Shown here one piece after another: positions 1 through 64,000 of a DNA stretch of 64,000 bases (position 1 is the first letter of the stretch; every line of letters begins with the position of its first letter). The translations under genes and the position numbers were made by a program. The DNA lies in contig CAYNHK010000001.1 of NCBI GenBank assembly GCA_964396875.1, forward strand, positions 4,546-68,545. The letters are read 5' to 3'. This stretch comes from an uncultured Acidobacteriota bacterium (lineage in GTDB: Bacteria > Acidobacteriota > Vicinamibacteria > Fen-336 > JAGNNV01). The notes below the pieces were generated by a model. The model had not been told where the DNA came from and searched no databases. It saw only the letters and a program-made list of their open reading frames with translations.

Positions 1-263
1 TGAATCAGGCGACAGCTGACGCTGCGGCCCGTCCGGTGCTCGCCGGCCCCGTCGAAGCCACTGGTCTCGGCAACGTCCTGGTGCAGGCGATCGGCTGCGG
101 CGAGATTCCTTCGCTCGAGCGCGGCCGCGAGATTCTGCGAAACGGAGTTTCGCCGCGACGGTTCGAGCCGCGACGCACGGCCGCCTGGGTGGACACCGCA
201 GTTCGCTATCGCGAGATCGAAGCCTGCGCGGCTCGCAGCCGGTCGCTTCGACAGGATCCGTAA
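1..263 (+). CDS. rhaB: Rhamnulokinase-like FGGY sugar kinase, C-terminal fragment; 5' end lies left of the window
   Basis: The reading frame is open to the window edge in the frame of ORF 36..263, with TAA at 261-263. The C-terminal segment GPVEATGLGNVLVQAIGCGEI resembles the RhaB C-terminus (E. coli AGPVEASALGNIGIQLM). The rhamnose locus context fits. Confidence 0.5.
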   Translation, partial: NQATADAAARPVLAGPVEATGLGNVLVQAIGCGEIPSLERGREILRNGVSPRRFEPRRTAAWVDTAVRYREIEACAARSRSLRQDP

Positions 264-283
264 CGGACATCGCTCAGCGACCA
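241..283. repeat. Copy 1 of a 43-44 nt hairpin-forming direct repeat, GGTCGCTTCGACAGGATC...CGCTCAGCGACCA; it overlaps the last codons of the kinase ORF
   Basis: 7-bp inverted arms GGTCGCT (241-247) and AGCGACC (276-282). A near-identical copy lies 107 bp downstream. Confidence 0.6.
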
Positions 284-347
284 TTCTCGCGCTCCCGGTG
301 GCTGAGTCCATCGAGCGCCATTCGGTCGAAGCCACCGGCCGTGCGGC

Positions 348-391
348 GGTCGCTTCGACAGGATCGCAGCACGGACCTCGCTCAGCGACCA
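348..391. repeat. Copy 2 of the same hairpin repeat in the convergent intergenic spacer; possibly a bidirectional terminator
   Basis: Arms GGTCGCT (348-354) and AGCGACC (384-390), followed by CTGCTATTTTCGG. It lies between two convergent stop codons (261-263 and 396-398). Confidence 0.55.
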
Positions 392-395
392 CCTG

Positions 396-1766
396 CTATT
401 TTCGGTAGAACTGGGTCGAGCTGTCGTTGATCTCGATGCGGTGGCGTTTGATGAGGTCGATGATCTCGCCGCCCGCCATCAAAGTCGGCCCGTAACCGTG
501 GGCCGCGAAAACGTGGGTGGGACGGTAGTAATAGAACGCGGGATCAAAGGCCATGCCCGTGCCCACGCACGTGCCTTCGACCTGACCGAGCGCGTTCACC
601 TTGGTCGAGACCGCGTGCCAGCCGAGAAGCGCCATAGGGCCGTACGCGAGAGGATCGAGCCAGCCCTTGTTGACGCCGTGGGCGATCGCGTAAGTGAACA
701 TCGCGGTGGCCGAGGTCTCGAGGTACGAGTCGTTGCGATTCAGGAGCTGGTGCCAGAAGCCCATGCCGCCCTGCACCCGCGCGAGACCGGCGGCGTGTGC
801 GCGGAAGATCTCCAGCACCGCGGGTCGGCCGGGATGGTCGGCGGGAAGGACATCGAGCAGTTCCGACATCGCGATGATGGCCCAGCCGTTGGCCCGGGCC
901 CAGTGGATCTGCGGATGCGGCTCCATGCCCTGGACCCAGCCATGCATGAAGAGCCCGAGTTCCTTGTTGAACATGCGGGCGGCGTACTGCTTGACCTGGT
1001 TCACCGAGTCGTCGAAGTACTTCACGTCTCCGGTCAGCACCCCCATCTGCGAAAGCGCGGGGACGCCCATGTAGAGGTCGTCGAGCCACAGCGTGTTGGG
1101 CTGCGGCCGGTTTCGCGCGAGGGTTCCGTCGGTCAGCCGGAACTCTTTCGTGGCGACCCAGGTGAGGTAGTTGTCGATCCACGGCCGCAGATCGGGAACG
1201 AGGTTCGCGCGCGTGGCCTTGATCATGGCCGCGGCCATGGCTCCCGAATCGTCGAGAGCGGCTGGGCGCAGCAGTTGCCGGATGGCCCCGAGACTTCTCG
1301 ACTCGGCGCCTGAGAGGTGCTGCGCCTGATACCTGCGCGCCCAGGCGTCCACGACTTTGAGGTGCGAGGCCACGTATGCCGCGTAACGGGGGTCGCCCGT
1401 CGCCTCTCCCGCGCGCAACATGCCTGAATACGTGACGCCCCACTCATAGCTGGTGAGCCGGAAGGCGCCGCGCTTCGGCTCAACCCGGCCCGGAGCCTCC
1501 GGTCCGGCGACATCCTGGCCGGTCGCGACATCGAACCATCCGGTTGGCGTGCTCGAATCGACGAAGCCGTAAACGCGGTTCAGCACTTCGGCGACCGCCT
1601 CGGGCGTGGTCGGTCCGTACGGAACCTTGTAGTCCGGCTTCATTTCGTGAAGCGGCGTCGTCACGTCGTTGCGTGGCGCCTGCCCCTGAGCGATCGCGGC
1701 CGATCCCCTTGCAAAGAGCAGGCCCACGGTCACGGCGGCGAACAGCACTCGTGGTGATCTCATCAT
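396..1766 (-). CDS. GH105 unsaturated rhamnogalacturonyl hydrolase (YteR/YesR-like), secreted
   Basis: HWARANGW motif and the six-hairpin GH105 pattern. N-terminal signal peptide MMRSPRVLFAAVTVGLLFA. Start ATG at 1766 is preceded by GAGGAAG; ORF 396..1805 trimmed to 396..1766. Confidence 0.85.
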   Translation of the reverse strand: MMRSPRVLFAAVTVGLLFARGSAAIAQGQAPRNDVTTPLHEMKPDYKVPYGPTTPEAVAEVLNRVYGFVDSSTPTGWFDVATGQDVAGPEAPGRVEPKRGAFRLTSYEWGVTYSGMLRAGEATGDPRYAAYVASHLKVVDAWARRYQAQHLSGAESRSLGAIRQLLRPAALDDSGAMAAAMIKATRANLVPDLRPWIDNYLTWVATKEFRLTDGTLARNRPQPNTLWLDDLYMGVPALSQMGVLTGDVKYFDDSVNQVKQYAARMFNKELGLFMHGWVQGMEPHPQIHWARANGWAIIAMSELLDVLPADHPGRPAVLEIFRAHAAGLARVQGGMGFWHQLLNRNDSYLETSATAMFTYAIAHGVNKGWLDPLAYGPMALLGWHAVSTKVNALGQVEGTCVGTGMAFDPAFYYYRPTHVFAAHGYGPTLMAGGEIIDLIKRHRIEINDSSTQFYRK

Positions 1767-1819
1767 GTCTTCCTCGGGCTTTTTGTGTGGTTCGCAAGCG
1801 TACACTAGGCCCTAAACCA

Positions 1820-4006
1820 ATGGAGACTAACCAGTTCTGGCGATTCGCCCGTCACCCTCGGGCCGCGGTGATTTGCCTCGCCGGGGTCGTCGCGACCGCT
1901 CAGCCGATCGACCGTCAGGCTCTCGTCACGAGGCATAATCCGGTGGTTCGCACGGTTGATGTCGACTCGCCACTTTCCGTTGGAAACGGTCGCTTCGCAT
2001 TCACCGCGGACGCGACGGGCGTGCAGACACTCGCCGCGCACTATCACCGCCACGGCGTTCCTACCGAAACCCTGGCCCGATGGGCCTGGCATACCGAGGC
2101 GAACCCGGCGGGATACAAGCTCGAGGACGCCAACCGCCCTTTCACTCTGGCCGATGGCCGGGTCGTGGGTTATCCCACGAGCGGTTCGAGCCCGGCCGGG
2201 CTTTGGCTGCGCCGCAATCCTCACGATCTCCCGATCGGTCAACTCTGGTTCGAGACGGACCAAAAGGAGCCCCTCGGTCCAGACGACATCCAGGCGCCGG
2301 AGCAGCGGCTCGATCTGTGGCGGGGCGTGATCACCAGCCGCTTCATGATCGGCGGCGTTCCGGTGGAGGTCACCACGGCGTGCCATCCGACTCTCGATCA
2401 GGTCGCGGTGCGCGTCGACTCGGATCTCATCGCCTCTGGAAAACTGCGGGTGAGGCTCGGTTTTCCGCGCGGACATGATCTCGAGGTGAAGAACACGCCG
2501 GCCCTTGACTGGAGCGGACCCGAGAAGCACCAGACCACGGTCGTCTTCCGAAGTCCCAACCGCGTGGAACTCGAAAGACGCATCGACGAGACCCGGTATT
2601 TCGTTACTACGGCCTGGGAGGGCCGGGCCAGGTTCTCCGAGGTCTCAGCCCATCACTATCGGATCGACGGGCGTGGGGATCGCCGATCGCTGGCCTTCAC
2701 GGTGGGCTTCGCCCAGATCCTCTCCAAGGCTCCCGCGCCGACGGTCGACGAGACGCTCGCCGCGGCCGCCGCGCACTGGTCATCGTTCTGGCGGCGAGGT
2801 GGGGCCGTGGACTTCAGCGGAAGCAAGGACCCCCGAGCCGCGGTTCTCGAGCGCCGCGTGGTGCTTTCGCAGTACCTGACCGCGATTCAGATCGGCGGCG
2901 ACTTTCCCCCGCAGGAGAGCGGTCTCACCGCGAGCACCTGGTACGGCAAACACCATACAGAGATGATGTGGTGGCACACCGCCCACTTCTCGTTGTGGGG
3001 AAGAGACGACCGTCTCGCGACCCTTCTCGACTGGTATGTGCGTCGCCTTCCCCTGGCGCGCGAGATCGCGAAGAGTCGTGGCCTGCGCGGCGCGCGCTGG
3101 CCCAAGATGATCGGTCCCGAGGGGCGCGAGAGCCCCGGCGGCAATCCGCTCATCGTCTGGAATCAGCCCCATCCCGTCTATCTCGCCGAGCTGCTCTACC
3201 GTGCGGACAAGGACCCTCAGACTCTCGCCCGGTACCGCGACCTGGTCTTCGAGACCGCCGATGGCCTCGCGTCCATGGTTCATCTCGATCCCAAACGCGG
3301 CGAGTACGTTCTTGGGCCGCCGCTGTGGATCGCGCAGGAGATCTACGACCAGGCAAAGAGCCAGAACCCGTCGTTCGAACTGTCATATTGGCGGTTCGCT
3401 TTGCGCACGGCGCAGATGTGGCGGGAGCGGCTCTCTCTACCGCGTTCGCCGGAGTGGGACGATGTCTTGAAGCGTCTGTCGCCCCTGCCGGTGAAGGACG
3501 GTCGCTATGTCGCGCTCGAATCGCATCCGGATACGTTCGATAACGTCGACAGCCGGCACGATCATCCGACCATGCTCGCTCCACTCGGTTTGCTCCCCGG
3601 CGATGCCGTCGATCGGAAGACCATGGAGCGCACGCTCGATGCCGTGCTCTCGATGTGGGACTGGGAGACGAAGATCTGGGGATGGGACTACCCGATGATC
3701 GCCATGACGGCAGCGCGCCTCGGCCGCCCCGAGGTGGCTCTCGAAATCCTTCTGCGGGATGGGCCGAACAATCGGTACCTTCCAAACGGGCATTGCCCGC
3801 AGCGCAGTGACGAAGCGGCGGTAAAGAATCCCGCACCCGGCGCGCGCAAGCGCGAGATCGCGGTCTATCTGCCGGCGAACGGCTCGTTGCTCTCGGCGGT
3901 GGCGCTGATGGTCGCGGGTTGGGATGGCGCCGCGCAAACCCATCCGGGTTTTCCGAAGGATGGAACCTGGAAGGTCCGGGCTGAAGGACTGAGGCCGCTG
4001 CCCTAG
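1820..4006 (+). CDS. Secreted six-hairpin (alpha/alpha)6 glycoside hydrolase, family not assigned (GH95/GH65-like fold)
   Basis: ATG at 1820 inside ORF 1544..4006, followed by a signal-peptide-like FARHPRAAVICLAGVVATAQ. GNGRFAF near the N-terminus and W-rich catalytic-barrel segments (WYGKHHTEMMWWHTAHFSLWGR) suggest an (alpha/alpha)6 glycosidase. It is the first gene of an operon with a GH2 and an ABC transporter. Confidence 0.6.
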   Translation: METNQFWRFARHPRAAVICLAGVVATAQPIDRQALVTRHNPVVRTVDVDSPLSVGNGRFAFTADATGVQTLAAHYHRHGVPTETLARWAWHTEANPAGYKLEDANRPFTLADGRVVGYPTSGSSPAGLWLRRNPHDLPIGQLWFETDQKEPLGPDDIQAPEQRLDLWRGVITSRFMIGGVPVEVTTACHPTLDQVAVRVDSDLIASGKLRVRLGFPRGHDLEVKNTPALDWSGPEKHQTTVVFRSPNRVELERRIDETRYFVTTAWEGRARFSEVSAHHYRIDGRGDRRSLAFTVGFAQILSKAPAPTVDETLAAAAAHWSSFWRRGGAVDFSGSKDPRAAVLERRVVLSQYLTAIQIGGDFPPQESGLTASTWYGKHHTEMMWWHTAHFSLWGRDDRLATLLDWYVRRLPLAREIAKSRGLRGARWPKMIGPEGRESPGGNPLIVWNQPHPVYLAELLYRADKDPQTLARYRDLVFETADGLASMVHLDPKRGEYVLGPPLWIAQEIYDQAKSQNPSFELSYWRFALRTAQMWRERLSLPRSPEWDDVLKRLSPLPVKDGRYVALESHPDTFDNVDSRHDHPTMLAPLGLLPGDAVDRKTMERTLDAVLSMWDWETKIWGWDYPMIAMTAARLGRPEVALEILLRDGPNNRYLPNGHCPQRSDEAAVKNPAPGARKREIAVYLPANGSLLSAVALMVAGWDGAAQTHPGFPKDGTWKVRAEGLRPLP
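1831..1842. promoter_or_regulatory. CCAGTTCTGGCG box (minus strand CGCCAGAACTGG) in the divergent GH105 / six-hairpin-GH control region, overlapping codons 4-8 of the plus-strand gene
   Basis: 65 nt upstream of the GH105 start at 1766 and 11 nt downstream of ATG 1820. Confidence 0.4.
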
Positions 4007-4034
4007 GGGCAGCCAACACGAAGGACGAGGGACG

Positions 4035-6422
4035 ATGAGGCTTCATGCGATAGCCGTTCTGCTTGCGCTGGCTGCGTCCGGCGCGCGCGCCGAAAGTACG
4101 CGGATCGTGACGCCGCTCGACACCGAATGGCGCTTCCTTCGCGGTCACGCGACCGGCGCCGAAGGCCGCGGTTTCAACGATTCGAGCTGGCGCGTCGTCG
4201 ACGTTCCCCACGACTGGAGCATTGAAGGGCCCTACGACCAGGCGGCGCCGAGCGGCCGCGGCGGCGGGTACCTTCCTTCGGGCGTGAGCTGGTATCGGAA
4301 GGCCTTCACCCTTCCTGAATCCCAGCGAGGCCGGCGCGTCCATGTCGAGTTCGACGGTGTCATGGCGGGCGCGCGCGTGTGGGTCAACGGCCGACACCTC
4401 GGCCATCGGCCGAACGGCTATATCAGCTTCAGGTACGACATCACCGACGTGCTTCGCTTCGGCGTGGGCGATGCCGGGAAGAACGTGATCTCCGTCCGCA
4501 CCGATACCACGCTCCAGCCGGCCTCACGCTGGTACACCGGCCAGGGCATCTACCGGAAAGCGCGCCTTGTCTCCACCGATCCCGTTCACGTCGCCCCATG
4601 GGGCCTGTATGTGACGACTCCCGAGGCCGCCGTAGAGCGAGCCGTCATTCGGGTGCAGACCGAGGTCGTGAACGCATCGAACACACCGCGTCAGGTGATT
4701 GTGCGGCTAGCCCTACTCGATCCGGCTGGCCGCGAGGTCGCGACGCAGGAGGCGCCGACGCAGACGATCGAGCCCGCGGAGCGTGCGACACTCACGCAGG
4801 ACCTCAAACTCGATTCGCCGAAACGCTGGGATCTCGAGAACCCTCATCTATATCGCGCGGTGGCTCGCGTGGTGGCGGACGGCGCCGTAGTGGACGATGT
4901 CACGACGACGTTCGGCATCCGCGACGCTCGCTTCGAGCCCGCCACGGGCTTCTGGCTGAACGGAAAGAACTTCAAGGTGCTGGGCGTGAATCTTCATCAC
5001 GACGGTGGCGCGGTTGGAGCGGCGGTTCCCCTGGCCGTGTGGGAGCGACGGCTCAGGAATCTGAAGCAGCTTGGCGTCAATGCGATTCGGACCGCCCACA
5101 ATCCGCCTTCCCCGGACTTCCTCGATCTGACCGATCGTCTCGGCTTTCTCGTCATGGACGAAGTGTGGGACGCGTGGACGGTGGGGAAGCAACACGCGAA
5201 CTACGGCGTTCACATGATCTTCAGGGAATGGTGGGAAGCCGACACGCGCGACACCGTGCTGCGCGACCGAAATCATCCGAGCATCGTTCTCTACAGCACC
5301 GGCAATGAGATTCACGACACGCCGTTCCCGGATGTCGCCAAGCCGGTTCTGAAAGGCCTGATCGACGTCTTCCACAAGCACGATCCCTCGCGGCCGGTCA
5401 CTCAGGGGTTGTTCCGTCCCAACATCAGCAAGGACTATCACAACGGCCTCGCCGACATGCTCGATGTGGTCGGTCAGAACTACCGTGAGAACGAACTCAT
5501 CGCGGCGTATCACCAGAAGCCGACGCGGAAGGTGATCGGCACGGAGAACCGACACGAACGCGACGCGTGGCTCCCGGTTCGCGACAACGCGTTTTACGCC
5601 GGCCAGTTTCTCTGGCCCGGCATCGACTACCTGGGCGAAGAAGACTGGCCGCGCACCACGTTCGTGCGCGGGCTTCTCGACCGCACGGGCGAGCCGCGGG
5701 CCGCGGGATATCAGAGGCAGAGCTGGTGGTCCACGACGCCTATGGTTCGCGCGTACCGTCGTCTCGCTCCACCACCCCGACCCGAGATCGATCCCGGCTA
5801 CGATCCCGTCGCCCCGCCCCCACCTCCGCCCGCTCCGATCCTCATGTCCGACTGGACGCCGCCGGATCTCAGTCCCCACAGCGAAGACGTCGAGGTCTAC
5901 AGCAACGCGGATGAAGTGGAACTGCGGCTCAATGGACGTTCGGTGGGCCGCCTCCCCAAGCCCGCGGATGACGCTCCACGCATCTTCAAAGTCCCCTTCG
6001 CGAAGGGCGTTCTTGCGGCGGTGGCGAAAAACAAGGGCAAAGTTGTCGCGACCCATGAACTTCGGACCGCCGGACCCGCGTCTCGCATCGTCTTGAAGGT
6101 CGATCGGGCGAGCGTCACCCCGGTGTGGGACGACCTGGCTCACATCACCGCGGAGATCGTCGACGAACAGGGGGTGGTGGCGCCGGGTGCGTCGGCGGAG
6201 ATCACCTTCACGGTGTCGGGGCCCGGCAAGGTCGTCGCGGTGGACAACGGCGATCCGCAGAGTCACGAGCCGTATCAGGCGACGAAGCGCAAGACGTTCC
6301 TGAGCCGCGTGCTCGCACTGGTCCGTGTCGGCGAGGCCTCGGGCCGTGTCACGGTGTCTGCGCAATCGCCAGGATTGGCGACGGGCACGGTTTCGTTCGA
6401 CGCTGTGCCGGTCTCCCGATAG
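4035..6422 (+). CDS. GH2 family beta-galactosidase/beta-glucuronidase-like glycoside hydrolase
   Basis: Signal peptide, then a GH2 sugar-binding domain (WRFLRG...WRVVDVPHDW), a TIM-barrel segment NAIRTAHNPPSPDFLDLTDRLGFLVMDEVWDAW, and NEIHD. Confidence 0.85.
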   Translation: MRLHAIAVLLALAASGARAESTRIVTPLDTEWRFLRGHATGAEGRGFNDSSWRVVDVPHDWSIEGPYDQAAPSGRGGGYLPSGVSWYRKAFTLPESQRGRRVHVEFDGVMAGARVWVNGRHLGHRPNGYISFRYDITDVLRFGVGDAGKNVISVRTDTTLQPASRWYTGQGIYRKARLVSTDPVHVAPWGLYVTTPEAAVERAVIRVQTEVVNASNTPRQVIVRLALLDPAGREVATQEAPTQTIEPAERATLTQDLKLDSPKRWDLENPHLYRAVARVVADGAVVDDVTTTFGIRDARFEPATGFWLNGKNFKVLGVNLHHDGGAVGAAVPLAVWERRLRNLKQLGVNAIRTAHNPPSPDFLDLTDRLGFLVMDEVWDAWTVGKQHANYGVHMIFREWWEADTRDTVLRDRNHPSIVLYSTGNEIHDTPFPDVAKPVLKGLIDVFHKHDPSRPVTQGLFRPNISKDYHNGLADMLDVVGQNYRENELIAAYHQKPTRKVIGTENRHERDAWLPVRDNAFYAGQFLWPGIDYLGEEDWPRTTFVRGLLDRTGEPRAAGYQRQSWWSTTPMVRAYRRLAPPPRPEIDPGYDPVAPPPPPPAPILMSDWTPPDLSPHSEDVEVYSNADEVELRLNGRSVGRLPKPADDAPRIFKVPFAKGVLAAVAKNKGKVVATHELRTAGPASRIVLKVDRASVTPVWDDLAHITAEIVDEQGVVAPGASAEITFTVSGPGKVVAVDNGDPQSHEPYQATKRKTFLSRVLALVRVGEASGRVTVSAQSPGLATGTVSFDAVPVSR

Positions 6423-6433
6423 CATCGTTCCAG

Positions 6434-7951
6434 ATGGCGATGCTCTCTGTTCGAGGCCTGTCCAAGTCCTTCGGCGGTGTTGCGGCCCTCAAGGATGTCT
6501 CGATCGAACTGGAGGCGGGGGAGATTCACGCACTTGTGGGTGAGAACGGAGCGGGGAAGTCGACGCTCATCAAGATCCTGAGCGGAGCTCATCATCGCGA
6601 TGCGGGCACGATCACCATAGGCGCCGAGTCGGCGGACCGTCTCACGCCCCAGCGGGCCCGTGCACTGGGCATCGCCGTGATCTATCAGCAGCCGGCGCTT
6701 CTTCCCGACCTCTCGGTCGCGGAGAACATCGCGCAGGGCCTGGAGCCTCCCGCATTGCTGCGTCGGATCGACTGGGCCGGTCGTCGCCGCAAGGCCGCGG
6801 CGCTTCTGGCGCGTTTGGGTCTGAGCATCGATCCCGACATGCCCGCGAGCGCGCTCAGCATGCCCGAGAAACAGCTCGTCGAGATCGCCCGTGCGCTGGG
6901 TGAAGAGGCCCGCGTTCTCATCCTCGACGAACCCACGGCGTCGCTTTCGTCCACCGAAGTGGCGAGTCTTCTCGCCATCCTGCGCGAACTGCGGGCGCAG
7001 GGCCTCGCCATCGTGTACGTCTCCCACCGGCTCGAGGAGATCTTCGAGATCGCGGACCGCGTGACCATCCTGCGCGACGGCGCGGTCATCGAGACGCGGA
7101 AGACTTCGGAGCTGGATCGCGCCGGCCTCATTCGCCTGATGGTCGGCCGGGAGATGAACTCGGTCTTCCCGGAACGCAAGCTCCATCCGGGCGATTCCGC
7201 TGCCGTGGTTCTCGAAGCCCGCGCTCTCGGCTGCCGGGCCTCCGGGATTCACGACGTCTCCCTGACGCTGCGCGCGGGGGAGATCGTGGGCCTCTTCGGT
7301 CTCGTGCATTCAGGAAGGACCGAACTTGCGAGGATTCTCTTCGGCATCACGCCCGCAGATTCAGGGGAACTGCGGCTCGCGGGGAAGGGCATCGTCGTGG
7401 ACTCGCCGCTCGGTGCGCGCGCCCAAGGGATCGCTTACGTGCCCGAAGACCGGAGGCAGCATGGGATCGTCGCGGCCATGCCGGTGTCGGCCAATTGCAC
7501 GCTCTCGATCCTGGAGACGTTGCGCCGCGGTCTGCTGCTCGACCGCGCGCGGGAAGAAAGCATCGCCGCGTCCTACGTCAGCCGCCTGCAGATCAAGACC
7601 GCGTCCCTCCTGGCCGAGGCGGGCACGCTCTCCGGTGGCAACCAGCAGAAGGTGGCCCTCGCCCGATCTCTCGCCACCGAGCCGAAGGTGCTGATCCTCG
7701 ACGAGCCCACGCAGGGTGTTGACGTCGGCGCGAAGGTGGAGATTCACGGCCTCGTGGCCGACCTTGCCGCGCGCGGTCTCGCCGTCCTGATGATCTCTTC
7801 CGAAGTCCCCGAGATTCTCGGAATGAGCGACCGCATCGCGGTGATGTGCGAGGGCACGATCGTGGCCAGCGTCGAGGCGGCGGACGCGACACCCGAACGC
7901 CTGCTTTCGCTCGCCCTCGGCCGTTCCGGTGTGGAGGCGCATGCGGTCTGA
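6434..7951 (+). CDS. Sugar ABC transporter ATP-binding protein with two fused ATPase domains (RbsA/MglA/RhaT type)
   Basis: Walker A GENGAGKST and two ABC domains. ATG at 6434 lies 12 nt after the GH2 stop. The 5' extension of ORF 6125..7951 overlaps GH2 and was rejected. Confidence 0.9.
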   Translation: MAMLSVRGLSKSFGGVAALKDVSIELEAGEIHALVGENGAGKSTLIKILSGAHHRDAGTITIGAESADRLTPQRARALGIAVIYQQPALLPDLSVAENIAQGLEPPALLRRIDWAGRRRKAAALLARLGLSIDPDMPASALSMPEKQLVEIARALGEEARVLILDEPTASLSSTEVASLLAILRELRAQGLAIVYVSHRLEEIFEIADRVTILRDGAVIETRKTSELDRAGLIRLMVGREMNSVFPERKLHPGDSAAVVLEARALGCRASGIHDVSLTLRAGEIVGLFGLVHSGRTELARILFGITPADSGELRLAGKGIVVDSPLGARAQGIAYVPEDRRQHGIVAAMPVSANCTLSILETLRRGLLLDRAREESIAASYVSRLQIKTASLLAEAGTLSGGNQQKVALARSLATEPKVLILDEPTQGVDVGAKVEIHGLVADLAARGLAVLMISSEVPEILGMSDRIAVMCEGTIVASVEAADATPERLLSLALGRSGVEAHAV

Positions 7952-8918
7952 GAGATTCGGACGCGAGCTGGCGGCCATCGGCGCCCTCGGCCTTCTGCTG
8001 CTCGTGCTCGCGGCGGTGGCCCCGTCGTTCTTCGCGCTCTCGAACCTGCGCGACCTCGCGCTCGACAACGCGACCGTCCTGATCGCGGCCGTAGGCATGA
8101 CCTGCGTGATCCTCACCCGCGAGATCGATATCTCGATCGGATCCCAGCTCGCGATCTCGGGCGTGGTCGCCGGCCTCCTCTTCAAAGAGGGCCTGCCCAT
8201 GGCGGCAGTGGTTCCGATCGTCCTCGCGATCGGCGCGGTGCTCGGCGCGTTCAACGGTGCGCTGGTGGCCTGGGGGCTTCCCTCGATCGTGGTGACTCTT
8301 GCAACCATGACCGCGCTGCGCCAGGGCTTGCGCTGGTCGACCCAGGGTGAGGATGTGCTGGGGCTGAGTGGAGGGTTCCAGTGGTTCGGTCTCGGGCAGG
8401 AGACGGGCCGGGCCGTCATCATCGGGATCTCCCTCGTTGTCTTCTGCGTCGCGGCCTGGGCTCTTCGAAATCTCGCCGCGGGTCGGGCGCTCTACGCGGT
8501 GGGAACCGATGCCGAAGCCGCGCGTCTCCTCGGTATTCCGTCGCGGCAAGTGGTCTTCTCGGCGTTTCTGTTGCTTGGAGTCTTGACGGCGCTCGCGGGG
8601 ATCCTGGCGGCGGTGCGGTTTCCGCAGGTCCAGACCGGCGCGGGCATGGGCTTCGAGCTGAAGGTGATCGCCGCGGTTGTGGTGGGCGGCGCTTCGGTGA
8701 GTGGAGGACGTGGGTCACTTCTCGGCACGCTCGCCGGCGTCGCCTTGCTCGGCACTCTGGGACCGGCGCTGACGTTCCTGAAAGTGAGCGCCTTCTGGGA
8801 GGAGGCGCTGCAGGGCGCGATCATCCTCATCGCGGTGGGTCTCGAAGGCATTCGGCATGCGCCTCAAGGGTCGCCCGCGCGTCCTCGCCGGTCTCACCCG
8901 GCGCCGAAGGCGGCATGA
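7941..8918 (+). CDS. Sugar ABC transporter permease (RbsC/RhaP-like)
   Basis: Polytopic membrane protein of the ribose-type permease family. The start overlaps the ATPase stop (ATG 7941; alternative GTG 7929). Confidence 0.85.
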   Translation: MRSERFGRELAAIGALGLLLLVLAAVAPSFFALSNLRDLALDNATVLIAAVGMTCVILTREIDISIGSQLAISGVVAGLLFKEGLPMAAVVPIVLAIGAVLGAFNGALVAWGLPSIVVTLATMTALRQGLRWSTQGEDVLGLSGGFQWFGLGQETGRAVIIGISLVVFCVAAWALRNLAAGRALYAVGTDAEAARLLGIPSRQVVFSAFLLLGVLTALAGILAAVRFPQVQTGAGMGFELKVIAAVVVGGASVSGGRGSLLGTLAGVALLGTLGPALTFLKVSAFWEEALQGAIILIAVGLEGIRHAPQGSPARPRRSHPAPKAA

Positions 8919-9859
8919 CCTCGCTCAGGCGTCACGAAACCATCGTGCTCGGTCTTTGGATCGCCGAGGTGACGCTGTTCTCCGCCATCGGTCACAACTT
9001 CGCGACACCCGGGAACGCCCTCGAGGTTGCCCGCATCTCCACCGAGGTGGGCCTTCTCGCCATCGCCCTCACTCCGGTGATCGTGAGCGGCGGCATCGAC
9101 CTGTCGGGCGGGTCGCTCATGGGTTTGTCCGCGGTGCTGTGCGGGATGTTGTGGCGCGATGCCGGGTTCTCCATCTGGACGAGCGCTCTGATCGCGATCG
9201 CGGCGGCGGGCGTGGGAGGTCTCCTGAACGGCGTTCTGATCGCGCGTCTGCATCTGGCCCCACTCATCGTCACTCTCGGGACCTACTCGCTGTTCCGCGG
9301 CCTGGCGAAGGGACTCACGGGCGGCGTCGAGACGTACACCGACTTCCCCAAAGAGTTCCTCTTTCTCGGTCAGGGATACCTCGGCGGCGTCGTCCCCGTA
9401 CAGGTCCCGATCGTGATCGCTATCGCCGCCGCCTTCTGGATCCTGCTTCACCGAACCACCATCGGCCGAGCGATCCAGGCCATCGGTTTCTCACCCGACG
9501 CGGCAAGATACGCGGCGGTTCCCGTGGGTCGACGCCTGGGCCTCGCTTACCTGCTGTCGTCTCTCGCCGCCGGTCTCGCGGCAGTGCTTTACGTCGCGCG
9601 GGTCGGCCAGGCGAAGGCCGATGCCGGCACGTCGTACGAACTCATGGCCATCACGGCGGTGGTGCTCGGCGGCACGTCTATCTTCGGCGGCCGCGGAACC
9701 ATTCACGGCACGCTCCTCGGCGTCCTCGCCATCGCTCCCCTGCAAAACGGCCTGCGTCTCGCTGACCTGCCTGTGGAGCTTGCCGGCATTCTGGCCGGCG
9801 TTCTGCTCATCGGATCGATCGCTCTCCCTCGTCTTCTCTCTCTAAGGAAATCTTCATGA
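8915..9859 (+). CDS. Sugar ABC transporter permease (RbsC/RhaQ-like)
   Basis: ATGA start/stop overlap at 8915-8918 with the previous permease. Sequence MTSLRRHETIVLGLWIAEVTLF... gives a hydrophobic polytopic protein. The out-of-frame 5' part of ORF 8381..9859 was rejected. Confidence 0.85.
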   Translation: MTSLRRHETIVLGLWIAEVTLFSAIGHNFATPGNALEVARISTEVGLLAIALTPVIVSGGIDLSGGSLMGLSAVLCGMLWRDAGFSIWTSALIAIAAAGVGGLLNGVLIARLHLAPLIVTLGTYSLFRGLAKGLTGGVETYTDFPKEFLFLGQGYLGGVVPVQVPIVIAIAAAFWILLHRTTIGRAIQAIGFSPDAARYAAVPVGRRLGLAYLLSSLAAGLAAVLYVARVGQAKADAGTSYELMAITAVVLGGTSIFGGRGTIHGTLLGVLAIAPLQNGLRLADLPVELAGILAGVLLIGSIALPRLLSLRKSS

Positions 9860-10833
9860 AGCGGATCACACTCGGTCTTACCGTTGCGCTCATCGTCGGC
9901 TCTGTGGGTGGATGCCGTCAGTCGCCCAAAGAATTCACGGTCGCGATGATGCCCAAGAACAAGGGCAACCCGTACTTCGTGAGTTGCCGCAAGGGCGCCG
10001 AGGAAGCGGCGAAGGAATTGAACGTCAAGCTCCTCTGGGACGGGCCGACTGAGACCGACCCGGCGAAGCAGAATGAAGTGGTCGAGACCTGGATCACCCG
10101 CGGCGTCGACGTGATCGCAGCGAGCGTCGAGAACCGGGAGGGCCTCGCCACCGTGTTGCGCAAGGCTCGCGAGAAGGGAATCAAGGTGGTGACGTGGGAC
10201 GCGGACACGGCGCCCGATGCGCGGGATCTGTTCGTCAACCAGGCGACGCCCGAAGGGATCGGCTTCACCCTGGCCGACCGCGCCGCCGAACTTCTGGGCG
10301 GCAAGGGCGAGTTCGCGATCATCACCGCGTCGCTCACCGCGGCCAATCAGAACGAGTGGATCAAACACATCCAGGCCCGCCTCGCGGAGAAGCACCCCGG
10401 CATCACCATCGCGGCGATCCGCCCGAGTGACGACAAGCAGGAGCGGGCGTTTACCGAGGCCCAGAACATCCTGAAGGTGTACCCGAACGTGAAGCTGATC
10501 ATGGGCGTGAGTTCACCGGCCGTTCCGGGCGCGGCAGAAGCAGTGAAGCAAGCGAACCGCCCCGACGTAAAGGTCATCGGCCTGGCCTTGCCGAACGCCT
10601 GCAAGCAGTACGTCCACGAAGGCTGGATCGACTCGATCGTCTTGTGGAACACCGGCGACCTCGGCTACCTGACTCTTCAGGTAGCGACGGCCCTGGGGAA
10701 AGGCACGTTAGACCCGAAGAGCGGAGCCTTGAACGCAGGCCGCCTGGGCAGCATCAAGATCGTCGGCGACCAGGTGATCCTGGGGACGCCATTCATCTTC
10801 AACAAGACCAACATCGACCAGTTCGACTTTTGA
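9856..10833 (+). CDS. Periplasmic sugar-binding protein of the ABC transporter (rhamnose/ribose-binding, RhaS-like)
   Basis: ATGA overlap with the permease stop (9856-9859). Signal peptide with Cys (LIVGSVGGC). Periplasmic binding protein type I fold; the adjacent rhaM suggests an L-rhamnose ligand. Confidence 0.8.
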   Translation: MKRITLGLTVALIVGSVGGCRQSPKEFTVAMMPKNKGNPYFVSCRKGAEEAAKELNVKLLWDGPTETDPAKQNEVVETWITRGVDVIAASVENREGLATVLRKAREKGIKVVTWDADTAPDARDLFVNQATPEGIGFTLADRAAELLGGKGEFAIITASLTAANQNEWIKHIQARLAEKHPGITIAAIRPSDDKQERAFTEAQNILKVYPNVKLIMGVSSPAVPGAAEAVKQANRPDVKVIGLALPNACKQYVHEGWIDSIVLWNTGDLGYLTLQVATALGKGTLDPKSGALNAGRLGSIKIVGDQVILGTPFIFNKTNIDQFDF

Positions 10834-10862
10834 GACTCACGGGGACCCCGCAAACCCGCTGA

Positions 10863-10896
10863 CGATTGACGCAACACCGTTTGCTTTCGTCAATCG
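10863..10896. terminator. Stem-loop (9-bp perfect arms CGATTGACG/CGTCAATCG, T-rich 16-nt loop) between convergent genes; candidate bidirectional terminator
   Basis: It lies 30 nt downstream of the SBP stop and 70 nt downstream of the rhaM stop. A second inverted repeat, GAGGAGG...CCTCCTC, is at 10904-10943. Confidence 0.35.
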
Positions 10897-10967
10897 CCAT
10901 CCCGAGGAGGCCGACGGGAGGCGTCCGACGAAGGGACCTCCTCGCACTTGGGGCCAAGGCGATTCGC

Positions 10968-11294
10968 CTACCTGCCGCGATCGATATGAAACACCTCCCG
11001 CAGTTCTCGGGATACGGGGGAGTGGTCGGGATTCGACGGCATGATCGCGCTCATATGCACCCACCACTTTCGGCAGACCTCCGTTGAAGCAATGGCGGCC
11101 CAACGCTCCTCGCTGTCAATCTCTACGTAGCCGAAGAGGTCCCGCGACGCATCGTCGATGAAGATCGAGTAGGTGATCACGCCATGCGAGATCAGCGCCT
11201 CCTCGAGCTCCTTCCAGATGGGCCGATGACGCCGTTCGTACTCGGCCTCCTGCCCTGCGTGGACCGACATCCGGAACGCCTTGCGAATGGCCAC
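10968..11294 (-). CDS. rhaM: L-rhamnose mutarotase
   Basis: Strong similarity to E. coli RhaM (IRKAF.M.V...EEYQRRH.PIWPELE...HG...Y.I.......LF...E..SEERW.A.AST.VC..WW..M...MP.NPD.SPVS.EL.EVF). GTG start at 11294 is preceded by GAGGAG with a 6-nt spacer; ORF 10968..11330 trimmed. Confidence 0.9.
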   Translation of the reverse strand: MAIRKAFRMSVHAGQEAEYERRHRPIWKELEEALISHGVITYSIFIDDASRDLFGYVEIDSEERWAAIASTEVCRKWWVHMSAIMPSNPDHSPVSRELREVFHIDRGR

Positions 11295-11319
11295 GATGTT
11301 CTCCTCTGAAGAAGACCGG

Positions 11320-13503
11320 CTACGAAACACGCTCGAGGACGAACGACGCGTAGGCCTTCAGGGACACGCGGCCCGTGAGCACCGACCCGCCGATGACGTC
11401 GCGAAGGCGCAGGACGCCGAGATCGACCGTCTGTTCGAGGTTCTTGAAGTTGTGCAGGAAGATGAACGTGCGGCCGCCGCCTGAGCGTTTCTGCGCCGTG
11501 ACTCCTTCGGGCAGGTCGACATCGAGGCAGCGGTCAAGACTCAGCTCGCGAACGAGCCCCCGGGCGAGGGCATCGTGGAACGCGTCCGTTGCCGGCCGGG
11601 CTGCGAGGTAGTAGACCTTGCCCGAACCCTGCGCGTGAACAGTGAGGGCCGGCCGCCCCGCCCACGCATCTCCGCTGTAGGTGGCAAGGACCCGCGCACC
11701 CTCGAGATGAACGAGGTCGGTGTACTCCCGCACCGCATGCTCGCCCTGGAGGCCGAGCGTGTTCCCGGTGGAGGCGACCATCTTCTGCTTCGTATCGGGG
11801 TACAGCGAGTCGATCTCCTCCGCCCACACTCCGGTCAGTTCGCGCAGGCCCTGACCGGGCCATCCGCCTCGCAGCATGAGGTTGTTCTCGTCGACGATCC
11901 CGGAAAGATAGGTGAGCAGCAGTGTGCCGCCGCCGCGAACGAAAGTCTTTAGACGGTCTGCCACGCCCGACTTGAGCATGTAGAGCATCGGCGCCACCAC
12001 CAGCCGATAGCCGTCGAACGGGCTCAGGCTTTCGATGATGTCCACCGGCACGCCCAGCTTCCAGAACGGGCGATAGTGATCGAACCCGGTGTTCACGTAC
12101 TCCTTCTCGAAGCGCGAGTTGTTCCCCGGACGCCGCGGTCCTTGCGAATGGCTGATCGCCCATCGCACCTCCCAGTCGTGGATCAGGGCCACCTGAGGCC
12201 GGACGGTAGTTCCCACTACCGGGTCGAGCTTTGGAAGGGAGGCGCCATGTTCCGCCACATCGCGGAAGACCCGCGTGTTCTCGTCGCCCTCGTGACCGAC
12301 GACCGCGCCATGGAACTTCTCGAAGCCGCCCAGACCCTTGCGCCACTGGAAGTACATCGTGGCGTCGGCCCCGTGACCGATCGCGAGCAGCATTTCCTGG
12401 CGATGTTGGCCGGGACGCTTCAACTGCGGCGTGGGCTGCCAGTTCGTATGGCTCGGGGTGGACTCCATGAGGATGAAAGGAAGGCCGCCCTTCATGGTCC
12501 GAAACGTGTCGTGATTGAAGGAAATGGCCACCGCTTCACGCCATCCCTCGTCGCCATGCATGAGCGGGTAGGCGTCCCACGACATGCGGTCGGAGATCGC
12601 GGCGAAACGCCAGTAGTCGAGGCCCTGGAACGACCGCATCATGTTGGTCGTCACCGGCAGCGCGGGAGTCGCGGCCTTGAGAGGAGCGATCTCGTTCTTC
12701 ATGAAGTCGACGGTCTGATGGGTGACGAAGCGGTCCCAGTCGAGATTCAGTCCGTCGATCGGTGACTGCCGTGGATCGATCTGCTCGAAGGACTGGAAGG
12801 TCAGGCTCCAGAAGGACGTCCACCACTTGAGATTCAGTGTCTCGAGCGATCCATAACGCGCGCGCAGCCAGTCTCTGAACGCCTGGAGGCAGAAGTCGCA
12901 GTAGCACGAGCCGCTGTACTCGTTCGAGATGTGCCAGCCGCCGAGCGCCTTGTGACGGCGGTATCGCTCGGCCAGCTTGCGGTTGATCAACGTCACCTTC
13001 TGGCGGTAGACCGGAGAGGTGAAGCAGTGATTGTGACGCGCGCCGTGCGGCTCGCGCCGCCCCTGGCCGTCGATCCGACGCACCTGGTCGTACTTCTCGG
13101 ACATCCAGCGCGGCTTGCCGCCTGAGGGAGTGGCGAGGAAAGCGTGGAAGCCGCGCGCGGCCAGGCCGTCCATCACCTTATCCAGCCACTCGAAGTCGAA
13201 CCGTCCCTCCTCGGGCTCGAGACTGCTCCACGCGAAGATCCCCACGGAAAAGGTGTTGCAACCCGCCTTCTCCATGAGCCGGAAGTCGTCGTCGAGAATC
13301 TTCGGCTCGTGCCGCCACTGCTCGGGGTTCCAGTCGCCGCCATGAAGGATGTGGGGGAATCCCTTGATGACGGGCGGATGCAGGCCCTCTCGGGCTCCGG
13401 CTGGGGAACCCTGAACAGCGCCGAGGACATCCTGAGGCTGAAGCGCGAGGAGGCCCGAAGCCGACAACGATGTGGAGAGAAAACGCCGCCGCGGAAAGGT
13501 CAC
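11320..13503 (-). CDS. GH42 beta-galactosidase, Tat-secreted
   Basis: GH42 hallmarks include the YFQWR segment. GTG start at 13503 is preceded by AAAGGAGA and gives a twin-arginine signal MTFPRRRFLSTSLSASGLLA; the longer ORF runs to 13587. rhaM lies 25 nt downstream on the same strand. Confidence 0.85.
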   Translation of the reverse strand: MTFPRRRFLSTSLSASGLLALQPQDVLGAVQGSPAGAREGLHPPVIKGFPHILHGGDWNPEQWRHEPKILDDDFRLMEKAGCNTFSVGIFAWSSLEPEEGRFDFEWLDKVMDGLAARGFHAFLATPSGGKPRWMSEKYDQVRRIDGQGRREPHGARHNHCFTSPVYRQKVTLINRKLAERYRRHKALGGWHISNEYSGSCYCDFCLQAFRDWLRARYGSLETLNLKWWTSFWSLTFQSFEQIDPRQSPIDGLNLDWDRFVTHQTVDFMKNEIAPLKAATPALPVTTNMMRSFQGLDYWRFAAISDRMSWDAYPLMHGDEGWREAVAISFNHDTFRTMKGGLPFILMESTPSHTNWQPTPQLKRPGQHRQEMLLAIGHGADATMYFQWRKGLGGFEKFHGAVVGHEGDENTRVFRDVAEHGASLPKLDPVVGTTVRPQVALIHDWEVRWAISHSQGPRRPGNNSRFEKEYVNTGFDHYRPFWKLGVPVDIIESLSPFDGYRLVVAPMLYMLKSGVADRLKTFVRGGGTLLLTYLSGIVDENNLMLRGGWPGQGLRELTGVWAEEIDSLYPDTKQKMVASTGNTLGLQGEHAVREYTDLVHLEGARVLATYSGDAWAGRPALTVHAQGSGKVYYLAARPATDAFHDALARGLVRELSLDRCLDVDLPEGVTAQKRSGGGRTFIFLHNFKNLEQTVDLGVLRLRDVIGGSVLTGRVSLKAYASFVLERVS

Positions 13504-13562
13504 ATCGTCTCCTTTGGTCAGTACGCCGCCAGCATAGGTTCGCGGCGGCCGGGAGGAACTGA

Positions 13563-13574
13563 CCAGAACTGGCG
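13563..13574. promoter_or_regulatory. CCAGAACTGGCG box, 60 nt upstream of the GH42 start codon
   Basis: Exact 12-mer, shared with the box at 22024-22035 and palindromically with the box at 26181-26198. Confidence 0.45.
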
Positions 13575-13597
13575 ATGCCGCGGGCACCGCGACGATG

Positions 13598-14086
13598 TCA
13601 GGGTTCGTCGGCGGTGGGGCCGTAGACCTGCGGAACCGTTGAACCCATCGCTCGAAGGTACGTCGTGATCTGTCCGCGGTGGTGGATGATGTCGAACAGA
13701 AATCCCCAGGCCTGGGCGTAGCCCGTGGACCGGTTGACCTCGTGGGTCCCGAACATGAACGGGATCTGGGCTTCGAACTTCGCTGTGTCGAGAGCGGTCA
13801 GGCGTTCGGCGAAGGTAGCGAGGTGCTGGTCGTAGGCCTCGACGGTCTCGCGCATCGTGGCAGGCGCTTTCACGTTCACCCACTCCAGCACACCGCGTTC
13901 GAGTCCGTCGATCAGAGTCTTCTCCTCGTGCACGATCTGCCACGCGATCTCGGCGGCCGGTCGCGACTTCGGATCGGGCGTGTAGGTCGAGCCTTCGGGA
14001 ATACGGGCGAGGACGTTGCGCGTCGTGCGTCCTTCCTTCTTCCAGAACTTGATGATCAGGTCTTTTTCTTCCATGGCAGCGTGCAT
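13598..14086 (-). CDS. DinB/YfiT-like (DinB_2) family metal-dependent protein
   Basis: Four-helix-bundle DinB pattern with the IIHHRGQ motif near the C-terminus. Start taken at ATG 14086 (MHAAMEEKD...) because the longer ORF would overlap the upstream gene ending at 14107. Confidence 0.65.
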   Translation of the reverse strand: MHAAMEEKDLIIKFWKKEGRTTRNVLARIPEGSTYTPDPKSRPAAEIAWQIVHEEKTLIDGLERGVLEWVNVKAPATMRETVEAYDQHLATFAERLTALDTAKFEAQIPFMFGTHEVNRSTGYAQAWGFLFDIIHHRGQITTYLRAMGSTVPQVYGPTADEP

Positions 14087-14106
14087 ATTAAGGCCCAACT
14101 CGTCGT

Positions 14107-15798
14107 CTATCGGACCCGGCGGGCGCTTGCGACTTTGTTCCACTCGCGCTGGATCACGGTACCGCCTCTGTGGCCTCGCAGCATTTGGGGCGTGACCTGG
14201 CCTGTCTTAAGCGCGCGCTGGACTGACTCGACGACCGTGGCCGCGGATCTCAGGGGCAGCGTGTGCGCGGCTACGCCGAAGATCTGGGGGCCGCTCTCGA
14301 AGTCGACGATGCGGCCGAGGAAGACATCGCCCTGGGCGAGTCGGCCGCGCGTGCGCGGGTCAGCATCGACGAACACGCGAATCTCGCCCGTGAGCAGGTC
14401 GCGGCAGGAGAACTGATCCCTCGAACTGTCCGCGATGTGCCAGGCGGAGATCCACGACCGAGTTTGCGCCTTGATCCATTCCGCGGCCACCGGGGAGGCG
14501 TACCCGCTGTCCAGAATTGCCTCGGCCACCGTGAAATCCGCGTTCTTCGGGAAACGATGGAAGAGCGCCCAGGGCGTGGCCAGAGAGTCGCCATCGTCCT
14601 TCCGCGACGCTCGGTCGATTTCTCGAGCTGCGTCCTTGAACTGTGACTCGGCCGCGGCAAGGAGCAAGGGCAGGGCCTCAATCAAGCCGGCGTTCCTCTC
14701 CTCCTCGATCGCCTCCTCTCCCTCCGAGGCCGGGAGTGGGTCCTCGTTGATCCCAAAAAGCGCGCTGGCCTCGAAGGGCACGGTGAGGCGGGTCACGCCG
14801 ACACCGGCCACGGGTGTTTCCATGCAAATCGGCCAGCCGCGAGGGTCTCCGAATCGCCGCCCGAACTCGCGGAGCCCCCGCTCCAGAGCGGCGGCGGCGG
14901 CCACCATCAGGCGAACGTCACGCTCGGCAGGGGGGCGCCTGACGCCGTCCGCGTCTACACAAAGGACGGAGGGATAAAGCGTGCTTCGCCCGCCTCTGAG
15001 GCCCATTGCCGCGGCTTCACTTCTCATCTTTAAGGGGAAGTCCGCGGAGTCGTCGAAGTTGAGAGCCAGAATGGGCACGCCAGGATCGACGGACTCGATC
15101 GCGAATTCCGGTTGATTGGCGAGACGCTCGCCGCGGCCCTGGTGGACGAGGTAGTCCGCCTCCGACTCGAAGAAGAGGACCGCCCGCGACTCGCCCATGT
15201 GCCCGATGATGCAGAGTGCCGCGTTCCGCACACCCATCGCCGGGACGTCCAACCGGATGAGTTGCGAGTTTGGGAACAGGTCCCATGGACGCAACTTCGC
15301 AAGCGCGGATCCGCGTTTGATCATGTCCGCAATCAGCGGAGGCGCAACGCCAGTCTCGAAGTAGCTGCGCTCGCCGGATTCGTCGTCCGGCGCTTGCCCC
15401 GGCTCTGAACCGCCGCCCGCGTCGAGGTACCGCTTCAACTCCTCGAGGAACTGGTCCGCCTCGCGAAGGGGCCTCTCGGAGACCTCCACAGGGATGTGAA
15501 ACTCCGCGGCGAGCATGGCGCCGAGGTTTGCGGACTCGACGATGATTCGCTCGGGCCGTCGCTGTGGTCCCGCCATTGGCCGCACCAGTGCTTCGCGAAG
15601 GAGGTTCACCGCGAGGTCGGGTGTGGCGTCGACGGTGATTTCGTGTCCCAGAAGCAGCTCAGTCTCGCGTTCGAGGATGACCGTTTGCCACGCTCGTCTG
15701 TTCGGGTTTTCGCGGACGTAGAACGGCGCCTGGCGGATCAACACGAGCCAGGTGAGAGGCTCGCGGAATACGTGGGGGGCGATTTCGGACAGCGCCAT
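14107..15798 (-). CDS. Hypothetical protein, 563 aa, no recognisable family
   Basis: Long ORF with even codon usage, divergent from the rhaD-like gene and followed by the DinB-like gene on the same strand. No motif recognised by eye. Confidence 0.6.
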   Translation of the reverse strand: MALSEIAPHVFREPLTWLVLIRQAPFYVRENPNRRAWQTVILERETELLLGHEITVDATPDLAVNLLREALVRPMAGPQRRPERIIVESANLGAMLAAEFHIPVEVSERPLREADQFLEELKRYLDAGGGSEPGQAPDDESGERSYFETGVAPPLIADMIKRGSALAKLRPWDLFPNSQLIRLDVPAMGVRNAALCIIGHMGESRAVLFFESEADYLVHQGRGERLANQPEFAIESVDPGVPILALNFDDSADFPLKMRSEAAAMGLRGGRSTLYPSVLCVDADGVRRPPAERDVRLMVAAAAALERGLREFGRRFGDPRGWPICMETPVAGVGVTRLTVPFEASALFGINEDPLPASEGEEAIEEERNAGLIEALPLLLAAAESQFKDAAREIDRASRKDDGDSLATPWALFHRFPKNADFTVAEAILDSGYASPVAAEWIKAQTRSWISAWHIADSSRDQFSCRDLLTGEIRVFVDADPRTRGRLAQGDVFLGRIVDFESGPQIFGVAAHTLPLRSAATVVESVQRALKTGQVTPQMLRGHRGGTVIQREWNKVASARRVR

Positions 15799-15837
15799 GC
15801 TTGCGAAGCTACCGCGTTTCGTGTCGGACCCGCGAAC

Positions 15838-15850
15838 CCACAGAACTGGC
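15838..15850. promoter_or_regulatory. Degenerate copy of the box (CACAGAACTGGCT) in the divergent promoter region between the hypothetical protein and the rhaD-like gene
   Basis: 77 nt upstream of GTG 15927 and 40 nt upstream of the minus-strand start at 15798. Confidence 0.3.
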
Positions 15851-15926
15851 TATGGAATCGGGCCCTCAAAAGTGCGAACCTTCGCTTCGAAGAAGATTGA
15901 CTTTCGAGACAAGACAGGGAGCCCAA

Positions 15927-18098
15927 GTGACCTACGTTAAGTCCCTCTGGAGGGACGAGGATGTGAAGCGGCTGAGCGGTCTGGACCGCCTGGTCTATCG
16001 GTCGAACAAGCTGGGCACGGACCTCACGCTCACCAACACCGGCGGCGGGAACACCTCATCGAAGCTGATGGAGAAAGACCCTCTCACCGGGGAGAGCGTC
16101 GAGGTCTTGTGGGTGAAAGGCTCAGGCGGCGACCTCCGGACCTCCAAGCGCGATGGCTTCGCTTCGCTCTACGCGTCGAAGGTTCGCGCCATGAAGCCGC
16201 TCTACCTCGCAAATCCGGGACGCGGGCCGAAGACGAGTGTCGAAGACGCGATGTACGAGATGTACCGCCACTGCGTTTTCGACCTGAACCCCCGCGCGTG
16301 TTCCATCGACACGCCCCTCCACACCTTCGTTCCGCGGACCCACGTGGATCATCTGCACCCGAACGCGGTCATCGCGGTCGCCGCTTCCGTGAACCAGGGG
16401 CGCCTCTGCAAGGAGATCTATGGCGACGACGTGATCTACCTGCCCTGGCAGCGCCCCGGCTTCGACATAGGCGTCCGCATGGAGGCCCTGATCGAGCAGC
16501 ATCCAAAGGCGAAGGGCGTGGTCCTCGGACACCACGGCATGAGTTCGTGGAGCAACGACGACAAGACCTGCTACGAGACGGCGCTCGAGATCATCGACCG
16601 TGCGACCGCCTTTATCGAGGCGCGGGACAAGGGGGAGAAGACTTTCGGCGGACCCAGGTACGCGGCCCTGCCGGACGACGAACGCCGAGGCCTGATCGCG
16701 GGCCTCATTCCGTGGCTGCGCGGGCAGATCTCCGTGAAGCAGCGCTTCGTGGCCACGGTCCAGGACGACCCCAAGACTCTTCGCTTCACGAGCAGTGTCG
16801 ACGGGCCGCGGCTCGCCAACCTCGGCACCTCGTGCCCGGATCACTTCCTGCGGACCAAGATCAAGCCTCTTTTCGTCGACTGGGATCCGCAGGCCCGGGA
16901 CCTCGAGGCGCTGCGGACGAAGCTCGCCGCCGGACTGGCGCAATACCGCAAGGACTACGCGGCCTACTACGAACGCCACAAACGCCCCGGTTCGCCCGCC
17001 ATGCGCGACCCGAACCCGACCGTGGTCCTCATCCCGGGCCTCGGGATGATCGCGTGGGGCAAGAACAAGAGCGAGTCGCGAGTGACCGCCGAGTTCTACA
17101 ACTGCGCCATAGAGGTGATGCGAGGGGCCGAGGCCATCGACCAGTACGAGGCGATGGACCCGCAGGAGGCCTTCGACATCGAATACTGGTCGCTCGAAGA
17201 GGCCAAGCTGCGCCGGTTGCCGCCCGAGAAGGAACTGGATCGGCGCGTGATGGTGGTGGTGGGTGCGGGGGCCGGGATCGGCAAGGCCACCGCTCACCGC
17301 CTGGCGAAAGACGGCGCGCACATCGTTTGTGTCGACCGTGAAGCGAAGGCGGCGGCCGAGACGGCGGGGGAGATCGTGGCGAAGTACGGCGAGGGCATCG
17401 GTGTCGCCGGCACGGGCATCAGCAACTGCGGCCCGGCGATCGCTCTCGGCTGCGACATCACGGACCGGGCGAGTGTGGCCGCCATGTTCCGCGAGGCGCT
17501 CCTCGCCTACGGCGGCCTCGACTCCGTGATCGTTACCGCGGGCATCTTTGTCCCTCCGGGCCGGGATGGGCGGAACGAGGACAAACACTGGGCGCTGACC
17601 TTCGGTGTCAACGTGACCGGAGCCTATGTCGTGGCGGACGAGGCGAACAGGATCTTCCGCCTCCAGGGACTTCCCGCGAGCATCGTCCTCACCACCAGCG
17701 CGAACGCGGTGGTGGTGAAGAAGGGGAGCCTGGCCTACGACACCAGCAAGGCCGCCGCGAACCACCTCGTGCGCGAACTGGCGATCGAGATGGCTCCGCT
17801 CGTGCGGGTGAATGCCGTAGCCCCGGCGACCGTGGTCAAGGGCAGCACGATGTTCCCGCGCGATCGGGTGATCGCTTCGCTCACGAAGTACTCCATCACC
17901 TTCGAGGAGTCCGAGACCACCGACGAGCTGCGAAACAAGCTCGCCGGGTTCTACGCGGAGCGCTCACTCACGAAGGTCCCGATCGAGCCGGAGGATCAGG
18001 CCGAGGCCATCTTCCTGCTGGTATCCCCGCGCCTCTCGAAGACCACCGGACATGTGATTCCGGTCGACGGCGGTTTGCACGAAGCGTTCCTGCGCTAG
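15927..18098 (+). CDS. rhaD: Bifunctional rhamnulose-1-phosphate aldolase / short-chain dehydrogenase (lactaldehyde dehydrogenase-type)
   Basis: N-terminal class II aldolase/adducin domain (VTYVKSLWRDEDVKRLSGLDRLVYRSNKLG...) fused to a C-terminal SDR Rossmann domain (VVGAGAGIGKATAHRLAKDGAHIVCVDR). GTG start at 15927 is preceded by AGGGAG. Total length (about 723 aa) matches the Rhizobium/Actinobacteria-type bifunctional RhaD. Confidence 0.85.
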   Translation: MTYVKSLWRDEDVKRLSGLDRLVYRSNKLGTDLTLTNTGGGNTSSKLMEKDPLTGESVEVLWVKGSGGDLRTSKRDGFASLYASKVRAMKPLYLANPGRGPKTSVEDAMYEMYRHCVFDLNPRACSIDTPLHTFVPRTHVDHLHPNAVIAVAASVNQGRLCKEIYGDDVIYLPWQRPGFDIGVRMEALIEQHPKAKGVVLGHHGMSSWSNDDKTCYETALEIIDRATAFIEARDKGEKTFGGPRYAALPDDERRGLIAGLIPWLRGQISVKQRFVATVQDDPKTLRFTSSVDGPRLANLGTSCPDHFLRTKIKPLFVDWDPQARDLEALRTKLAAGLAQYRKDYAAYYERHKRPGSPAMRDPNPTVVLIPGLGMIAWGKNKSESRVTAEFYNCAIEVMRGAEAIDQYEAMDPQEAFDIEYWSLEEAKLRRLPPEKELDRRVMVVVGAGAGIGKATAHRLAKDGAHIVCVDREAKAAAETAGEIVAKYGEGIGVAGTGISNCGPAIALGCDITDRASVAAMFREALLAYGGLDSVIVTAGIFVPPGRDGRNEDKHWALTFGVNVTGAYVVADEANRIFRLQGLPASIVLTTSANAVVVKKGSLAYDTSKAAANHLVRELAIEMAPLVRVNAVAPATVVKGSTMFPRDRVIASLTKYSITFEESETTDELRNKLAGFYAERSLTKVPIEPEDQAEAIFLLVSPRLSKTTGHVIPVDGGLHEAFLR

Positions 18099-18196
18099 CC
18101 CCTTCGACATCCGGACTGAGCGCCGAAAGGCGCCTTATCGCGAGTCCCGTATCAAAGCGAAGGCCGGATTCACTCCGGCCGAAGCGATGGGGGTCT

Positions 18197-18223
18197 GGGG
18201 GGCGGGGCCGTTCACCGCCCCCC
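18197..18223. terminator. GC-rich hairpin (9-bp arms GGGGGGCGG/CCGCCCCCC) between convergent rhaD-like and TonB-receptor genes; candidate terminator
   Basis: It lies immediately 5' of the receptor stop codon at 18231-18233. Additional hairpins are at 18120-18133 (GAAA tetraloop) and 18162-18180. Confidence 0.35.
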
Positions 18224-18230
18224 AGCTCAA

Positions 18231-21200
18231 CTAGAACAGGAACTTCGCCGCAACCTGCACGCGGCGCGCGTAGTTCGACTGGTTCGACGCCGAAATCTCG
18301 CCGAAGTTCGACGCTGTCGGGTTGACCACAGGCGCCGGGAAGTACGCGGAGTTGAGGGCGTTCACGACCTCAAAACGAAGCTGGAGCGAAGTCCGGCCCC
18401 GGAGCGACACGTTCTTGAGCAGCGACGCGTCGAGGCTCGCGATGTTGTCGCGGCGAACGTCCGAGAAACGCAGCGGCATGGTGCGGAGGTGACTGACCGG
18501 ACTCGCGTCGTTGGAGGTCGCGCCGTTCCTGACCGACGTGATGTTGGCGGTGTTGAACCACCGGAGCGTAGTCCGCTCGCTCTTCGGAAGCGCCAGGCTC
18601 TGGCCGTTCCAGAAACCGTTGTTCGTGAAGGCGATGGGGAAGCCGGTCTGATACGTATAGACGCCCTGGATCTGCCAGCCGCCGAGAATGGCCTCAAGCG
18701 CGCCCGAAGCGTCCGACAGGAACGTGCGGCCCTTGCCGAAGGGGACGTTCATGATCGTGCTGAGCGACAGACGATGCGTCGCGTCGAGGTCGGAGATGAC
18801 CCGGGTGGGTGACTCGTCCGAGGCGTTCAGATACTCGGTGGCCTGTTCCCACTTCGACAGGGTGTAGGACATGCCAACCGTGTACCCCTTCGAGAAGCGC
18901 TTCTGGACGCTGAACTGGCCCGAGTTGTACCAGGACTTGCCGTCGTTGTTGGTCGTCGTTATGTCGCCGTAGCCGGGGAACGGGCGGAGCAACTGCGTGC
19001 GGGACGTGGTGCCGCCGTTGATGCCCGCGCCCGGAACGAGACCTGCGAACGGATTCGCGACCGTGGCGCCCAGGAAGTTGTTGTTCGCGGTCATCGCCGC
19101 CGTACGCGAGTTGTCGGTGTTGAGGTACTGGCGCGGAAGGGTGTTGATGTTCCGGTTGATCTCGATGTCGTAGCCGTAGTTCCCGACGTACGCCGCCTCG
19201 ACGGTGAAGCCGCCGGGGAGTTCGCGCTGGATCCCCACCTGGTAGCGGAGCTGCTTCGAGACCTTCGGATCAGGATTGAAGAACGTGATCGCGTTCCCGA
19301 GAGAGGTCTGGCGACCCTGAGAATTCCCGATGGGCTCGAGAATCGGGAGGGAGGTCAACGAGCTGTCCCAACTGCGGGCGATCGGAGCTCCCGAGGGGAG
19401 GGTGACCGACGGGAAGGTCGTGGTCTGGGAGTAGCCGGGCTGAATGACGTCGCCGCGCCGCTGACCCAGGAAGCCCGCGAAGAGACCGATGCCGCCGCGG
19501 ATCGAAGTCTTCTCGTTGACCGAGTAGGCGAAACCGAAACGCGGAAGGAAGGTGTTCTTCGGTGTGTTGTAGAGACGCGGCGTGTCCTTTTCGACGAACA
19601 TCAACCCGCCCTTGACCGTGAGCTGAGACTTCAGCGCCTTGAGCGCCGGGTCGTTGAGCGAGGCATAACGCTGCTGCACCGTGCCTTCGATCGGCTGGGT
19701 GTAGCCGAAGTCAAAGTTGCTGACGCTCTTGCCGTTGCGTTCGGTGAGAGGCGTCTCGACCTCCCAGCGCACGCCGAGGTTCACGGTCAACTTGTCGTTC
19801 ACTCTCCAGTCATCGTGAAGGAAGATCCCGTAGGTCTTCGAATACTCGGAGTAGTCGGAAGGACGCGTGATTTCGGTCGTCGTGGGAAGCCCGAGGAGAA
19901 ATGCGGCGTAGGCCTGGATGCCGTTGAAGTCCGTTCCGGAAGCGCTGTTCTGGCGGGTGTAGGTGTTGTCGAACACAAACCGGCCGCTCGTGTTGTTGCC
20001 GGTGGAGAGGCTGTCCTCGCGGTAGATGCGCATCTCGACGCCGGTTTTGAGGGAGTGCGAGCGCAGTGCCTTGTTCAAGGTCGCGCTCACGGTGTGGGAG
20101 GTGACGGGGCGGAAGTCGTTGCCGAACGCCGTGCCCACCATCGTGTTCGCGGGGAACTCGATGCGCGGGAAGCGGCGCAGACCGTCGGACACGAGGCTGT
20201 TATACGAGCCCGGGAAACCCGCGTTGGTGAGGTCGTAGTCCGAGATGTATTCGGGGAGCTGCCCCGAGTTGCGCTCGAACCGGTTCCAGCCATAGCGCAC
20301 GTTCAGCACGGTCGTGTTGTTGATGGTGTGGACATCGTCCGCCACCATCTGGTACGAGATGAACTGGAAGTTGGTGGCCGTGAGTCCGGTGCCCAGGTAG
20401 TCGTTGTAGATCGAATCGCGCTTGTACCAGCTCCCGCGCACGAACGCCCGGTTGTTGTTCGAGACCCTCTGATCGAGCCGGAAGGTGGTGCTGTTGTAAT
20501 CCGCCGTCTCGGCCAGGGTCGCATCGAAGATATTGCCGTTGAGTCCGGACGTCTTGGGCAGCGAGTACAGCTCCAGGATCTTCCTCGCCGCGGGGCTGAT
20601 GCGGTTCGCCGGGATCACGTTCCCGGGGAAGGGCGTGCCCGTGAAGCCGCCGGCGCCGTTCGAGACGCGAGTCAGCGGGTCGTAGATCTGGACGTTGCCG
20701 AGGAAGGCGGAGAGGTCGCCGTTTCGCATGGCCGCGGTGGGAACCCAAACCGAGGAGCCGGCGTCGAAGCGCGGGCGGGTGTCCTTGATGTGCTCGAAAC
20801 CGATCGCGAAGAAGGTCCGTTCGCGGCCGTCGTAGACGCCGGGGATCTTGACGGGGCCGGTGAGGGTGAAACCGGGGCGGTTGTGCGAGCTCTTGACCCG
20901 CTCCTGGCCGCGCGCCTTGCCGAAGAAGTCGTTCGCACCGAGGGTCGAGGGCTCGGCGAAGAAATAGACCGACCCGTGAAGGCTATTGGTTCCCGACTTG
21001 ATGGTGATGCTCGTGACGCCGCCTTCCGTGTTGCCGAACTGCGCGTCGAAGGTCGCGGTCTGGACCCGGAACTCCTGCACGAGGTCGGAGGGGGGCACGT
21101 AGGTCGCGATGACTTCGTTCGCATTCGCGGTCGCGGTGCTGGGCGATCCGTCGATGAGCAGGTCGGAGCGGTTGCCGCGCGTGCCGTCGTAGGCGTAGCC

Positions 21201-21764
21201 GATGATGTGGGTCGGCTCGTACGGACGGTCGAGACGCTGGTCGCCGGTGTGCGACAAACCGGTGGCCAGGCCCATGATCTTGTAGGGATCTCCGTGAATC
21301 AGGGGAAGCTCCGCGATTCGTTTCGCGTCGAGGGTGAGACCCATGTTCCCGTCGTTGGTATTGATCGGCGCGCCCTCAGCCAGGACCGTCACCGTTTCCT
21401 CGGCTCCACCCAATTCGAGAATGGCCGCGATGTTGCGGGTCTCGTTCATCGAAAGCGGGATCTTGTCCTGAATGTACTTCTTGAAGCCCTGCATTTCGAC
21501 GGTGACCAGGTAGGTCCCGGGGATCAGGTAGTTGACGGTAAACATGCCCTCGCTGTTTGTCACCGTGGAGACGGTGGTGTTTCTCTGGGTGTCCGTAACC
21601 TTGACATCGGCGCCGGGCAGGACTCCCCTGGTCGGGTCCGTGACGCGGCCGGTGATTCTTCCTCGGGCTTCCTGGGCCATCAGGGCGGCCGGAGCGAAGG
21701 CGACTATCAGAAACAAGATCAGAGCGGTGCGGTGCGAACGTAGGGGAGTCGGGTTCGATTTCAT
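18231..21764 (-). CDS. TonB-dependent outer-membrane receptor with N-terminal carboxypeptidase-regulatory-like domain (glycan-uptake candidate)
   Basis: 1177 aa with a signal peptide, a CarbopepD_reg-like segment (GRITGRVTDPTRGVLPGADVKVTD), plug and barrel regions, and a C-terminal aromatic F. Architecture is typical of Acidobacteria/Gemmatimonadetes. Confidence 0.9.
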   Translation of the reverse strand: MKSNPTPLRSHRTALILFLIVAFAPAALMAQEARGRITGRVTDPTRGVLPGADVKVTDTQRNTTVSTVTNSEGMFTVNYLIPGTYLVTVEMQGFKKYIQDKIPLSMNETRNIAAILELGGAEETVTVLAEGAPINTNDGNMGLTLDAKRIAELPLIHGDPYKIMGLATGLSHTGDQRLDRPYEPTHIIGYAYDGTRGNRSDLLIDGSPSTATANANEVIATYVPPSDLVQEFRVQTATFDAQFGNTEGGVTSITIKSGTNSLHGSVYFFAEPSTLGANDFFGKARGQERVKSSHNRPGFTLTGPVKIPGVYDGRERTFFAIGFEHIKDTRPRFDAGSSVWVPTAAMRNGDLSAFLGNVQIYDPLTRVSNGAGGFTGTPFPGNVIPANRISPAARKILELYSLPKTSGLNGNIFDATLAETADYNSTTFRLDQRVSNNNRAFVRGSWYKRDSIYNDYLGTGLTATNFQFISYQMVADDVHTINNTTVLNVRYGWNRFERNSGQLPEYISDYDLTNAGFPGSYNSLVSDGLRRFPRIEFPANTMVGTAFGNDFRPVTSHTVSATLNKALRSHSLKTGVEMRIYREDSLSTGNNTSGRFVFDNTYTRQNSASGTDFNGIQAYAAFLLGLPTTTEITRPSDYSEYSKTYGIFLHDDWRVNDKLTVNLGVRWEVETPLTERNGKSVSNFDFGYTQPIEGTVQQRYASLNDPALKALKSQLTVKGGLMFVEKDTPRLYNTPKNTFLPRFGFAYSVNEKTSIRGGIGLFAGFLGQRRGDVIQPGYSQTTTFPSVTLPSGAPIARSWDSSLTSLPILEPIGNSQGRQTSLGNAITFFNPDPKVSKQLRYQVGIQRELPGGFTVEAAYVGNYGYDIEINRNINTLPRQYLNTDNSRTAAMTANNNFLGATVANPFAGLVPGAGINGGTTSRTQLLRPFPGYGDITTTNNDGKSWYNSGQFSVQKRFSKGYTVGMSYTLSKWEQATEYLNASDESPTRVISDLDATHRLSLSTIMNVPFGKGRTFLSDASGALEAILGGWQIQGVYTYQTGFPIAFTNNGFWNGQSLALPKSERTTLRWFNTANITSVRNGATSNDASPVSHLRTMPLRFSDVRRDNIASLDASLLKNVSLRGRTSLQLRFEVVNALNSAYFPAPVVNPTASNFGEISASNQSNYARRVQVAAKFLF

Positions 21765-21898
21765 CTCATGTCCTTCTCATCGGGCTTAGGGTCGACGGCG
21801 CTTTTGGTTGGGGCCACGCTGCATCGCTTTCAAGCTGGGGTTCGCAAGAACTGCGCAGATCATTTGGATGCCTTCGGAGCCTGAGTGAATTTGGCAAG

Positions 21899-21928
21899 GT
21901 TATAGGACCACTCGGTACAGTCTGTCAA
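21899..21928 (-). promoter_or_regulatory. Near-consensus sigma70-type promoter for the TonB-dependent receptor: -35 TTGACA (21928-21923), 18-nt spacer, -10 TATAAC (21904-21899)
   Basis: Read on the minus strand as gcTTGACAgactgtaccgagtggtccTATAACcttgcc. It sits in an unusually AT-richer 400-bp leader, which implies a 5' UTR of about 125 nt. Confidence 0.45.
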
Positions 21929-22021
21929 GCCTTGTATTACCATTTGTCCGTCAGGAGATCCGCCATCAGCGGAGCGCATAACCGCCATAATTCCCCGGTT
22001 TTCGGGTTCAATGGCGAGCAT

Positions 22022-22035
22022 CCCCAGAACTGGCG
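22022..22035. promoter_or_regulatory. CCCCAGAACTGGCG box upstream (about 95 bp) of the receptor promoter -35 element
   Basis: Flanked by a partial extended inverted repeat, GCGAGCA...TGCTCG. Confidence 0.45.
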
Positions 22036-22167
22036 AGTGCTCGTGAAATGGTCTTCCCGGGTCGAATGGTCGGACCATTGAAGGCACGGAGGTTGTCCGG
22101 AGGGCAAACTGGGTGACCACCTGGCCGTGTCCTTGCGGGGGCACGCTGCGCATGCCCGTAACCAGGG

Positions 22168-23148
22168 CTACCGGAGGGCTTCCAGGACCGACCGGGGCGC
22201 GGTGAAGACTGTCCCGTGACGTGCGCCCCTGGGAAACTCGAGGCCCGACAGGATGGGCTTCCACTCCCGGAGATCACCCTCGGAGCGGGCGCCCCCATAG
22301 CGATGCCGGGTGTACTCGTCATAGTAGAGATGGAAACCGGACCCGACCTTCACCACCGAGGGTCCCTCAACCCAGTCTGGAGAAATGGGGGCGGTGATTC
22401 CGGTAAAGGGCCCGAAAGCACTCGTACCGAAGGCGACTTTCAGGTGCTTTTTCGGGATAGGGAAGCGGGTCTCGTCCTTGACGACCAGGGCGTACCGGCC
22501 CCCGTCCCGAATCAGGGTTGCGTCGATGACACTGAAGCCGCCGTCGTAGAAGAGGGCCGGTTTTGTGTATTCTCTGAAGTCGGGGGTGGCCACGTAGTAG
22601 ATGCGGTGGTTGAGCCGCTGACCCTTGTCCTTCGCTTCGTCTCCGAAGCCTTCGGTCTCCGGAAACCTTCCGGGGATGGTGGTGGCCCAGAAGATCAGGT
22701 ATTGGCCGGTCTTTCCATCGTAGAAGATCTCCGGCGCCCAGCAGTTGAGGGCGGTCGGTTCGCCTTCCATCACGGGGAGCCATTCCTGGGCCGACCAGGT
22801 CACGAGGTCCTTCGAGTGGGCGATGCCGATGCCGCGATCCCACCACCCGGTGGTCCAGACGAGGTGGTAAGCGCCATCGGGCCCGGCCACGATCGAGGGG
22901 TCGCGGATCAACTTCCCCCCGAGGGTCGGAGCGAGGAAGGACCGGCCGCCGCCAAGTGCGCTGAAGCGCAGGCCGTCTTCGCTCGAGGCCAGGTGGAGGC
23001 CGTCCTGACCGTTTCCAACAAAGTACGAGAAGAGGTAGACGTCCTTCGCCGGCTCCTGGGCGACCGCGCCCCCCGCGGCACCGACACAGAACGCGACGGT
23101 CACAACTGCAGTGAGCCAGGAGATGGACGACGCCACAAATCGAGACAT
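22168..23148 (-). CDS. GH43-family five-bladed beta-propeller glycoside hydrolase (arabinanase/arabinofuranosidase-like), secreted
   Basis: Signal peptide MSRFVASSISWLTAVVTVAFCVGAAGGA and the GH43 blade-1 pattern IRDPSIVAGPDGAYHLVWTT. Confidence 0.75.
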   Translation of the reverse strand: MSRFVASSISWLTAVVTVAFCVGAAGGAVAQEPAKDVYLFSYFVGNGQDGLHLASSEDGLRFSALGGGRSFLAPTLGGKLIRDPSIVAGPDGAYHLVWTTGWWDRGIGIAHSKDLVTWSAQEWLPVMEGEPTALNCWAPEIFYDGKTGQYLIFWATTIPGRFPETEGFGDEAKDKGQRLNHRIYYVATPDFREYTKPALFYDGGFSVIDATLIRDGGRYALVVKDETRFPIPKKHLKVAFGTSAFGPFTGITAPISPDWVEGPSVVKVGSGFHLYYDEYTRHRYGGARSEGDLREWKPILSGLEFPRGARHGTVFTAPRSVLEALR

Positions 23149-23174
23149 GAGTCGAACTCAATCTACACTCACGC

Positions 23175-25106
23175 ATGCTGCTCGCAACCCTCCTCGCCCT
23201 CGGCCTGGCGGCTGAGTGGACCAACCCGATCGTTCGACAGCGGGCCGATCCTCACGTCACTCTGCATGAGGGTCAGTACCTGATGATCGCGACGGTCCCG
23301 GAGTACGACCGCATCGAGCTCCGTCGCGCCTCTACGATCGCCGGCCTCACCGACGCCATGCCGACCGTCATCTGGAAGCGTCACGCGAGTGGGCCGATGA
23401 GCGCGCACATCTGGGCCCCCGAGCTGCATCTGATCGACGGGAAGTGGTACGTGTACTTCGCGGCTGGCCGCGCCGAGGACGTCTGGGCGATACGTATGTA
23501 CGTGCTCGAGAACAGCGCCGAGGATCCCTTCTCGCCCACCTGGGTGGAGAAGGGACAGATCAAGACGCGATGGGAGACGTTCTCTCTCGACGCCACGACC
23601 TTCGTTCATCGCGGCGCGCGTTACCTTTCCTGGGCGCAGAAAGATCCGGAGATCGAAGGGAACACGAACCTTTACCTCGCGCGCATGGACTCGCCGTGGT
23701 CCATCGTCGGCCCCCAGGTCATGCTCTCCAAACCGGACCTCGATTGGGAAAGGATCAAGTACAAGGTGAATGAGGGCCCGGCCGCGCTCATTCGGAACGG
23801 CCGCGTGTTCCTGACGTACTCCGCGAGCGCCACCGACGCGAGTTACAGCCTGGGGATGTTGACCGCGGACGACGGCGCGGATCTGCTCGACCCCGCGTCA
23901 TGGGGGAAGTCGAAGCTCCCGGTGTTCGCCACATGGAGCGTCACGAGTCAGTACGGTCCCGGGCACAACAGCTTCACCACAACACCCGATGGCCGCGAGG
24001 TGATGGTCTACCACGCGCGGAACTATCGCGACATCGAAGGCCCCGAACTGCGGAACCCGGATCGACACACGCGGGCCCAGTACGTTTCATGGCGACCTGA
24101 CGGCACGCCGGAGTTCGGCGTCCCCGTCGAAGATGGCCCGCTGCCGCGAACGATGGCGGCGCGGCCGCTCTTCCGCGATCCGGTCTTCGATGGCGCCGCC
24201 GATCCGAGCCTCGTCTGGAATCCGCACCGGAAGAGCTGGTGGATGTTCTATACGAACCGGCGCGCGAACGCCCCCGGCCTTTCGGGTGTGGCCTGGGTCC
24301 ATGGCACGCGCCTCGGAATCGCGGAGTCGTATGACCTTGGGACGACGTGGCGTTACGTTGGCGTCGCGGAAGTCGAACTGCCGAAAGAGATCGGCGGCGA
24401 CGCGCCGACGCACTGGGCGCCCGACGTGTTCACGGCGCCCGATGGGTCTCACCACATGTTCCTGACCGTGGTGCCGGGGATCTTCGAGAACTGGCAGCAC
24501 CCGCGCCGCATCGTCCACCTCACGAGCGCCGACCTGCGGACCTGGACGGCGCCGCGCGCGCTCACGCTCGCATCAGACCGCGTCATCGATGCCGCGGTAC
24601 TTCGTCTTCCTGACGGCGCGTTCCGGATGTTCTACAACAATGAGCGCGACCGGAAGTCGATCTACTTCGCCGACTCTCCGGACCTTGTGACGTGGACGGA
24701 TCGGGGCAAGGCAGTGGGCGACCAGGGGGGTGAGGGCCCGAAGGTCTTCCGATGGCGGGACGCCTACTGGATGATCACCGATGTCTGGCAGGGCCTCGCG
24801 GTCTACCGTTCGACCGACGCGCTCAACTGGACCCGCCAGGACGGTCCGAATCTTCTCGATCGGCCCGGCCGCGGTGTGGACGACGGCGTCAAGGGCGGCC
24901 ATCCCGATGTCGTGATCAGTGGCGACCGCGCCTTTCTCTTCTACTTCACGCATCCGGGACGATCTGATCCGGCGAGCCGGGTCGACGGTTACGAGCAGCG
25001 GCGAAGCTCGATTCAGGTGGTCGAGTTGTTCGAGAAGGACGGGCGGCTGTCCTGCGATCGCGACGCGCCGGTCTATGTGCGGCTCGAGCCGCCGGTGCTC
25101 AAGTAG
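23175..25106 (+). CDS. Tandem GH43-like glycoside hydrolase (two beta-propeller domains)
   Basis: The N-terminal domain carries ADPHVTLHEGQYLMIAT and the second domain carries DGAADPSLVWNPHRKSWWMFYT. It is divergent from the preceding GH43 with only a 26-bp spacer. Confidence 0.75.
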   Translation: MLLATLLALGLAAEWTNPIVRQRADPHVTLHEGQYLMIATVPEYDRIELRRASTIAGLTDAMPTVIWKRHASGPMSAHIWAPELHLIDGKWYVYFAAGRAEDVWAIRMYVLENSAEDPFSPTWVEKGQIKTRWETFSLDATTFVHRGARYLSWAQKDPEIEGNTNLYLARMDSPWSIVGPQVMLSKPDLDWERIKYKVNEGPAALIRNGRVFLTYSASATDASYSLGMLTADDGADLLDPASWGKSKLPVFATWSVTSQYGPGHNSFTTTPDGREVMVYHARNYRDIEGPELRNPDRHTRAQYVSWRPDGTPEFGVPVEDGPLPRTMAARPLFRDPVFDGAADPSLVWNPHRKSWWMFYTNRRANAPGLSGVAWVHGTRLGIAESYDLGTTWRYVGVAEVELPKEIGGDAPTHWAPDVFTAPDGSHHMFLTVVPGIFENWQHPRRIVHLTSADLRTWTAPRALTLASDRVIDAAVLRLPDGAFRMFYNNERDRKSIYFADSPDLVTWTDRGKAVGDQGGEGPKVFRWRDAYWMITDVWQGLAVYRSTDALNWTRQDGPNLLDRPGRGVDDGVKGGHPDVVISGDRAFLFYFTHPGRSDPASRVDGYEQRRSSIQVVELFEKDGRLSCDRDAPVYVRLEPPVLK

Positions 25107-26088
25107 AGCGGCCGTAGATCGCCGCGAGCACGCGCTGAACCTCGAGGCCGGTCTCGCCAGGGACGGCGGGGTCACGCCCTTCGCGGACCGCGGCCACGAA
25201 GTTGTCCACGAGGGGCTGATGAAGGTTTGGGTGAGGCGGGTGATTCTCGATGCGCGAGCCCCCGGACGTGAGGATCCGCAAGGCGCCCTCGTTGAGCACG
25301 GGTACATGGAGTGATCCGCGGGTCGCGATGATCTCGAGGGTGTCACGGCGTTCGAGCGCCGCGTGGCTGACCGTGATCGTGGCGTGAACGTTTCTTTCGA
25401 AATCGAGGTGAGCGACGCATGTGTCCTCGACGTCCCGGTCCTTGAAGCGGACGTTCGAAAGGAAGCCGCGGGTCGACTTCACCGGGCCGAAGAGGTTGAG
25501 GAGAACCTCGATCCGGTGGCAACCGAAATCGGCCATGGGGCCACCTCCGGAGGACGCCTTGCGCAGCAGCCACGCCCGCGGATGGTCGGGCGGTGGGTTG
25601 AAGGTCTCAAAGGCCTGGGCCGTGGCGAAGACCGGATCGCCGACTTCTCCCGAGGCGAGGATCTCGCGCATCCGTGTGATCACCGGGTAGTGATGACGGT
25701 AATAGGCCACGCCGAGGCGGACGTTGTTCTGTCGCGCGGCCGCGACCATCCTCGAGCAGTCAACTACATCGATGGCCATCGGCTTTTCGCAGAGCACGTG
25801 TTTGCCCGCTTCGGCCGCTGCTATCGCCTGCTCGACGTGAAGCGCCACCGGCGTCGCGAGGTACACCGCGTCGATATCAGGATCTCGAATCAAGTCGCGC
25901 CAGTCGGCATGGGAGCTTCTGGCGCCGTGCTCCTTCGCGAACTGGGCCGCGAGTTCCGCCCGCGCCCGCGCCACGGACACGAGCTCGCAACCCGGCGAAT
26001 TCCGAAGCGCCGCCGCGACCCGCTTGACCGCGATGTCTCCACAGCCGATGAGACCCCAGCCCACGGGGCGATCTGCAGGGACGCTCAT
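25099..26088 (-). CDS. Gfo/Idh/MocA family NAD(P)-dependent sugar oxidoreductase
   Basis: Rossmann N-terminus VGWGLIGCGDIAVKR and the EKP motif (HVLCEKPMA). Confidence 0.85.
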   Translation of the reverse strand: MSVPADRPVGWGLIGCGDIAVKRVAAALRNSPGCELVSVARARAELAAQFAKEHGARSSHADWRDLIRDPDIDAVYLATPVALHVEQAIAAAEAGKHVLCEKPMAIDVVDCSRMVAAARQNNVRLGVAYYRHHYPVITRMREILASGEVGDPVFATAQAFETFNPPPDHPRAWLLRKASSGGGPMADFGCHRIEVLLNLFGPVKSTRGFLSNVRFKDRDVEDTCVAHLDFERNVHATITVSHAALERRDTLEIIATRGSLHVPVLNEGALRILTSGGSRIENHPPHPNLHQPLVDNFVAAVREGRDPAVPGETGLEVQRVLAAIYGRST

Positions 26089-26180
26089 TTCGAGCGTCCC
26101 GCCTGAGGCGAGCCGCGCCGCGTGGAGGAGTGTTTCATGCGATCAGAGCGAGCAGGCTAATCGAACTCGCATCTCGATCG

Positions 26181-26198
26181 GTCGCCAGTTCTGGCGAC
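26181..26198. promoter_or_regulatory. Perfect 8-2-8 palindrome GTCGCCAG-TT-CTGGCGAC in the divergent promoter region between the MocA oxidoreductase and GH78
   Basis: 89 nt upstream of the GH78 ATG and 93 nt upstream of the oxidoreductase start. Confidence 0.5.
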
Positions 26199-26286
26199 GC
26201 ACGCGAAAAATACCGCGTGTGATAATCGCGAACAGCCCCGTGCGGCCACTCTGCGCGGCAACATCGGCGAGGAAGCGGCGCGAAGA

Positions 26287-29022
26287 ATGACCCAGCTCAA
26301 CCGAATCATCGTCGCGACGGCCGCCGCCTTGAGTCTGGCTCAGACCCGGCCTTCGCCGCCCTCGCCCGCGCCGCACGCTCTCACCATCGAGGATCGGGCC
26401 GAGCCAATCGGCGTAGGTGATGCGACTCCCGAGTTTGGCTGGCAGACGATGGCGGGGAAGGGCTTCATCCAGAGCGCCTTTCAGATCCAGGTGGCGGCGA
26501 CGGCCGCGGCCCTCGCCGCCGGTCGGGCGGATCGCTGGGATTCAGGCACGGTCCAGAGCTCGAGCAGCGGCTATGTCTCTTACGCGGGAGCGGTGCTGCG
26601 CTCACGCGAGGCTGCCTTCTGGCGGGTGCGGGTTTGGGATGCGAGCGGGCGGCCGAGTGCCTGGTCCAGGGCCGCGCGTTTCGAAATGGGCCTGCTCGGG
26701 GCCGAGGATTGGGCGGGCGCGGAATGGATGTGGGGGGACGCGCCTGCGGACCGCGAAGCCCACTTCTACTTCCGCCGCGCCATCGAGTGGAAGAACGGGT
26801 CGGTGACGCGCGCGCGCGCCTATGTCACCGCGAGTCACCTCTACGAACTCTTCGTTGACGGAGCGCGTGTGGGGAAGGGCCCCGCCTTCGCCTATCCCGA
26901 CTATCAGCTCTATCAGACGGTCGACCTCACCGAAGCACTGCGTCGGCCGGGTGGTCATGTCATCGGCCTCACTGCGCGCTGGTTTGGTTCGGGCCAGGGA
27001 CGCCCGGAAGCGCGGGCCGGCCTCCTGCTGAAGATAGTCGTCGACTTCGCCGATGGCACGGAGGCGGCCTTCGGCAGCGGTCCCGAGTGGAAGACGCGCA
27101 CGACGGAATGGCGTGTTCCCGATGCGAAGGTATCGGCCCGGAACTTCCGCAACGGTGAAGGGATTCCGGTCGAGAACATCGATGCGCGCGAAGCCCCCGT
27201 CGGATGGGCGGCCCCGGACTTCGATGATGCCGCATGGGGCCCGGCCCGGGTCCTCGGCCCGCATCCCACCGCTCCCTGGACCGGTGCGCTGATCGCCCAG
27301 GAGACTTCGATCGACGAGCACGAACTCGCTCCCGTTTGGCTGCGCGAGCTGACGCCGACGCGGTTCGTGGCGGACTTTGGAAAGGTCTACGCCGGCCGCC
27401 CCTTGGTGACGTTTGAAAACGGTCGGGCCGGGTCACCCGTGACCGTGACTACGGACTATCGGACCCAGCCCGACGGCTCGCTCAAGGGCTTCGCCCAGAG
27501 TACGAAGATGGACTACGGCTACACGCTGCGCGGCGGGCGTGAGACCTTCGAGCCCTACGGCTACCTTGGCTTCCGTTACGTCCAGGTCGATCTTCCCGCG
27601 GGCATGAAGAAGCCGCCGAGGATCGCCGTGATCGCACGCAGCTCTCGCGTCGATGACTCGAAGTCGAGCTTCCGGTCCTCCGACAACACGCTCAACGCGA
27701 TATGGGATCTGGTGAAGCACTCCGCGCGGTACGGCTCGCAGGAAGGGTTCGTCGACACGCCCACGCGCGAGCAGGCTCAGTTCACCTACGACGCGTACCA
27801 GATCTCCCGCGCGGTGATGCGGGCGTTTGGCGAACGCGACCTGACCCAGCGCGGACTGCGCGAGTTCGCGCAGTCGCAGGTGAAGTTCCATCAGGACACG
27901 GGGAAGGTGAACGCGGTCTATCCAAACGGCGACGGCAAACGCGACATCCCGGATTGGACCCAGAGCTGGCCCATGTGGGCGTGGGAGTACTACTTCGACA
28001 CTGGTGATCTCGAACTTACTCGCGACATCTTTCTCGAACTGGTTCGGACCGGCGAGTACGTGAAGGGCATCGAACGAAAGGACACAGGACTCGTCGACCT
28101 CGGAAATGACGTCGCCTATCGCAGCGGAATCGTCGACTGGCCGAACCGCTACAGCTACGACCGCAAGACCACGCAGCGTACGGTCATGACGATCAACGCA
28201 CATCTTGTCTACACGTCCATCGCGAGACTCGCGGCCGCCCTTTCTCGCCCCGACGTGGCGGCGCGCTTCTCGGGCTACGCCACCGCAGCGCATCAGGCCA
28301 TCGAAGAGTTGTTGTGGGACGATCAGCAGAAGGCCTATATCGACGGACTGTACGAGGGCGGAGGGAAGAGCGTCAGCGCTTCTCAGCAGACGAACGCGAT
28401 GATGGCCGCGCTCGGGCTGGCGAAAGGCGAACGGCTCCGGAGCGCTTTGGCCGCGGTCAAGCGCGCCGGTTTCCAGACCTCGCCCGTTCTCGTCCGCTTT
28501 CTGATCCAGGCCTACGGTGAAAACGACGAAGACGAGGCGCTCTACGACTTTCTTCTGAATCCGACGGGCCGGAACTTCGCTTCGACACTTGCGGGCGGCG
28601 GCACCTTCACCTGGGAGAGCTGGGAGGGGATCAACTTCGCCGGCAACGAGACGAGCGAATCCCATGCGTATGGCGCGAATGCCGGTCTCGAAGCCATCCA
28701 GCGGTATGTGCTCGGCGTCGACCCCACCGCCGTGCAGGCCGCGCGCCTGCGGATTCGTCCCCACCCTGGTTCGCTCGGGAGCGCTGAAGGCGTCGTGCCC
28801 ACCGAGCGGGGGCCGGTATCGGTGGCGTGGACCGCGACGCCGCGTGGCGTCGAACTTCGCGTGAAACTGCCTGGCAACGTTCGCGCGGATGTCTACGTGC
28901 CGGTCGCCGATACCGCGCAGAGGCAGATCAACGTAGATGGCGTGCCCGTCCCAGGAGAAAGGGCGGGCCGCTATGTCGTCATTCGAAATGTCGGTTCTGG
29001 CGACCATCGGTTCCGTCCCTGA
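26287..29022 (+). CDS. GH78 alpha-L-rhamnosidase
   Basis: N-terminal rhamnosidase domain pattern (FWRVRVWDASGRPSAWSRAARFEMGLL), six-hairpin catalytic domain and C-terminal domain, 911 aa. Confidence 0.9.
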   Translation: MTQLNRIIVATAAALSLAQTRPSPPSPAPHALTIEDRAEPIGVGDATPEFGWQTMAGKGFIQSAFQIQVAATAAALAAGRADRWDSGTVQSSSSGYVSYAGAVLRSREAAFWRVRVWDASGRPSAWSRAARFEMGLLGAEDWAGAEWMWGDAPADREAHFYFRRAIEWKNGSVTRARAYVTASHLYELFVDGARVGKGPAFAYPDYQLYQTVDLTEALRRPGGHVIGLTARWFGSGQGRPEARAGLLLKIVVDFADGTEAAFGSGPEWKTRTTEWRVPDAKVSARNFRNGEGIPVENIDAREAPVGWAAPDFDDAAWGPARVLGPHPTAPWTGALIAQETSIDEHELAPVWLRELTPTRFVADFGKVYAGRPLVTFENGRAGSPVTVTTDYRTQPDGSLKGFAQSTKMDYGYTLRGGRETFEPYGYLGFRYVQVDLPAGMKKPPRIAVIARSSRVDDSKSSFRSSDNTLNAIWDLVKHSARYGSQEGFVDTPTREQAQFTYDAYQISRAVMRAFGERDLTQRGLREFAQSQVKFHQDTGKVNAVYPNGDGKRDIPDWTQSWPMWAWEYYFDTGDLELTRDIFLELVRTGEYVKGIERKDTGLVDLGNDVAYRSGIVDWPNRYSYDRKTTQRTVMTINAHLVYTSIARLAAALSRPDVAARFSGYATAAHQAIEELLWDDQQKAYIDGLYEGGGKSVSASQQTNAMMAALGLAKGERLRSALAAVKRAGFQTSPVLVRFLIQAYGENDEDEALYDFLLNPTGRNFASTLAGGGTFTWESWEGINFAGNETSESHAYGANAGLEAIQRYVLGVDPTAVQAARLRIRPHPGSLGSAEGVVPTERGPVSVAWTATPRGVELRVKLPGNVRADVYVPVADTAQRQINVDGVPVPGERAGRYVVIRNVGSGDHRFRP

Positions 29023-29055
29023 CGTGAGCGTCCCAGAAGTTCCAAAGGAGTCCGA

Positions 29056-30372
29056 GTGAAAATGAGTCCCCTGACGCGCCGTCTCTCCGTGATCCTCGTT
29101 GCGTCGATGGCGCACTCGGCCAGCGCTCAACCGCCGTCGGCGTCGGTTCCTCCGGCCCAGGCCCGGGCGACTCCAGACACGCGCTCGGTGCGAGACGTTC
29201 TGCTCACGGTCGCTCGACATCAGCTTCGAGATCTCACTGACGGCGAGTACAGACGGGGGACCTGGGAAGAGGCTCAGCTGAGCAGGCCGCCCAAAGGCAT
29301 CACCTGGACTTACCAGTGGGGCGTCACTCTTTATGGCCTGCTCCGCGCATCGGAGGCCACGGGGGACAAGACGTTCTCGGACTTCGTGCTCAAGCACAAC
29401 CAGATTGCGTCCCGGTACTTCACACATCTCAAGTGGCTGGAAAGGACGTTTGAAAGCTCCCGCAAGGACGACCTCGACAAGGCTCTCCAGGCCTCGGGTA
29501 TGGCCAGGTTCATCCGGCTGGTGCGTCTCGACTTCTGCGGAGCCATGGGCCACGCCATGCTCGAGGGCTTCTTGAGGCACAACGCTTCGCCCACCGCCGA
29601 CGAAACCGCGGTCCTCGATTACATCTCGGATCACATCTCGAAGAAGCAGCCGCGCATCGAAGGCGAAGGCGTTCTTTTCCGGCCCGAGATGGGAAACACG
29701 CTTTGGATCGACGACCTCTACATGAGTTGCCCGTTTCTCATTCGCCGCACGCAGCAGACGGGCAATCCGGCGTTCCTCGACGATGCCGCGAAGCAGATCC
29801 TGGGCATGGCGCGCCGACAACAGGACACTGACGGCCTCTGGTTCCACGCCGCCCATGTCGCGAAGAATGAACGCGCGCACTTCAAGTGGGGCCGCGCGAA
29901 TGGATGGGCCATGGTCACCATGGTCGAGGTGCTTTCGGCCATGCCCGAGAACCACAAGGATCGAGCCGCCATCCTCGAAGTGCTGCGGAAGATGGTGGCG
30001 GGGGTGAAGGCCCTCCAGCGCCCGAACGGAATGTGGGGGCAGGTGCCTACCGAAGCGGATATGTGGGATGAAACCTCGTCCACCGCGATGTTCGCGTACT
30101 CGATCGCGCGCGGCGTGCGTCGCGGGTACCTGCCGAAGGAAGACCTTCAGGTGGCGACGAAGGCGTTCGCGGCCGTGATGCGCCATGTCGCGCCGAACGG
30201 CGACATCCTGGAAGTCAGCGAGGGCACGGGCATCGGGGAGAACCTCGACTACTACCGGAATCGCAGGCGGCCCGTGAACGACCACCACGGTCCCGGCATC
30301 GTGATGATTGCGGCGGCTGAACTGCTCGAGGTCGAGAAGGAAGGCGGGGCGTCAGGCAAGGCGAAGAAGTAG
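29056..30372 (+). CDS. GH105 unsaturated rhamnogalacturonyl hydrolase (second copy), secreted
   Basis: WGRANGW motif and a signal peptide. AAAGGAG RBS; the gene starts 33 nt after the GH78 stop. Confidence 0.85.
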   Translation: MKMSPLTRRLSVILVASMAHSASAQPPSASVPPAQARATPDTRSVRDVLLTVARHQLRDLTDGEYRRGTWEEAQLSRPPKGITWTYQWGVTLYGLLRASEATGDKTFSDFVLKHNQIASRYFTHLKWLERTFESSRKDDLDKALQASGMARFIRLVRLDFCGAMGHAMLEGFLRHNASPTADETAVLDYISDHISKKQPRIEGEGVLFRPEMGNTLWIDDLYMSCPFLIRRTQQTGNPAFLDDAAKQILGMARRQQDTDGLWFHAAHVAKNERAHFKWGRANGWAMVTMVEVLSAMPENHKDRAAILEVLRKMVAGVKALQRPNGMWGQVPTEADMWDETSSTAMFAYSIARGVRRGYLPKEDLQVATKAFAAVMRHVAPNGDILEVSEGTGIGENLDYYRNRRRPVNDHHGPGIVMIAAAELLEVEKEGGASGKAKK

Positions 30373-30392
30373 ACGTCCCGGGACCGGGCCCT

Positions 30393-32750
30393 TTATCGGA
30401 TGACTTCCTTCTCCACGCGGTCCCGTCGTGTGTCGAGCACGCCCTCGGTGTCGCGGATGACCAATCGAGTGACGTCTCGGAGGCTGAAGTAGGGAATGCC
30501 GGGCGCGCGCTGAGCGCGGACGTGGTCGAAGAATGCTCCCGCTACATCCTGCAGGACGAAGGGCGGCCGGAGATCCTCCTTCATGAAGCGGACGTCGACG
30601 TCGCGCAGGGTCACGTTCTTCGCATGACGGATGTAGAAACCGTAGGCAGGCAGGGTTCCGAACATGCTCGGCTCGGGATACGCGGTTTCGTGCTCGGGCG
30701 GCTCCCGCCGCGCGTCCTCGGCGGTTCCGCCCCCGCGGTAGACGATCTGAATGTTGCTCAACTGGAGATCCTCGACGGGGTGGCCGGGGAGACCCGCGAT
30801 CGAGGCAGGAAAGCGCGGATCGACGTCGGTGGCCACGAGGTTGCTGATGCTGACCCGGCGCATTCTCCCCGGCGGCGGCTCATTGGGTCCGCGCCCGCGA
30901 TGGCCGATGCGGAAGAACAGGGGCGCCGTCGTCACCTCGCGCATGGTGATGTTGGAGACCGTGACGTCTTCGAGATCGCCGCCGTCCACGGTTTCGAGGG
31001 CCAGGCCGCGGGACCGGTCGAAGACGCAATTGCTGATCGTGATGTTCCTGAAACCGCCGTTCGACTCGGTGCCGAACTTGATCCGCCCGGTGACGCGGTC
31101 GCGATCGGGAGCCAGTTCCTGCGTGCGTTTGAACGCGCCGTCGAGCAGCGTGCCCGGGTCGTAGCCCGTGACCTGGCAGTTGTTGATGGTCACGTTCTCG
31201 GTGGCGCGGGCGAACCCAAGAGCGTAGGAACTCTTGAGAACGATGGCATCGTCGTTGGGTGAATTGACCCTGATGTTCGAGATGTGAACGCCGCGGCACG
31301 CGTCGATGTCGAGACCGTCGCGGTTGGTGTCGATCGTGAGGTTGTCGATGGTCAGGTTGTCGACGCCGGTGGCGAGCAGGACGAAGTGGCCGCCATTCAG
31401 GACCTGGAAGTCGCGCAGGATGACGTTGCGCGAGAGCTTCAGTGCGATGGCTTTATTGCCATGGCCGTCCATGGCGCGGCGAGCCGTCGACTCGGGATCG
31501 TCGGTGCGGCCCACCGCGGCGCCCATGCTGAGGGGGCGATCGCCGGTGGGTCTCGACCACCGTGCGCCGGGGCCCCGACGCGTGAGCCCGCGGCCTTCGA
31601 TTCGGCCCGGGCCGGTGATCGAAACGTTCTCCACACCAATCCCCCAGATCAGGCTGTTCTGCCAGTGGCTGTGGCCGAAGTCCTGATAGAGATCGTGCTC
31701 GTTCGGTTCGGGGAGGTCGTAGCGGCCCGCGTTTTTCTCGGGATCGGCGGCGAGGATGGTCGAGCCGGGGCCGAGGAAGAGCGAGACGTTGCTCTTGAGT
31801 CGGATCGAGAAGGTCAGGTACGTGCCGGCGGGGAAGGAGACGGTGCCGCCTCCCACGGCCGCCGCAGCCTCGATCGCGCGGTTGATCGCCGCGGTGTCGA
31901 GAGTTCGCCCGTCACCTGTGGCTCCGAAGGACCGAACGTCCAGCGAGAGCGACGGACGCAATGGCGGCGCGGCCACCGGCTGGGGGGCCAGGAGCCGCGC
32001 GAGCGGGTTCGTGGGCATGGCCTTCAGTCCCTCCACCACACTCGCGGCATTGATCTCCGCCCCGGCGGCGTTCGTGTGGGTTCGCTCGTCGGCGAAAAGC
32101 GCTTCGACCTTCTCCGGGCCGAGCGCTTCGTAGCGAAGGGCGACGATTTCGTTGAGGTCGATGAAGGGCGCTCCCTCGGCCCGCGCGACCTCGGCCGCCC
32201 ACTTTCCGTAGTCTCCTGAGGCGCGCGCGACCATCCCGTCCTTCCAGATCTTCCGGGGAACGGGGGAGAGCACAATCGGCAAGGCCCCCTTCGCCTTCGT
32301 CTCGCGAACGTACTTGCGGAGATACCAGCCGTAGGTGCGGACTGCCTCTGCCTTGCCCGTCATTTCGACGATGCCTTCCTGCGTCTGGTCGCCCGTCCCC
32401 TTCAACGATGCTCGCGGCCTCGTGCCCGTGAAGAGATCGCCCCCGTCGTTGTGGCCGAACTGCATCATCACGAAGTCGCCGGCCTTCATCTCGGCGAGGA
32501 CCTGATCCCAGCGCCCTTCGGTGAGGAACGTCCGGCTGCTGCGGCCCCCGATGGCCCGGTTCACCACGGTGACCTTCGTTGCGTCGAAGAACTTGACGAG
32601 GGGTTCCCCCCAGCCCCATTGGCCGTTCGAGCCGGTGGCGTCGCCGTTCCGGACGGTGGAGTCGCCGATCAGGAACAGCTTGGGAAGAGCGGCCGGGGTG
32701 GAGGTCTGAAGTGAGGCGGCCAGCGCGATGGCGGCGAGTGTGCGGCTCAT
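30393..32750 (-). CDS. Fusion protein: N-terminal CE12/SGNH rhamnogalacturonan acetylesterase and C-terminal GH28 parallel-beta-helix (polygalacturonase/rhamnogalacturonase-like)
   Basis: N-terminus: GDSTV, GGRSS and HND-type SGNH blocks (LFLIGDSTV...AIGGRSS...FGHNDGG). C-terminus: beta-helix repeats with NITISNCVFDRSRGLALETVDGGDLEDVTVSNITM, as in GH28. Confidence 0.75.
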   Translation of the reverse strand: MSRTLAAIALAASLQTSTPAALPKLFLIGDSTVRNGDATGSNGQWGWGEPLVKFFDATKVTVVNRAIGGRSSRTFLTEGRWDQVLAEMKAGDFVMMQFGHNDGGDLFTGTRPRASLKGTGDQTQEGIVEMTGKAEAVRTYGWYLRKYVRETKAKGALPIVLSPVPRKIWKDGMVARASGDYGKWAAEVARAEGAPFIDLNEIVALRYEALGPEKVEALFADERTHTNAAGAEINAASVVEGLKAMPTNPLARLLAPQPVAAPPLRPSLSLDVRSFGATGDGRTLDTAAINRAIEAAAAVGGGTVSFPAGTYLTFSIRLKSNVSLFLGPGSTILAADPEKNAGRYDLPEPNEHDLYQDFGHSHWQNSLIWGIGVENVSITGPGRIEGRGLTRRGPGARWSRPTGDRPLSMGAAVGRTDDPESTARRAMDGHGNKAIALKLSRNVILRDFQVLNGGHFVLLATGVDNLTIDNLTIDTNRDGLDIDACRGVHISNIRVNSPNDDAIVLKSSYALGFARATENVTINNCQVTGYDPGTLLDGAFKRTQELAPDRDRVTGRIKFGTESNGGFRNITISNCVFDRSRGLALETVDGGDLEDVTVSNITMREVTTAPLFFRIGHRGRGPNEPPPGRMRRVSISNLVATDVDPRFPASIAGLPGHPVEDLQLSNIQIVYRGGGTAEDARREPPEHETAYPEPSMFGTLPAYGFYIRHAKNVTLRDVDVRFMKEDLRPPFVLQDVAGAFFDHVRAQRAPGIPYFSLRDVTRLVIRDTEGVLDTRRDRVEKEVIR

Positions 32751-32781
32751 GTGAATAGTTCTCCAGACGAGACGGGGAGTT

Positions 32782-34416
32782 TCAAGACGCCGGGCCGGTG
32801 ACGCGGAACCAGTCGATGTCCACGTGACCGGTGCGTGGGACGCCTTGAGGCGCGATGGCGAAGAGGCCGACCTTCGCGCCGATCCAGAGCCCGGGTTTTG
32901 CCGTGAAGATGTCGCCCAGCGGTATGAAGTTGCGGCTGTCCTTACCGTGAGCGAACTGGACCCTGCCGCCCGCCCCGATCGTGGCTTGCAGGTACACGGC
33001 GGACATCGGGAAGTCGACTCCGGCGATCTCCTTCTCCTTGGCCCCGCTGCGTGCGTCGATGTTCGTTCTCACCGCGAGCCGATAGCCCTTCGGGTTCTTC
33101 GTGACGCCGATCCACGCGTAGTCGAGGCCGAAGACGACAAGCCCGGCGGTTTCGCCGACGCGGGCGCCCCCCAGATCGAGGCGCGTGGTCGCGACAAAAT
33201 CGGGCGCCGTCCACTTCTGCATGAGGAGATTGGGAGCGAGCCAGAGGGAGTCTGTGGCAGGGGCAGGCTGGGCGAAGAGGCGAAGTGACCCGGGTTGCGC
33301 CTCGAGCGACAGCCACTTATCGCCCGGGTTCGCCTGCCACTGCCACTGGAGTCCGAGAGTCTTTGCATTGAACTCGTCGGTGGTCTGCGGCTCGAAGCGC
33401 GCGGGCGACGCCTTCACCCCCGGCTTGCGAAATGTCGAAACCGGTTCCCCCTTGAAGTCACCGTCCGGGTCCGCGCCCATGACCGGCCAGTCGTCGCGCC
33501 ACACCATGGGCTGAAGATGAACCACCCGTCCGTAGGCGTCCTTGTCCTGGAAGTGCATGAACCAGTCCTCGCCGGAGGGCGTGTCGATCCAGGCGCCCTG
33601 GTGGGGACCGTTCACGGGAGAGCTCCCGCGTTCCAGAACGATCCGGGCCTCATACGGTCCGTAGACGCTTCGCGAGCGGAACACCGACTGCCAGCCCTCC
33701 TTGACGCCGCCCGCAGGAGCGAAGATGTAGTAGTAGCCGGCGCGCTTCGCGAACTTCGGCCCCTCGATCGTCGTGTAGCCCGGGAAGTTCGCACCATCGA
33801 TCACCACCCGGCCATCGTCGATCGCCCGCGTGCCTTCGGGGTTCAGCTTGACCACGGTCAACACGTTTGCGAAACCTGCGCGGCTCCGCGCCCACGCGTG
33901 CACGAGATAGACCTGACCGTCGTCGTCCCAAAGGGGGCAGGGGTCAATCAGTCCCTTGCCGCCCTTGACCAGAACCGGGGTGCTCCACTCTCCCGCGGGA
34001 TCGGATGCCGTGATCACGTAGATACCGAAGTCGGGATCCGGGTAGTAGATCCAGTAACGGTCCTTGTGAAAGCGGAAGGATGGAGCCCAGCAGCCTTTCC
34101 CGTGTTGCGGCACACGGAACACGTCCTCGGGGACCTGGCGCTTGAGCGCGTGATTGATGATCCGCCAGTTGACCAGGTCGCGGGAGTGCAGGATGGGCAG
34201 ACCCGGCGCGCAATTGAAGCTCGACGACGTCATGTAGTAGTCGTCGCCCGCGCGGACGACGTCGGGATCCGAGTAGTCGGCGTGGATCACGGGATTCACG
34301 AAAGTCCCGTCGCCACGGTCGGGAACCCAGGCCGACCTTTGGCCAACCGCCGATCCCGCCAACGCGAGGCTCGCGAGGGTCGCGCCAAGGAGCGCCAGAT
34401 GAAACCGCACCATCAA
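32782..34416 (-). CDS. GH43 beta-xylosidase/alpha-L-arabinofuranosidase-type enzyme with C-terminal beta-sandwich
   Basis: Signal peptide, GH43 catalytic propeller (DPDVVRAGDDYYMTSSSF) and a laminin-G-like C-terminal domain. Confidence 0.85.
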   Translation of the reverse strand: MMVRFHLALLGATLASLALAGSAVGQRSAWVPDRGDGTFVNPVIHADYSDPDVVRAGDDYYMTSSSFNCAPGLPILHSRDLVNWRIINHALKRQVPEDVFRVPQHGKGCWAPSFRFHKDRYWIYYPDPDFGIYVITASDPAGEWSTPVLVKGGKGLIDPCPLWDDDGQVYLVHAWARSRAGFANVLTVVKLNPEGTRAIDDGRVVIDGANFPGYTTIEGPKFAKRAGYYYIFAPAGGVKEGWQSVFRSRSVYGPYEARIVLERGSSPVNGPHQGAWIDTPSGEDWFMHFQDKDAYGRVVHLQPMVWRDDWPVMGADPDGDFKGEPVSTFRKPGVKASPARFEPQTTDEFNAKTLGLQWQWQANPGDKWLSLEAQPGSLRLFAQPAPATDSLWLAPNLLMQKWTAPDFVATTRLDLGGARVGETAGLVVFGLDYAWIGVTKNPKGYRLAVRTNIDARSGAKEKEIAGVDFPMSAVYLQATIGAGGRVQFAHGKDSRNFIPLGDIFTAKPGLWIGAKVGLFAIAPQGVPRTGHVDIDWFRVTGPAS

Positions 34417-34478
34417 ACCCTACTCTCGCGGCCGCCCGACTCCTTCACAATCCCCAGAAATGGGGAGGCCGTGGCGCA

Positions 34479-35642
34479 TCAGTCGACGAGGGTCGCGCCC
34501 GCCTTGGGCTCGCAGATCCAGGCCCAGGTCGGAAGTCCCGATGTAGCACCGTACCTCGCGATGACTTCCGCTGCGAACGCCTCGGATCCCCCGCGATCGA
34601 CGAGAGCGACGGCGCATCCGCCGAATCCGGCGCCCGTCATGCGCGCGCCGAAGCAGGCGTCCTGGTCTCGGGCGATCCCGGCGAGAAGGTCGAGTTCCGG
34701 GCAGGAGACTTCATAGAGATCGCGAAGACTGGCGTGCGAATCGTCCATCAAAACCCCGGCGGCGGCGAGATCGCCCAGCCGCAAGGCGTCGGCCATGAGC
34801 ACGGGACGCAGGTTCTCTGCGACGACGTGGCTCGCCCGCCGGAACACGATGTCCGACATTTGTCCCCTCGCCCGCTCGAGAAGAGCGGCATCGACGCCGC
34901 GGAGCGCGCGGATGCCGGGCTCGACGGTCTTGATTGCGATCACCGCCGCTTCACAGGCGTTACGCCGCTCGTTGTAAGCCCCTGAGGTGAGCTTGCGTCT
35001 GACGCCGGTGTCCATAACCACGACGACCCCCGAGTCGGGGATGGGGACAGGTTCGTGGTGCAGTGAGCGACAGTCGAGCAGGAGCGCGCAGCCTTCCTCC
35101 GATACCGCGGAAGCGAACTGATCCATCACGCCACACTGCACCCCGACGAACTCGTTCTCCGCCCGCTGGCAGAGCCGCGCGGTCTGAACGGGATCGAAGG
35201 CCCAACCGCCGGCCGCCGCGAACGCGCGAGCGACCGCCACTTCGATCGCGGCCGAGGAGGAAAGGCCCGCACCGATGGGGAGGTCGGCGGCGACGCACAG
35301 GTCGAGCCCAGGCACGTCGCGCCCTTCCGCTTTCAAGGCCCAGGCGACTCCCGCGATGTAGGCGGCCCAGTCTCTGCGTGACGTCGAGTCGAGGTCGTCG
35401 AGCGCCATTGTCGTGGTCGCGCCGAATGAGGTCGAGTGTGCGCGGATCAGGCGATCCGTTCGTGGCCGGAACGCCACGGCCACACCGCGGGAGATGGCCA
35501 TCGGCAGGACGAAGCCGTCGTTGTAGTCGGTGTGTTCTCCGATCAGATTGACGCGCCCGGGGGCAAAGGTCACACGCGGAGAAGCGCCGCCGAAGACCTC
35601 TGAGAATTTCGTACGGAGACCTGAGATCAGTTTTGAATCCAC
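34479..35642 (-). CDS. galK: Galactokinase
   Basis: Signature GRVNLIGEHTDYNDGFVLPMAI, GHMP kinase motif and an LSSSAA block. Confidence 0.9.
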   Translation of the reverse strand: MDSKLISGLRTKFSEVFGGASPRVTFAPGRVNLIGEHTDYNDGFVLPMAISRGVAVAFRPRTDRLIRAHSTSFGATTTMALDDLDSTSRRDWAAYIAGVAWALKAEGRDVPGLDLCVAADLPIGAGLSSSAAIEVAVARAFAAAGGWAFDPVQTARLCQRAENEFVGVQCGVMDQFASAVSEEGCALLLDCRSLHHEPVPIPDSGVVVVMDTGVRRKLTSGAYNERRNACEAAVIAIKTVEPGIRALRGVDAALLERARGQMSDIVFRRASHVVAENLRPVLMADALRLGDLAAAGVLMDDSHASLRDLYEVSCPELDLLAGIARDQDACFGARMTGAGFGGCAVALVDRGGSEAFAAEVIARYGATSGLPTWAWICEPKAGATLVD

Positions 35643-35644
35643 GA

Positions 35645-37156
35645 TCAGGAGGCCTCCGGACGGTCCTCGACCCCCGCCATCAAGCGCATCAGCCCCTCCT
35701 CGGTGGCGGCGCCGCCCGGCACTTCCCCAACAAGTCGGCCGCCTCGCAGCACCAGGATCCTCGATGAGAGGGAGAGCAACTCCGGCAGTTCGCTCGAGAT
35801 CAGGAGGACCGCGGCGCCCTTCCGGGAGAGTTCGTTGATCAACGCGCGGATCTCCGCCTTGGCCCCGACGTCCACACCTCGTGTGGGCTCATCGAGGATG
35901 AGAACGCGGCAGCGCGCGGCGAGCCATCGCGCCAGAACGATCTTCTGTTGATTGCCGCCGGAAAGACCGGCGACCGGGAAGTCGAGGTGGGGGATCTTGA
36001 CCCTGAGAGCGGCGAACTGCTCCGACACCAACGCTCGCTCGGCGGGCTTTCGGACGAACGTGGCGCGGGCTAGACGAGAGAGAAAGGGCAGCGTCGTGTT
36101 CGCACGACCGCCCAGGGAAAGGATGAGCCCCTGGTGCTTCCGGTCTTCGGGGACGAGACCGAGACCGAACATCAGAGCCGTTTCCGGGGCATCGATCACG
36201 CGTGGTGTCCCATCGATCGACACACTGCCCGTCGCCGAGCGGTCGAGACCGAAGACGGCCTGGGCAAGCTCCGATCGTCCGGCGCCCACGAGGCCCGCGA
36301 GGCCGACCACCTCGCCCGCGCGTACGCCGAAACTCACGTTCTCGAATCGACCCGGGCTCGAGAAGTGCTCAACCCTCAGAACCTCCGGGGCGGAATCGAC
36401 GGGGATACGCGCCGATGGACTGTCTTCAACCACGCGACCGACCATCATCTGGACGAGGGAGCTTTCGTCCAGCCGGCCCGTCTCCTGCGTTGCGACGTGG
36501 TGGCCGTCCCTCAGCACCGTGACGGTATCGCAGAGCCTGAAGATCTCGCGCAGGCGATGTGAAACGTAAATGCAGGTGACTCCACGGCCGCGCAGCAGGG
36601 CGAGCAGCGAATAGAGCTGATCGGCCTCGTGCTGTCCGAGGCTGCTCGTCGGCTCGTCGAAGACGATCACGCGCGCGCCGGTGCCGACGGAAGCCGCCAC
36701 CTGCACCATCTGCTGCTGGCCGATCGTGAGATCCCCGACCACGCGGTCTGGATCCACCGCGGCGCCGACCGCATCGAGCATGCGCACCGCCTTGGCGCGA
36801 ACGTCCACGCGCTTGACGAAATGCCCACGGGAGGGGAGTCGACCCAGACACAGATTCTCAGCCACCGTGAGATTCGGGCACAGCGCCAGTTCCTGATGCA
36901 CCATCGCGATGCCGGCGTTCAAGGCCTCGCGCGGGCTTGCGAAATGGACTTCCGCGCCGTTCACCAGGACGCGCCCGCCGTCGTGCGGGAACACGCCGGC
37001 CAGGATCCGGCCCAGCGTGCTTTTACCCGCTCCGTTCTCGCCGCACAGCGCGTGACACGAACCGGCACGAATGTCGAACGAAACGCCGGACAGCGCCACG
37101 ACGCCGGGGAACGTCTTGACGACGCCCTCGAAACGGACGACAGGAACGTCGCTCAT
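35645..37156 (-). CDS. Sugar ABC transporter ATP-binding protein (MglA/RbsA-like, duplicated ATPase)
   Basis: Walker A GENGAGKST and two ABC domains. It ends 3 nt before galK. Confidence 0.9.
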   Translation of the reverse strand: MSDVPVVRFEGVVKTFPGVVALSGVSFDIRAGSCHALCGENGAGKSTLGRILAGVFPHDGGRVLVNGAEVHFASPREALNAGIAMVHQELALCPNLTVAENLCLGRLPSRGHFVKRVDVRAKAVRMLDAVGAAVDPDRVVGDLTIGQQQMVQVAASVGTGARVIVFDEPTSSLGQHEADQLYSLLALLRGRGVTCIYVSHRLREIFRLCDTVTVLRDGHHVATQETGRLDESSLVQMMVGRVVEDSPSARIPVDSAPEVLRVEHFSSPGRFENVSFGVRAGEVVGLAGLVGAGRSELAQAVFGLDRSATGSVSIDGTPRVIDAPETALMFGLGLVPEDRKHQGLILSLGGRANTTLPFLSRLARATFVRKPAERALVSEQFAALRVKIPHLDFPVAGLSGGNQQKIVLARWLAARCRVLILDEPTRGVDVGAKAEIRALINELSRKGAAVLLISSELPELLSLSSRILVLRGGRLVGEVPGGAATEEGLMRLMAGVEDRPEAS

Positions 37157-37184
37157 CCGGACCGAGGAGGCCTTTCGGGAGCGT

Positions 37185-38249
37185 TCACTTGGCGGGATCG
37201 GTCAGGGCGAGGAAACGCTCCGGCACATCCGTGAATCCCCAGTCCCTGAGCTGACGAGCCCACGCGCCGAGGTTCGCCTTCGAAACATGGACGAGTTCCA
37301 TGGGCATGATCTCCGGGCCCTGTGTGCCGCCGTGGATCTTTTCCACGATCGTGTTCACGCTCACGTAGCCCCACAGATAGGTGCTCTGAGCGAGCAGAAC
37401 CGGGGCGATTCCCTTCTCGACATACGCAAGCTGCGCGGGAAGGGCGTCCACGGCCACGATCTTCATCTTCTTCGGATCGATTGCGTCGAGGAGGGTCGGG
37501 GTGAACAGGGGCCAGCCGCCGATCATGGCCCAGCCCTCGATCTCGGGATAGGCGTTGTTCACACGGATGACCTCCGCCGCCGCGTCCTGGGGCGTCTCGA
37601 TGTGCGAGAACGATCCAATGACCGTGATGCCGGGGTGCTTCGCGGCCTCCTCCCGGGCACCCGTCACCCGCTTCTGGAGATTGGGCGCATTCTGGTTGCC
37701 GGCCAGGATCGCGACCTTCCCCTTTCCACCGAGCTGTTTGGCGAGTTCCGCCATGGTGGCGGTTCCGGCCTTGCCGTCGTCGACGCCGTAGAACGCGAAG
37801 CGCTTCGACAGCGGCGCGTCGGAGTCGAAGGTCATCACGGGCACGCCGCGCGCCACCGCGTCATTGATCGCGCCCGTGACCTTGCCGGCGTCGGAGCACG
37901 AAACGAGAATGGCACTGGCTCCCTCGTTCACGGCCTGGGCGATCCGCTGAGCCTGAAGCTGTCCGTCTTCGGTCGGGGGAGTGAGCCAGGCGATCTCGAC
38001 CGGGATGCCGATCTTCTCGGACTGCTCTTTGGCTGCCGCTTCCGCGCCCGTGCGGGCCGAGAGAAAGACGGGATTGGTCGAGCTCTTGGCGACGAGCGCG
38101 ATCTGGATCTTCCTGGGCGCGGCCTTCTGAGCCGGGGCGGCCGTCTCCGGCGCCGAGCTACAGCTGGTGGTGAGGGCGACGGCGGCAGTGAGGACGCCGC
38201 CCACGGCGCCCCGCGAAAGTTTCGTCATCAGCATGCTGAGGTCTCTCAT
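37185..38249 (-). CDS. Periplasmic sugar-binding lipoprotein of ABC transporter (galactose/glucose-binding type)
   Basis: PBP type I fold. Lipoprotein-like signal (...AAVALTTSCSS). Start chosen at ATG 38249 so as not to overlap the upstream permease; the ORF runs to 38351. Confidence 0.75.
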   Translation of the reverse strand: MRDLSMLMTKLSRGAVGGVLTAAVALTTSCSSAPETAAPAQKAAPRKIQIALVAKSSTNPVFLSARTGAEAAAKEQSEKIGIPVEIAWLTPPTEDGQLQAQRIAQAVNEGASAILVSCSDAGKVTGAINDAVARGVPVMTFDSDAPLSKRFAFYGVDDGKAGTATMAELAKQLGGKGKVAILAGNQNAPNLQKRVTGAREEAAKHPGITVIGSFSHIETPQDAAAEVIRVNNAYPEIEGWAMIGGWPLFTPTLLDAIDPKKMKIVAVDALPAQLAYVEKGIAPVLLAQSTYLWGYVSVNTIVEKIHGGTQGPEIMPMELVHVSKANLGAWARQLRDWGFTDVPERFLALTDPAK

Positions 38250-38257
38250 TTCAGAGG

Positions 38258-39289
38258 TTAGGAGGAAGGTTTCATCCGCCGCGCCGCGAAGCGGGCGCTG
38301 GCCTGATCGAGCACCACAGCCGCGATGATCGCGCACCCGACGATAATCCACTCGTAGTTTTGATCGAGACGAAGGGTACGGATCGACTGGCGGATCAAGA
38401 CGATGAGAAGGGCGCCGAGCATCGCCGAGATGGCGCTTCCCTTGCCGCCGGTGAGACTGGCCCCGCCGACGACCGCCGACGCGATGACGTAAAGCTCATA
38501 ACCGGTGGCGTCGCCGCAGGATGCCGCGCCGTAGAAGCTGGCGCCCATGAAGGCGGCGAGACCGGCGGTGAGGCCGGAGATGACGTAGACGCCGATCTTG
38601 ATCCGCCCCAGCCGCAGGCCCGCGAAGCGGCTCGCCTCGGGATTGCCGCCCACCGCGAAGATGTGGCGTCCCATCACGGTCCGGCCGAGGTAGATGGCGC
38701 CCACCACGGAGACCGCGATCATCGTCAACATCGGAACCGGATAGAGCGCGCCTGGAAGTCCGAGCGAAGCCTTCGCGAAGCTCGTGAGGGATTCGGGCAC
38801 CAGGATGCTCTCGGCCCGGCTCGTCACGAATGCGATGCCGCGCAGGATCCACATGGTCCCGAGCGTGATGATGAACGGGTGGACCCCGAGGCCCACCACC
38901 ATGACGCCGTTCAGCAGGCCGCAGACGAGGCCGATGCCGACACACGTCGCCAGCGCCACGAACAGGGTTTCGAGGGGGCCCATGGGCCCGGCGGCCCGCA
39001 GCACCATCGCCATGGTGACGCCCGCGAGGGCGTAGATGGAGCCGACGGAGAGATCGATGCCGCCGGAGATGATCACGCAGGTGGCGCCCACCGCCATGAT
39101 CGCGAAGAAGCTGGCGTCGGTGGCGGTTTGAATGAGGGTGTTGGAGTTGAGGAAGCGATTGACCTCCTGCCCCGTGGCGCGGTCGACGTTGGCGCCCGCG
39201 AAGAAGGTGAGAAGCCCGCCGAGGAGCAGGATCACGAGGACGAGCCCGCCCTGTTGCGAGGTGACGAGCTTGCGAATGAACGGGGACAT
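38258..39289 (-). CDS. Sugar ABC transporter permease
   Basis: Polytopic RbsC-family permease (MSPFIRKLVTSQQGGLVLVILLLGG...). Confidence 0.85.
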   Translation of the reverse strand: MSPFIRKLVTSQQGGLVLVILLLGGLLTFFAGANVDRATGQEVNRFLNSNTLIQTATDASFFAIMAVGATCVIISGGIDLSVGSIYALAGVTMAMVLRAAGPMGPLETLFVALATCVGIGLVCGLLNGVMVVGLGVHPFIITLGTMWILRGIAFVTSRAESILVPESLTSFAKASLGLPGALYPVPMLTMIAVSVVGAIYLGRTVMGRHIFAVGGNPEASRFAGLRLGRIKIGVYVISGLTAGLAAFMGASFYGAASCGDATGYELYVIASAVVGGASLTGGKGSAISAMLGALLIVLIRQSIRTLRLDQNYEWIIVGCAIIAAVVLDQASARFAARRMKPSS

Positions 39290-39292
39290 CCG

Positions 39293-40363
39293 TCAGCCCC
39301 TTACCTGTGCGGAGGCGTGTTCAGAGGCGAGGTAGTGCGTTTCGCTCATCGCGCGCAGCCTCTCGGCGGCTTCTTCGGGCAGGATGTCGCGCTGCGGCTC
39401 GGCCGAGAGTTCGTAGCCCACCACGAACTTCCGAACCGAGGCCGAGCGGAGCAGGGGCGGGAAGAACGTCGCGTGAAGCCTCCAGTACGGCGCGGAAACG
39501 CCATCGCGGGGCTGAGCGTGCCAGCTCATCGAGTACGGGAACGAACATCGGAAGAGATTGTCGTAGCGCCGGTTGATGCGGCCAAGGGCGTCGGCGAGCC
39601 CATTGCGTTCGTCAGGCTGAAGATCCGGCAGTTGGGAAACGCGACGGATCGGAAGCACCATCGTCTCGAACGGCCACACCGCCCAGAACGGAACGAGCAC
39701 GACCCAGTGGTCGTTGCGGAAGACGATGCGCCCTCCGGCCTCGAGTTCGCGTTTCAGGTAATCGCCAAGCAGGTCGCGGCGGTGACTCTCGTGGTACCTC
39801 TGTTGGGCGGATTGTCGCCGGGCCGCCCCGGTGGGAACGTGCCCGGTCGCCCAGATCTGTCCGTGCGGGTGAGGGTTGCTGCAACCCATCACGCGCCCCT
39901 TGTTCTCGAAGATCTGAACATGGCGAATGCCGTCGAGCGCTTGCAGCCGCGTGGCTTCGTCCGCCCACGCATCGACCACGCTGCGCAATTCGGCGTTGTC
40001 CATCAGCGCGAGGGTCAGATCGTGACGGGGAGAGAAGCACAGGACGCGGCACATGCCGGCCTCGGGCTCGGAGCGAAGGAGAGGATCCGGGTCTGCAGTT
40101 CCAGCGTCTTTGCCCGGGGGCGGCGTGAGAGCAGGGAAGTCATTGTCGAAGGCCATGGTCGTTGTGTAGGCCGGATTCCGCTCGCCATTCGCGCGGAGGT
40201 TCCCGGGGCACAGATAGCAACTCGGGTCGTACTCGGGTTCGTTGCCGGACTCGGCATCGTCGGTCTGTCCCTGCCAGGGACGTTGGAGCCGACCGGGCGA
40301 ACACAGCACCCATTCATCCAGAAGCGGGTTGTATCGGCGATGAGACCAATCGCGGTCGGGCAT
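39293..40363 (-). CDS. galT: Galactose-1-phosphate uridylyltransferase
   Basis: HRRYNPL near the N-terminus (as in E. coli GalT) and the CSNPHPHGQIWA active-site block. ATG 40363 chosen; ORF extends to 40504. Confidence 0.85.
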   Translation of the reverse strand: MPDRDWSHRRYNPLLDEWVLCSPGRLQRPWQGQTDDAESGNEPEYDPSCYLCPGNLRANGERNPAYTTTMAFDNDFPALTPPPGKDAGTADPDPLLRSEPEAGMCRVLCFSPRHDLTLALMDNAELRSVVDAWADEATRLQALDGIRHVQIFENKGRVMGCSNPHPHGQIWATGHVPTGAARRQSAQQRYHESHRRDLLGDYLKRELEAGGRIVFRNDHWVVLVPFWAVWPFETMVLPIRRVSQLPDLQPDERNGLADALGRINRRYDNLFRCSFPYSMSWHAQPRDGVSAPYWRLHATFFPPLLRSASVRKFVVGYELSAEPQRDILPEEAAERLRAMSETHYLASEHASAQVRG

Positions 40364-40406
40364 GCGGTGAGCAAGGCTACCCTCGATCGACCCCGTCGCG
40401 GCCAAT

Positions 40407-40420
40407 GGCCAGTTCTGGGG
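40407..40420. promoter_or_regulatory. GGCCAG-TT-CTGGGG box, 44 nt upstream of the galT start
   Basis: The minus strand reads CCCCAGAACTGGCC, which matches the receptor-leader box. Confidence 0.4.
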
Positions 40421-40445
40421 AGTTGCTGACTCGGAGCCAGGGTCG

Positions 40446-41798
40446 CTAGCGGGCCAGCAAGGCAGCCGGAATATCAACGACCACCAGGTCCAGGCTCTTC
40501 CCATCCGTCAACCGGCCCGACTGAAGGAGGACACGCCTGCCGTCGGGGCTGAAGATCGGATGGGTGTGGTCCGGAATCATCTTGTGGTCGGTGGTGAGGA
40601 GAATGCGCTCGCCAGTTCTCCGGTCGATCAGGTACACGTTCCCCTTGAACGAATCGGCGACTGCCCACCGCCCGTCGGGTGAACCGTTGCAGTGCCAGAG
40701 GCCCCCGGTGCGGCGCTCGCCCATGTCCTCCTCGATCTGGGCCAGGATCGACATGTGGTTGGTACGCAGGTTGATGACCGCGACCCCCGACGGCTTCTCG
40801 CGCAGGTAGGGCAGATGGCCCATCAGATTGAACATCACCTCGTCCCTCGTGGCGAAGGTCTCATGAGTGACCCACTCGTCGGGGGACTCTGCGTAGAGCG
40901 GGCGATGGCCCGTGCCATCGGCCCGCACCACCCACATCCGCTGCACCGCGTCCCCCGTGGTTTCGTGGCAGTACAGGATCTCCCCGGGAACCCAGGGGTT
41001 CGTCTGCAGGTGCCCCAGCCGCATCGGGATATCGATGACTGTCCCGATCTCGCCCGTCTTCATGTCGATGCTTCTTATCCCGCTTCTCCCGCGGCCCGCC
41101 GCTTCGAAACGCAGGCGCGACGTCTCCCGGTCCTGATCCGGATCCATGTTCCGGTCGTCGATGACCCGTCGTCCCGCGGGCGGCGCCGCCGCGTGCGACC
41201 TGGACGCTGGCGCCGGACGCGAAGGCACCTCCGGCTCCAGATTGATGCCGAAGTAAACCCGGCTTTCGTCGGAGTCGAGTGCGATCCCGCCGCCTCGCAT
41301 GTTGTCCGGAAGTGTAGCCACGACCCGCTCGTAGGTTGCCGCGGGTCGAGGCGTCCCCGCCATCGCGTCGGCGATGAGCGGATCAAGGTTCAGTTCAATC
41401 AGCTGTCGCGGCCGGTCCCGCATGAAGAACGCCTTGTTCGTCTTGTGCGACAGAGTCACATTGCTCGCGTTCACGTCGCCCGCGGTCATCTGGATGATGT
41501 CGCCGGTCTGTTCGTGGACCAGGAAAGCCTGCGGACCGCTGCCATCGCGAGAGCTGCGAAGGAGAATCCACTTGCCGTCGGCTGTCCAGGTCGGATCGGT
41601 CTGGTAGGGCTTCGAGTCATTCACCGGATCTGTGGTGAGGAATGTCAGATTCAAGCCGGTCACCGCGTCGACGATGATTCGCTTCTCAGGCGGAAACCGC
41701 CGACCGACGTGCGATGCGTCGGCCTCCGCCGCGGCCAGGAGGCTCAGAACACCGAGTGCAGCCAGGCCACGCCGGAAGGGGCCGGCCTCTCGCATCAA
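40446..41798 (-). CDS. Secreted TolB-like beta-propeller protein, probable oligogalacturonide lyase family (PF14583-like)
   Basis: Signal peptide and repeated TolB-type blades (ADGKWILLRSSRDGSGPQAFLV, HCNGSPDGRWAV, FSPDGRRVLL). The pectin-locus context fits. Confidence 0.5.
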   Translation of the reverse strand: MMREAGPFRRGLAALGVLSLLAAAEADASHVGRRFPPEKRIIVDAVTGLNLTFLTTDPVNDSKPYQTDPTWTADGKWILLRSSRDGSGPQAFLVHEQTGDIIQMTAGDVNASNVTLSHKTNKAFFMRDRPRQLIELNLDPLIADAMAGTPRPAATYERVVATLPDNMRGGGIALDSDESRVYFGINLEPEVPSRPAPASRSHAAAPPAGRRVIDDRNMDPDQDRETSRLRFEAAGRGRSGIRSIDMKTGEIGTVIDIPMRLGHLQTNPWVPGEILYCHETTGDAVQRMWVVRADGTGHRPLYAESPDEWVTHETFATRDEVMFNLMGHLPYLREKPSGVAVINLRTNHMSILAQIEEDMGERRTGGLWHCNGSPDGRWAVADSFKGNVYLIDRRTGERILLTTDHKMIPDHTHPIFSPDGRRVLLQSGRLTDGKSLDLVVVDIPAALLAR

Positions 41799-42502
41799 GC
41801 CTCCGCGTTTGGCGGAGTCGGTGTCTTCGGTGGCGAAGCGAGCGGGTTGCCGCCGCCGCGGGTTGCGGCGCCTAGAGTTCTCGTCAGGTGAACGGCGGCC
41901 GCGCGCGTGCGCGTGTTCACCTGGAGCTTTTCGTAGATGTGCCGGACATGCGAATGCACGGTGTCGTAGCCGATCGCGAGTTCCTCCGCGATCTCGCGGT
42001 ACAAGTAGCCCTTCGAAAGAAGCTCGAGGACTTCCTGCTCACGAGGGGTCAGCGTTTCGGAGCTGGCGATCGGCGCCGCCGGAACCGCGCGGAAGGACTG
42101 CACGACTTTGCGCGCGATGTGGCTCGACATCGGCGAGCCGCCGGCCTTGACCTCCTTGATGCTCGATATGAGGGCGGGGCCCGGCGTCCGCTTCAGGAGA
42201 TAGCCGCTGGCGCCCGCGGCGAGGGCATTGAAGATCAGATCGTTGTCCTGATACACGGTGAGCATCATGACCTGGGTGTCGGGAAGCGATACCTTCAGCC
42301 GGCGCACGCACTCGACCCCGTCGATTCCCGGGAGGTTGATGTCCATGAGCACCACCTCAGGCTTCACGCCGGGCAACACCTGAAGCGCCTCTTCACCGGA
42401 CCCATGCTCGCTTACGCAGCGGAGACCGGGGGCTCGTTCCAGCAGGCGAACGAGGCTCGCTCGCACTCGCTTGTCGTCTTCGACCACGGCGACGCTGATC
42501 AT
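41795..42502 (-). CDS. Two-component response regulator, NarL/FixJ (LuxR-type HTH) family
   Basis: Receiver domain (VVEDD...VVLMDINLPGIDG) plus a C-terminal LuxR HTH (TPREQEVLELLSKGYLYREIAEEL). Its stop overlaps the downstream start (ATGA). Confidence 0.9.
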   Translation of the reverse strand: MISVAVVEDDKRVRASLVRLLERAPGLRCVSEHGSGEEALQVLPGVKPEVVLMDINLPGIDGVECVRRLKVSLPDTQVMMLTVYQDNDLIFNALAAGASGYLLKRTPGPALISSIKEVKAGGSPMSSHIARKVVQSFRAVPAAPIASSETLTPREQEVLELLSKGYLYREIAEELAIGYDTVHSHVRHIYEKLQVNTRTRAAAVHLTRTLGAATRGGGNPLASPPKTPTPPNAEA

Positions 42503-42577
42503 CGAGACACCGGAGAAATCACCGCGGGAGCTTAGGGCGGCGCGAGGCTCGGCGCCAATAGCCAGTTCGTGGGAGTC

Positions 42578-45500
42578 TCAGGTCCTGGTCTGGGTCAGGC
42601 GAACCCGGGTGCCTCCGGCGACTCCATTCGAGATCTGGAATCGCGCCCCGATCGAGAGCATGCGTTCATCGATATTGCGGAGTCCCCGTCCTCCCTGAAC
42701 GCGGAGCGGTGTCTTCGTCGGGGCGGCGCTTCGCCCGCATCCATCGTCCTGCACTTCGATTTCGAACTCGGTGGGCGACAGCGTGAGGCTCAATCGCACC
42801 TCCGAAGCGCCCGCGTGTTTGACCACGTTGTTCAAGGCTTCCTTGACCGCGAGAAACAGGTTGTGCCGGGCCTCGGCGCGCAAAGGGATCGCGGGAATAG
42901 TCTCGGGCGCTTCGAGTCGGCAGGCGATTCCCGCGGTGGCGAGGTACTCCTGGGCAAAGTGAATGATGTAGTCCCACAGACTGTCGAGCGTGTCTTCGCG
43001 CGGGTTGACCGCCCAGACAATCTCATCCATGGCGCGGGTGAGTTCCACCGCGGTCTCGCCGATCTGTTCGGCGTGGGCCTTCGCCTCCTGCGGATTGTCG
43101 TCGCGGAGCAACTCGCTCAGGAGGCTGATCTGGGTCAGGCCCGCGCCGAGGTCGTCGTGGATGTCCTTCGCGATTCGCGTGCGGTCGCGCTCGACCGCGT
43201 GTTGCTGCTCGAGTCTCGCCAGGTTTGTGCGAAGCGTGCGCGTGGAAAGGTGGCGCGCGATGGAAGCCGCGCCCGCGAGGGAGAACAGCAGGAGAAGGCT
43301 CTTGAAGCCCACGGTCTCCCAGAAGTGGGGCAGCACCTTGAGAGGCAGGGCCGACTCCCGCGCGCTCCAGACACCGTCGCTGTTCCGTGCGATCACTTCG
43401 AAGCGATAGTCGCCAGGCCGGAGGTAGCTGTACTGGGCCGTGCGTCGGTCCGTCGGAGGCGACCAGTCCTTCTCGAGGCCGATCAGGCGGTAGCGGAAGC
43501 GGACGGCGTCGGGGGCAGCGAGGCTGAGGCCGGTGTAGCGGAACTCAACCTCGCGGCTTCCCGCAGGAACGACCACCGCGTCGTTCGCCCCTGGTTCCTC
43601 ATTTCTGATCCGATCCACCCACACCTCTTCGACCACGCTTGCGGGCGGTACTTCGTTGTTGCGAAGGTCTCTCGGATTCACCGAGACCGCTCCGCCCGTG
43701 GTCGCGAACCACAGCCGCCCTTCCCGGCCGCGCCATGAGACGGGTTGGTATCCCGAGCACTCGAGCGGGGGAACGCCGTCGGCTCGGCCATAGGTCGAAG
43801 ACACGAGCGATGTCTCCTTCATGTCGGCGACATCCGCGAGGCTCTTCTGCGAGATTCGCAGGAGACCCTCGCGGGAGCCCACCCACAGATGTCCCTGGTC
43901 GTCGTCCAGGATCTGGCAGACCACGGCGCTCGTGAGGCCCTCGCGCGTCGTGTAACGGAAAACGCGACCCCCGGAAAGCCGCAGCAGGCCGCCCTGGTAG
44001 GTGCCCACCCACACCACACCGCCCGATTGTGCCCGCAGCGACCAGATCTGATGAGACGCCCCGGCCTCGCCCAGAGAGACCCGTTCGAAGCGACCCTCGG
44101 CGTAGCGGTGAAGCGTCCCGTCGCCGCCGCCGATCCAGATCGCGCCGTTCTCGTCCTCGGCGAGCGCGCGCACTTCCGTGACCGTCATGCCGTCGGCCGG
44201 CCCGAAATGTTCGACCTTGCCATTCGTCCTCCGCGAGAGCCCGTCCCTTCTCCCCATCCAAAGCCGGCCGGAGCGATCGACGAGCAGGGCTTTTATGCCG
44301 TGGACCGCGGGGGAGGTGGGGCGCGCTACTCCGTTCTCGAGGACCCAGAGGTCTTCATGGTCGGCGCTCATCCACAACCGATTGCCCTCGGGGAAAAGCG
44401 ATAGCACGAAAGGCCGGGTGGCGGGAGGCGGCAGAGCGAAGGACTGCAACCCGCGGTCGCGGAACCGGGCAAGGCCGGCCCCCGCGCTGCCGATCCAGAC
44501 CGAACCCTGGCGGTCCTCGGCCACGGAGACCGTGGCGTATGAAGATCCCTGCTTCGGAACGGTGACGAGGTCGAATCTCCTCTCGCGGATTCGGGCCAGG
44601 CCGCCGCGGTCGACACTCAGCCAGAGGTTCGCCTCGCGATCCTTGAACATGCTCACGACCCGTTCGCTCGCGAAACCCTGGGCGGCTCCGAAGTGCCGGC
44701 GGTTCCCCTGGTCGTCGACATGAAGCAGTCCGCGACCGCCGTGCGCGAACCACAGTCCGCCTCGCCGGTCTCCGATCGGGAGTCTCGGCTGGAGGGCGTC
44801 CTCCGGCAGGTATCGAGAGGGCCCGAGGTCCCGGATCCACTGGCCGTCGCGTCCCTGGAGCAGGCGCTCGTTGACGATCGCCCAGAATGAATCGTCCTCC
44901 GCGAAATGCAGGAAGCCGACGTCGACCCTTTGGGAACCCGCACCCACAGGCATCGGAGAAAACTCCGTTCCGGCCCAGCGCAGGATCCCGGCGTTGGTTG
45001 CAACGACCACGCGATCCTCGCGATCCGTGGTGAGGTATTGGATCAAGCGTCCCGCCGGTGCTGACGGCAGGGACACCTCTTCGGTACGGCCGTCGACGAT
45101 CCGCCAGAGCCTCTCGTCGGTCGACCGGATCCACAATTCGCCGGAGCGCGTCGCGCAAAACGTCGGGCTGAAGACGACGTCCTGGGGCCTGATGGTCCCC
45201 CAGGGACCCGCGCGTCCTGCGTCGAGGGTCCGTCGCAGGACCGACCCGGACTGAAGCACGAAGACCTGCTCGCGATCGGTTGACGACGCGAGCCATACAC
45301 CGCTCTCCACGCGTTCGCGGGCCGCCCACTCGGCGGTGAAGACGCCGTTGCGCCACGACGTGAGGGAGCCATCGTAGGTATTGATCCACAGCGTTCCGGC
45401 GCGGTCCGTGAACAGACGTTCGACGCGCGTGTGACCGAGGGCGCGCGTGTTCGAAGAATCGAATCGAACGAAGCGGACGCCGTCGAAGCGGGCGAGGCCG

Positions 45501-45673
45501 TCATACCCGCCGACCCACAGGTACCCCTCCGGAGTCTGGGCAATGGCGGTCGCCGAGTTGCCCGGCAGGCCTCTCGACGCGTCCCAGAAATCGATGACGT
45601 AGTCGGCCGCGCGCGCCTCCATGCCAGCGAGGGCCAGAAGGCCGACACACAGAAAGCGCAAAGGCGACATCAT
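42578..45673 (-). CDS. Sensor histidine kinase with periplasmic two-component-regulator-propeller / Y_Y_Y domains (hybrid-type glycan sensor without receiver domain)
   Basis: Signal peptide MMSPLRFLCVGLLALAG. Repeated propeller motifs (GLWFA, GLW, VWVGT), one TM segment before a HisKA_3 block (RIAKDIHDDLG), then HATPase_c. ATG 45673; ORF runs to 45808. Confidence 0.85.
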   Translation of the reverse strand: MMSPLRFLCVGLLALAGMEARAADYVIDFWDASRGLPGNSATAIAQTPEGYLWVGGYDGLARFDGVRFVRFDSSNTRALGHTRVERLFTDRAGTLWINTYDGSLTSWRNGVFTAEWAARERVESGVWLASSTDREQVFVLQSGSVLRRTLDAGRAGPWGTIRPQDVVFSPTFCATRSGELWIRSTDERLWRIVDGRTEEVSLPSAPAGRLIQYLTTDREDRVVVATNAGILRWAGTEFSPMPVGAGSQRVDVGFLHFAEDDSFWAIVNERLLQGRDGQWIRDLGPSRYLPEDALQPRLPIGDRRGGLWFAHGGRGLLHVDDQGNRRHFGAAQGFASERVVSMFKDREANLWLSVDRGGLARIRERRFDLVTVPKQGSSYATVSVAEDRQGSVWIGSAGAGLARFRDRGLQSFALPPPATRPFVLSLFPEGNRLWMSADHEDLWVLENGVARPTSPAVHGIKALLVDRSGRLWMGRRDGLSRRTNGKVEHFGPADGMTVTEVRALAEDENGAIWIGGGDGTLHRYAEGRFERVSLGEAGASHQIWSLRAQSGGVVWVGTYQGGLLRLSGGRVFRYTTREGLTSAVVCQILDDDQGHLWVGSREGLLRISQKSLADVADMKETSLVSSTYGRADGVPPLECSGYQPVSWRGREGRLWFATTGGAVSVNPRDLRNNEVPPASVVEEVWVDRIRNEEPGANDAVVVPAGSREVEFRYTGLSLAAPDAVRFRYRLIGLEKDWSPPTDRRTAQYSYLRPGDYRFEVIARNSDGVWSARESALPLKVLPHFWETVGFKSLLLLFSLAGAASIARHLSTRTLRTNLARLEQQHAVERDRTRIAKDIHDDLGAGLTQISLLSELLRDDNPQEAKAHAEQIGETAVELTRAMDEIVWAVNPREDTLDSLWDYIIHFAQEYLATAGIACRLEAPETIPAIPLRAEARHNLFLAVKEALNNVVKHAGASEVRLSLTLSPTEFEIEVQDDGCGRSAAPTKTPLRVQGGRGLRNIDERMLSIGARFQISNGVAGGTRVRLTQTRT

Positions 45674-45817
45674 CGGACGAGGCTCGCGGCCATCAGGCCG
45701 GGGATGACTGCGACGAGATATCGGCTGTCCTTCACGTGCGGAGGACGCTATCAAACAGCGGCCTCGCCAGAAGTGTGGAGGGCGGCAGGTCACGCGTTGT
45801 GGTAACAACGAGACCAG

Positions 45818-47794
45818 ATGTCCTCCTTCGTCTCACGAAGTCTGGTTCTGTGCTTCCTTCCGGCGACGATCCTTCTGCCGTGCGCCGCTCCAACTCTCGA
45901 GGCCGCGGACAAGGAGACCGCCCGTCAGATGGAGAAGCTCGGCCGGGGTGTGGTCGCCATTCGGCAGGATGAAGGACGAGCCTTCGTGGCCTGGCGGCTG
46001 CTGGGCACTGACCCCGAGGGCGTGGGCTTCAACGTGTATCGAGCCACGGAGACGGGGAAGGCGAAACGCCTCAACCCGAAGCCGCTTCTGGGCCCGACGT
46101 TCTTCATCGACGAGACCGCCGAAGCCGGACGCCAGCACACCTACACGGTTCGCGCCGTGGTCAAGGGCCGTGAACAAACGTCAGGCCGAGGCTTCACGCT
46201 TGCGGCCGCGCACGAACCCCTCCCCTATCTCTCGATTCCCCTGAAGACGCCTCAGAGTTACACCCCGAACGACGGCTCGGCCGGGGACCTCGACGGCGAC
46301 GGCGAATACGAGATCGTGCTGCATCAGGCTGGCCGCGGCCGGGACAACTCCCGCCCCGGTGTAACGGATCCGCCGATCCTGCAGGCCTACAAACTCGACG
46401 GCACGCTGCTGTGGACGATCAACCTCGGTCGCAACATTCGTGAAGGCGCGCACTACACCCAGTTCATGGTCTACGACCTCGACGGCGATGGCCGCGCGGA
46501 GGTTGCCTGCAAGACCGCGGATGGCAGTGTCGACGGGCTGGGCAAGGTCATCGGAGATCCGAACGCAGTGTGGGTGAATCCCGAGGGAACCCGTCTCACC
46601 CTTCGCGGCCGCGATGGCGTCGAGCGCGCGCAGGACGTATCGGGCTACGTCCTGCGAGGCCCCGAATACCTGACCGTCTTCGACGGCCTTACCGGAGGGG
46701 CCCTTGCCACAACTGCATACGTTCCACCGCGCCACCCGGCAACGCACAGCCCGACCGTGGATCAGCTCGAGGAACTCTGGGGAGACGGCTGGGGCACTCG
46801 GGTCGACCGTTTTCTCGCCGCGGTCGCGTATCTCGACGGAGAGCGGCCGAGCCTCGTCATGGCGCGCGGCTACTACACGCGATCGGTCCTCGCGGCCTGG
46901 AACTTCCGCGGCGGGAAACTGACGCACGTCTGGACGTTCGACAGTGATGATAAGACGCCGGGAAACCACGACTACCGAGGCCAGGGGAACCACAACCTGA
47001 GTGTCGCGGATGTGGATGGCGACGGCCGCGACGAGATCGTCTACGGCGCCGCCGCGATCGACGACAACGGGAAGGGCCTCTATTCGACCGGCTGGGGCCA
47101 CGGCGATGCGCTCCACGTTTCCGATCTCGATCCCGACCGGCCGGGCCTGGAGGTGTTCAACATCCAGGAGCGCTTCGACGACGCGGGGGCGAACTTTCGC
47201 GATGCGCGCACCGGACGCGAGATCTGGAAGAAGGCCTCGATCAAGGCGGCGACCGAGGGCGGCGACGCGGGGGAGGGCCCGGGCCGCGGCAACTCTTTCA
47301 ACATCGATCCCCGTCAGCGGGGCAACGAATCCTGGGTGGCGGGTGCTGAATTGCGCGGCCTGTGGAACGCGAAGGGCGAGAAGATCTCCGATGAGCAGCC
47401 GCAGGCGGTCAACTTCGCGGTGTGGTGGGACGGCGACCTTCAGCGTGAATTGCTCGACCGCAACGTGATTTCGAAATGGAACTGGACGAAGGAGACGCTC
47501 GAGCCGCTCCTTGTAGCTGAATGCTGCGCGTCGAACAACGGGACGAAGGCGACGCCGGTGCTGAGCGCCGACCTTTTCGGCGATTGGCGAGAGGAGGTCA
47601 TCTGGCGCACCAAGGACGACAAGGAACTCCGGATCTTCACCACCACGATCCCGACCCCGCACCGACTGGTGTCCCTGATGCAGGACCCGCAATACCGCCT
47701 CGCGGTGGCCTGGCAGAACGTGGCCTACAACCAGCCGCCGCATCCAGGCTTCTACCTCGGGGACGAAGCGCCCCTGCCGCCACGCCCCCGATAG
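45818..47794 (+). CDS. PL11 rhamnogalacturonan lyase (YesW/YesX-like)
   Basis: Signal peptide, the N-terminal block ARQMEKLGRGVVAIRQDEGRAFVAWRLLGTDP typical of PL11, an FN3-like insert, and calcium-binding DLDGDG repeats of an 8-bladed propeller. Confidence 0.85.
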   Translation: MSSFVSRSLVLCFLPATILLPCAAPTLEAADKETARQMEKLGRGVVAIRQDEGRAFVAWRLLGTDPEGVGFNVYRATETGKAKRLNPKPLLGPTFFIDETAEAGRQHTYTVRAVVKGREQTSGRGFTLAAAHEPLPYLSIPLKTPQSYTPNDGSAGDLDGDGEYEIVLHQAGRGRDNSRPGVTDPPILQAYKLDGTLLWTINLGRNIREGAHYTQFMVYDLDGDGRAEVACKTADGSVDGLGKVIGDPNAVWVNPEGTRLTLRGRDGVERAQDVSGYVLRGPEYLTVFDGLTGGALATTAYVPPRHPATHSPTVDQLEELWGDGWGTRVDRFLAAVAYLDGERPSLVMARGYYTRSVLAAWNFRGGKLTHVWTFDSDDKTPGNHDYRGQGNHNLSVADVDGDGRDEIVYGAAAIDDNGKGLYSTGWGHGDALHVSDLDPDRPGLEVFNIQERFDDAGANFRDARTGREIWKKASIKAATEGGDAGEGPGRGNSFNIDPRQRGNESWVAGAELRGLWNAKGEKISDEQPQAVNFAVWWDGDLQRELLDRNVISKWNWTKETLEPLLVAECCASNNGTKATPVLSADLFGDWREEVIWRTKDDKELRIFTTTIPTPHRLVSLMQDPQYRLAVAWQNVAYNQPPHPGFYLGDEAPLPPRPR

Positions 47795-47835
47795 GAGCGT
47801 CGCCGCGTTTGCGGTTTATCGTGATCCTCTCCCTC

Positions 47836-48378
47836 ATGGCCACCGGTGCGACCGTTCACAACTTCGATATCGACCTGGCCGATGCCGATCGAAACGTCTA
47901 CGAAACGCTGGCCCTTCGCGCGGCCCGCCACCCGTCGGAGTCTTCGGAGTATCTGCTGACGCGCGTGCTCGCGTACGCGCTCGAGTTCGAGGAGGGCATC
48001 GCGTTCTCGACCGGCGGTCTGTCGGAACCCGATGAGCCGGCGCTGAGCGTGCGCGATCTCACCGGCGCCCTTCGCTCATGGATCGAGATCGGCAGCCCCG
48101 ATGCCGCGCGGCTGCACAAGGCCTCGAAAGCCTCGCCGCGCGTGGTTGTCTACACGCACAAGGATGCGGGGCGGCTGGCCCAGCGCCTTTCCGGAGAACG
48201 CATCCACCGCGCGGAGTTGGTCGAGCTGTACGCGATCGAACCCGCGCTCATCACGGCGCTGGTGGCGCGCCTCGATCGCCGGATGGCCTTCGCGTTGTCG
48301 GTTGCCGGACGCGAGTTGTTCGTTTCCATCGGAACCGAAACGCTCACCGGCCGGGTTGTCCGCACGCCTATCGCGTGA
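47836..48378 (+). CDS. yaeQ: YaeQ family protein
   Basis: MATGATVHNFDIDLADADRNVYETLALRAARHPSESSEYLLTRVLAYALEFEEG closely follows the YaeQ N-terminus (ATIYKFDI.LSD.DR.VYE...LRVA.HPSES..YLLTRVLAYAL). Confidence 0.85.
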   Translation: MATGATVHNFDIDLADADRNVYETLALRAARHPSESSEYLLTRVLAYALEFEEGIAFSTGGLSEPDEPALSVRDLTGALRSWIEIGSPDAARLHKASKASPRVVVYTHKDAGRLAQRLSGERIHRAELVELYAIEPALITALVARLDRRMAFALSVAGRELFVSIGTETLTGRVVRTPIA

Positions 48379-48384
48379 ACGCGG

Positions 48385-49275
48385 TCACTGCGGGAGGGTG
48401 GAGACGTAGGCCCAGACGATTCCCGTCGCCATGGCCGCGAACACGAACGCGCCGATGAAGTACCGCCTCGCGCTCGCGCCGAGTTGCACGAGCCCGGCCT
48501 CGCCATCGCCCAGGATGATCCGGGTCTGGTGGGCCCAGTTGGCATCGGGAATGATCCCGCCTTTGGCCTGTGAGTAGAGCCCCAGCACACAGACCTGGGC
48601 GCCCTGCGCGACCATCTGTTCGCTGAGCTGGCACGAGGCGAGTTCCGCGTCGTCGGCACCGTGCTTGTCCCGCCGGAAGAAACCATCGTCGTCGGTCCAT
48701 TCCTTCTCCGCGGTCTGGCGGTCTTCCTTTGGTGTCGCTTTCGTCTCGAAGGTGGTCGCCGCGATGTAGGCCTCGACGTTGCGCACGGCTTCGCTCTTCT
48801 CCACATCGCTCGTCGCCATATCGAAAAGCGGGACCGCGAGTAACTTGAACGTCCCGACGTTGGTCGAGATCCTCGGCGAGGCCAGGGCCGCGCCTTCGTA
48901 GTACGTGACCGTATAGGCGCTCTTCCCCGAGCCCACGCGCCGGGAGATCGAGTACTTGAAGGCGACGGCACTCTTCCCGCTGATCGGAGACGTGATCGGC
49001 GACGCGGAACGAATGACTCCTGAGAAGCCGGTCCATTTTCCGTCCACCGGGGTCTGCCCCGCCATGGCGTCGCGGATCAGCCCGCGGTCGCGCAGCATGT
49101 CGAGGGCGTACCACGCGGACGAGACGGAAAGTGTCGCGAGCAGCCCGGCGGCCACGGCAGGGACTGCGACGGAGTTCGGGTCCGCGCCGAGTTGGAGAAG
49201 CAGAAGAACGAAGCCTGCTATGGAGGCGAGGGTGCCAACAAGGCCGATGAGACAGGAACGCGCGCAACCTTTCAA
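48385..49275 (-). CDS. Hypothetical membrane protein (two N-terminal and one C-terminal TM helices)
   Basis: ORF of 296 aa. Hydrophobic segments are LIGLVGTLASIAGFVLLLL, AVAAGLLATLSVSSAWYAL and FIGAFVFAAMATGIVWAYV. No family recognised. Confidence 0.55.
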   Translation of the reverse strand: MKGCARSCLIGLVGTLASIAGFVLLLLQLGADPNSVAVPAVAAGLLATLSVSSAWYALDMLRDRGLIRDAMAGQTPVDGKWTGFSGVIRSASPITSPISGKSAVAFKYSISRRVGSGKSAYTVTYYEGAALASPRISTNVGTFKLLAVPLFDMATSDVEKSEAVRNVEAYIAATTFETKATPKEDRQTAEKEWTDDDGFFRRDKHGADDAELASCQLSEQMVAQGAQVCVLGLYSQAKGGIIPDANWAHQTRIILGDGEAGLVQLGASARRYFIGAFVFAAMATGIVWAYVSTLPQ

Positions 49276-49366
49276 GCGGAACCCCCAGTCACCGGCGATT
49301 GGCCCGGTCTCCTATCGAGGCCGGATCGTATCACCGGGCCGGAGGGCCACGATGGCCACGATGGCC

Positions 49367-51748
49367 TCAACGAGGGCCAGGTTTCCGTCCTGTGCGCGGT
49401 TCGCGTGCGCGGAACCCCTCGTCCGTCTTCTCGAAGCCGAGGGCGATCAGAATCGCCGGCAGTTCCTCGGGACCACACTGGAGAAGCCGGGCGAGACAAG
49501 CGCCTGCCGCGAAGGGACCCTTGCGCGCTTGAGCATGGGCCGCGCCCAGCAGGTTCTCGATGGCATCCACCCGCACGATCAGGCTTCCGAGCGCCTCGTA
49601 TCCGCACGCCGCGTCGCGCGAAGGGTCATGGCTGCCTCCGCTCCGGAGGGACAGCGGTCCTGCGGGAATGGGTGTCGCGCTCTTGTGTCGCACCTGAAAC
49701 AGCACGACCCGCACCCGCAGCGCCTCGGTGCGAAGCAGCGAGGGCATGAAGACGTGCCTCCGTCCGAGCACGACGCCGAGACGCGCGAGTTCCCGCCTTT
49801 CCGACTGGGTCAGTGCCCCGATCGCGTTACGCAGTGTCCGGCGGGGAGCCGAGCCCAGGCTCTCCGCGAGGCGATAGAGCAGACCGCGTACGGCTCCCGC
49901 CGCGTTCGCTTCGAGTGCGGTGAAGAGCGGGGCGAGGCCGATGCGGACGTGAGCGGAAGCGAAGTCCGCGAGTCGTCGCCGCACGCGCTCGCGCCGGGGC
50001 GGATCGAGGAGATCGGACGCGAGGGCCTCCGAAAGCGGTGCGAGCAGTCGGTCGCCGGGAAGCAGCCGGCCCACTTTCGCCCCGCGCCACAAAATGGCGC
50101 CCTGCACGGTGAGAGCGAAGGCTTCGTCGCTCGACTCGACCAGTTCCTCCACCCGGGCGCCGATGTTGGCGCGCAGCACGCGGTTCGCCGCCGCACGCAG
50201 GGCGTGGGACGCCGCGCCGGGCAGAGGCTCGAACTCGAAACCGGCGAGCCGCCCCGCCCGGACCCCCTGCAAGAGCAGCGTGCCGTCATCGGCGAGCTGG
50301 GAGGCGACTTCCGCGCCATCATGTCGCGCGATCAGCGTGGCTCCGGGATTCGCGTACTCCTCGCGCAGCCGGGCGTGCAGCGCATCGGCCAGCCGATCCT
50401 CGATTTCTCGCGTGCGCGCCTGCCAGGTCTCGGGATCCGCGAGCCATCCCGGCCGGTGGGAGACGTACGTCCACGTTCGGATCCCGGCGATCCGGTCGAG
50501 CAGCGCCGCGATGTCTCCGTCCGTCGTGTCGAGGGCCCGTACCTGTCGGTCGACCCAATCCCAGGGGAGGCCGCCATCGCCCGCCACGAGCAGACCAAAG
50601 ACGCGGGAGAGCAGGCGGGTGTGCGCCTCGGCCATTACGTTGCGGAAATCCGGAATCTGGCACACATCCCACAACAGCCGGACATCCGCCGGCCGTCGCG
50701 CGAGCGCCGCGATGTCGGGATCGCGCGCGAGGACCTCGAGGGCCCGCTGGTCGTCCGCGTGTCGCATCCGCACGAGCCAGGGCTCGGGTGGCCGATGGTC
50801 GAGACTTTCGAGAAGGGCGTCGATGGAACCGAAGGCGAGACGCGAGTTGCGCCAGTAGACGGTTCGAAGAGGTTCGAAGCGATGTTGCTCGACGGCCTCC
50901 ACGAGTGCCGGCGCGAAGCCTCCAAGATCGGTGGTGGCGCCGAAGGTCCCGTCGCGCACGTGCCGCCCCGCACGTCCCGCGATCTGGCCGACCTCGGCGG
51001 GATGCAATCGCCGCGAACCGATGCCGTCGTGCTTCGCGAGCGAGGTGAAGGTCACGTGGTCGAGGTCGAGGTTCAGGCCCATGCCGATCGCATCGGTGGC
51101 GACGAGATGATCGACTTCGCCCGACTGGTAGAGGTCCACCTGGGCGTTGCGAGCGCGCGGGGAGAGAGCCCCGAAGACGAGAGCGGCGCCCCCGGCGCGG
51201 CTGCGCAGGCGTTCCGCCACCGCGTAGAGTTCCGCGATCGAGAACACGATCAAGGCGCTGCGCCTCGGTGTTCGCTCGAGTTTGCGCGGAGCGACGTAGC
51301 GAAGGGTGGAGAGCCGGGGGCGCGAAACGATCTCCGCGGTTGGCGCCAGTCGGCGCAGCAGAGGCCTGATGGTGTCAGCGCCGAGAAACATCGTTTCTCG
51401 TTCCCCGCGCGCGTGCATCAGCCGCTCGGTGAAGATGTGTCCGCGCTCGCGGTCGGCCGCGAGTTGCACCTCGTCCACCGCGAGGAAGTCGACGGGAGTC
51501 GACACCGGCATCGCCTCCACCGTGCACACGTAGTAGCGCGGCCTGCTTGGCAGAATGCGCTCCTCGCCGGTGATGAGGGCCACGGTGTCGGCGCCCCGGG
51601 CCCGCACCAGGCGGTCGTAGTTCTCCCTCGCGAGCAGGCGCAGCGGGAAGCCGATCATCCCCGTGCCGTGCTCGAGCATGCGCTCCATCGCGTGGTACGT
51701 CTTTCCGGTGTTGGTAGGCCCGAGCAGGGCGATTACGGGGGGCATCAC
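49367..51748 (-). CDS. SUV3-like ATP-dependent RNA helicase (superfamily 2)
   Basis: Walker A LLGPTNTGKTYHA, a DEVQ box (AVDEVQL) and helicase C motifs. The long C-terminal extension resembles bacterial Suv3 homologues. Confidence 0.75.
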   Translation of the reverse strand: MMPPVIALLGPTNTGKTYHAMERMLEHGTGMIGFPLRLLARENYDRLVRARGADTVALITGEERILPSRPRYYVCTVEAMPVSTPVDFLAVDEVQLAADRERGHIFTERLMHARGERETMFLGADTIRPLLRRLAPTAEIVSRPRLSTLRYVAPRKLERTPRRSALIVFSIAELYAVAERLRSRAGGAALVFGALSPRARNAQVDLYQSGEVDHLVATDAIGMGLNLDLDHVTFTSLAKHDGIGSRRLHPAEVGQIAGRAGRHVRDGTFGATTDLGGFAPALVEAVEQHRFEPLRTVYWRNSRLAFGSIDALLESLDHRPPEPWLVRMRHADDQRALEVLARDPDIAALARRPADVRLLWDVCQIPDFRNVMAEAHTRLLSRVFGLLVAGDGGLPWDWVDRQVRALDTTDGDIAALLDRIAGIRTWTYVSHRPGWLADPETWQARTREIEDRLADALHARLREEYANPGATLIARHDGAEVASQLADDGTLLLQGVRAGRLAGFEFEPLPGAASHALRAAANRVLRANIGARVEELVESSDEAFALTVQGAILWRGAKVGRLLPGDRLLAPLSEALASDLLDPPRRERVRRRLADFASAHVRIGLAPLFTALEANAAGAVRGLLYRLAESLGSAPRRTLRNAIGALTQSERRELARLGVVLGRRHVFMPSLLRTEALRVRVVLFQVRHKSATPIPAGPLSLRSGGSHDPSRDAACGYEALGSLIVRVDAIENLLGAAHAQARKGPFAAGACLARLLQCGPEELPAILIALGFEKTDEGFRAREPRTGRKPGPR

Positions 51749-51824
51749 CAGAGTCTTCTATCGCGTCAACGGACTGGCGGAGTCTAGCGTCCGTTGGTCA
51801 TCCAGGCCGGCGTACACTGCGGCC

Positions 51825-53804
51825 ATGAAAACGCGCATCCTCTTGATTGGGACCCTGGGATTTGCGGCAGTGGGGGGCGGGGTGACGGCTTCCGTCTCGT
51901 TCGCTCAGGCCCTGAGTTCGGCGGCGTCGCCGTTTGAAATCGTCGTCCATCGGCACGTCATGGTGAAAGCCCGCGATGGTGTGCGACTCGCGACAGACAT
52001 CTATCTGCCCGCCCGGAACGGCATCGTCTCCACCGGCGTACCCGCGATCGTGGAACGCACCCCGTACAACAAGGACCGCGGACCGGATGCGTTTGTGAAC
52101 TTCTTCGTTCCGCGCGGCTACGCGGTGGTCCTCCAGGACGTGCGCGGCCGGTACCGTTCGGAGGGAAAGTGGCGGCCGATCACGGACGACGGGCCGGACG
52201 GCGCGGACCTCTTGAAGTGGATCGCCGAGCAGCCGTGGTCGAGCGGGAAGGTGGGAATGGTCGGGACCTCGTACGCCGGGGCAACGCAGCACGCGGTGGG
52301 AATCACCGGCGCCCCCGCCCTTGCCGCGCTTGTTCCCGTGGATGCGATGAGCGACCCAGGCTACTTCGGCGTGCGCCACAACGGCGCGTTCGAACTCCGC
52401 TGGCTGAATTGGATCCTGACGCTGGGGAACGCGACCGGCACCAGCGCCGGCCCAAACGGCCTCTCGCCGGGTCCGTTCGCGCAGCTTGCCGCCTCGCGCG
52501 CGGCGAAGGACCCTGCGGCCGCGACAGCGCTCACGACCATGGGAACTCAGGTGCGCGAGTACGTGAAAGCCCTGCCTCTTCGACCGGGCACGACGCCGCT
52601 CAAGTTCGCCCCCGACTACGAATCGTGGCTGATCGAAGCGATGCGTCATGGCGACAACGATTCCTTCTGGGCCGACATGGGTTCGAGCGTCATCGATCAT
52701 GTCGCCCGGTATCAGGACGTTCCGGTAATGCATCTCACCGGTTGGTACGACTCGTGGGGAGCGCAGGTCGCGAACCTCAACTATGTCGCGCTCGCCAAAG
52801 CGAAGACGCAGCCCCAGCGCCTGATGATCGGGCCGTGGACTCACGGCGGACAGGGCACGAGCTTCTCGGGCCTCGCGGATTTCGGCCCCGCCGCCGCGAT
52901 CAACATGAACGAGCTGCGCCTGCGCTGGTTCGAGCGCTGGTTGAAGGGCTCGGACAATGGCGTCGAGCGCGACGCGCCGGTGCGCCTGTTCGTCATGGGC
53001 TCGGGTGAACCCCACAAGACGAAGGAAGGCCGCCTCTTCGTGGGCGGAGTCTGGCGGGACGAACGCGAGTGGCCGCTGGCTCGCGCGGTCGACACCGACT
53101 ACTTCCTGCATGCCGATGGAACCCTCTCGACCCGGCCGCCAGGCGAAGCCGCCCCCTCGCGCTATGACTTCGATCCGCGCAAGCCGGTCCCCACGATCGG
53201 CGGCAATGTCTCATCCGAGGGCGTTCTCATGCTTCGCGGCGCGCAGGACCAGCGTTGCACCGCGGACAACTGGCTTTGTTCCGACACCATGCCCCTTTCC
53301 GCTCGCCCCGATGTGCTGGTCTTTGAGACCCCGCCGCTGGAGCGCGACGTCGAGGTGACGGGTCGGCTGGTGGTGAAGCTCTGGGCCAGCTCGGACGGGC
53401 CCGACACCGACTTCACCGCGAAGCTCATCGACGTCTACCCGCCAAACGCCGATTTTCCCGCGGGAGTCGACTTGAACGTCGGCGACAGCATCGTGCGCGG
53501 CCGATACCGCGAGTCGCTCAAGGCCGCCAGGCTTCTCGAGCCCGGGAAGCCCTACGAGTTCACGATCGAGATGTACCCGACGTCGCTGGTGTTCCGGCGC
53601 GGGCATCGCATCCGCGTCGACATCTCGAGCAGCAACTTCCCGCGCTTCGATGTGAATCCCAACACCGGAGAACCCCTCAACGAACAGCGGCGCTCACGCG
53701 TCGCGGTGAACTCCATCTATCACGATCCGCAGCACCCCTCGCGAATCGTGCTCCCCATCGTCCCTATTCCCGCGAAACCTGCGCAGTCGCCAAACCCGCG
53801 CTGA
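51825..53804 (+). CDS. CocE/NonD family alpha/beta hydrolase (X-Pro dipeptidyl-peptidase S15-like), secreted
   Basis: ATG 51825 within ORF 51663..53804 and a signal peptide. Blocks TPYNK and GYAVVLQDVRGRYRSEGKW, a GTSYAG nucleophile elbow, and a C-terminal beta-sandwich. Confidence 0.8.
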   Translation: MKTRILLIGTLGFAAVGGGVTASVSFAQALSSAASPFEIVVHRHVMVKARDGVRLATDIYLPARNGIVSTGVPAIVERTPYNKDRGPDAFVNFFVPRGYAVVLQDVRGRYRSEGKWRPITDDGPDGADLLKWIAEQPWSSGKVGMVGTSYAGATQHAVGITGAPALAALVPVDAMSDPGYFGVRHNGAFELRWLNWILTLGNATGTSAGPNGLSPGPFAQLAASRAAKDPAAATALTTMGTQVREYVKALPLRPGTTPLKFAPDYESWLIEAMRHGDNDSFWADMGSSVIDHVARYQDVPVMHLTGWYDSWGAQVANLNYVALAKAKTQPQRLMIGPWTHGGQGTSFSGLADFGPAAAINMNELRLRWFERWLKGSDNGVERDAPVRLFVMGSGEPHKTKEGRLFVGGVWRDEREWPLARAVDTDYFLHADGTLSTRPPGEAAPSRYDFDPRKPVPTIGGNVSSEGVLMLRGAQDQRCTADNWLCSDTMPLSARPDVLVFETPPLERDVEVTGRLVVKLWASSDGPDTDFTAKLIDVYPPNADFPAGVDLNVGDSIVRGRYRESLKAARLLEPGKPYEFTIEMYPTSLVFRRGHRIRVDISSSNFPRFDVNPNTGEPLNEQRRSRVAVNSIYHDPQHPSRIVLPIVPIPAKPAQSPNPR

Positions 53805-53831
53805 CCCGCGGACGGGCCAAGGCGCGGCCGA

Positions 53832-54221
53832 TCACGGATCCTCGAAGCGCCAGCTGGGCCGGGGACTCGGCATCGCTGCGGCCTCGGCGCCGAGTGCGGT
53901 CAGCAGATCGCCGAGCCGCTCTCGTTCCGCCGCGAGGTCGAAGCCGAAGTAGCGCGCGGGGTAGGGCTCGAAACGAGCGAGAGCTCGCGCGAAAGTCCGG
54001 GTGGCGCCGGTGTGATTCCCTCGCTCGAGGTGAAGGAACCCCACGCTGACCTGGATGAGTGCCTGAAAGAAGTCCCGGGACGGCCCGCGAAGACCCAGCC
54101 AAATCTCCTCGAGCGTCTCGTGGCACTGGAAGTAGTGGCCGCGGTTGAACTGCTCCACGGCGCGGTCGAAGGCGAGCCGCTGCTCGCTCGTCAGTTCCGG
54201 CCCGGCCAGGAGGCGCATCAT
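53832..54221 (-). CDS. DUF309 domain protein
   Basis: FNRGHYFQCHETLEEIW motif. Confidence 0.7.
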   Translation of the reverse strand: MMRLLAGPELTSEQRLAFDRAVEQFNRGHYFQCHETLEEIWLGLRGPSRDFFQALIQVSVGFLHLERGNHTGATRTFARALARFEPYPARYFGFDLAAERERLGDLLTALGAEAAAMPSPRPSWRFEDP

Positions 54222-54268
54222 CGAGACGATACGCCGCGCGGGCGCCAGCGCGCGGCCTAAGATGCGGG

Positions 54269-55498
54269 ATGCTCAACTGGATCTGGGCCGGTTTCTTCTT
54301 CGTGGCGTTCGTCGCCGGTCTCTTCCGCTGGCTGGTGCTCGGCGAGCCGGGAGTCTGGGCGGCGATGGTGGGGTCGAGCTTCGAGATGGCGAAGACCGGC
54401 TTCGAGATCTCGATCGGTCTCACCGGCGTGATGTGCCTCTGGCTCGGGATCATGAAGATCGGGGAGAAGGGAGGTGCTGTGACCCTCGTCGCGCGAGCTT
54501 TCGATCCGCTGCTTCGCCGGCTCTTCCCGAGCATCCCGCCCGCTCACCCGGCGGGCGCCTCGATCGTCATGAACCTCTCCGCGAACATGCTGGGTCTCGA
54601 TAACGCCGCGACCCCGCTCGGGCTCAAGGCCATGAAGGAGCTGCAGGAGATCAACCCGGAGCCCGACACCGCCAGCAACGACCAGATCATGTTTCTGGTG
54701 ATCAACGCCTCGGCGGTCACGCTGATCCCGACCGCGATCATGACCTACCGCGCGCAGATGGGCGCAGCCGATCCCACTGACGTCTTCCTGCCCCTGCTGA
54801 TCGCCACGTTCTGCAGCACGATGACCGGCATCATGGTGACCGCGCGCATGCAGGGGCTGAGGCTCTGGAATCCAGTCACCGCGGCCTATTTCGGGAGCGC
54901 GACCCTCATCATCGGGCTGCTGGCCGCCTACGTGAGCACACTCGATAAGGAGACGATGGAGCGCCAGACGTCGCTCTTCGCCAACCTTTCCATCTTCTCG
55001 CTCATCGTGGGCTTCCTGCTGCTGGCGGTGCGCAAGGGCATCGCGGTATACGAGACATTCGTCGAAGGCGCGAAGGAAGGCTTCACGGTGGCGGTCGGGA
55101 TCATCCCGCACCTCGTCGGAATGCTCGTGGCCATAGGCATCCTCCGGACCAGTGGTGTTCTCGACCAGGCTCTCGATCTGGTACGGCTCCTCGTCGCCGG
55201 TCTCGGGCTCGACGGCCGATGGGTCGATGCCCTCCCGGTGGCCCTCGTGCGGCCGCTCTCCGGCAGCGGCGCGCGCGGCCTGGTGATCGAAACGATGAAG
55301 ACACTCGGAGCCGACTCTTTCGCGGGCCGGCTCGCCTGCATCATCCAGGGCAGCACCGAGACGACGTTCTATGTGCTCGCGGTGTACTTCGGTTCGGTGG
55401 GGATCAAGAACACGCGGCACGCCATCGTCTGCGGTCTCACCGCGGAGTTCGCGGGCTTCGCGGGCGCCCTGGCCGTCGCCTACCTCTTCTTCGGCTGA
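54269..55498 (+). CDS. Nucleoside-recognition (Gate) domain membrane protein, fused SpmA/SpmB-like
   Basis: Polytopic protein with two Gate-type repeats. Confidence 0.7.
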   Translation: MLNWIWAGFFFVAFVAGLFRWLVLGEPGVWAAMVGSSFEMAKTGFEISIGLTGVMCLWLGIMKIGEKGGAVTLVARAFDPLLRRLFPSIPPAHPAGASIVMNLSANMLGLDNAATPLGLKAMKELQEINPEPDTASNDQIMFLVINASAVTLIPTAIMTYRAQMGAADPTDVFLPLLIATFCSTMTGIMVTARMQGLRLWNPVTAAYFGSATLIIGLLAAYVSTLDKETMERQTSLFANLSIFSLIVGFLLLAVRKGIAVYETFVEGAKEGFTVAVGIIPHLVGMLVAIGILRTSGVLDQALDLVRLLVAGLGLDGRWVDALPVALVRPLSGSGARGLVIETMKTLGADSFAGRLACIIQGSTETTFYVLAVYFGSVGIKNTRHAIVCGLTAEFAGFAGALAVAYLFFG

Positions 55499-55535
55499 GG
55501 CCGCAGGCAGACGCTGCTATGGTTCAGTCGCGACG

Positions 55536-55892
55536 ATGAAGCAGAAATCTCTCCGAACGGCGATGCTGCTGACCCCGCTTTTCCTCGCGGGTTGCGGCGG
55601 CCGTGAGTGTTACGTCGGTGTCCGCGGCACCGCGGCGAGTATCACGGTGAAGGGGATGTTCCCGTCGGGAACCTGCGAGGCGCTCATCAAGAACCCGGTC
55701 AAGTACGTGGGCGAACTGGCGGAGGACGAAGGCAGGGATCTCTACTCGATGAGCGAGCGTCCCACGCAGCCTGTCGTGTGCGAGTACCTGATCGAAGGCA
55801 AGACCTTCGTTGTCCGGGACGAGGGTGTGCTCAAGGTCGTGGGGAACATCGTTTGTTCGAGCCTTGGCCGGCGGGCCGACAAGCGGCCGTAG
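55536..55892 (+). CDS. Small lipoprotein of unknown function
   Basis: ATG 55536 with lipobox LFLAGCGG. The longer ORF 55371..55892 overlaps the upstream gene and was trimmed. Confidence 0.55.
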   Translation: MKQKSLRTAMLLTPLFLAGCGGRECYVGVRGTAASITVKGMFPSGTCEALIKNPVKYVGELAEDEGRDLYSMSERPTQPVVCEYLIEGKTFVVRDEGVLKVVGNIVCSSLGRRADKRP

Positions 55893-55979
55893 CCGTCCCC
55901 AACCCGCGCCGCAGCAGCGGTTCAATCGGCTGAACGGCGCGCGCATGGCGCCATCGCGTTCGCGCGGTACGATCCGTTC

Positions 55980-58355
55980 ATGGTGATCGAAACCCTGCAT
56001 CGCTCCCTTCGGCAATGGACGCGCGAGCCCCTCTACTATTTCGGAAGCGCCCTCACACTCGCGCTCGCCATCGGCGCCGCGGTCGCGAGCCTCGCGGTGA
56101 TCCGACCCGCGCTGCTCGACCCGCTGCCGTACCGTGACGGGCGCGAACTCATTTCGCTTCTGACCTTCTCGCAGGGGGCGACGTCCGCGGTGTCGCCGTA
56201 CGTGTTGCGTGACCTTGAAGCCGCGCCGTCTCCACTGCGTGAGTTCGCGGCGATCCGGCCCTCGGCTTCGATCTGGGAAGGGCCGGGGGTGACGGAGAGC
56301 CTGCCCGCGAGCGTCGTGACCGCGTCGTACTTCCCGCTTCTCGGGGCGCGGCCTGCGCACGGGCGTTTCTTCGCCGATGGCGAGACATCGTCGGCGGTGA
56401 TCAGCTGGGCCTTCTGGAAGAATTCACTTGCGGGCGACCCAAAGGTGGTGGGGCGTGTGCTGCGACTCGATGGGCAGGATGTCACTGTGGTCGGCGTGAT
56501 GGCGCCCGATTTCTTCGGGCCTTACTGGCCCGGCGTGAACCTTTGGCTTCCTCTCGACGTGCCGTCCTTCCTGCGCGATCCCGCGCGCGGTCGCCGCGCC
56601 TTCACTGTCCTCGCGCGCCGCACCGCGTCGCAGGGCGAGGTGGATGAGTTCCTGAAAGTGTTCACGGCGCGAATGCGCGCCGATCATCCGGCGGTTCACG
56701 GCCAGCAGTCGTGGGTGGCTCGCCCCCTGCGGGACGAACTGGTCGGTCCCGCGGGCCCGGCTCTCCTTGGAACCGGTGCCGCCGCCTTGTTGCTGCTGCT
56801 CACCGTGACCGCGAATCTGGCCGGCTTGTCGGCGGTGCGGGTGGTCGAGCGCCGGCGTCAGATCGCCGTCCGCTCGGCCCTTGGAGCCTCGACGGGACGC
56901 CTCAGGTTCGATTCTCTCGTCGACAGTCTTGGCATCGCTCTCGTGGGCTCCGGTCTCGGGGTCGCAATAGGGGGCGGAACGATCGGTGTCCTCGGCGGAT
57001 TCCAGCGCCAGTTTCTGGATCGCATCCCGCCCATCGAACTCGACGGTCTGACCGCGGCCATGGGCGTTTTCGCCGGACTTGTCGCGGGGCTCGCCACGGC
57101 TCTCCTGCCCCCCTGCAATTCCGGCGCGCCTTCGAGCCTCGACGCTCTGCGCACTTCGCGGGGAAGCGCTGGCGACGCCTCAGCCACCCGGATGCGTTCG
57201 GGACTCGTGGTCTCTCAGGTGGCGATGGCCTTCGTGCTGATCGTCGCCGCGGGTTTGCTGGTGCGGACCGTGCGTCATCTGGCCGCCACCGACCTCGGGT
57301 TCGAAAGCGCGGGGCGTTCCACCTTCGGCGTGGCCCTCTCGGCCCGCTACGACACCGAGGAGAAGCAGATCCAGTTCGAGCGCGACGCCGTAGCCGAACT
57401 GCGACGCATCCCCGGGGTCAAGGCGGTGCACGCCTCGGTCGGCGTTCCGGTCATTGGCGGAATGGGCGCGGCGCTCCGGCTTCATGGCGAGCCGGCCAAC
57501 TCTGCTTTTTCGGAGGTCGCGTACATGTCGGTGGCGCCCGGCTTCATGGAAGGGATCGGCGCCGTCTTGAAGGCAGGGCGCCATCTGAGCGAGGCCGATC
57601 ACGGCGGCGCGCCCAAAGTCGCGGTTATCAACGAGACCATGGCCCGCACCTACTGGCCGGGGGGAAACGCCCTGGGCGCGCGGGTTCAGATCGGCTCGGG
57701 CTCGCCCGACATGGAGTGGATCACCGTCGTGGGCATCGTCGCCGATCTTCGTCAGCACGGGCCGACGATGGCGGTGCGACCCAGCGCTTTCTGCTCGACG
57801 CTCCAGTATTCCTTCCGGCGGCGGAACTTCGTCCTCGAGACCGGCTCCCTTCCCGCGACCCTCGCCGTCAACGTGCGAGACGCGATACGACGCGTGGATT
57901 CGGGCCTCGCCCCTTCACGCCTTCAGCCCTTTGACGAGCTTGTGGCCGATCGGACAGCGCGCCATCGTCTGGTGATGCTCGCCCTTTCCGGTTTCGGCGC
58001 GATAGCACTCGTCCTGAGTGCTTTCGGTCTCTATGCGGTGGTGGCGCTCACGTCGAAGTTGCGGCGTCGGGAGTACGCGATTCGCGTGGCGCTTGGAGCC
58101 GAGGGCCGACGCGTCCGCGGACTGGTTCTGAACCAGGGCCTCCGGTTGGGCGCTCTGGGCATTGCCGCCGGCCTGGCCCTCGCGGTCGCAGGAACCCGCA
58201 GCCTTCAGGGCCTGCTCCACGGCGTGGAGCCGCTCGATCAGGGGACGCTGGTTCTCGCGGCGGCCGCGGTTCTCGGTCTCGCCGCTCTGTCGGTGCTCGG
58301 TCCCGCCCTTCGCGCTTCGCGAGTCGATCCCTCGGAGGCGCTCAAGGCAGAGTGA
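55980..58355 (+). CDS. ABC transporter permease of the duplicated FtsX/MacB-like family
   Basis: 791 aa with two FtsX-type four-TM modules separated by large extracytoplasmic domains; common in Acidobacteria. Confidence 0.8.
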   Translation: MVIETLHRSLRQWTREPLYYFGSALTLALAIGAAVASLAVIRPALLDPLPYRDGRELISLLTFSQGATSAVSPYVLRDLEAAPSPLREFAAIRPSASIWEGPGVTESLPASVVTASYFPLLGARPAHGRFFADGETSSAVISWAFWKNSLAGDPKVVGRVLRLDGQDVTVVGVMAPDFFGPYWPGVNLWLPLDVPSFLRDPARGRRAFTVLARRTASQGEVDEFLKVFTARMRADHPAVHGQQSWVARPLRDELVGPAGPALLGTGAAALLLLLTVTANLAGLSAVRVVERRRQIAVRSALGASTGRLRFDSLVDSLGIALVGSGLGVAIGGGTIGVLGGFQRQFLDRIPPIELDGLTAAMGVFAGLVAGLATALLPPCNSGAPSSLDALRTSRGSAGDASATRMRSGLVVSQVAMAFVLIVAAGLLVRTVRHLAATDLGFESAGRSTFGVALSARYDTEEKQIQFERDAVAELRRIPGVKAVHASVGVPVIGGMGAALRLHGEPANSAFSEVAYMSVAPGFMEGIGAVLKAGRHLSEADHGGAPKVAVINETMARTYWPGGNALGARVQIGSGSPDMEWITVVGIVADLRQHGPTMAVRPSAFCSTLQYSFRRRNFVLETGSLPATLAVNVRDAIRRVDSGLAPSRLQPFDELVADRTARHRLVMLALSGFGAIALVLSAFGLYAVVALTSKLRRREYAIRVALGAEGRRVRGLVLNQGLRLGALGIAAGLALAVAGTRSLQGLLHGVEPLDQGTLVLAAAAVLGLAALSVLGPALRASRVDPSEALKAE

Positions 58356-58362
58356 CGACGCT

Positions 58363-58893
58363 TCAGGGCCGGCTCGGCTGAGAAATCTGAAAGCCGACGG
58401 GAACCGTGGCCTCGGCGATCGTTTCGGCGGCGGTTGGCGGCGTCAGCGTGCCGCTGTTCCGGGAATGGAACATGACGCGCACGCCGGTGACGGCGCAGGG
58501 AAGGCGGTAGACCTGGAACCCGGTCACCGTGACCGTGGTTGTCCAGCCCGCGGGCAGCGAACGCCAGGTGGGTGAGTCGGGAAGATTCTGCCCGCAATAG
58601 GCGCCGCTCGCATTGTCCGTGAGCAGGTACACATTCAGCTGACCGTAGGGGACCTCGCGACCTGAGGAAATCGTCAGTCTGACGGAAATGAGGCCGGACT
58701 CGGGCAGAAGAATGACGCCGCCCAGTTCGTTATAGGTGATGTTCGACGGGACGACCACGCCCCCGCCCGGGGCCGGAGAGATTGCCGCGATGACAACGTT
58801 GCTGATGGCGGAGGTCGTGGGCGCCGTGGGAGAGGAGCCGCAACCGCCGGCAAGCGCGGCCGCGAGGAGCCAGGAAAGGGACGGTTTTCCCAC
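58363..58893 (-). CDS. Hypothetical lipoprotein
   Basis: Lipobox LAGGCGSS. GTG 58893 chosen to avoid overlap with the divergent VWA gene; the ORF extends to 59001. Confidence 0.45.
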   Translation of the reverse strand: MGKPSLSWLLAAALAGGCGSSPTAPTTSAISNVVIAAISPAPGGGVVVPSNITYNELGGVILLPESGLISVRLTISSGREVPYGQLNVYLLTDNASGAYCGQNLPDSPTWRSLPAGWTTTVTVTGFQVYRLPCAVTGVRVMFHSRNSGTLTPPTAAETIAEATVPVGFQISQPSRP

Positions 58894-58991
58894 GTGCGCA
58901 GCGTACACGAAAGCCGCCACGCGCTCTTGCGAGTACGATTGGCGGGAGTTTCCAGGACGCCTGGCTTGGACTGCCCGGGGGAGGGCCGGCA

Positions 58992-60653
58992 ATGAACACA
59001 CGAGTCGCGCCGATCATGTCTGGCCTGGTGCTTCTGGCTGCGGTTGCCCTTGCCGCGCAGGGCCGCGAGAGCAATGTTCAGCGGCCGCAGTTGATCTTCC
59101 CCGTGACCACACGGCAGGTCGAGATGAGCGTGGTGGTTCAGGACAAGGATGGCGCGTCGGTTCGAGGTCTCACCGCGCAGGACTTTCAGATCACCGAGAA
59201 GGGCGAGGTTCAGGCGATCACTTCGTTCTCCGAGGAGACGGAGCCGCAAGGTGTTTCAGAGGTCCCGGCCCAGGGTGAAGCCGCGGGTTTCCACAACCAG
59301 CACGTTCGAAGTGGAGGCGTCACCGTCATCCTCCTCGACCGTCTGAACACGGCCTGGGCGGACCAGGCTTTCGCCAAGACCCAGGTCGTGAAGTTCCTCG
59401 GCCAGATCGAACCGACCGATCGCGTGGGGCTCTACGTGCTCGAGTCGAGCACGGTGCGCGTCCTTCACGATTTCACCAGCGACGCCGCTTCGCTCCTGCG
59501 AACGCTGGCCCGCCATCAGGCCGCCCCGTCCGCTGCGCTTGCAGGCTCGGAAGAAAGGGCCTTCGAAACCGGCGATACCGAACTCGATGTGTTTCTCGCC
59601 GAGACCGCGCGCATCGTGAACGCGCAGTACCTCCGGAATCGCGCGGAAAACACCTGCGAGGCCCTCGTTTCTATCGCGAACCACCTCTCCGGAGTGCGGG
59701 GCCGCAAGAACCTCATATGGGTCTCTTCCTCTTTCCCCCTCACTTTCGACGACCCCGTGGGCCGGGGCAGCGCGCCGGGGTTGAGCACCGGCACGGTCGC
59801 CGCGGAGGTGCAGCGGGCCACGCGCGCGATGAGCGAGGCGGGAATCGCCGTCTATCCCGTCGACGCACGGGGTCTGGTCGGGGCTTTCTCCGTGGATCCC
59901 GCGAGCATCCCCTCGACTCCGAACAGCGGCCGCACGATGATGAACGCCTTTTCGAATCTCTCCACCATGATGCCGACCCTCGACACCGCGAAGGCGGTGG
60001 CCGAGAACACGGGAGGCCGGGCGTTCTACGGCACCAACGACATCGGGGGAGCGATCCGCCGCGCGGTCGACGACACCCGGGTCACCTACCTCCTGGGCTA
60101 TTCGCCGAGCCACAATCAATGGGACGGACGTTTTCGCGAGGTCAAGGTGAAGGTCTCGCGCCCTGGCTTGGAGGTCAGGCACCGGAGGGGTTACATCGCC
60201 TCTCCGCTCGATGAACGTGACCGCCGCCGGTCAGGCCAATCGCGTATCGAGGCCTTGCGCAATCCGCTCGAGGCATCCGGAATCGCGGTGGGGGTGAAAG
60301 TGGAGGGCGCCCCGGGCGCCCAGGGCGGGGAGGTGAACCTCGCCATACGAATGGATCCTCGGCCCATCACCCTGGATCCGAAGGGCGACAAGTGGGAGGG
60401 CACGGTCTCCCTCCTGATCGCCCAGAGCAACGCCGAGGGGAAGATCTTCAAAGCCTTCGATCAGGACATCCAGTTGAGTCTCACCGGGGAGATGCGCGAG
60501 CGACTGCTGACCCAGGGCATGGTCCTGAACAAGAAGATCGCCCTTCGAGGCGACCTTCACCGGCTCCATGTCGTGCTGAGCGATCCGCCCTCGGGTGCGG
60601 TCGGTTCGGTGATCATCCCCGCGGACAAGGTCCGCGCCGCGGCCGGCCGCTGA
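58992..60653 (+). CDS. VWA domain-containing protein (acidobacterial TIGR03436-like)
   Basis: Signal peptide and a VWA/MIDAS-like fold with typical family length and layout. Confidence 0.7.
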   Translation: MNTRVAPIMSGLVLLAAVALAAQGRESNVQRPQLIFPVTTRQVEMSVVVQDKDGASVRGLTAQDFQITEKGEVQAITSFSEETEPQGVSEVPAQGEAAGFHNQHVRSGGVTVILLDRLNTAWADQAFAKTQVVKFLGQIEPTDRVGLYVLESSTVRVLHDFTSDAASLLRTLARHQAAPSAALAGSEERAFETGDTELDVFLAETARIVNAQYLRNRAENTCEALVSIANHLSGVRGRKNLIWVSSSFPLTFDDPVGRGSAPGLSTGTVAAEVQRATRAMSEAGIAVYPVDARGLVGAFSVDPASIPSTPNSGRTMMNAFSNLSTMMPTLDTAKAVAENTGGRAFYGTNDIGGAIRRAVDDTRVTYLLGYSPSHNQWDGRFREVKVKVSRPGLEVRHRRGYIASPLDERDRRRSGQSRIEALRNPLEASGIAVGVKVEGAPGAQGGEVNLAIRMDPRPITLDPKGDKWEGTVSLLIAQSNAEGKIFKAFDQDIQLSLTGEMRERLLTQGMVLNKKIALRGDLHRLHVVLSDPPSGAVGSVIIPADKVRAAAGR

Positions 60654-60671
60654 CGCCCTCGCGAGGCCGTT

Positions 60672-62333
60672 TCAGGGCACGACCTTGACGATGAGTCGAC
60701 GCGAAGCGGCGTCGTAGAACCAGGTGCTGGTCGAGGACTCGTGCACCTCGTCCACGGACTCGGCCTCGGGCGGCCCCCCGGTCTGATTGATCAGCACGGT
60801 CTGGCCGTTGATCCTGACCGACGCAGGACGGACGGCGATACGGCCCACCCGGTAGAGCAGCGGCCATCCGGGAGGCGCGTCGGCGCTCAAAGTCAGTCGC
60901 TCGCCTTCCATGACGGAGCGGAAGGTCGTCCACGATCCGGTGTGGTCGTTGAAGTAACGAAATGACGATGTCCCGCTCGGGTAGACGAGAACAGTGAGGG
61001 CACCTGCGGACTCGCGGGCGCCGTGGCCGGTGTAGTCCCTTTCGACCTCCATGGGAATGATCGCGCCGAGCCGGAGGAACACCGGCTCACGGCCCACGGG
61101 GGCCGCGTGCTCGACCAGGTTTCCGGAAACGACCCGATCTTCGTCCCAGTAGTCGATCCACTGCCCGGCGGGAAGTTGAATGTCGATCGTGGGCGTCTTC
61201 GACGTCACCATGGCGACAAAAATCTCCTCGCCGACCCGCATCGCATTCGGCCCGGGCCCGGGCTGGATGATCGGAGACTCCGGCTGCTCGTGCATCCTGC
61301 GCGCGTAGCTCAGGAAGTAAGGCACGAGCTGGCGGTGGAGCCAGGCGTAGTAACGATACGCGCGCAGAAGGTCCGGGCTGTACTCGGAGCGCCAGGGATC
61401 CGAGTTCCCGAAAGGCGTGTGGGCCATGATCGGCTGAAAAGCGCCCCAGTGAATCCGCCGATGGAAGGTCTCTTCGTCCGGAGCGCGTCGGCTCAGGTAG
61501 TCATACCCGGTCAGTTCATTGAGCGGAGCGGGGATCAGCCGCGCCTTCTCGAAGACGCGCGAGAGCGCATCGCGCAGTCCGTCGAAGTCGTTCGGGACGT
61601 CGCCCACGTAGGCCACGTTCGCGAAGCGTGACAGCGCCGCGTCCGTCGTGGAAGGCTCCCGGCTTTGGTGCGACTTGGCCACGACCTCGAAATCATCGGG
61701 GGCGACCGAGCGCATGAAGTCGGTCGCGCGCTGCAGCTCCTGATCCGACGAACCATCGTCCAGATAGAAACCGAGCAGCGATCCTCCAAGCTGCTGGCGG
61801 ACGCGCTCGTACTGATCGCGTTCATGGCATCCGCCCCAGAAGTGGACGAGCGCGCGGACGTGTTCCGAGGCCAGCCGGTCGACGACCTCCGGACCGAGAT
61901 TCCACGAACAGCAGTCCTCTCCCTCACAGGCTCCGCTCGTCCGCGAATCCCGCTCCGACCACCCGCCGCCATCGAAGAGGTAAAGGCTGACCGGGATGTC
62001 GTTGGCGCGCAGCTCATCCATCTGGCAGGAGAACTCCTCGGCGAGCGTCTCCGCGGACCCGCAGCCGCAATCGCCGTTTGACGGACAGCCGCTGCCCCAC
62101 CACGGACCGAGGATCGCGCGGTGAAGGGCGTGGTCCCGGGTCGACTGCGCGGCCGCGCCGCCCTTGGGGGTGGGAGTCTGGACAGATGACGGGGCCGCTG
62201 GCGTCATCGCGGTTCGGCCGCCGCAATCCGAAGTCGAGACCGCGAGCGTGAGCACGAGCAGGGGAATGACCGCCCCGGCCATGAGCCGACGCCGGGAGCT
62301 CCCGGTTCTTTCCGGCCGACTTTCCTGCCCCAC
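60672..62333 (-). CDS. Putative secreted TIM-barrel glycoside hydrolase with GH31-like C-terminal beta-sandwich; Cys-rich N-terminal segment
   Basis: Tat-like N-terminus (SSRRRLMAGAVIPLL); alternative start ATG 62282. The C-terminal pattern WIDYWDEDRV...PVFLRLGAIIP resembles GH31 distal domains. Family assignment is uncertain. Confidence 0.45.
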   Translation of the reverse strand: MGQESRPERTGSSRRRLMAGAVIPLLVLTLAVSTSDCGGRTAMTPAAPSSVQTPTPKGGAAAQSTRDHALHRAILGPWWGSGCPSNGDCGCGSAETLAEEFSCQMDELRANDIPVSLYLFDGGGWSERDSRTSGACEGEDCCSWNLGPEVVDRLASEHVRALVHFWGGCHERDQYERVRQQLGGSLLGFYLDDGSSDQELQRATDFMRSVAPDDFEVVAKSHQSREPSTTDAALSRFANVAYVGDVPNDFDGLRDALSRVFEKARLIPAPLNELTGYDYLSRRAPDEETFHRRIHWGAFQPIMAHTPFGNSDPWRSEYSPDLLRAYRYYAWLHRQLVPYFLSYARRMHEQPESPIIQPGPGPNAMRVGEEIFVAMVTSKTPTIDIQLPAGQWIDYWDEDRVVSGNLVEHAAPVGREPVFLRLGAIIPMEVERDYTGHGARESAGALTVLVYPSGTSSFRYFNDHTGSWTTFRSVMEGERLTLSADAPPGWPLLYRVGRIAVRPASVRINGQTVLINQTGGPPEAESVDEVHESSTSTWFYDAASRRLIVKVVP

Positions 62334-62347
62334 GAGCCGGAAGGCTA

Positions 62348-64000
62348 CTACGGGACCGGTTTCACCACCGTGACGACCACACTCGATGGGTACTTCACCG
62401 AGTGGTGAAGCGTGTTCCGGGCGATGACGCCCGAGGACTCGTCGTAGTTATTGCCGCCGGTGTTGAGGTTGCGATCGAAGCGCGGGAAGTTGCTGCTCGA
62501 GACTTCGACGCGCAGGCGGTGCCCCGGCTTGAAGTAGTTGCTGGTGTTGAGGGGCTGGAGCGTCACCTTGTAGATCTCGTTCTTCTCCATCCAGGCAAGG
62601 CCCTTGTCATACCCGAGGCGGTAACGCATGCGCTGGATCGATTCGTCGAGGTTGAAGGCGCGGCCCTGAGGATCCACGTCGATCACCTTCACGGTGAAGT
62701 CGGTGTCCTTCGCGTCCGAGGAAACGTAGAGCGTTGGCGTGATCGGACCGCTCAGTTCGAGTCCCTCCTTGAACGGCTCCGAAGTGAAGACCAGGATGTC
62801 GGCACGGGCTTCCATCTTTCTCTGATCGAACGATCCCGCCTGCACCGCGTTCCCGGTACAGCAGACATTGCCCCCATAAGAGGGCACGGGATTCATCGGG
62901 TCGTAGACGAACGTGTCCGGTTTGTTGACCGCGGGTGGCGCCGCCACAAGCGTTCCGTCGCCGTTAAGTGTGTTCGCCTTGCCTCCACTCGACAGATAGA
63001 AGGTCATCGGAGCGGCTCCTGTGGGCGGCCAGGTTTGAGACGTCTGCCACTTGTTGCTGCCCATCGTGAAGTACGTGACCTTCGGCAGCTTGTCGATGCG
63101 GGTGTCTTTGTCGCCCTTGAGGAACTTGTCGAAGAAGCCGTAGACGACCTCGTTGTAGTCGAGCCGCGCGTCGCCCATGCTGCGCTCGCCGACGATGGTG
63201 TTCTCGGTGGCGCGGGTGAAGGCGCAGTGCACCACCGGAGCGATGACCGCCCACTGCTGATTGGCGATGTCGCCCTTCGCGTTCCTCCGGACGTGATTGA
63301 ACATCTCGAGGTTCGGCCCCGCCGAGACGTCGTACCACGAGATGAACCACAGGCCCGGCACATCGAGCTTCATGTTGTCGTGCCAGAGCCCGCCCTTGTA
63401 CCAGGCGGGATCGTTGGGTGCGCGCTGGATCATGCGGCCGCCGGTGGGGACAGGCATGGCGTCCGCAAAGATTCCCCGGGGTCCGTCGATGGCCTTGTAG
63501 ATGTCCTGAACCGGGAGGTGGCGCAGAGCCTTGTCCCAGTCGACGGAGGGAAGCTGCTGCGCGAGGTCGAACGACTTCGACGCGCGGATCAGATCTTCAC
63601 GCGACGTGTCGGGCGGGAACATGGGGCGTACCTGGTTCTGCTCACCGTACAGCCAGGCGATGAAGAGCATCTGCACCGCGCCGCCGCGATACCAGTTGCC
63701 CTGTTCGTAGTAGGGGCCGACCCGGCCCACACCCGCGCCGAAGCCCTGAACATTCATCGCCGCAAACGCAGGGTGACCTTGCGCCGCCACCGCCATCTGC
63801 CACTCGGCGGTCGAGGAACAACCGGTGGTGCCGACCTTGCCGTTCGACCACGGCTGACTCTTCATCCATTCGAGTGTGTCGACGCCGTCGGTGGTGGGCG
63901 GTCCGAGGATGTCGTAGTTCCCTTCGGAGAAGAAGTGGCCGCGCTCGTTCTGGACCACGTAGGCGTAGCCGCGCTTCACTGCGGCGAGTGCGGTGGTCAT
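62348..64000 (-). CDS. CocE/NonD family hydrolase (second copy), N-terminus beyond window edge
   Basis: ORF open to the window end. The C-terminal region is homologous in layout to the 51825..53804 product (SSSNFPRFD block present in both). Confidence 0.75.

Follow-up and report, generated by a model that had tools for sequence, protein, structure and literature searches.

A 16-bp palindrome (TNNCCAGWWCTGGNNA, the box) precedes most of the delimitable transcription units of a 48-kb rhamnogalacturonan/rhamnose/galactose locus from an uncultured soil acidobacterium. The box is probably bound by a dimer of the response regulator whose gene lies in the same locus, and this would switch the locus genes on. 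The box was defined and followed in the window, that is, the whole 64-kb stretch of DNA that was analysed, and in related loci from metagenomes.

Definition and distribution of the box

The box has a 7-2-7 layout with the optimum TCGCCAG-WW-CTGGCGA, since the outermost T (-8) and A (+8) occur in 10 out of 10 half-sites of the five exact copies. The original prediction took CGCCAG-WW-CTGGCG as the unit; its palindromic nature stands, but the 16-mer TNNCCAGWWCTGGNNA describes it better. With up to two mismatches, an earlier 14-mer (CGCCAGWWCTGGCG) matched seven times against 1.9 expected, which is borderline and only marginally above chance, and it was therefore replaced by the 16-mer.

Recurrence beyond chance had been predicted and is borne out. 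CCAGWWCTGG has five matches in the 64-kb window against 0.21 expected, a number reached by none of 100 dinucleotide shuffles. The 16-mer occurs five times exactly and once with a single mismatch; at up to two mismatches there are 15 matches against 3.9 expected, again reached in 0 of 100 shuffles. A repeat search was uninformative for the boxes, since short palindromes with adjacent arms went unreported.

The copies given in the original prediction were checked as strings. CCAGAACTGGCG (13563-13574 and 22024-22035), CCAGTTCTGGCG (1831-1842, with a second copy at 26185-26196), the 18-bp palindrome GTCGCCAGTTCTGGCGAC, GGCCAGTTCTGGGG (40407-40420) and CGCCAGAAGTGTGG (45765-45778) were all found where predicted. 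Two further copies exist but needed their positions corrected, CACAGAACTGGCT to 15839-15851 (from 15838-15850) and CCCCAGAAATGGGG to 34452-34465 (from 34442-34455). The copies starting at 6366 and 42559 had not been listed before (Table 1).

A weight matrix gave eight matches of at least 12 bits, all inside the CAZyme locus (1-47.8 kb) and none in 47.8-64 kb. These eight lie in non-coding DNA, which makes up 5.8% of the window in our own gene map, or at its edge. Of the five exact boxes, only the one at 1828 touches coding sequence; it overlaps codons 3-8 of the + strand gene for the 728-aa protein, 61 nt upstream of the divergent start codon. Four coding matches far from gene starts (12058, 33966, 44039 and 46704) correspond to chance expectation. 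Nearly all copies do lie within 100 nt of a start codon, as had been stated, the exception being that at 22021. Similarity among the copies stops at the 16-bp unit and their flanks are unrelated.

Table 1. Copies of the box in the window and the adjoining two-component genes, with the -10-like hexamers predicted for each box (distances in nt from the box)
Feature	Position	Strand	Context	Predicted -10-like hexamer
Box TAACCAGTTCTGGCGA	1828..1843		Divergent GH88/105 gene (-, start 1766) and 728-aa protein gene (+, start 1820)	TACGCT at 1797-1802 (-), +25, toward GH88/105
Box TCGCCAGGATTGGCGA	6366..6381		In last 57 nt of GH2 gene, upstream of sugar ABC-transporter operon (ATG 6434)	TAGCAT at 6420-6425, 38 nt
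Box TGACCAGAACTGGCGA	13560..13575		56 nt upstream of GH42-rhaM operon (start codon 13503, -)	TATGCT at 13531-13536 (-), 23 nt
Weak box CCCACAGAACTGGCTA	15837..15852		Between gene for 563-aa unknown protein (-) and RhaD-like (aldolase/short-chain-dehydrogenase) gene (+)	TAGCTT at 15806-15811, +25, toward 563-aa gene; ATG 7 nt further
Box TCCCCAGAACTGGCGA	22021..22036		256 nt upstream of Oar-like TonB-dependent receptor gene (18231-21764, -)	None at usual spacing; nearest candidate AATTAT at +28
18-bp perfect palindrome GTCGCCAGTTCTGGCGAC	26181-26198			
Box TCGCCAGTTCTGGCGA, perfect	26182..26197		Between MocA oxidoreductase gene (-) and GH78-GH88/105 operon (+)	+ side: GATAAT at 26221-26226, TGT before it, 23 nt; - side: TAGCCT at 26154-26159, 22 nt
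Box TCCCCAGAAATGGGGA, one mismatch	34451..34466		37 nt upstream of GH43 - CE12/GH28 operon (start 34413, -)	TTGTGA after box; GAGAGT at 34422-34427, +23
Box TGGCCAGTTCTGGGGA	40406..40421		42 nt upstream of galT (start 40363, -), first gene of galT-permease-SBP-ABC-galK operon	TTGGCC directly after box; TAGCCT at 40374-40379, +26
NarL/FixJ-family response regulator	41795..42502	-	Pfam Response_reg and GerE/LuxR helix-turn-helix	
Degenerate box TCCCACGAACTGGCTA	42559..42574	-	Kinase-regulator intergenic region, upstream of response-regulator gene	TTGGCG after box; TAAGCT at +24 (- strand)
Sensor histidine kinase	42578..45673	-	Directly upstream of regulator; HisKA_3 and HATPase (Pfam)	
Weak box TCGCCAGAAGTGTGGA	45764..45779		Between sensor-kinase gene (-) and PL11 rhamnogalacturonan lyase gene (+)	TAACAA at 45803-45808, +23, toward PL11; ATG 9 nt further

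The box at 6366 scored 18.7 bits with a matrix whose training set did not include this copy, and that at 45764 scored 15.9 bits. The degenerate box at 42559 is a candidate autoregulatory promoter site of the response-regulator gene. The GH43 gene behind the box at 34451 appears to be leaderless. An exact-sequence look-up of the MocA protein, whose gene adjoins the perfect box, returned no record.

Promoter geometry

In 15 of 25 promoter orientations a -10-like hexamer TAnnnT is found +22 to +26 from the box (P of the order of 1e-19; 6e-19 against an intergenic background), and a hexamer satisfying a stricter -10 criterion does so in eight of the 25 (P = 4e-7). TTG comes immediately after the box in 11 of all 25 orientations. 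This spacing would put the centre of the box near -43.5, beside a weak -35, as with class II LuxR-type activators; transcription starts are here predicted from the -10-like hexamers only. TAnnnT is missing at +22 to +26 in the remaining ten orientations. Boxes with other spacings are those at 22021 (+28 at best), at 6366 and its counterpart in the related locus L032 (+38), and at 5667 in L032 (+16). With its 38-nt distance, the box at 6366 would be centred near -58.5.

Promoters with a box have poor -35 hexamers, in which zero to three of six positions match. A scan of the MocA-GH78 region for consensus sigma-70 promoters found no complete promoter, mainly for want of a -35, which we read as a weak -35 and not as the absence of a promoter. 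A consensus sigma-70-type promoter does occur in the locus, as TTGACA-N18-TATAAC, independent of the box, is found upstream of the TonB-dependent receptor gene. The fixed distance from box to -10, together with the weak -35, suggests a site for an activator rather than the 'operator' of a repressor, which refines the original prediction. Activation does not account for the box at 1828 or for its counterpart in L032, as both come after the putative start of the + strand operon.

The motif was also considered as an ECF-sigma or sigma-54 promoter because of its GAAC and TGGC words. This was rejected, as the motif is palindromic, may present either AA or TT to the gene, and is separated from the -10-like hexamer by at least 29 nt, more than a -35 allows.

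The response regulator and its sensor kinase

The protein proposed to bind the box is the NarL/FixJ-family response regulator, whose nearest solved homologues are DevR/DosR (3c3w), NarL (1a04) and VraR (E 1e-28 to 1e-31). Across ten homologues D9, D54, T82 and K104 are invariant and D10 is at least 90% conserved, giving the acidic pocket (D9/D10) and the phospho-acceptor (D54). The recognition helix, Y-x-T-V-H-x-x-x-R, is also kept. Homologues at E ≤ 1e-40 number more than 7,900, making paralogues in the same genome likely.

The kinase has a signal anchor, a periplasmic part of roughly 760 aa that contains Reg_prop beta-propeller repeats together with a Y_Y_Y domain, and one transmembrane helix (residues ~787-806), followed by HisKA_3 and HATPase; it is proposed to be a glycan sensor. 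The same pairing of kinase and regulator is found in the loci L017-L023 and L028-31. A Pfam scan of window ORFs found no other DNA-binding regulator.

In the proposed mechanism, the periplasmic beta-propeller/Y_Y_Y domain of the kinase would detect an oligosaccharide derived from pectin, and the kinase would phosphorylate the regulator, which would then dimerise and bind the boxes. At most promoters the box would abut a weak -35, with its centre near -43.5, and RNA polymerase would be recruited there by the dimer on the box (class II activation). Genes switched on in this way would be those for GH88/105, GH42-rhaM, GH78-GH88/105, MocA, GH43-CE12/GH28, galT-galK and the sugar ABC transporter. 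Further targets would be the PL11 unit (probably) and the regulator's own gene.

The box beside regulator homologues in other loci

The link between regulator and box was tested with a matrix trained only on six window boxes and run on metagenomic regulator loci. In L017, L018, L019, L020-22 and L023, whose regulators are 85, 77, 82, 67 and 67% identical, respectively, to that of the window, a match of 17 to 24 bits lies between the regulator gene and the gene immediately downstream. Just upstream of the gene there are matches of 12 to 20 bits. The best matches flank the regulator gene on both sides in five of six independent homologue loci; by comparison, about 127 kb of unrelated loci gave at best 12.4 bits. 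L017-L023 share the order kinase - regulator - box, while the gene downstream of the regulator differs and encodes a TonB-dependent receptor, a Gly-rich/PATR protein or GH2. The degenerate variant seen at 42559, TC[CA]C[TA]CGAACTGG..A, followed by TTG, is also found upstream of the regulator gene in L010, L017, L018 and L019, and L020 has tandem boxes. This association with homologues in five independent loci strengthens the earlier choice of the LuxR-type regulator as one of two candidate factors.

Regulators that are 67% identical to that of the window and have quite different target genes share one box, TCGCCAG-NN-CTGGCGA, with an unchanged distance to the -10. The protein that truly binds the box, or a second one that does so too, could therefore be a paralogue from the same genome. 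No match of 10 bits or more was obtained in the related loci L025 and L026. For P0102, at 62% identity the furthest of the regulator homologues examined, no clear box was found in the 4 kb to either side, although its recognition helix is that of the box-associated P0020 but for one I-to-V change. Extension of the link to this 62% homologue is unsupported.

Conservation of the box in relatives

The box is a phylogenetic footprint in relatives at 94% and 80%. In L027, the box at 13560, its 23-nt spacing and TATGCT are all kept, in spite of a diverged spacer and a 13-nt indel adjoining the box. The box at 22021 forms a perfectly conserved island in L027 within diverged sequence (region 74% identical), and the weak box at 15837 has a better copy there (TCGCCAGTTCTGTGGG, 14.0 bits). 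The box in L032 is at the same GH88 divergent promoter (80% orthologue), where it is fully intergenic and has TACGCT at +23. At the ABC operon, L032 has TCGCCAGGACTGGTGA at the same 38 nt from TAGCAT, in a different upstream context. The 90% orthologue P0243 keeps METNQFWRF, the N-terminal sequence encoded over the box at 1828, whereas the remainder of its signal peptide has diverged.

Some comparisons were uninformative. The box at 26182 is identical in L002 and L027, where the intergenic regions are 97% identical overall, so it cannot serve as a footprint. A contig search with a GH78 query found one close relative, on two contigs, with an intergenic region too similar to inform, and a metagenome search with a kinase query gave only two close, short contigs.

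The footprinting proposed earlier succeeded for L027 and L032 but did not extend to every promoter. The box at 22021 is absent from the receptor orthologues in L024 (84%) and L025 (79%), and L025 has no box in 17.5 kb, though rhamnose genes are present. The view that the box stands in front of all TonB-dependent receptor orthologues was therefore abandoned, and membership of the predicted regulon is plastic, with the receptor box missing in the 84% and 79% orthologues. The status of the box at 45764 is uncertain, as L015, which lacks PL11, does not keep it in front of its kinase orthologue; the proposed role of this box as an autoregulatory site of the kinase gene is likewise unsupported. A dyad-symmetric 16-mer that is confined to promoter regions of the CAZyme locus and leaves a footprint in relatives agrees with the earlier proposal of a dimeric-factor site of a sugar regulon.

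Alternative explanations

There is a minor but real chance that the box is the genuine site of another protein encoded outside the window, a paralogous NarL-type or a global carbohydrate regulator, and that the kinase-regulator operon is merely one more member of its regulon. The 67%-identical regulators of L020 and L023 adjoin the same box, so its specificity is not unique to one orthologue group, and the large number of regulator homologues points the same way. So does the regulator of L028-31, which has a near-identical recognition helix (one I-to-V change) and no flanking box. However, best matches flanking the regulator gene in five of six loci are the classic signature of an autoregulated local regulator, and the Pfam scan of window ORFs gave no second DNA-binding regulator. 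That the regulator itself binds the box as a repressor, at a true operator that occludes the -35 region until the signal derepresses, is improbable. NarL-family regulators can repress, and the box touches the -35 position. In addition, the + strand operon at 1820 and L032 have the box downstream of the putative start, and some distances to the -10 vary (+16, +28 and +38). Against repression, no box lies between or beyond the -35 and -10 predicted for the gene that it precedes; all are upstream of both. Poor -35 hexamers and the lack of a complete consensus promoter in the region scanned are typical of activator-dependent promoters, and a fixed 23-nt phasing to the -10 would be unneeded by a repressor.

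It is very improbable that the recurrence has no regulatory meaning and reflects a chance or codon-driven GC-rich word, a REP- or MITE-like repeat or an RNA element. The genome has 65.6% G+C, and the copies at 1828 and 6366 overlap coding sequence. Yet the observed counts were unreached by any shuffle, and the copies lie in or at the edge of the small non-coding fraction. The motif is also kept in diverged orthologous promoters, and the signal-peptide protein sequence around the box at 1828 has diverged except over the box. A dispersed repeat was rejected, as only 16 bp are shared, flanks are unrelated and phasing to the -10 hexamers is fixed. An RNA element was also discarded: Rfam gave no match in the window, and boxes upstream of the predicted transcription starts would not be transcribed. 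Activation by a dimer of the locus-encoded regulator is the preferred reading.

Comparison with known systems

The locus is most likely controlled by a NarL/FixJ-type regulator with a dyad-symmetric site, a familiar kind of control of which this example is previously undescribed. As in other NarL/FixJ systems, the regulator consists of a receiver and a GerE helix-turn-helix and is paired with a HisKA_3 kinase. NarL sites have a 7-2-7 layout of heptamers (TACYYMT). The box likewise has two inverted 7-bp halves, 2 bp apart, but its half-site TCGCCAG is unrelated to the NarL heptamer. Dimers of DevR, of the NarL subfamily, also read a palindrome, with the motif GGGACT (PMC3177182), to which TCGCCAG is again unrelated. 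In place of the nitrate or hypoxia of those systems, a plant-cell-wall glycan is presumably sensed here, and the kinase has a large periplasmic beta-propeller sensor.

Lux boxes are centred at -42.5, and the position predicted for the box, about -43.5 and next to or overlapping the -35, is similar. The regulator shares a GerE-type DNA-binding domain with LuxR, LasR and RhlR, although we take its recognition helix not to be especially similar to those of LasR and RhlR. Its N-terminus is a two-component receiver instead of an autoinducer (acyl-homoserine-lactone) domain, so the box would work like a lux box, yet not as part of a quorum-sensing system. The central 10 bp of the box (CCAGAACTGG) are those of the RhlR/LasR boxes of lasB (AACCTGCCAGAACTGGCAGGT) and vqsR (CACCTACCAGAACTGGTAGTT) in P. 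aeruginosa (PMC10732425). The outer bases differ, with TCG-CCAG in the box and CTG/CTA-CCAG in the las/rhl boxes.

Hybrid two-component systems (HTCS), which regulate polysaccharide utilisation loci (PULs) in Bacteroidetes, form one of the three canonical CAZyme control systems, an example being two-component control of xylan degradation in Cellvibrio japonicus (PMC10766802). HTCS motifs and regulons have reportedly been derived by comparative genomics as well (PMC3878776). The present locus resembles these systems in having a periplasmic Reg_prop/Y_Y_Y sensor that is coupled, here by prediction, to local activation of glycan-degrading genes, and in including a TonB-dependent transporter. In contrast to HTCS, which fuse kinase, receiver and AraC-type domain, the locus encodes its kinase, with a HisKA_3 core, separately from its regulator, with a LuxR/GerE output domain. 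The sole TonB-dependent transporter in the window is Oar-like (CarboxypepD_reg and OMP_b-brl_4), unlike the adjacent SusC/SusD-like pairs of HTCS PULs, and no match to the SusD family was found among the 39 ORFs scanned. The host, moreover, is one of the Acidobacteriota (Vicinamibacteria-like) and not of the Bacteroidetes.

Implications for glycan use in Acidobacteriota

A description of this regulon was not found in the searchable literature, nor was a published regulon or binding motif for glycan-degrading loci of this bacterial group or a worked-out account of gene regulation in this abundant soil group. The closest relatives found are all uncultured and metagenome-derived. Since control of this type is mechanistically expected, the value of the result lies in annotation and ecology and not in the concept. 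It provides a testable cis-element with a likely regulator and sensor, and a promoter model of box, weak -35 and TAnnnT -10, often leaderless. In metagenomes, the model may be used to annotate genes for pectin, rhamnose and galactose that are co-regulated, and the box may help to predict substrates for unknown proteins that it precedes, such as the 728-aa and 563-aa proteins. The model might also guide the construction of inducible expression systems for relatives that are in culture, among them Luteitalea pratensis.

More tentatively, the box may be a common DNA code of an expanded subfamily of beta-propeller kinases and NarL-type regulators in Acidobacteriota, although this is rather doubtful. 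Such a subfamily would be the functional counterpart, in Vicinamibacteria and relatives, of the HTCS-PUL regulators of Bacteroidetes. If the code is shared, many glycan signals would converge on overlapping promoter sets; alternatively, specificity would come from flanking bases, tandem boxes or the pairing of kinase and regulator. Together with frequent leaderless CAZyme genes, a shared code would, if true, amount to a lineage-specific logic of glycan-responsive transcription.

A palindromic box recurs in the glycan locus

Positions 1-47.8 kb of the window (G+C 65.6%) form one glycan locus, according to Pfam scans of 39 ORFs. The last 16 kb are mostly unrelated to it (helicase, peptidases, MacB and similar), with one GH31, and 5.8% of the window is non-coding in the gene map made here. 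The close relatives are metagenome-assembled genomes of uncultured Acidobacteriota and Vicinamibacteria; the receptor of cultured Luteitalea pratensis is 65% identical.

Features of the locus (in gene order, from Pfam scans) and of its control regions
Feature	Position	Remark
GH88/105, unknown 728-aa protein, GH2	1820-4006 (+), 728-aa protein	group 1
Sugar ABC transporter		group 2
rhaM-GH42, DinB-like ORF, unknown 563-aa protein, aldolase/short-chain-dehydrogenase (RhaD-like) fusion	13598-14106 (-), DinB-like ORF; 14107-15798 (-), 563-aa protein	group 3
Oar-like TonB-dependent receptor, two GH43		group 4
MocA oxidoreductase, GH78-GH88/105, CE12-GH28, further GH43		group 5
galK, second ABC transporter, galT		group 6
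PL22-like (PD40) protein	40446-41798	group 7
NarL/LuxR-type response regulator	41795-42502	group 8
Reg_prop/Y_Y_Y/HisKA_3 sensor kinase	42578-45673	group 9
PL11 rhamnogalacturonan lyase		group 10
Receptor promoter region	21890-22080	TTGACA at 21928-21923 (-)
GntR-type motif TGGTAATACAA	21932-21942	reverse complement
GntR-type palindrome TGGTCCGACCA	22067-22077
Orthologous receptor upstream regions	L024 9615-10005; L025 6923-7216; L027 9606-10000	compared
GH88/728-aa divergent region	1797-1843; L032 9925-9974	AGCGTACACT
CACGCG-N8-CGCGTG	26200-26219	perfect inverted repeat
Start codons with close -10-like hexamer, no Shine-Dalgarno	34413 (GH43), 45818 (PL11), 15798 (563-aa protein), 40363 (galT), 6434 (ABC ATPase)	also L018 6161 and 6065, L023 10001
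Tandem boxes TCGCCAGGACTGGTGA and TCGCCAGTTCTGGCGA	L020 10350-10389	also L021, L022

The original prediction was of an operator, CGCCAG-WW-CTGGCG, shared by sugar-catabolic operons. All the strings quoted for it are present, two variant copies being misplaced by 1 and 10 nt, and their recurrence does exceed chance: CCAGWWCTGG occurs five times (0.21 expected), and none of 100 shuffles held five or more. Alignment of five copies revealed a longer dyad, with T 8 nt to the left and A 8 nt to the right of the centre in 10/10 half-sites, which extends the box to a 7-2-7 inverted repeat, TNNCCAGWWCTGGNNA (optimum TCGCCAG-WW-CTGGCGA). With up to two mismatches TNNCCAGWWCTGGNNA has 15 matches against 3.9 expected, a number that no shuffle reaches. 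Four (12058, 33966, 44039, 46704) lie inside coding sequence far from gene starts, as many as chance predicts, and a non-coding match at 21842 looks like chance; the remaining ten are the boxes named here by first position (1828, 6366, 13560, 15837, 22021, 26182, 34451, 40406, 42559, 45764). A weight matrix gave eight matches of at least 12 bits versus 1.2 in Markov shuffles, all within 1828-45779 and including boxes 6366 and 45764, both outside the training set. The motif is real, non-random and, with near certainty, a transcription-factor site.

The 728-aa and 563-aa proteins are conserved and lie behind boxes; neither has a significant Pfam domain (a sub-threshold DUF6930 match only, in the 563-aa protein). 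Both are candidates for new pectin- or rhamnose-related functions. The former has > 6,600 homologues, in Acidobacteriota, Verrucomicrobiota and Opitutaceae. The DinB-family ORF between the 563-aa gene and GH42, whose L027 orthologue is annotated PF05163, leaves a GH42 control region of just 94 nt.

Boxes are conserved in diverged promoters

Footprinting of orthologous promoters supported the original prediction, boxes being kept amid diverged DNA in two related contigs, L027 and L032. L027 has the gene order of the window and a 94% receptor orthologue; upstream of the latter the DNA is only 74% identical, but TCGCCAGTTCTGGGGAT stands out unaltered. In front of GH42, despite a diverged spacer and a 13-nt indel beside the box, L027 keeps both the box and TATGCT, at a distance of exactly 23 nt. 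In L032, which encodes an 80% orthologue of the 728-aa protein, the GH88 divergent region has a box of 23.5 bits (TACGCT 23 nt off, toward GH88), and the ABC operon is preceded by one of 19.2 bits, as far from TAGCAT (38 nt) as window box 6366 but with a different upstream neighbour gene; a third (18.3 bits) precedes a sugar-isomerase-like/FGGY-kinase operon.

Box 1828 covers codons 3-8 of the 728-aa protein. Constraint here is on the DNA and not on the peptide, since METNQFWRF is unchanged in a 90% orthologue (P0243) in which the signal peptide has changed everywhere else, and orthologues of ≤ 80% identity have an intergenic box and an unrelated N-terminus. Regulon membership changes quickly, because box 22021 is absent from receptor orthologues L024 (84%) and L025 (79%), although on the L024 contig a regulator orthologue is present and GH115 is preceded by a box. 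L025 has no box in 17.5 kb, though rhamnose genes are present.

The box accompanies the response regulator

Contigs encoding regulator homologues were fetched and scanned, as independent loci, with a matrix trained on six window boxes only.

Matrix scores (bits) beside regulator homologues
Locus	Regulator identity	Downstream of regulator gene	Upstream
L017	85%	17.3	13.5
L018	77%	17.4	14.0
L019	82%	19.3	12.1
L020-22	67%	24.0 and 19.2, tandem	19.8
L023	67%	18.7	15.6

L018 has a further match (18.3 bits) in a GH2/kinase divergent region, and all matches of at least 17 bits in these loci lie beside the kinase-regulator pair. The best score in about 127 kb of unrelated loci was 12.4 bits, and related loci L025 and L026 gave no match of at least 10 bits. 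Upstream of the window's own regulator gene is a degenerate variant, TCCCACGAACTGGCTA, followed by TTG, of the same type as in the homologue loci and kept in L010. When a local regulator has its own motif on both flanks, comparative genomics usually takes this to mark an autoregulated factor that controls its neighbours.

A paralogue could bind the box instead of, or besides, the window's regulator, since regulators just 67% identical to it share the box. The homologues of these loci share a conserved recognition helix (Y-D/A-T-V-H-S/T-H/Y-V/I-R). P0102, a 62% homologue, lacks a clear box in the 4 kb to each side, although its helix differs from that of box-associated P0020 by just one I-to-V change. 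The locus-encoded NarL-type regulator is the leading candidate to bind the box, a reading that we hold with good confidence.

The L020 tandem boxes, 8 nt apart (24 bp centre to centre), lie after the gene of a 67% regulator homologue and before that of a Gly-rich/PATR protein. They recall the tandem Dev boxes of DevR, which are needed for its cooperative binding. A 4-nt overlap of the PL22-like gene with the stop codon of the regulator gene makes it probable that the two share an operon with the kinase gene. The L017 orthologue of the PL22-like gene (72% identical) instead sits after a TonB-dependent receptor, behind the box.

Promoter geometry

In 25 box-to-gene orientations anchored on the box, TAnnnT clusters at +22 to +26 nt, peaking at +23, in 15 (P = 6e-19 versus intergenic background); a stricter -10 criterion retains eight (P = 4e-7), and TTG directly follows the box in 11. 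If the -10 is assumed to lie at -12 to -7, the box would occupy -51 to -36, centred on -43.5. Box promoters have poor -35 hexamers, and a consensus scan of one box region, MocA-GH78, found no complete sigma-70 promoter. The locus does contain a consensus sigma-70-type promoter, as the receptor gene's box-independent TTGACA-N18-TATAAC shows. A weak -35 with a box at fixed position is what class II activator-dependent promoters typically show; activation from about -43.5 is the likeliest mode of control, with moderate confidence. Some boxes depart from this arrangement: no -10 lies at canonical distance from box 22021, those at +38 (ABC operon, conserved) and +16 (L032 5667) lie outside any single geometry, and for the + strand operon at 1820 the box is downstream of the putative start, in both the window and L032. 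It is reasonably probable that both parts hold, the box being the site of the locus-encoded regulator and activation proceeding from about -43.5.

In several genes the -10 is just 7-10 nt before a start codon that lacks a Shine-Dalgarno sequence, which suggests that the GH43, PL11, 563-aa protein, galT and ABC ATPase mRNAs are leaderless or nearly so. Predicted -10s overlap on opposite strands in the GH88/728-aa divergent region. In the GH78 promoter, the spacer that separates the box from the GATAAT -10 is occupied by the CACGCG-N8-CGCGTG repeat, either a second operator, perhaps, or plain spacer sequence; it is kept in L002 and L027, in which these regions are nearly identical overall.

The receptor promoter is flanked by GntR-type TnGTnnnACnA motifs. 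Promoter and flanking TGGT(A/C)ATACAA motif are kept in the 94%, 84% and 79% receptor orthologues; the TGGTCCGACCA-type palindrome is confined to the window, L024 and, with one change, L027. A GntR/FCD gene immediately precedes the 70% receptor homologue of L026. The receptor is probably also under a second regulator, distinct from the first.

Comparison with known systems

The nearest solved homologues of the regulator are DevR/DosR, NarL and VraR, and DevR dimers have a palindromic DNA site (PMC3177182). The Pseudomonas aeruginosa las/rhl boxes of lasB (AACCTGCCAGAACTGGCAGGT) and vqsR (CACCTACCAGAACTGGTAGTT) contain the core (PMC10732425), and are therefore a direct precedent for CCAG-NN-CTGG next to the -35 being read by a GerE-type helix-turn-helix dimer, although the las/rhl regulators are autoinducer receptors whereas that of the window is phosphorylation-controlled.

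In the kinase, a signal anchor is followed by about 760 periplasmic residues of beta-propeller/Y_Y_Y type, then by one transmembrane helix and a HisKA_3 core. Its sensor type is familiar from the hybrid two-component systems of Bacteroidetes, which count among the canonical means of CAZyme control (PMC10766802). In contrast to these, kinase and regulator are separate proteins, the output domain is LuxR-type instead of AraC-type, and the 39 ORFs scanned include no SusC/SusD pair. The literature searched contained no description of such a regulon in Acidobacteriota. A two-component, LuxR-type activator box governing a glycan-utilisation locus would be a further example of a known sort of control.

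Follow-up and report, generated by a model that had tools for sequence, protein, structure and literature searches.

HTCS regulators of Bacteroides have an AraC-type HTH output domain, and sensors have been solved for several of them in Bacteroides thetaiotaomicron, namely BT4663, a heparin/heparan sulphate sensor (4A2L/4A2M), BT3049 (3V9F), and BT4673 (3OTT/3VA6). BT4178, the regulator of the Bacteroides RG-I PUL, is a precedent for oligosaccharide sensing by an HTCS sensor domain (PMC3243724). We analyzed a 64,000-nt stretch (the window) of the genome of a soil-type, uncultured member of the Acidobacteriota, which contains a rhamnogalacturonan/pectin locus of ~45 kb. At this locus, a sensor kinase, a response regulator, and a third protein with a lyase fold are encoded in a row.

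The kinase resembles the B. thetaiotaomicron HTCS in its Reg_prop double propeller, its membrane-proximal Y_Y_Y domain, and its single TM helix that runs straight into the kinase. It is also tied to a glycan-degrading cluster with a TonB-dependent transporter, as HTCS are (the BT4178 cluster being that of RG-I). Unlike HTCS, however, it has no fused receiver or DNA-binding domain, it contains HisKA_3 instead of HisKA (PF00512), and its output is a GerE/LuxR domain on a separate protein. The cluster here also lacks a SusD-like gene, ABC transporters complete the import, and the host is an acidobacterium. The solved HTCS sensors gave the best matches by sequence and by fold; sensor identity to HTCS with a known ligand amounts to just 15–19%.

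BguR likewise combines a propeller and Y_Y_Y periplasmic sensor with a GerE (PF00196) output, and has a conserved operator motif in the spacers adjoining the regulator gene. Its sensor is fused directly to GerE without kinase, receiver, or phosphorelay, whereas a complete HisKA_3 kinase and a separate REC-GerE regulator are found here; BguR also belongs to another phylum and its substrate is beta-glucan. NarX/NarL, UhpB/UhpA, and DesK/DesR share the HisKA_3 H-box, HATPase_c, and a REC plus GerE regulator encoded by an adjacent gene, but they have four-helix bundles, membrane-embedded sensors, or none in place of the ~760-aa double propeller. NCBIfam equivalog scores of that class are far under the cut-offs here (73 vs 700 for the kinase and 133 vs 250–300 for the regulator). 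The operator that we infer shares the 7-2-7 arrangement of inverted heptamers with NarL sites, but the heptamers themselves are unlike the NarL consensus in sequence.

The third protein shares the seven-bladed fold, PF14583, and aligned histidines with the PL22 lyases Ogl of Yersinia enterocolitica (3PE7) and VPA0088 of Vibrio (3C5M). It differs from them in its low identity (~20%), in a disordered insert of ~30–50 residues, and in the linkage of its gene to a TonB-dependent transporter or regulator gene rather than to kdu/kdg genes. Ogl is cytoplasmic, whereas the N-terminal signal peptide indicates a periplasmic location for the protein here.

Taken as an overall explanation, the kinase and regulator are likely to be the pathway-specific regulator of this RG-I (pectin) locus.

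A propeller sensor kinase and its NarL-class partner

A longer kinase ORF, with a TTG start, would reach 45808. The signal peptide, however, starts with the ATG, and the protein annotated on the source contig is likewise 1031 aa long. Hydropathy, sequence, and Pfam together give a signal peptide (~1–23), a periplasmic double beta-propeller with Y_Y_Y (~24–785, the sensor being ~760 residues), one TM helix (~788–806), and then HisKA_3 and HATPase_c. All Pfam scores exceed the cut-offs, with 94 bits for Reg_prop, 54 for Y_Y_Y (residues 720–780), 40.5 for HisKA_3 (831–893), and 36.6 for HATPase_c (938–1027); the same scan of the kinase found neither Response_reg nor HTH. Thus, the propeller and Y_Y_Y kinase without a receiver, which a sequence-only reading had placed at 42578–45673, is confirmed. 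H839 in the DIHDDLG box of HisKA_3 is unchanged across 61 homologues.

In a PDB sequence search, the sensor matched BT4663 (4A2L) at E 2e-40, and BT3049 and BT4673 as well, and the cytoplasmic part matched DesK. The AF2 model (pLDDT 83.9) predicts a sensor of two seven-bladed propellers and Y_Y_Y. With this model, Foldseek ranked BT4663, BT3049, and BT4673 at the top, and HTCS sensors made up the first 15 matches (E 2e-43 to 2e-33), and no other fold scored better than 1e-17. By sequence and by predicted fold, this periplasmic domain is genuinely homologous to the sensors of Bacteroides HTCS.

The separate NarL/LuxR regulator, 75 nt from the kinase gene, also stands as first read, the ORFs and the Pfam matches (Response_reg and GerE) being in agreement. 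Its translation contains the receiver residues E8/D9/D10, D54, T82, and K104, and helix alignment gives YDTVHSHVRHIYEKL as the recognition helix of the GerE HTH. NCBIfam matches to NarL, MadR, MctR, and UhpA are partial, every one below its cut-off. Of the 87 loci compared, only a few lack a regulator homologue next to the kinase. By its domain sequences, the pair is a classical NarL-class two-component system with an HTCS-type sensor.

The pair had been called a split Bacteroides hybrid. The sensor module is indeed shared with HTCS, but the HisKA_3 DHp domain and the GerE output are those of the NarX/DesK-NarL class. A split HTCS was rejected because HTCS combine HisKA with a fused receiver.

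The architecture is very common, with at least 1,895 database proteins that are routinely auto-annotated. At least 600 pattern matches were found in species-representative genomes, of which 542 were confirmed, nearly always with an adjacent regulator. It is not rare. Our literature search, of incomplete coverage, found no paper characterizing any member with propeller-Y_Y_Y/HisKA_3 and a NarL-type regulator.

The rhamnogalacturonan locus and its possible inducing ligand

The three genes head a co-directional string of galT, ABC permease, binding protein, ATPase, galK, GH43, and CE12/GH28, divergent from PL11. This layout had been read from the sequence, and Pfam and ORF context agree with it.

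Table 1 Genes and operator boxes in the window
Feature	Coordinates	Strand	Description
Sensor histidine kinase	42578..45673	-	1031 aa, ATG start; ORF, Pfam, hydropathy, PDB sequence matches, AF2 and Foldseek
NarL/LuxR-class response regulator	41795..42502	-	235 aa; Pfam Response_reg 83.9 bits, GerE 55.8 bits
Secreted seven-bladed propeller protein with PL22 (oligogalacturonate lyase) fold	40446..41795 (41798 from TTG)	-	Pfam, phmmer, AF2 and Foldseek
PL11 rhamnogalacturonan lyase	45818..47794	+	Pfam RGL11_C 695 bits, RGI_lyase 76 bits; divergent from kinase
Box TCGCCAGAAGTGTGGA	45764..45779		3 mismatches, 16.5 bits; 144-nt divergent kinase/PL11 spacer, 39 nt from PL11 ATG, 91 nt from kinase ATG
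Degenerate box, minus strand TCCCACGAACTGGCTA	42559..42574		7.7 bits; 4 nt past kinase stop, 57 nt before regulator ATG, then TTGGCG
Box TGGCCAGTTCTGGGGA	40406..40421		15.9 bits; between PL22-like stop and galT, 43 nt upstream of galT ATG (40363; start inferred from profile match and L001 gene call)
Box TCCCCAGAAATGGGGA	34451..34466		20.7 bits; galK/GH43 spacer, 38 nt ahead of GH43 ATG
Perfect box TCGCCAGTTCTGGCGA	26182..26197		25.1 bits; divergent GFO-oxidoreductase/GH78 rhamnosidase spacer, 94 and 90 nt away from the respective ATGs
Box TCCCCAGAACTGGCGA	22021..22036		23.5 bits; 257 nt upstream of TonB-dependent transporter (TBDT) gene (18231-21764, -; TBDT by Pfam)
Box TGACCAGAACTGGCGA	13560..13575		18.3 bits; 57 nt upstream of GH42 beta-galactosidase start (GTG 13503, twin-arginine signal)
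Box TCGCCAGGATTGGCGA	6366..6381		16.2 bits; last 57 nt of GH2 gene, 53 nt upstream of second sugar ABC transporter ATPase gene (ATG 6434)
Box TAACCAGTTCTGGCGA	1828..1843		22.4 bits; 62 nt upstream of GH105 (Pfam GH88) gene (ATG 1766, -)

RG-I-type CAZymes adjoin the pair in all seven of the Acidobacteriota orthologous loci with gene tables (kinase identity 48–85%), whose gene content comprises PL11, GH105/88, GH106, CE12/GH28, GH2, GH43, the TonB-dependent transporter, and the PL22-like gene. RG-I backbone enzymes are their constant feature. PL11 is a probable member of the regulon and producer of the inducing oligosaccharides.

By analogy, extracellular PL11 and other enzymes would free pectic oligosaccharides, which would cross into the periplasm via the TonB-dependent transporter and then bind the propeller sensor. 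The single TM helix joins the sensor directly to the HisKA_3 dimerization/phosphotransfer helix (H839) and the ATPase domain, and the partner is the REC (D54) plus GerE regulator. Ligand binding would tip the balance between kinase and phosphatase activity, and the regulator, once phosphorylated, would switch the locus on. We lean slightly toward an activator rather than a repressor. Several boxes lie 38–62 nt from start codons, a spacing that fits repression as well as activation.

The chance that the ligand is an RG-I-derived oligosaccharide, and not another pectic fragment or sugar, is about even. Regulation could also proceed as proposed with a fragment of the side chains (oligosaccharides of beta-1,4-galactan or arabinan), an oligogalacturonide, or a product of the PL22-like enzyme as the ligand, which we regard as less likely than not. 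Such a ligand would suit a regulon in which side-chain and sugar genes (GH42, GH2, GH43, galT/galK, and two sugar ABC importers) occur together with backbone enzymes (PL11, GH105, GH28/CE12, and GH78), as well as the tight linkage between the PL22-fold gene and the pair among the nearest orthologues. The pectic fragment that is sensed also varies from one Bacteroides HTCS to another (PMC3243724). On the other hand, PL11 as the divergent neighbor and the constancy of the backbone enzymes speak for an RG-I backbone ligand, although neither is decisive.

The PL22-fold third gene

The third gene had been read as TolB-like/Ogl-like at 40446–41798, and its matches to Pectate_lyase22 (PF14583; 50.5 bits, cut-off 30) and PD40 and its Ogl fold bear this out. 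The protein is 449 aa from the ATG, which the public gene call uses, or 450 aa from the TTG at 41798. The junction with the regulator gene is GCTTGATGCG, so that the two genes overlap by 4 nt as TTGA (TTG start) or by 1 nt as TGATG (ATG start), and not as the ATGA first reported. The gene is translationally coupled to the regulator gene here, and in every close orthologous locus it is coupled to the regulator or the TonB-dependent transporter gene.

The signal peptide is of the non-lipoprotein type, and the insert, disordered and family-specific, lies at ~186–236. Matches to 3PE7 and 3C5M by phmmer come in three colinear pieces. The AF2 model (pLDDT 82.6) gave the same two structures as the best Foldseek matches (E 3e-24, TM 0.82), with the next fold at 3e-12. 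H311, H410, and H412 (ATG-start numbering) are unchanged across 28 homologues; they align with the catalytic His242 and the Mn ligands His353/His355 of YeOGL.

Sequence and model suggest that the protein is most likely a periplasmic lyase that processes uronate oligosaccharides after their import and that may either generate or remove the inducer. Its secretion, unlike that of the characterized cytoplasmic Ogl enzymes, its family-specific insert, and its coupling to the regulator or transporter gene would also suit a non-enzymatic ligand-binding accessory or co-sensor that presents the signal to the kinase in the periplasm. The invariance of the three histidines, aligned to the catalytic base and two Mn ligands of YeOGL, and the specificity of the fold match to Ogl make such a role improbable.

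Palindromic boxes and the regulator that may read them

The box is a 16-bp 7-2-7 palindrome, TCGCCAG-WW-CTGGCGA. The CGCCAG-WW-CTGGCG boxes of the sequence-only reading are real when defined as the 16-mer or its core, but the exact 14-mer CGCCAGWWCTGGCG occurs only once in the window (26183) and once more with one mismatch (22022). The core CCAGWWCTGG occurs at five sites in the window versus 0.21 expected, and the 16-mer TCGCCAGWWCTGGCGA with up to three mismatches at eight versus 1.72 expected, a count that none of 100 shuffles reached. A PWM scan at 14 bits or more gave eight window sites versus 0.18 expected; since the related-locus sites that trained the PWM had been found with the window-derived consensus, this count is only partly independent of the other two.

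Six of the eight boxes lie wholly within the intergenic 5.3% of the window (P ~6e-7). The other two are at the first codons of one gene, where the box at 1828 overlaps codons 3–8 of a divergent gene (ATG 1820, +) for a secreted protein of no known family, and in the last 57 nt of another. All eight are at gene boundaries of the rhamnogalacturonan locus, and the part of the window past 45.8 kb, where the CAZyme genes stop, has none. The box at 45764 is inside a ~60-nt block almost identical in L001, the 85%-identity orthologous locus, while the flanks diverge; L001 also has a box in the same galK/GH43 intergenic region. Boxes nearest the pair's own genes (45764, 16.5 bits; 42559, 7.7 bits) were counted as the weakest.

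NarL dimers classically bind sites with a 7-2-7 geometry. We strongly infer that the regulator binds TCGCCAG-WW-CTGGCGA as a dimer, and that a box precedes essentially every transcription unit of the locus. The units with a box in front would be PL11; the kinase operon; galT, the ABC importer, and galK; GH43 with CE12/GH28; GH78 with GH105; the GFO oxidoreductase; the TonB-dependent transporter; GH42; the second ABC importer; and GH105. It is quite likely that the pair regulates the locus through these boxes.

The regulator had been proposed as the reader of the boxes, and related loci strongly back this. With shared ancestry uncorrected, a site with up to three mismatches is found within 150 nt past the kinase stop in 23 of 75 loci from two phyla (Acidobacteriota and Verrucomicrobiota), clustered at one offset, versus 1 of 75 for a control inside the kinase gene, and just past the regulator gene in 21 of 68 (control, 0 of 75). 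The box is present in 26 of 33 loci with a TVH recognition helix but in 3 of 38 with other helices (Fisher p = 8e-10, phylogeny uncorrected). In a pattern-free 7-mer count, CTGGCGA(TTGGC) gave the top words in TVH loci only.

These observations bear on whether the boxes could instead be read by a different transcription factor (say, a sugar regulator of LacI, GntR, or IclR type) whose gene lies beyond the window, the pair controlling something else or only itself. The window is only 64 kb of the genome, palindromes of 14–16 bp are typical of many regulator families, and the boxes nearest the pair are the weakest. However, the fixed positions past the kinase stop and the regulator gene in two phyla and the covariation with the recognition helix favor the pair, and no further regulator recurs across the orthologous loci that have gene tables. 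Nor was any found among the window ORFs scanned, which were all but those in 53832–54221, 60672–62333, and 62348–64000, outside the locus. We therefore hold an outside regulator to be unlikely.

That the palindromes are RNA or structural elements (3′ stem-loops, terminators, or REP-like repeats with a 6-bp stem and tetraloop) is highly improbable, since, although UCGCCA-GUUC-UGGCGA can fold as a hairpin and often lies directly past a stop codon in related loci, sites also occur in divergent promoter regions without a gene 3′ end (26182, 45764, and the TBDT/kinase and GH106/GH88 spacers of the related locus L086), variants such as TCACCAG...CTGGCGA and TCCCCAG...CTGGCGA keep sequence but break pairing, and neither a T-tract terminator nor an Rfam match was detected.

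In Verrucomicrobiota loci, the same regulator helix and the same box adjoin giant PATR-repeat proteins instead of pectin genes. Thus, the subfamily with the TVH helix and the box is not intrinsically pectin-specific, and ligand identity cannot be transferred by homology because the closest verrucomicrobial relatives have the same operator beside non-pectin genes. The degenerate box at 42559 is homologous by position to the strong one that related loci have just past the kinase stop, and its place ahead of the regulator gene suggests autoregulation.

Domain architecture and class of the kinase and its regulator

The three open reading frames proposed by the sequence-only reading, a kinase, a regulator and a third gene, were all found where it had placed them, and their lengths agree with the public gene calls on the source contig (1031, 235 and 449 aa, respectively). 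The 75-nt spacer between kinase and regulator was measured to be the same. The ATGA overlap ascribed to the regulator stop and the third-gene start was not found, as the junction reads GCTTGATGCG, a TTGA or TGATG overlap. A kinase start at TTG (ORF to 45808) is implausible, because a signal peptide lies directly after the ATG on the 45673 side. Between 40200 and 45950, a sigma-70 promoter scan gave zero promoter-like sites and an intrinsic-terminator scan gave one terminator-like site, within the kinase gene and fewer than shuffles predict, so poor a yield that the scans are uninformative on operon structure. Searched for Rfam families and tRNAs, the window gave no match.

Coordinates of the features discussed, in the window and in loci of other genomes
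Feature	Sequence	Position	Strand	Remark
Kinase	window	42578-45673	-	ORF, ATG start
Regulator	window	41795-42502	-	ORF
Third gene	window	40446-41798	-	ORF
TonB-dependent transporter	window	18231-21764		CarboxypepD_reg + OMP_b-brl_4
Strong candidate boxes (eight)	window	1828, 6366, 13560, 22021, 26182, 34451, 40406, 45764
Weaker candidate box (ninth)	window	42559		4 nt past kinase stop
Box with TTGGC extension	window	about 42548-42574		CTGGCTATTGGCG
Mini-ORF	window	45670-45735	-	21 codons (VKDSRYLVAVIPGLMAASLVR*)
ORF without Pfam match	window	1820-4006	+	~730 aa, signal peptide
ORF without Pfam match	window	14107-15798	-	563 aa
Second sugar ABC importer	window	6434-10833	+
rhaM (L-rhamnose mutarotase)	window	10968-11330	-
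GH42 beta-galactosidase	window	11320-13503	-	probable start GTG 13503
Class-II aldolase/short-chain dehydrogenase fusion	window	15801-18098	+
AGA-YXIM_GBD-domain gene	L001	2691-3275		194 aa
Transporter and PL22-like gene	L002	14260-19148
Transporter and PL22-like gene	L003	13951-18808
Transporter and PL22-like gene	L084	14160-19047
PATR-repeat protein gene	L025	4257-11219		after regulator
PATR-repeat protein gene	L069	11308-17748		after regulator

Pfam detects Reg_prop (94 bits), Y_Y_Y (54 bits, residues 720-780), HisKA_3 (PF07730, 40.5 bits, 831-893) and HATPase_c (938-1027) in the kinase. The protein runs from a signal peptide (~1-23) through a periplasmic region of ~760 residues and a single transmembrane helix (~788-806) straight into a long DHp helix. 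H839, in RIAKDIHDDLG, is invariant in 61 homologues, and an N-box (EALNNVVKHA) and G-boxes (DDGCG and GGRGLRN) are present. The same search gave no Response_reg and no HTH match; HATPase_c is the last domain, and the protein ends at residue 1031.

The closest PDB sequences to the periplasmic part in phmmer are BT4663 (4A2L, E 2e-40) and then BT3049 and BT4673, all sensors of Bacteroides hybrid two-component systems (HTCSs). When an AlphaFold2 model built from 61 homologues (pLDDT 83.9) was searched with Foldseek, the best 15 matches were all HTCS sensors (E 2e-43 to 2e-33, TM ≤0.68), and the next fold came only at 1e-17. The sequence and Foldseek matches thus make the sensor truly HTCS-like, and the propeller plus Y_Y_Y architecture and the lack of a receiver, both claimed earlier, are borne out. 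For the cytoplasmic part, the PDB sequences matched are DesK, VraS and DosT, the first two being the closest. The regulator has Response_reg and GerE domains, canonical receiver residues in its translation (E8/D9/D10, D54, T82, K104) and YDTVHSHVRHIYEKL as its GerE recognition helix.

Because HisKA_3 is paired with a separate REC-GerE protein, the pair is, judged by its domains, a NarL-class classical two-component system bearing an HTCS-type sensor. The term ‘split hybrid’ does not apply to the pair: the sensor and the missing receiver would agree with it, but the HisKA_3 and REC-GerE parts do not. None of the NCBIfam equivalogs (NarX/NarL, UhpB/UhpA, MctS/MctR, MadS/MadR) scored above its curated cut-off, the best scores being 73.5 bits for the kinase (cut-off 700) and 133 bits for the regulator (cut-offs 250-300).

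The output of an HTCS is a fused AraC-type HTH. The kinase shares with HTCSs a periplasmic Reg_prop double beta-propeller followed by Y_Y_Y, as well as HATPase_c, but differs in having HisKA_3 as its DHp domain and neither a receiver nor a C-terminal AraC-type HTH on the same polypeptide, the partner protein carrying GerE/LuxR instead. HTCSs have HisKA (PF00512) and a fused receiver (BguR preprint, 2026; PMC3243724). BguR resembles the present system in sensor and GerE output, but lacks a phosphorelay (2026 preprint). The NarX/NarL class shares the cytoplasmic module, that is, the HisKA_3 H-box, HATPase_c with N and G boxes, and an adjacent REC-GerE regulator, but not the sensor. Cellvibrio japonicus AbfS/AbfR was ruled out as a characterised split version, since AbfS has a PAS-like domain as its sensor (PDB 2VA0; PMC11078701). 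A literature search found no characterised system of propeller/Y_Y_Y, HisKA_3 and NarL parts, an absence that is no proof.

Compared in this way, the HTCS sensor module turns out to be coupled to no fewer than three kinds of cytoplasmic output: a hybrid HisKA-REC-AraC protein, a one-component GerE protein, and the classical pair of HisKA_3 kinase and REC-GerE regulator. The present system is most aptly called an uncharacterised variation on a known type, and a very widespread one. At E ≤1e-10, the kinase has at least 1,895 homologous proteins. The great majority of the 120 matches listed are full-length and share its domain set, and several bear automatic JGI or NCBI names. Two peptide patterns gave at least 600 matching stretches in species-representative genomes, of which 542 were confirmed. 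Among the matches listed, these are mostly from Verrucomicrobiota and Acidobacteriota, the best (91%) being from an uncultured Acidobacteriota MAG.

A predicted operator and its candidate reader

The exact 14-mer palindrome of the sequence-only reading proved too strict, with just 1-2 window sites, but the palindrome itself is real and enriched, and a 16-bp 7-2-7 inverted repeat, TCGCCAG-WW-CTGGCGA (hereafter the box), replaces it. The window contains 5 copies of the core CCAGWWCTGG (0.21 expected) and, when up to 3 mismatches are allowed, 8 copies of the 16-mer (1.72 expected), a number that 0 of 100 shuffles attained. With a PWM from 41 sites in other loci, 8 window sites likewise reach ≥14 bits (0.18 expected), in a test that is not fully independent because the training sites were located by the window-derived consensus.

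Six of the eight strong boxes are wholly intergenic, although intergenic sequence makes up 5.3% of the window (P about 6e-7). Box 1828 lies across codons 3-8 of a large ORF and 62 nt upstream of a divergent GH105 gene, and box 6366 lies in the final 57 nt of GH2, 53 nt ahead of an ABC ATPase gene. Zero of the eight are past 45.8 kb, in the non-CAZyme part of the window. By their positions, the candidate boxes would precede essentially all transcription units of the locus. The box-to-ATG spacing is 38-94 nt, and 257 nt for the transporter, and is thus compatible with activation and repression alike. Box 45764 is inside a ~60-nt block that is nearly identical in L001, the locus whose kinase is 85% identical, while the flanks differ. 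A reading of the box as a 3′ hairpin or terminator is excluded by the sites in divergent promoter regions; scans for a T-tract terminator or an Rfam match found none.

The reader of the box was sought by position in 75 kinase-regulator loci of two phyla. The box (up to 3 mismatches) occurs within 150 nt past the kinase stop in 23 of 75 loci, almost always at one offset, compared with 1 of 75 for a control within the kinase gene. Directly past the regulator gene it occurs in 21 of 68 loci (control, 0/75), and boxes border the pair in each of the seven loci that have gene tables. Its presence also varies with the type of recognition helix: the box was found in 26 of 33 loci whose regulator has a TVH helix, versus 3 of 38 with TVN, TVR or TVV (Fisher p = 8e-10, with loci treated as independent and not corrected for phylogeny). 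In a pattern-free 7-mer count, CTGGCGA(TTGGC) gave the top words past the kinase stop in TVH loci only. NarL-family dimers use 7-2-7 geometry.

Position, co-variation and this geometry together make it, on computational grounds, strongly supported though not proven that the regulator reads the box, as had been proposed. No further transcription factor was found among the scanned window ORFs, the off-locus 53832-54221, 60672-62333 and 62348-64000 lying outside the scan. In L086, one of the seven loci with gene tables, a perfect GTCGCCAGAACTGGCGAC lies between kinase and regulator, another between transporter and kinase, and two more between GH106 and GH88.

Past the box that follows the kinase stop, TTGGC is conserved (CTGGCGATTGGC in related loci, within the first 120 nt past the stop), and may be a third half-site. 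Loci with a TVN helix (L037, L044, L052, L053 and L063 among them) have other palindromes past the kinase stop, for example TCGTGATTATTGATGA, TCATCAAAACTGACGA and TCGTCAGTTTTGACGA, which hints at a His-to-Asn specificity switch between TVH and TVN regulators. TCGTCA-N4-TGACGA as the TVN palindrome was not significant in a crude test (8/24 vs 12/47, p = 0.58). TTGATGAC and TCATCAA are enriched past the kinase stop in non-TVH loci overall (9/38 vs 1/29), among which TVN is the largest class.

The third gene and conservation of its surroundings

The third gene had been called TolB-like or Ogl-like, and it is the Ogl type that holds. Pfam assigns Pectate_lyase22 (PF14583, 50.5 bits against a cut-off of 30) plus PD40, and the product aligns in three colinear pieces with the Yersinia enterocolitica oligogalacturonate lyase YeOGL (3PE7). 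Its AlphaFold2 model (pLDDT 82.6) matches 3PE7 and the Vibrio protein 3C5M best in Foldseek (E 3e-24, TM 0.80-0.82), the next fold being at 3e-12; TolB and peptidase propellers are poorer than Ogl by 12 orders of magnitude. The product also has a disordered insert.

YeOGL reportedly uses His242 as catalytic base and His287, Gln350, His353 and His355 for Mn2+ binding. H311, H410 and H412 of the third gene, invariant in 28 homologues, align with His242, His353 and His355, and are candidate counterparts of the catalytic histidine and these two Mn ligands; the local alignments resolve no counterpart for His287 or Gln350. A signal peptide, MREAGPFRRGLAALGVLSLLAAAEADA, forms the N-terminus and is modelled as a helix (6-24) ahead of the propeller, so that a periplasmic PL22-fold protein is predicted. 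PL22 Ogl is cytoplasmic and works on imported di- and oligogalacturonides; the third gene shares its seven-bladed propeller but not its location. At least 1,420 proteins belong to the family, most of them from Opitutaceae and Acidobacteriota.

The trio lies in a rhamnogalacturonan-I (RG-I) utilisation locus spanning ~0.4 to 47.8 kb of the window. A profile search recovered the neighbours named earlier, namely PL11, divergent from the kinase, and galT, a sugar ABC importer, galK, GH43 and GDSL(CE12)/GH28. The locus further contains GH105 (Pfam GH88), GH78, a GFO oxidoreductase, two further GH43 genes, a TonB-dependent transporter, an aldolase/SDR fusion, GH42, rhaM, a second sugar ABC importer, GH2 and a second GH105.

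In other genomes, nearly every locus fetched has a regulator homologue adjoining the kinase, with only a handful of exceptions. Seven loci (L001, L002, L084, L003, L085, L086, L087) have kinases 48-85% identical to that of the window, and in all seven the pair has RG-I-type genes around it (PL11, GH105/88, GH106, CE12/GH28, GH2, GH43, a TonB-dependent transporter and a PL22-like gene). The PL22-like gene follows the regulator in the window, L001 and L004. In the 61-64%-identity loci L002, L003 and L084, it follows the transporter gene with an overlapping or abutting stop, which suggests that transporter and periplasmic PL22-like enzyme form a functional unit; the window transporter is 20 kb from the PL22-like gene.

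Candidate ligand, wider reading and further genes of the locus

Between the kinase sensor and HTCS sensors of known ligand, identity amounts to only 15-19%. In Verrucomicrobiota with the same recognition helix and box (L025, L069), a giant gene follows the regulator, encoding a protein of 2,100-2,300 aa whose only Pfam matches are PATR (autotransporter-associated) repeats, and further boxes lie downstream of it. Pectin enzymes were not found in these Verrucomicrobial box-bearing loci, the gene past the regulator being that for the PATR-repeat protein instead. With such low identity and such neighbours, it is the locus context and the Bacteroides precedent (PMC3243724) that suggest a pectic oligosaccharide as the kinase ligand.

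We consider it possible, while leaning somewhat against it, that TVH regulator, operator and propeller kinase form an ancient glycan-response module of Acidobacteriota and Verrucomicrobiota, a functional counterpart of HTCSs for PUL-like loci. The regulon of the present clade would then be a complete RG-I pathway, combining a TonB-dependent transporter with ABC importers, with the inducer shaped by the closely linked, secreted PL22-fold enzyme. Both phyla are abundant in soil and among the most abundant plant-polymer degraders, and the literature search turned up no account of a regulator of their CAZyme loci. If the module reading is true, glycan regulons could be read whole from metagenomes via the operator.

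What is offered is a testable model, with an oligosaccharide-binding-fold sensor, a defined partner regulator and a predicted 16-bp operator with 8 strong and 1 weak candidate sites, and the operator could serve regulon prediction in uncultured genomes. Its importance is limited in that every component is of known type and the family is already plentiful in databases. New relative to the sequence-only reading are the corrected class, the operator definition with its cross-phylum conservation, the predicted nine-site regulon map, and the secreted PL22-fold third gene, whose family retains histidines aligned with the reported Ogl catalytic base and two of its Mn ligands.

Several further genes of the locus deserve mention. 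The stop of a mini-ORF overlaps the kinase ATG (ATGA). Its product corresponds to the first ~13 and last 8 residues of an AGA-YXIM_GBD-domain protein encoded between PL11 and the kinase in L001, and it looks like a remnant left by an in-frame deletion. Two large ORFs have no Pfam match and are candidates for undescribed pectin-active proteins. The GH42 beta-galactosidase, with AAAGGAG just before its probable start, carries a twin-arginine signal (RRRFLS), predicting export in folded form to the periplasm. The second sugar ABC importer lies near rhaM and the aldolase/dehydrogenase fusion, which suggests that rhamnose uptake and catabolism belong to the same box-controlled locus.
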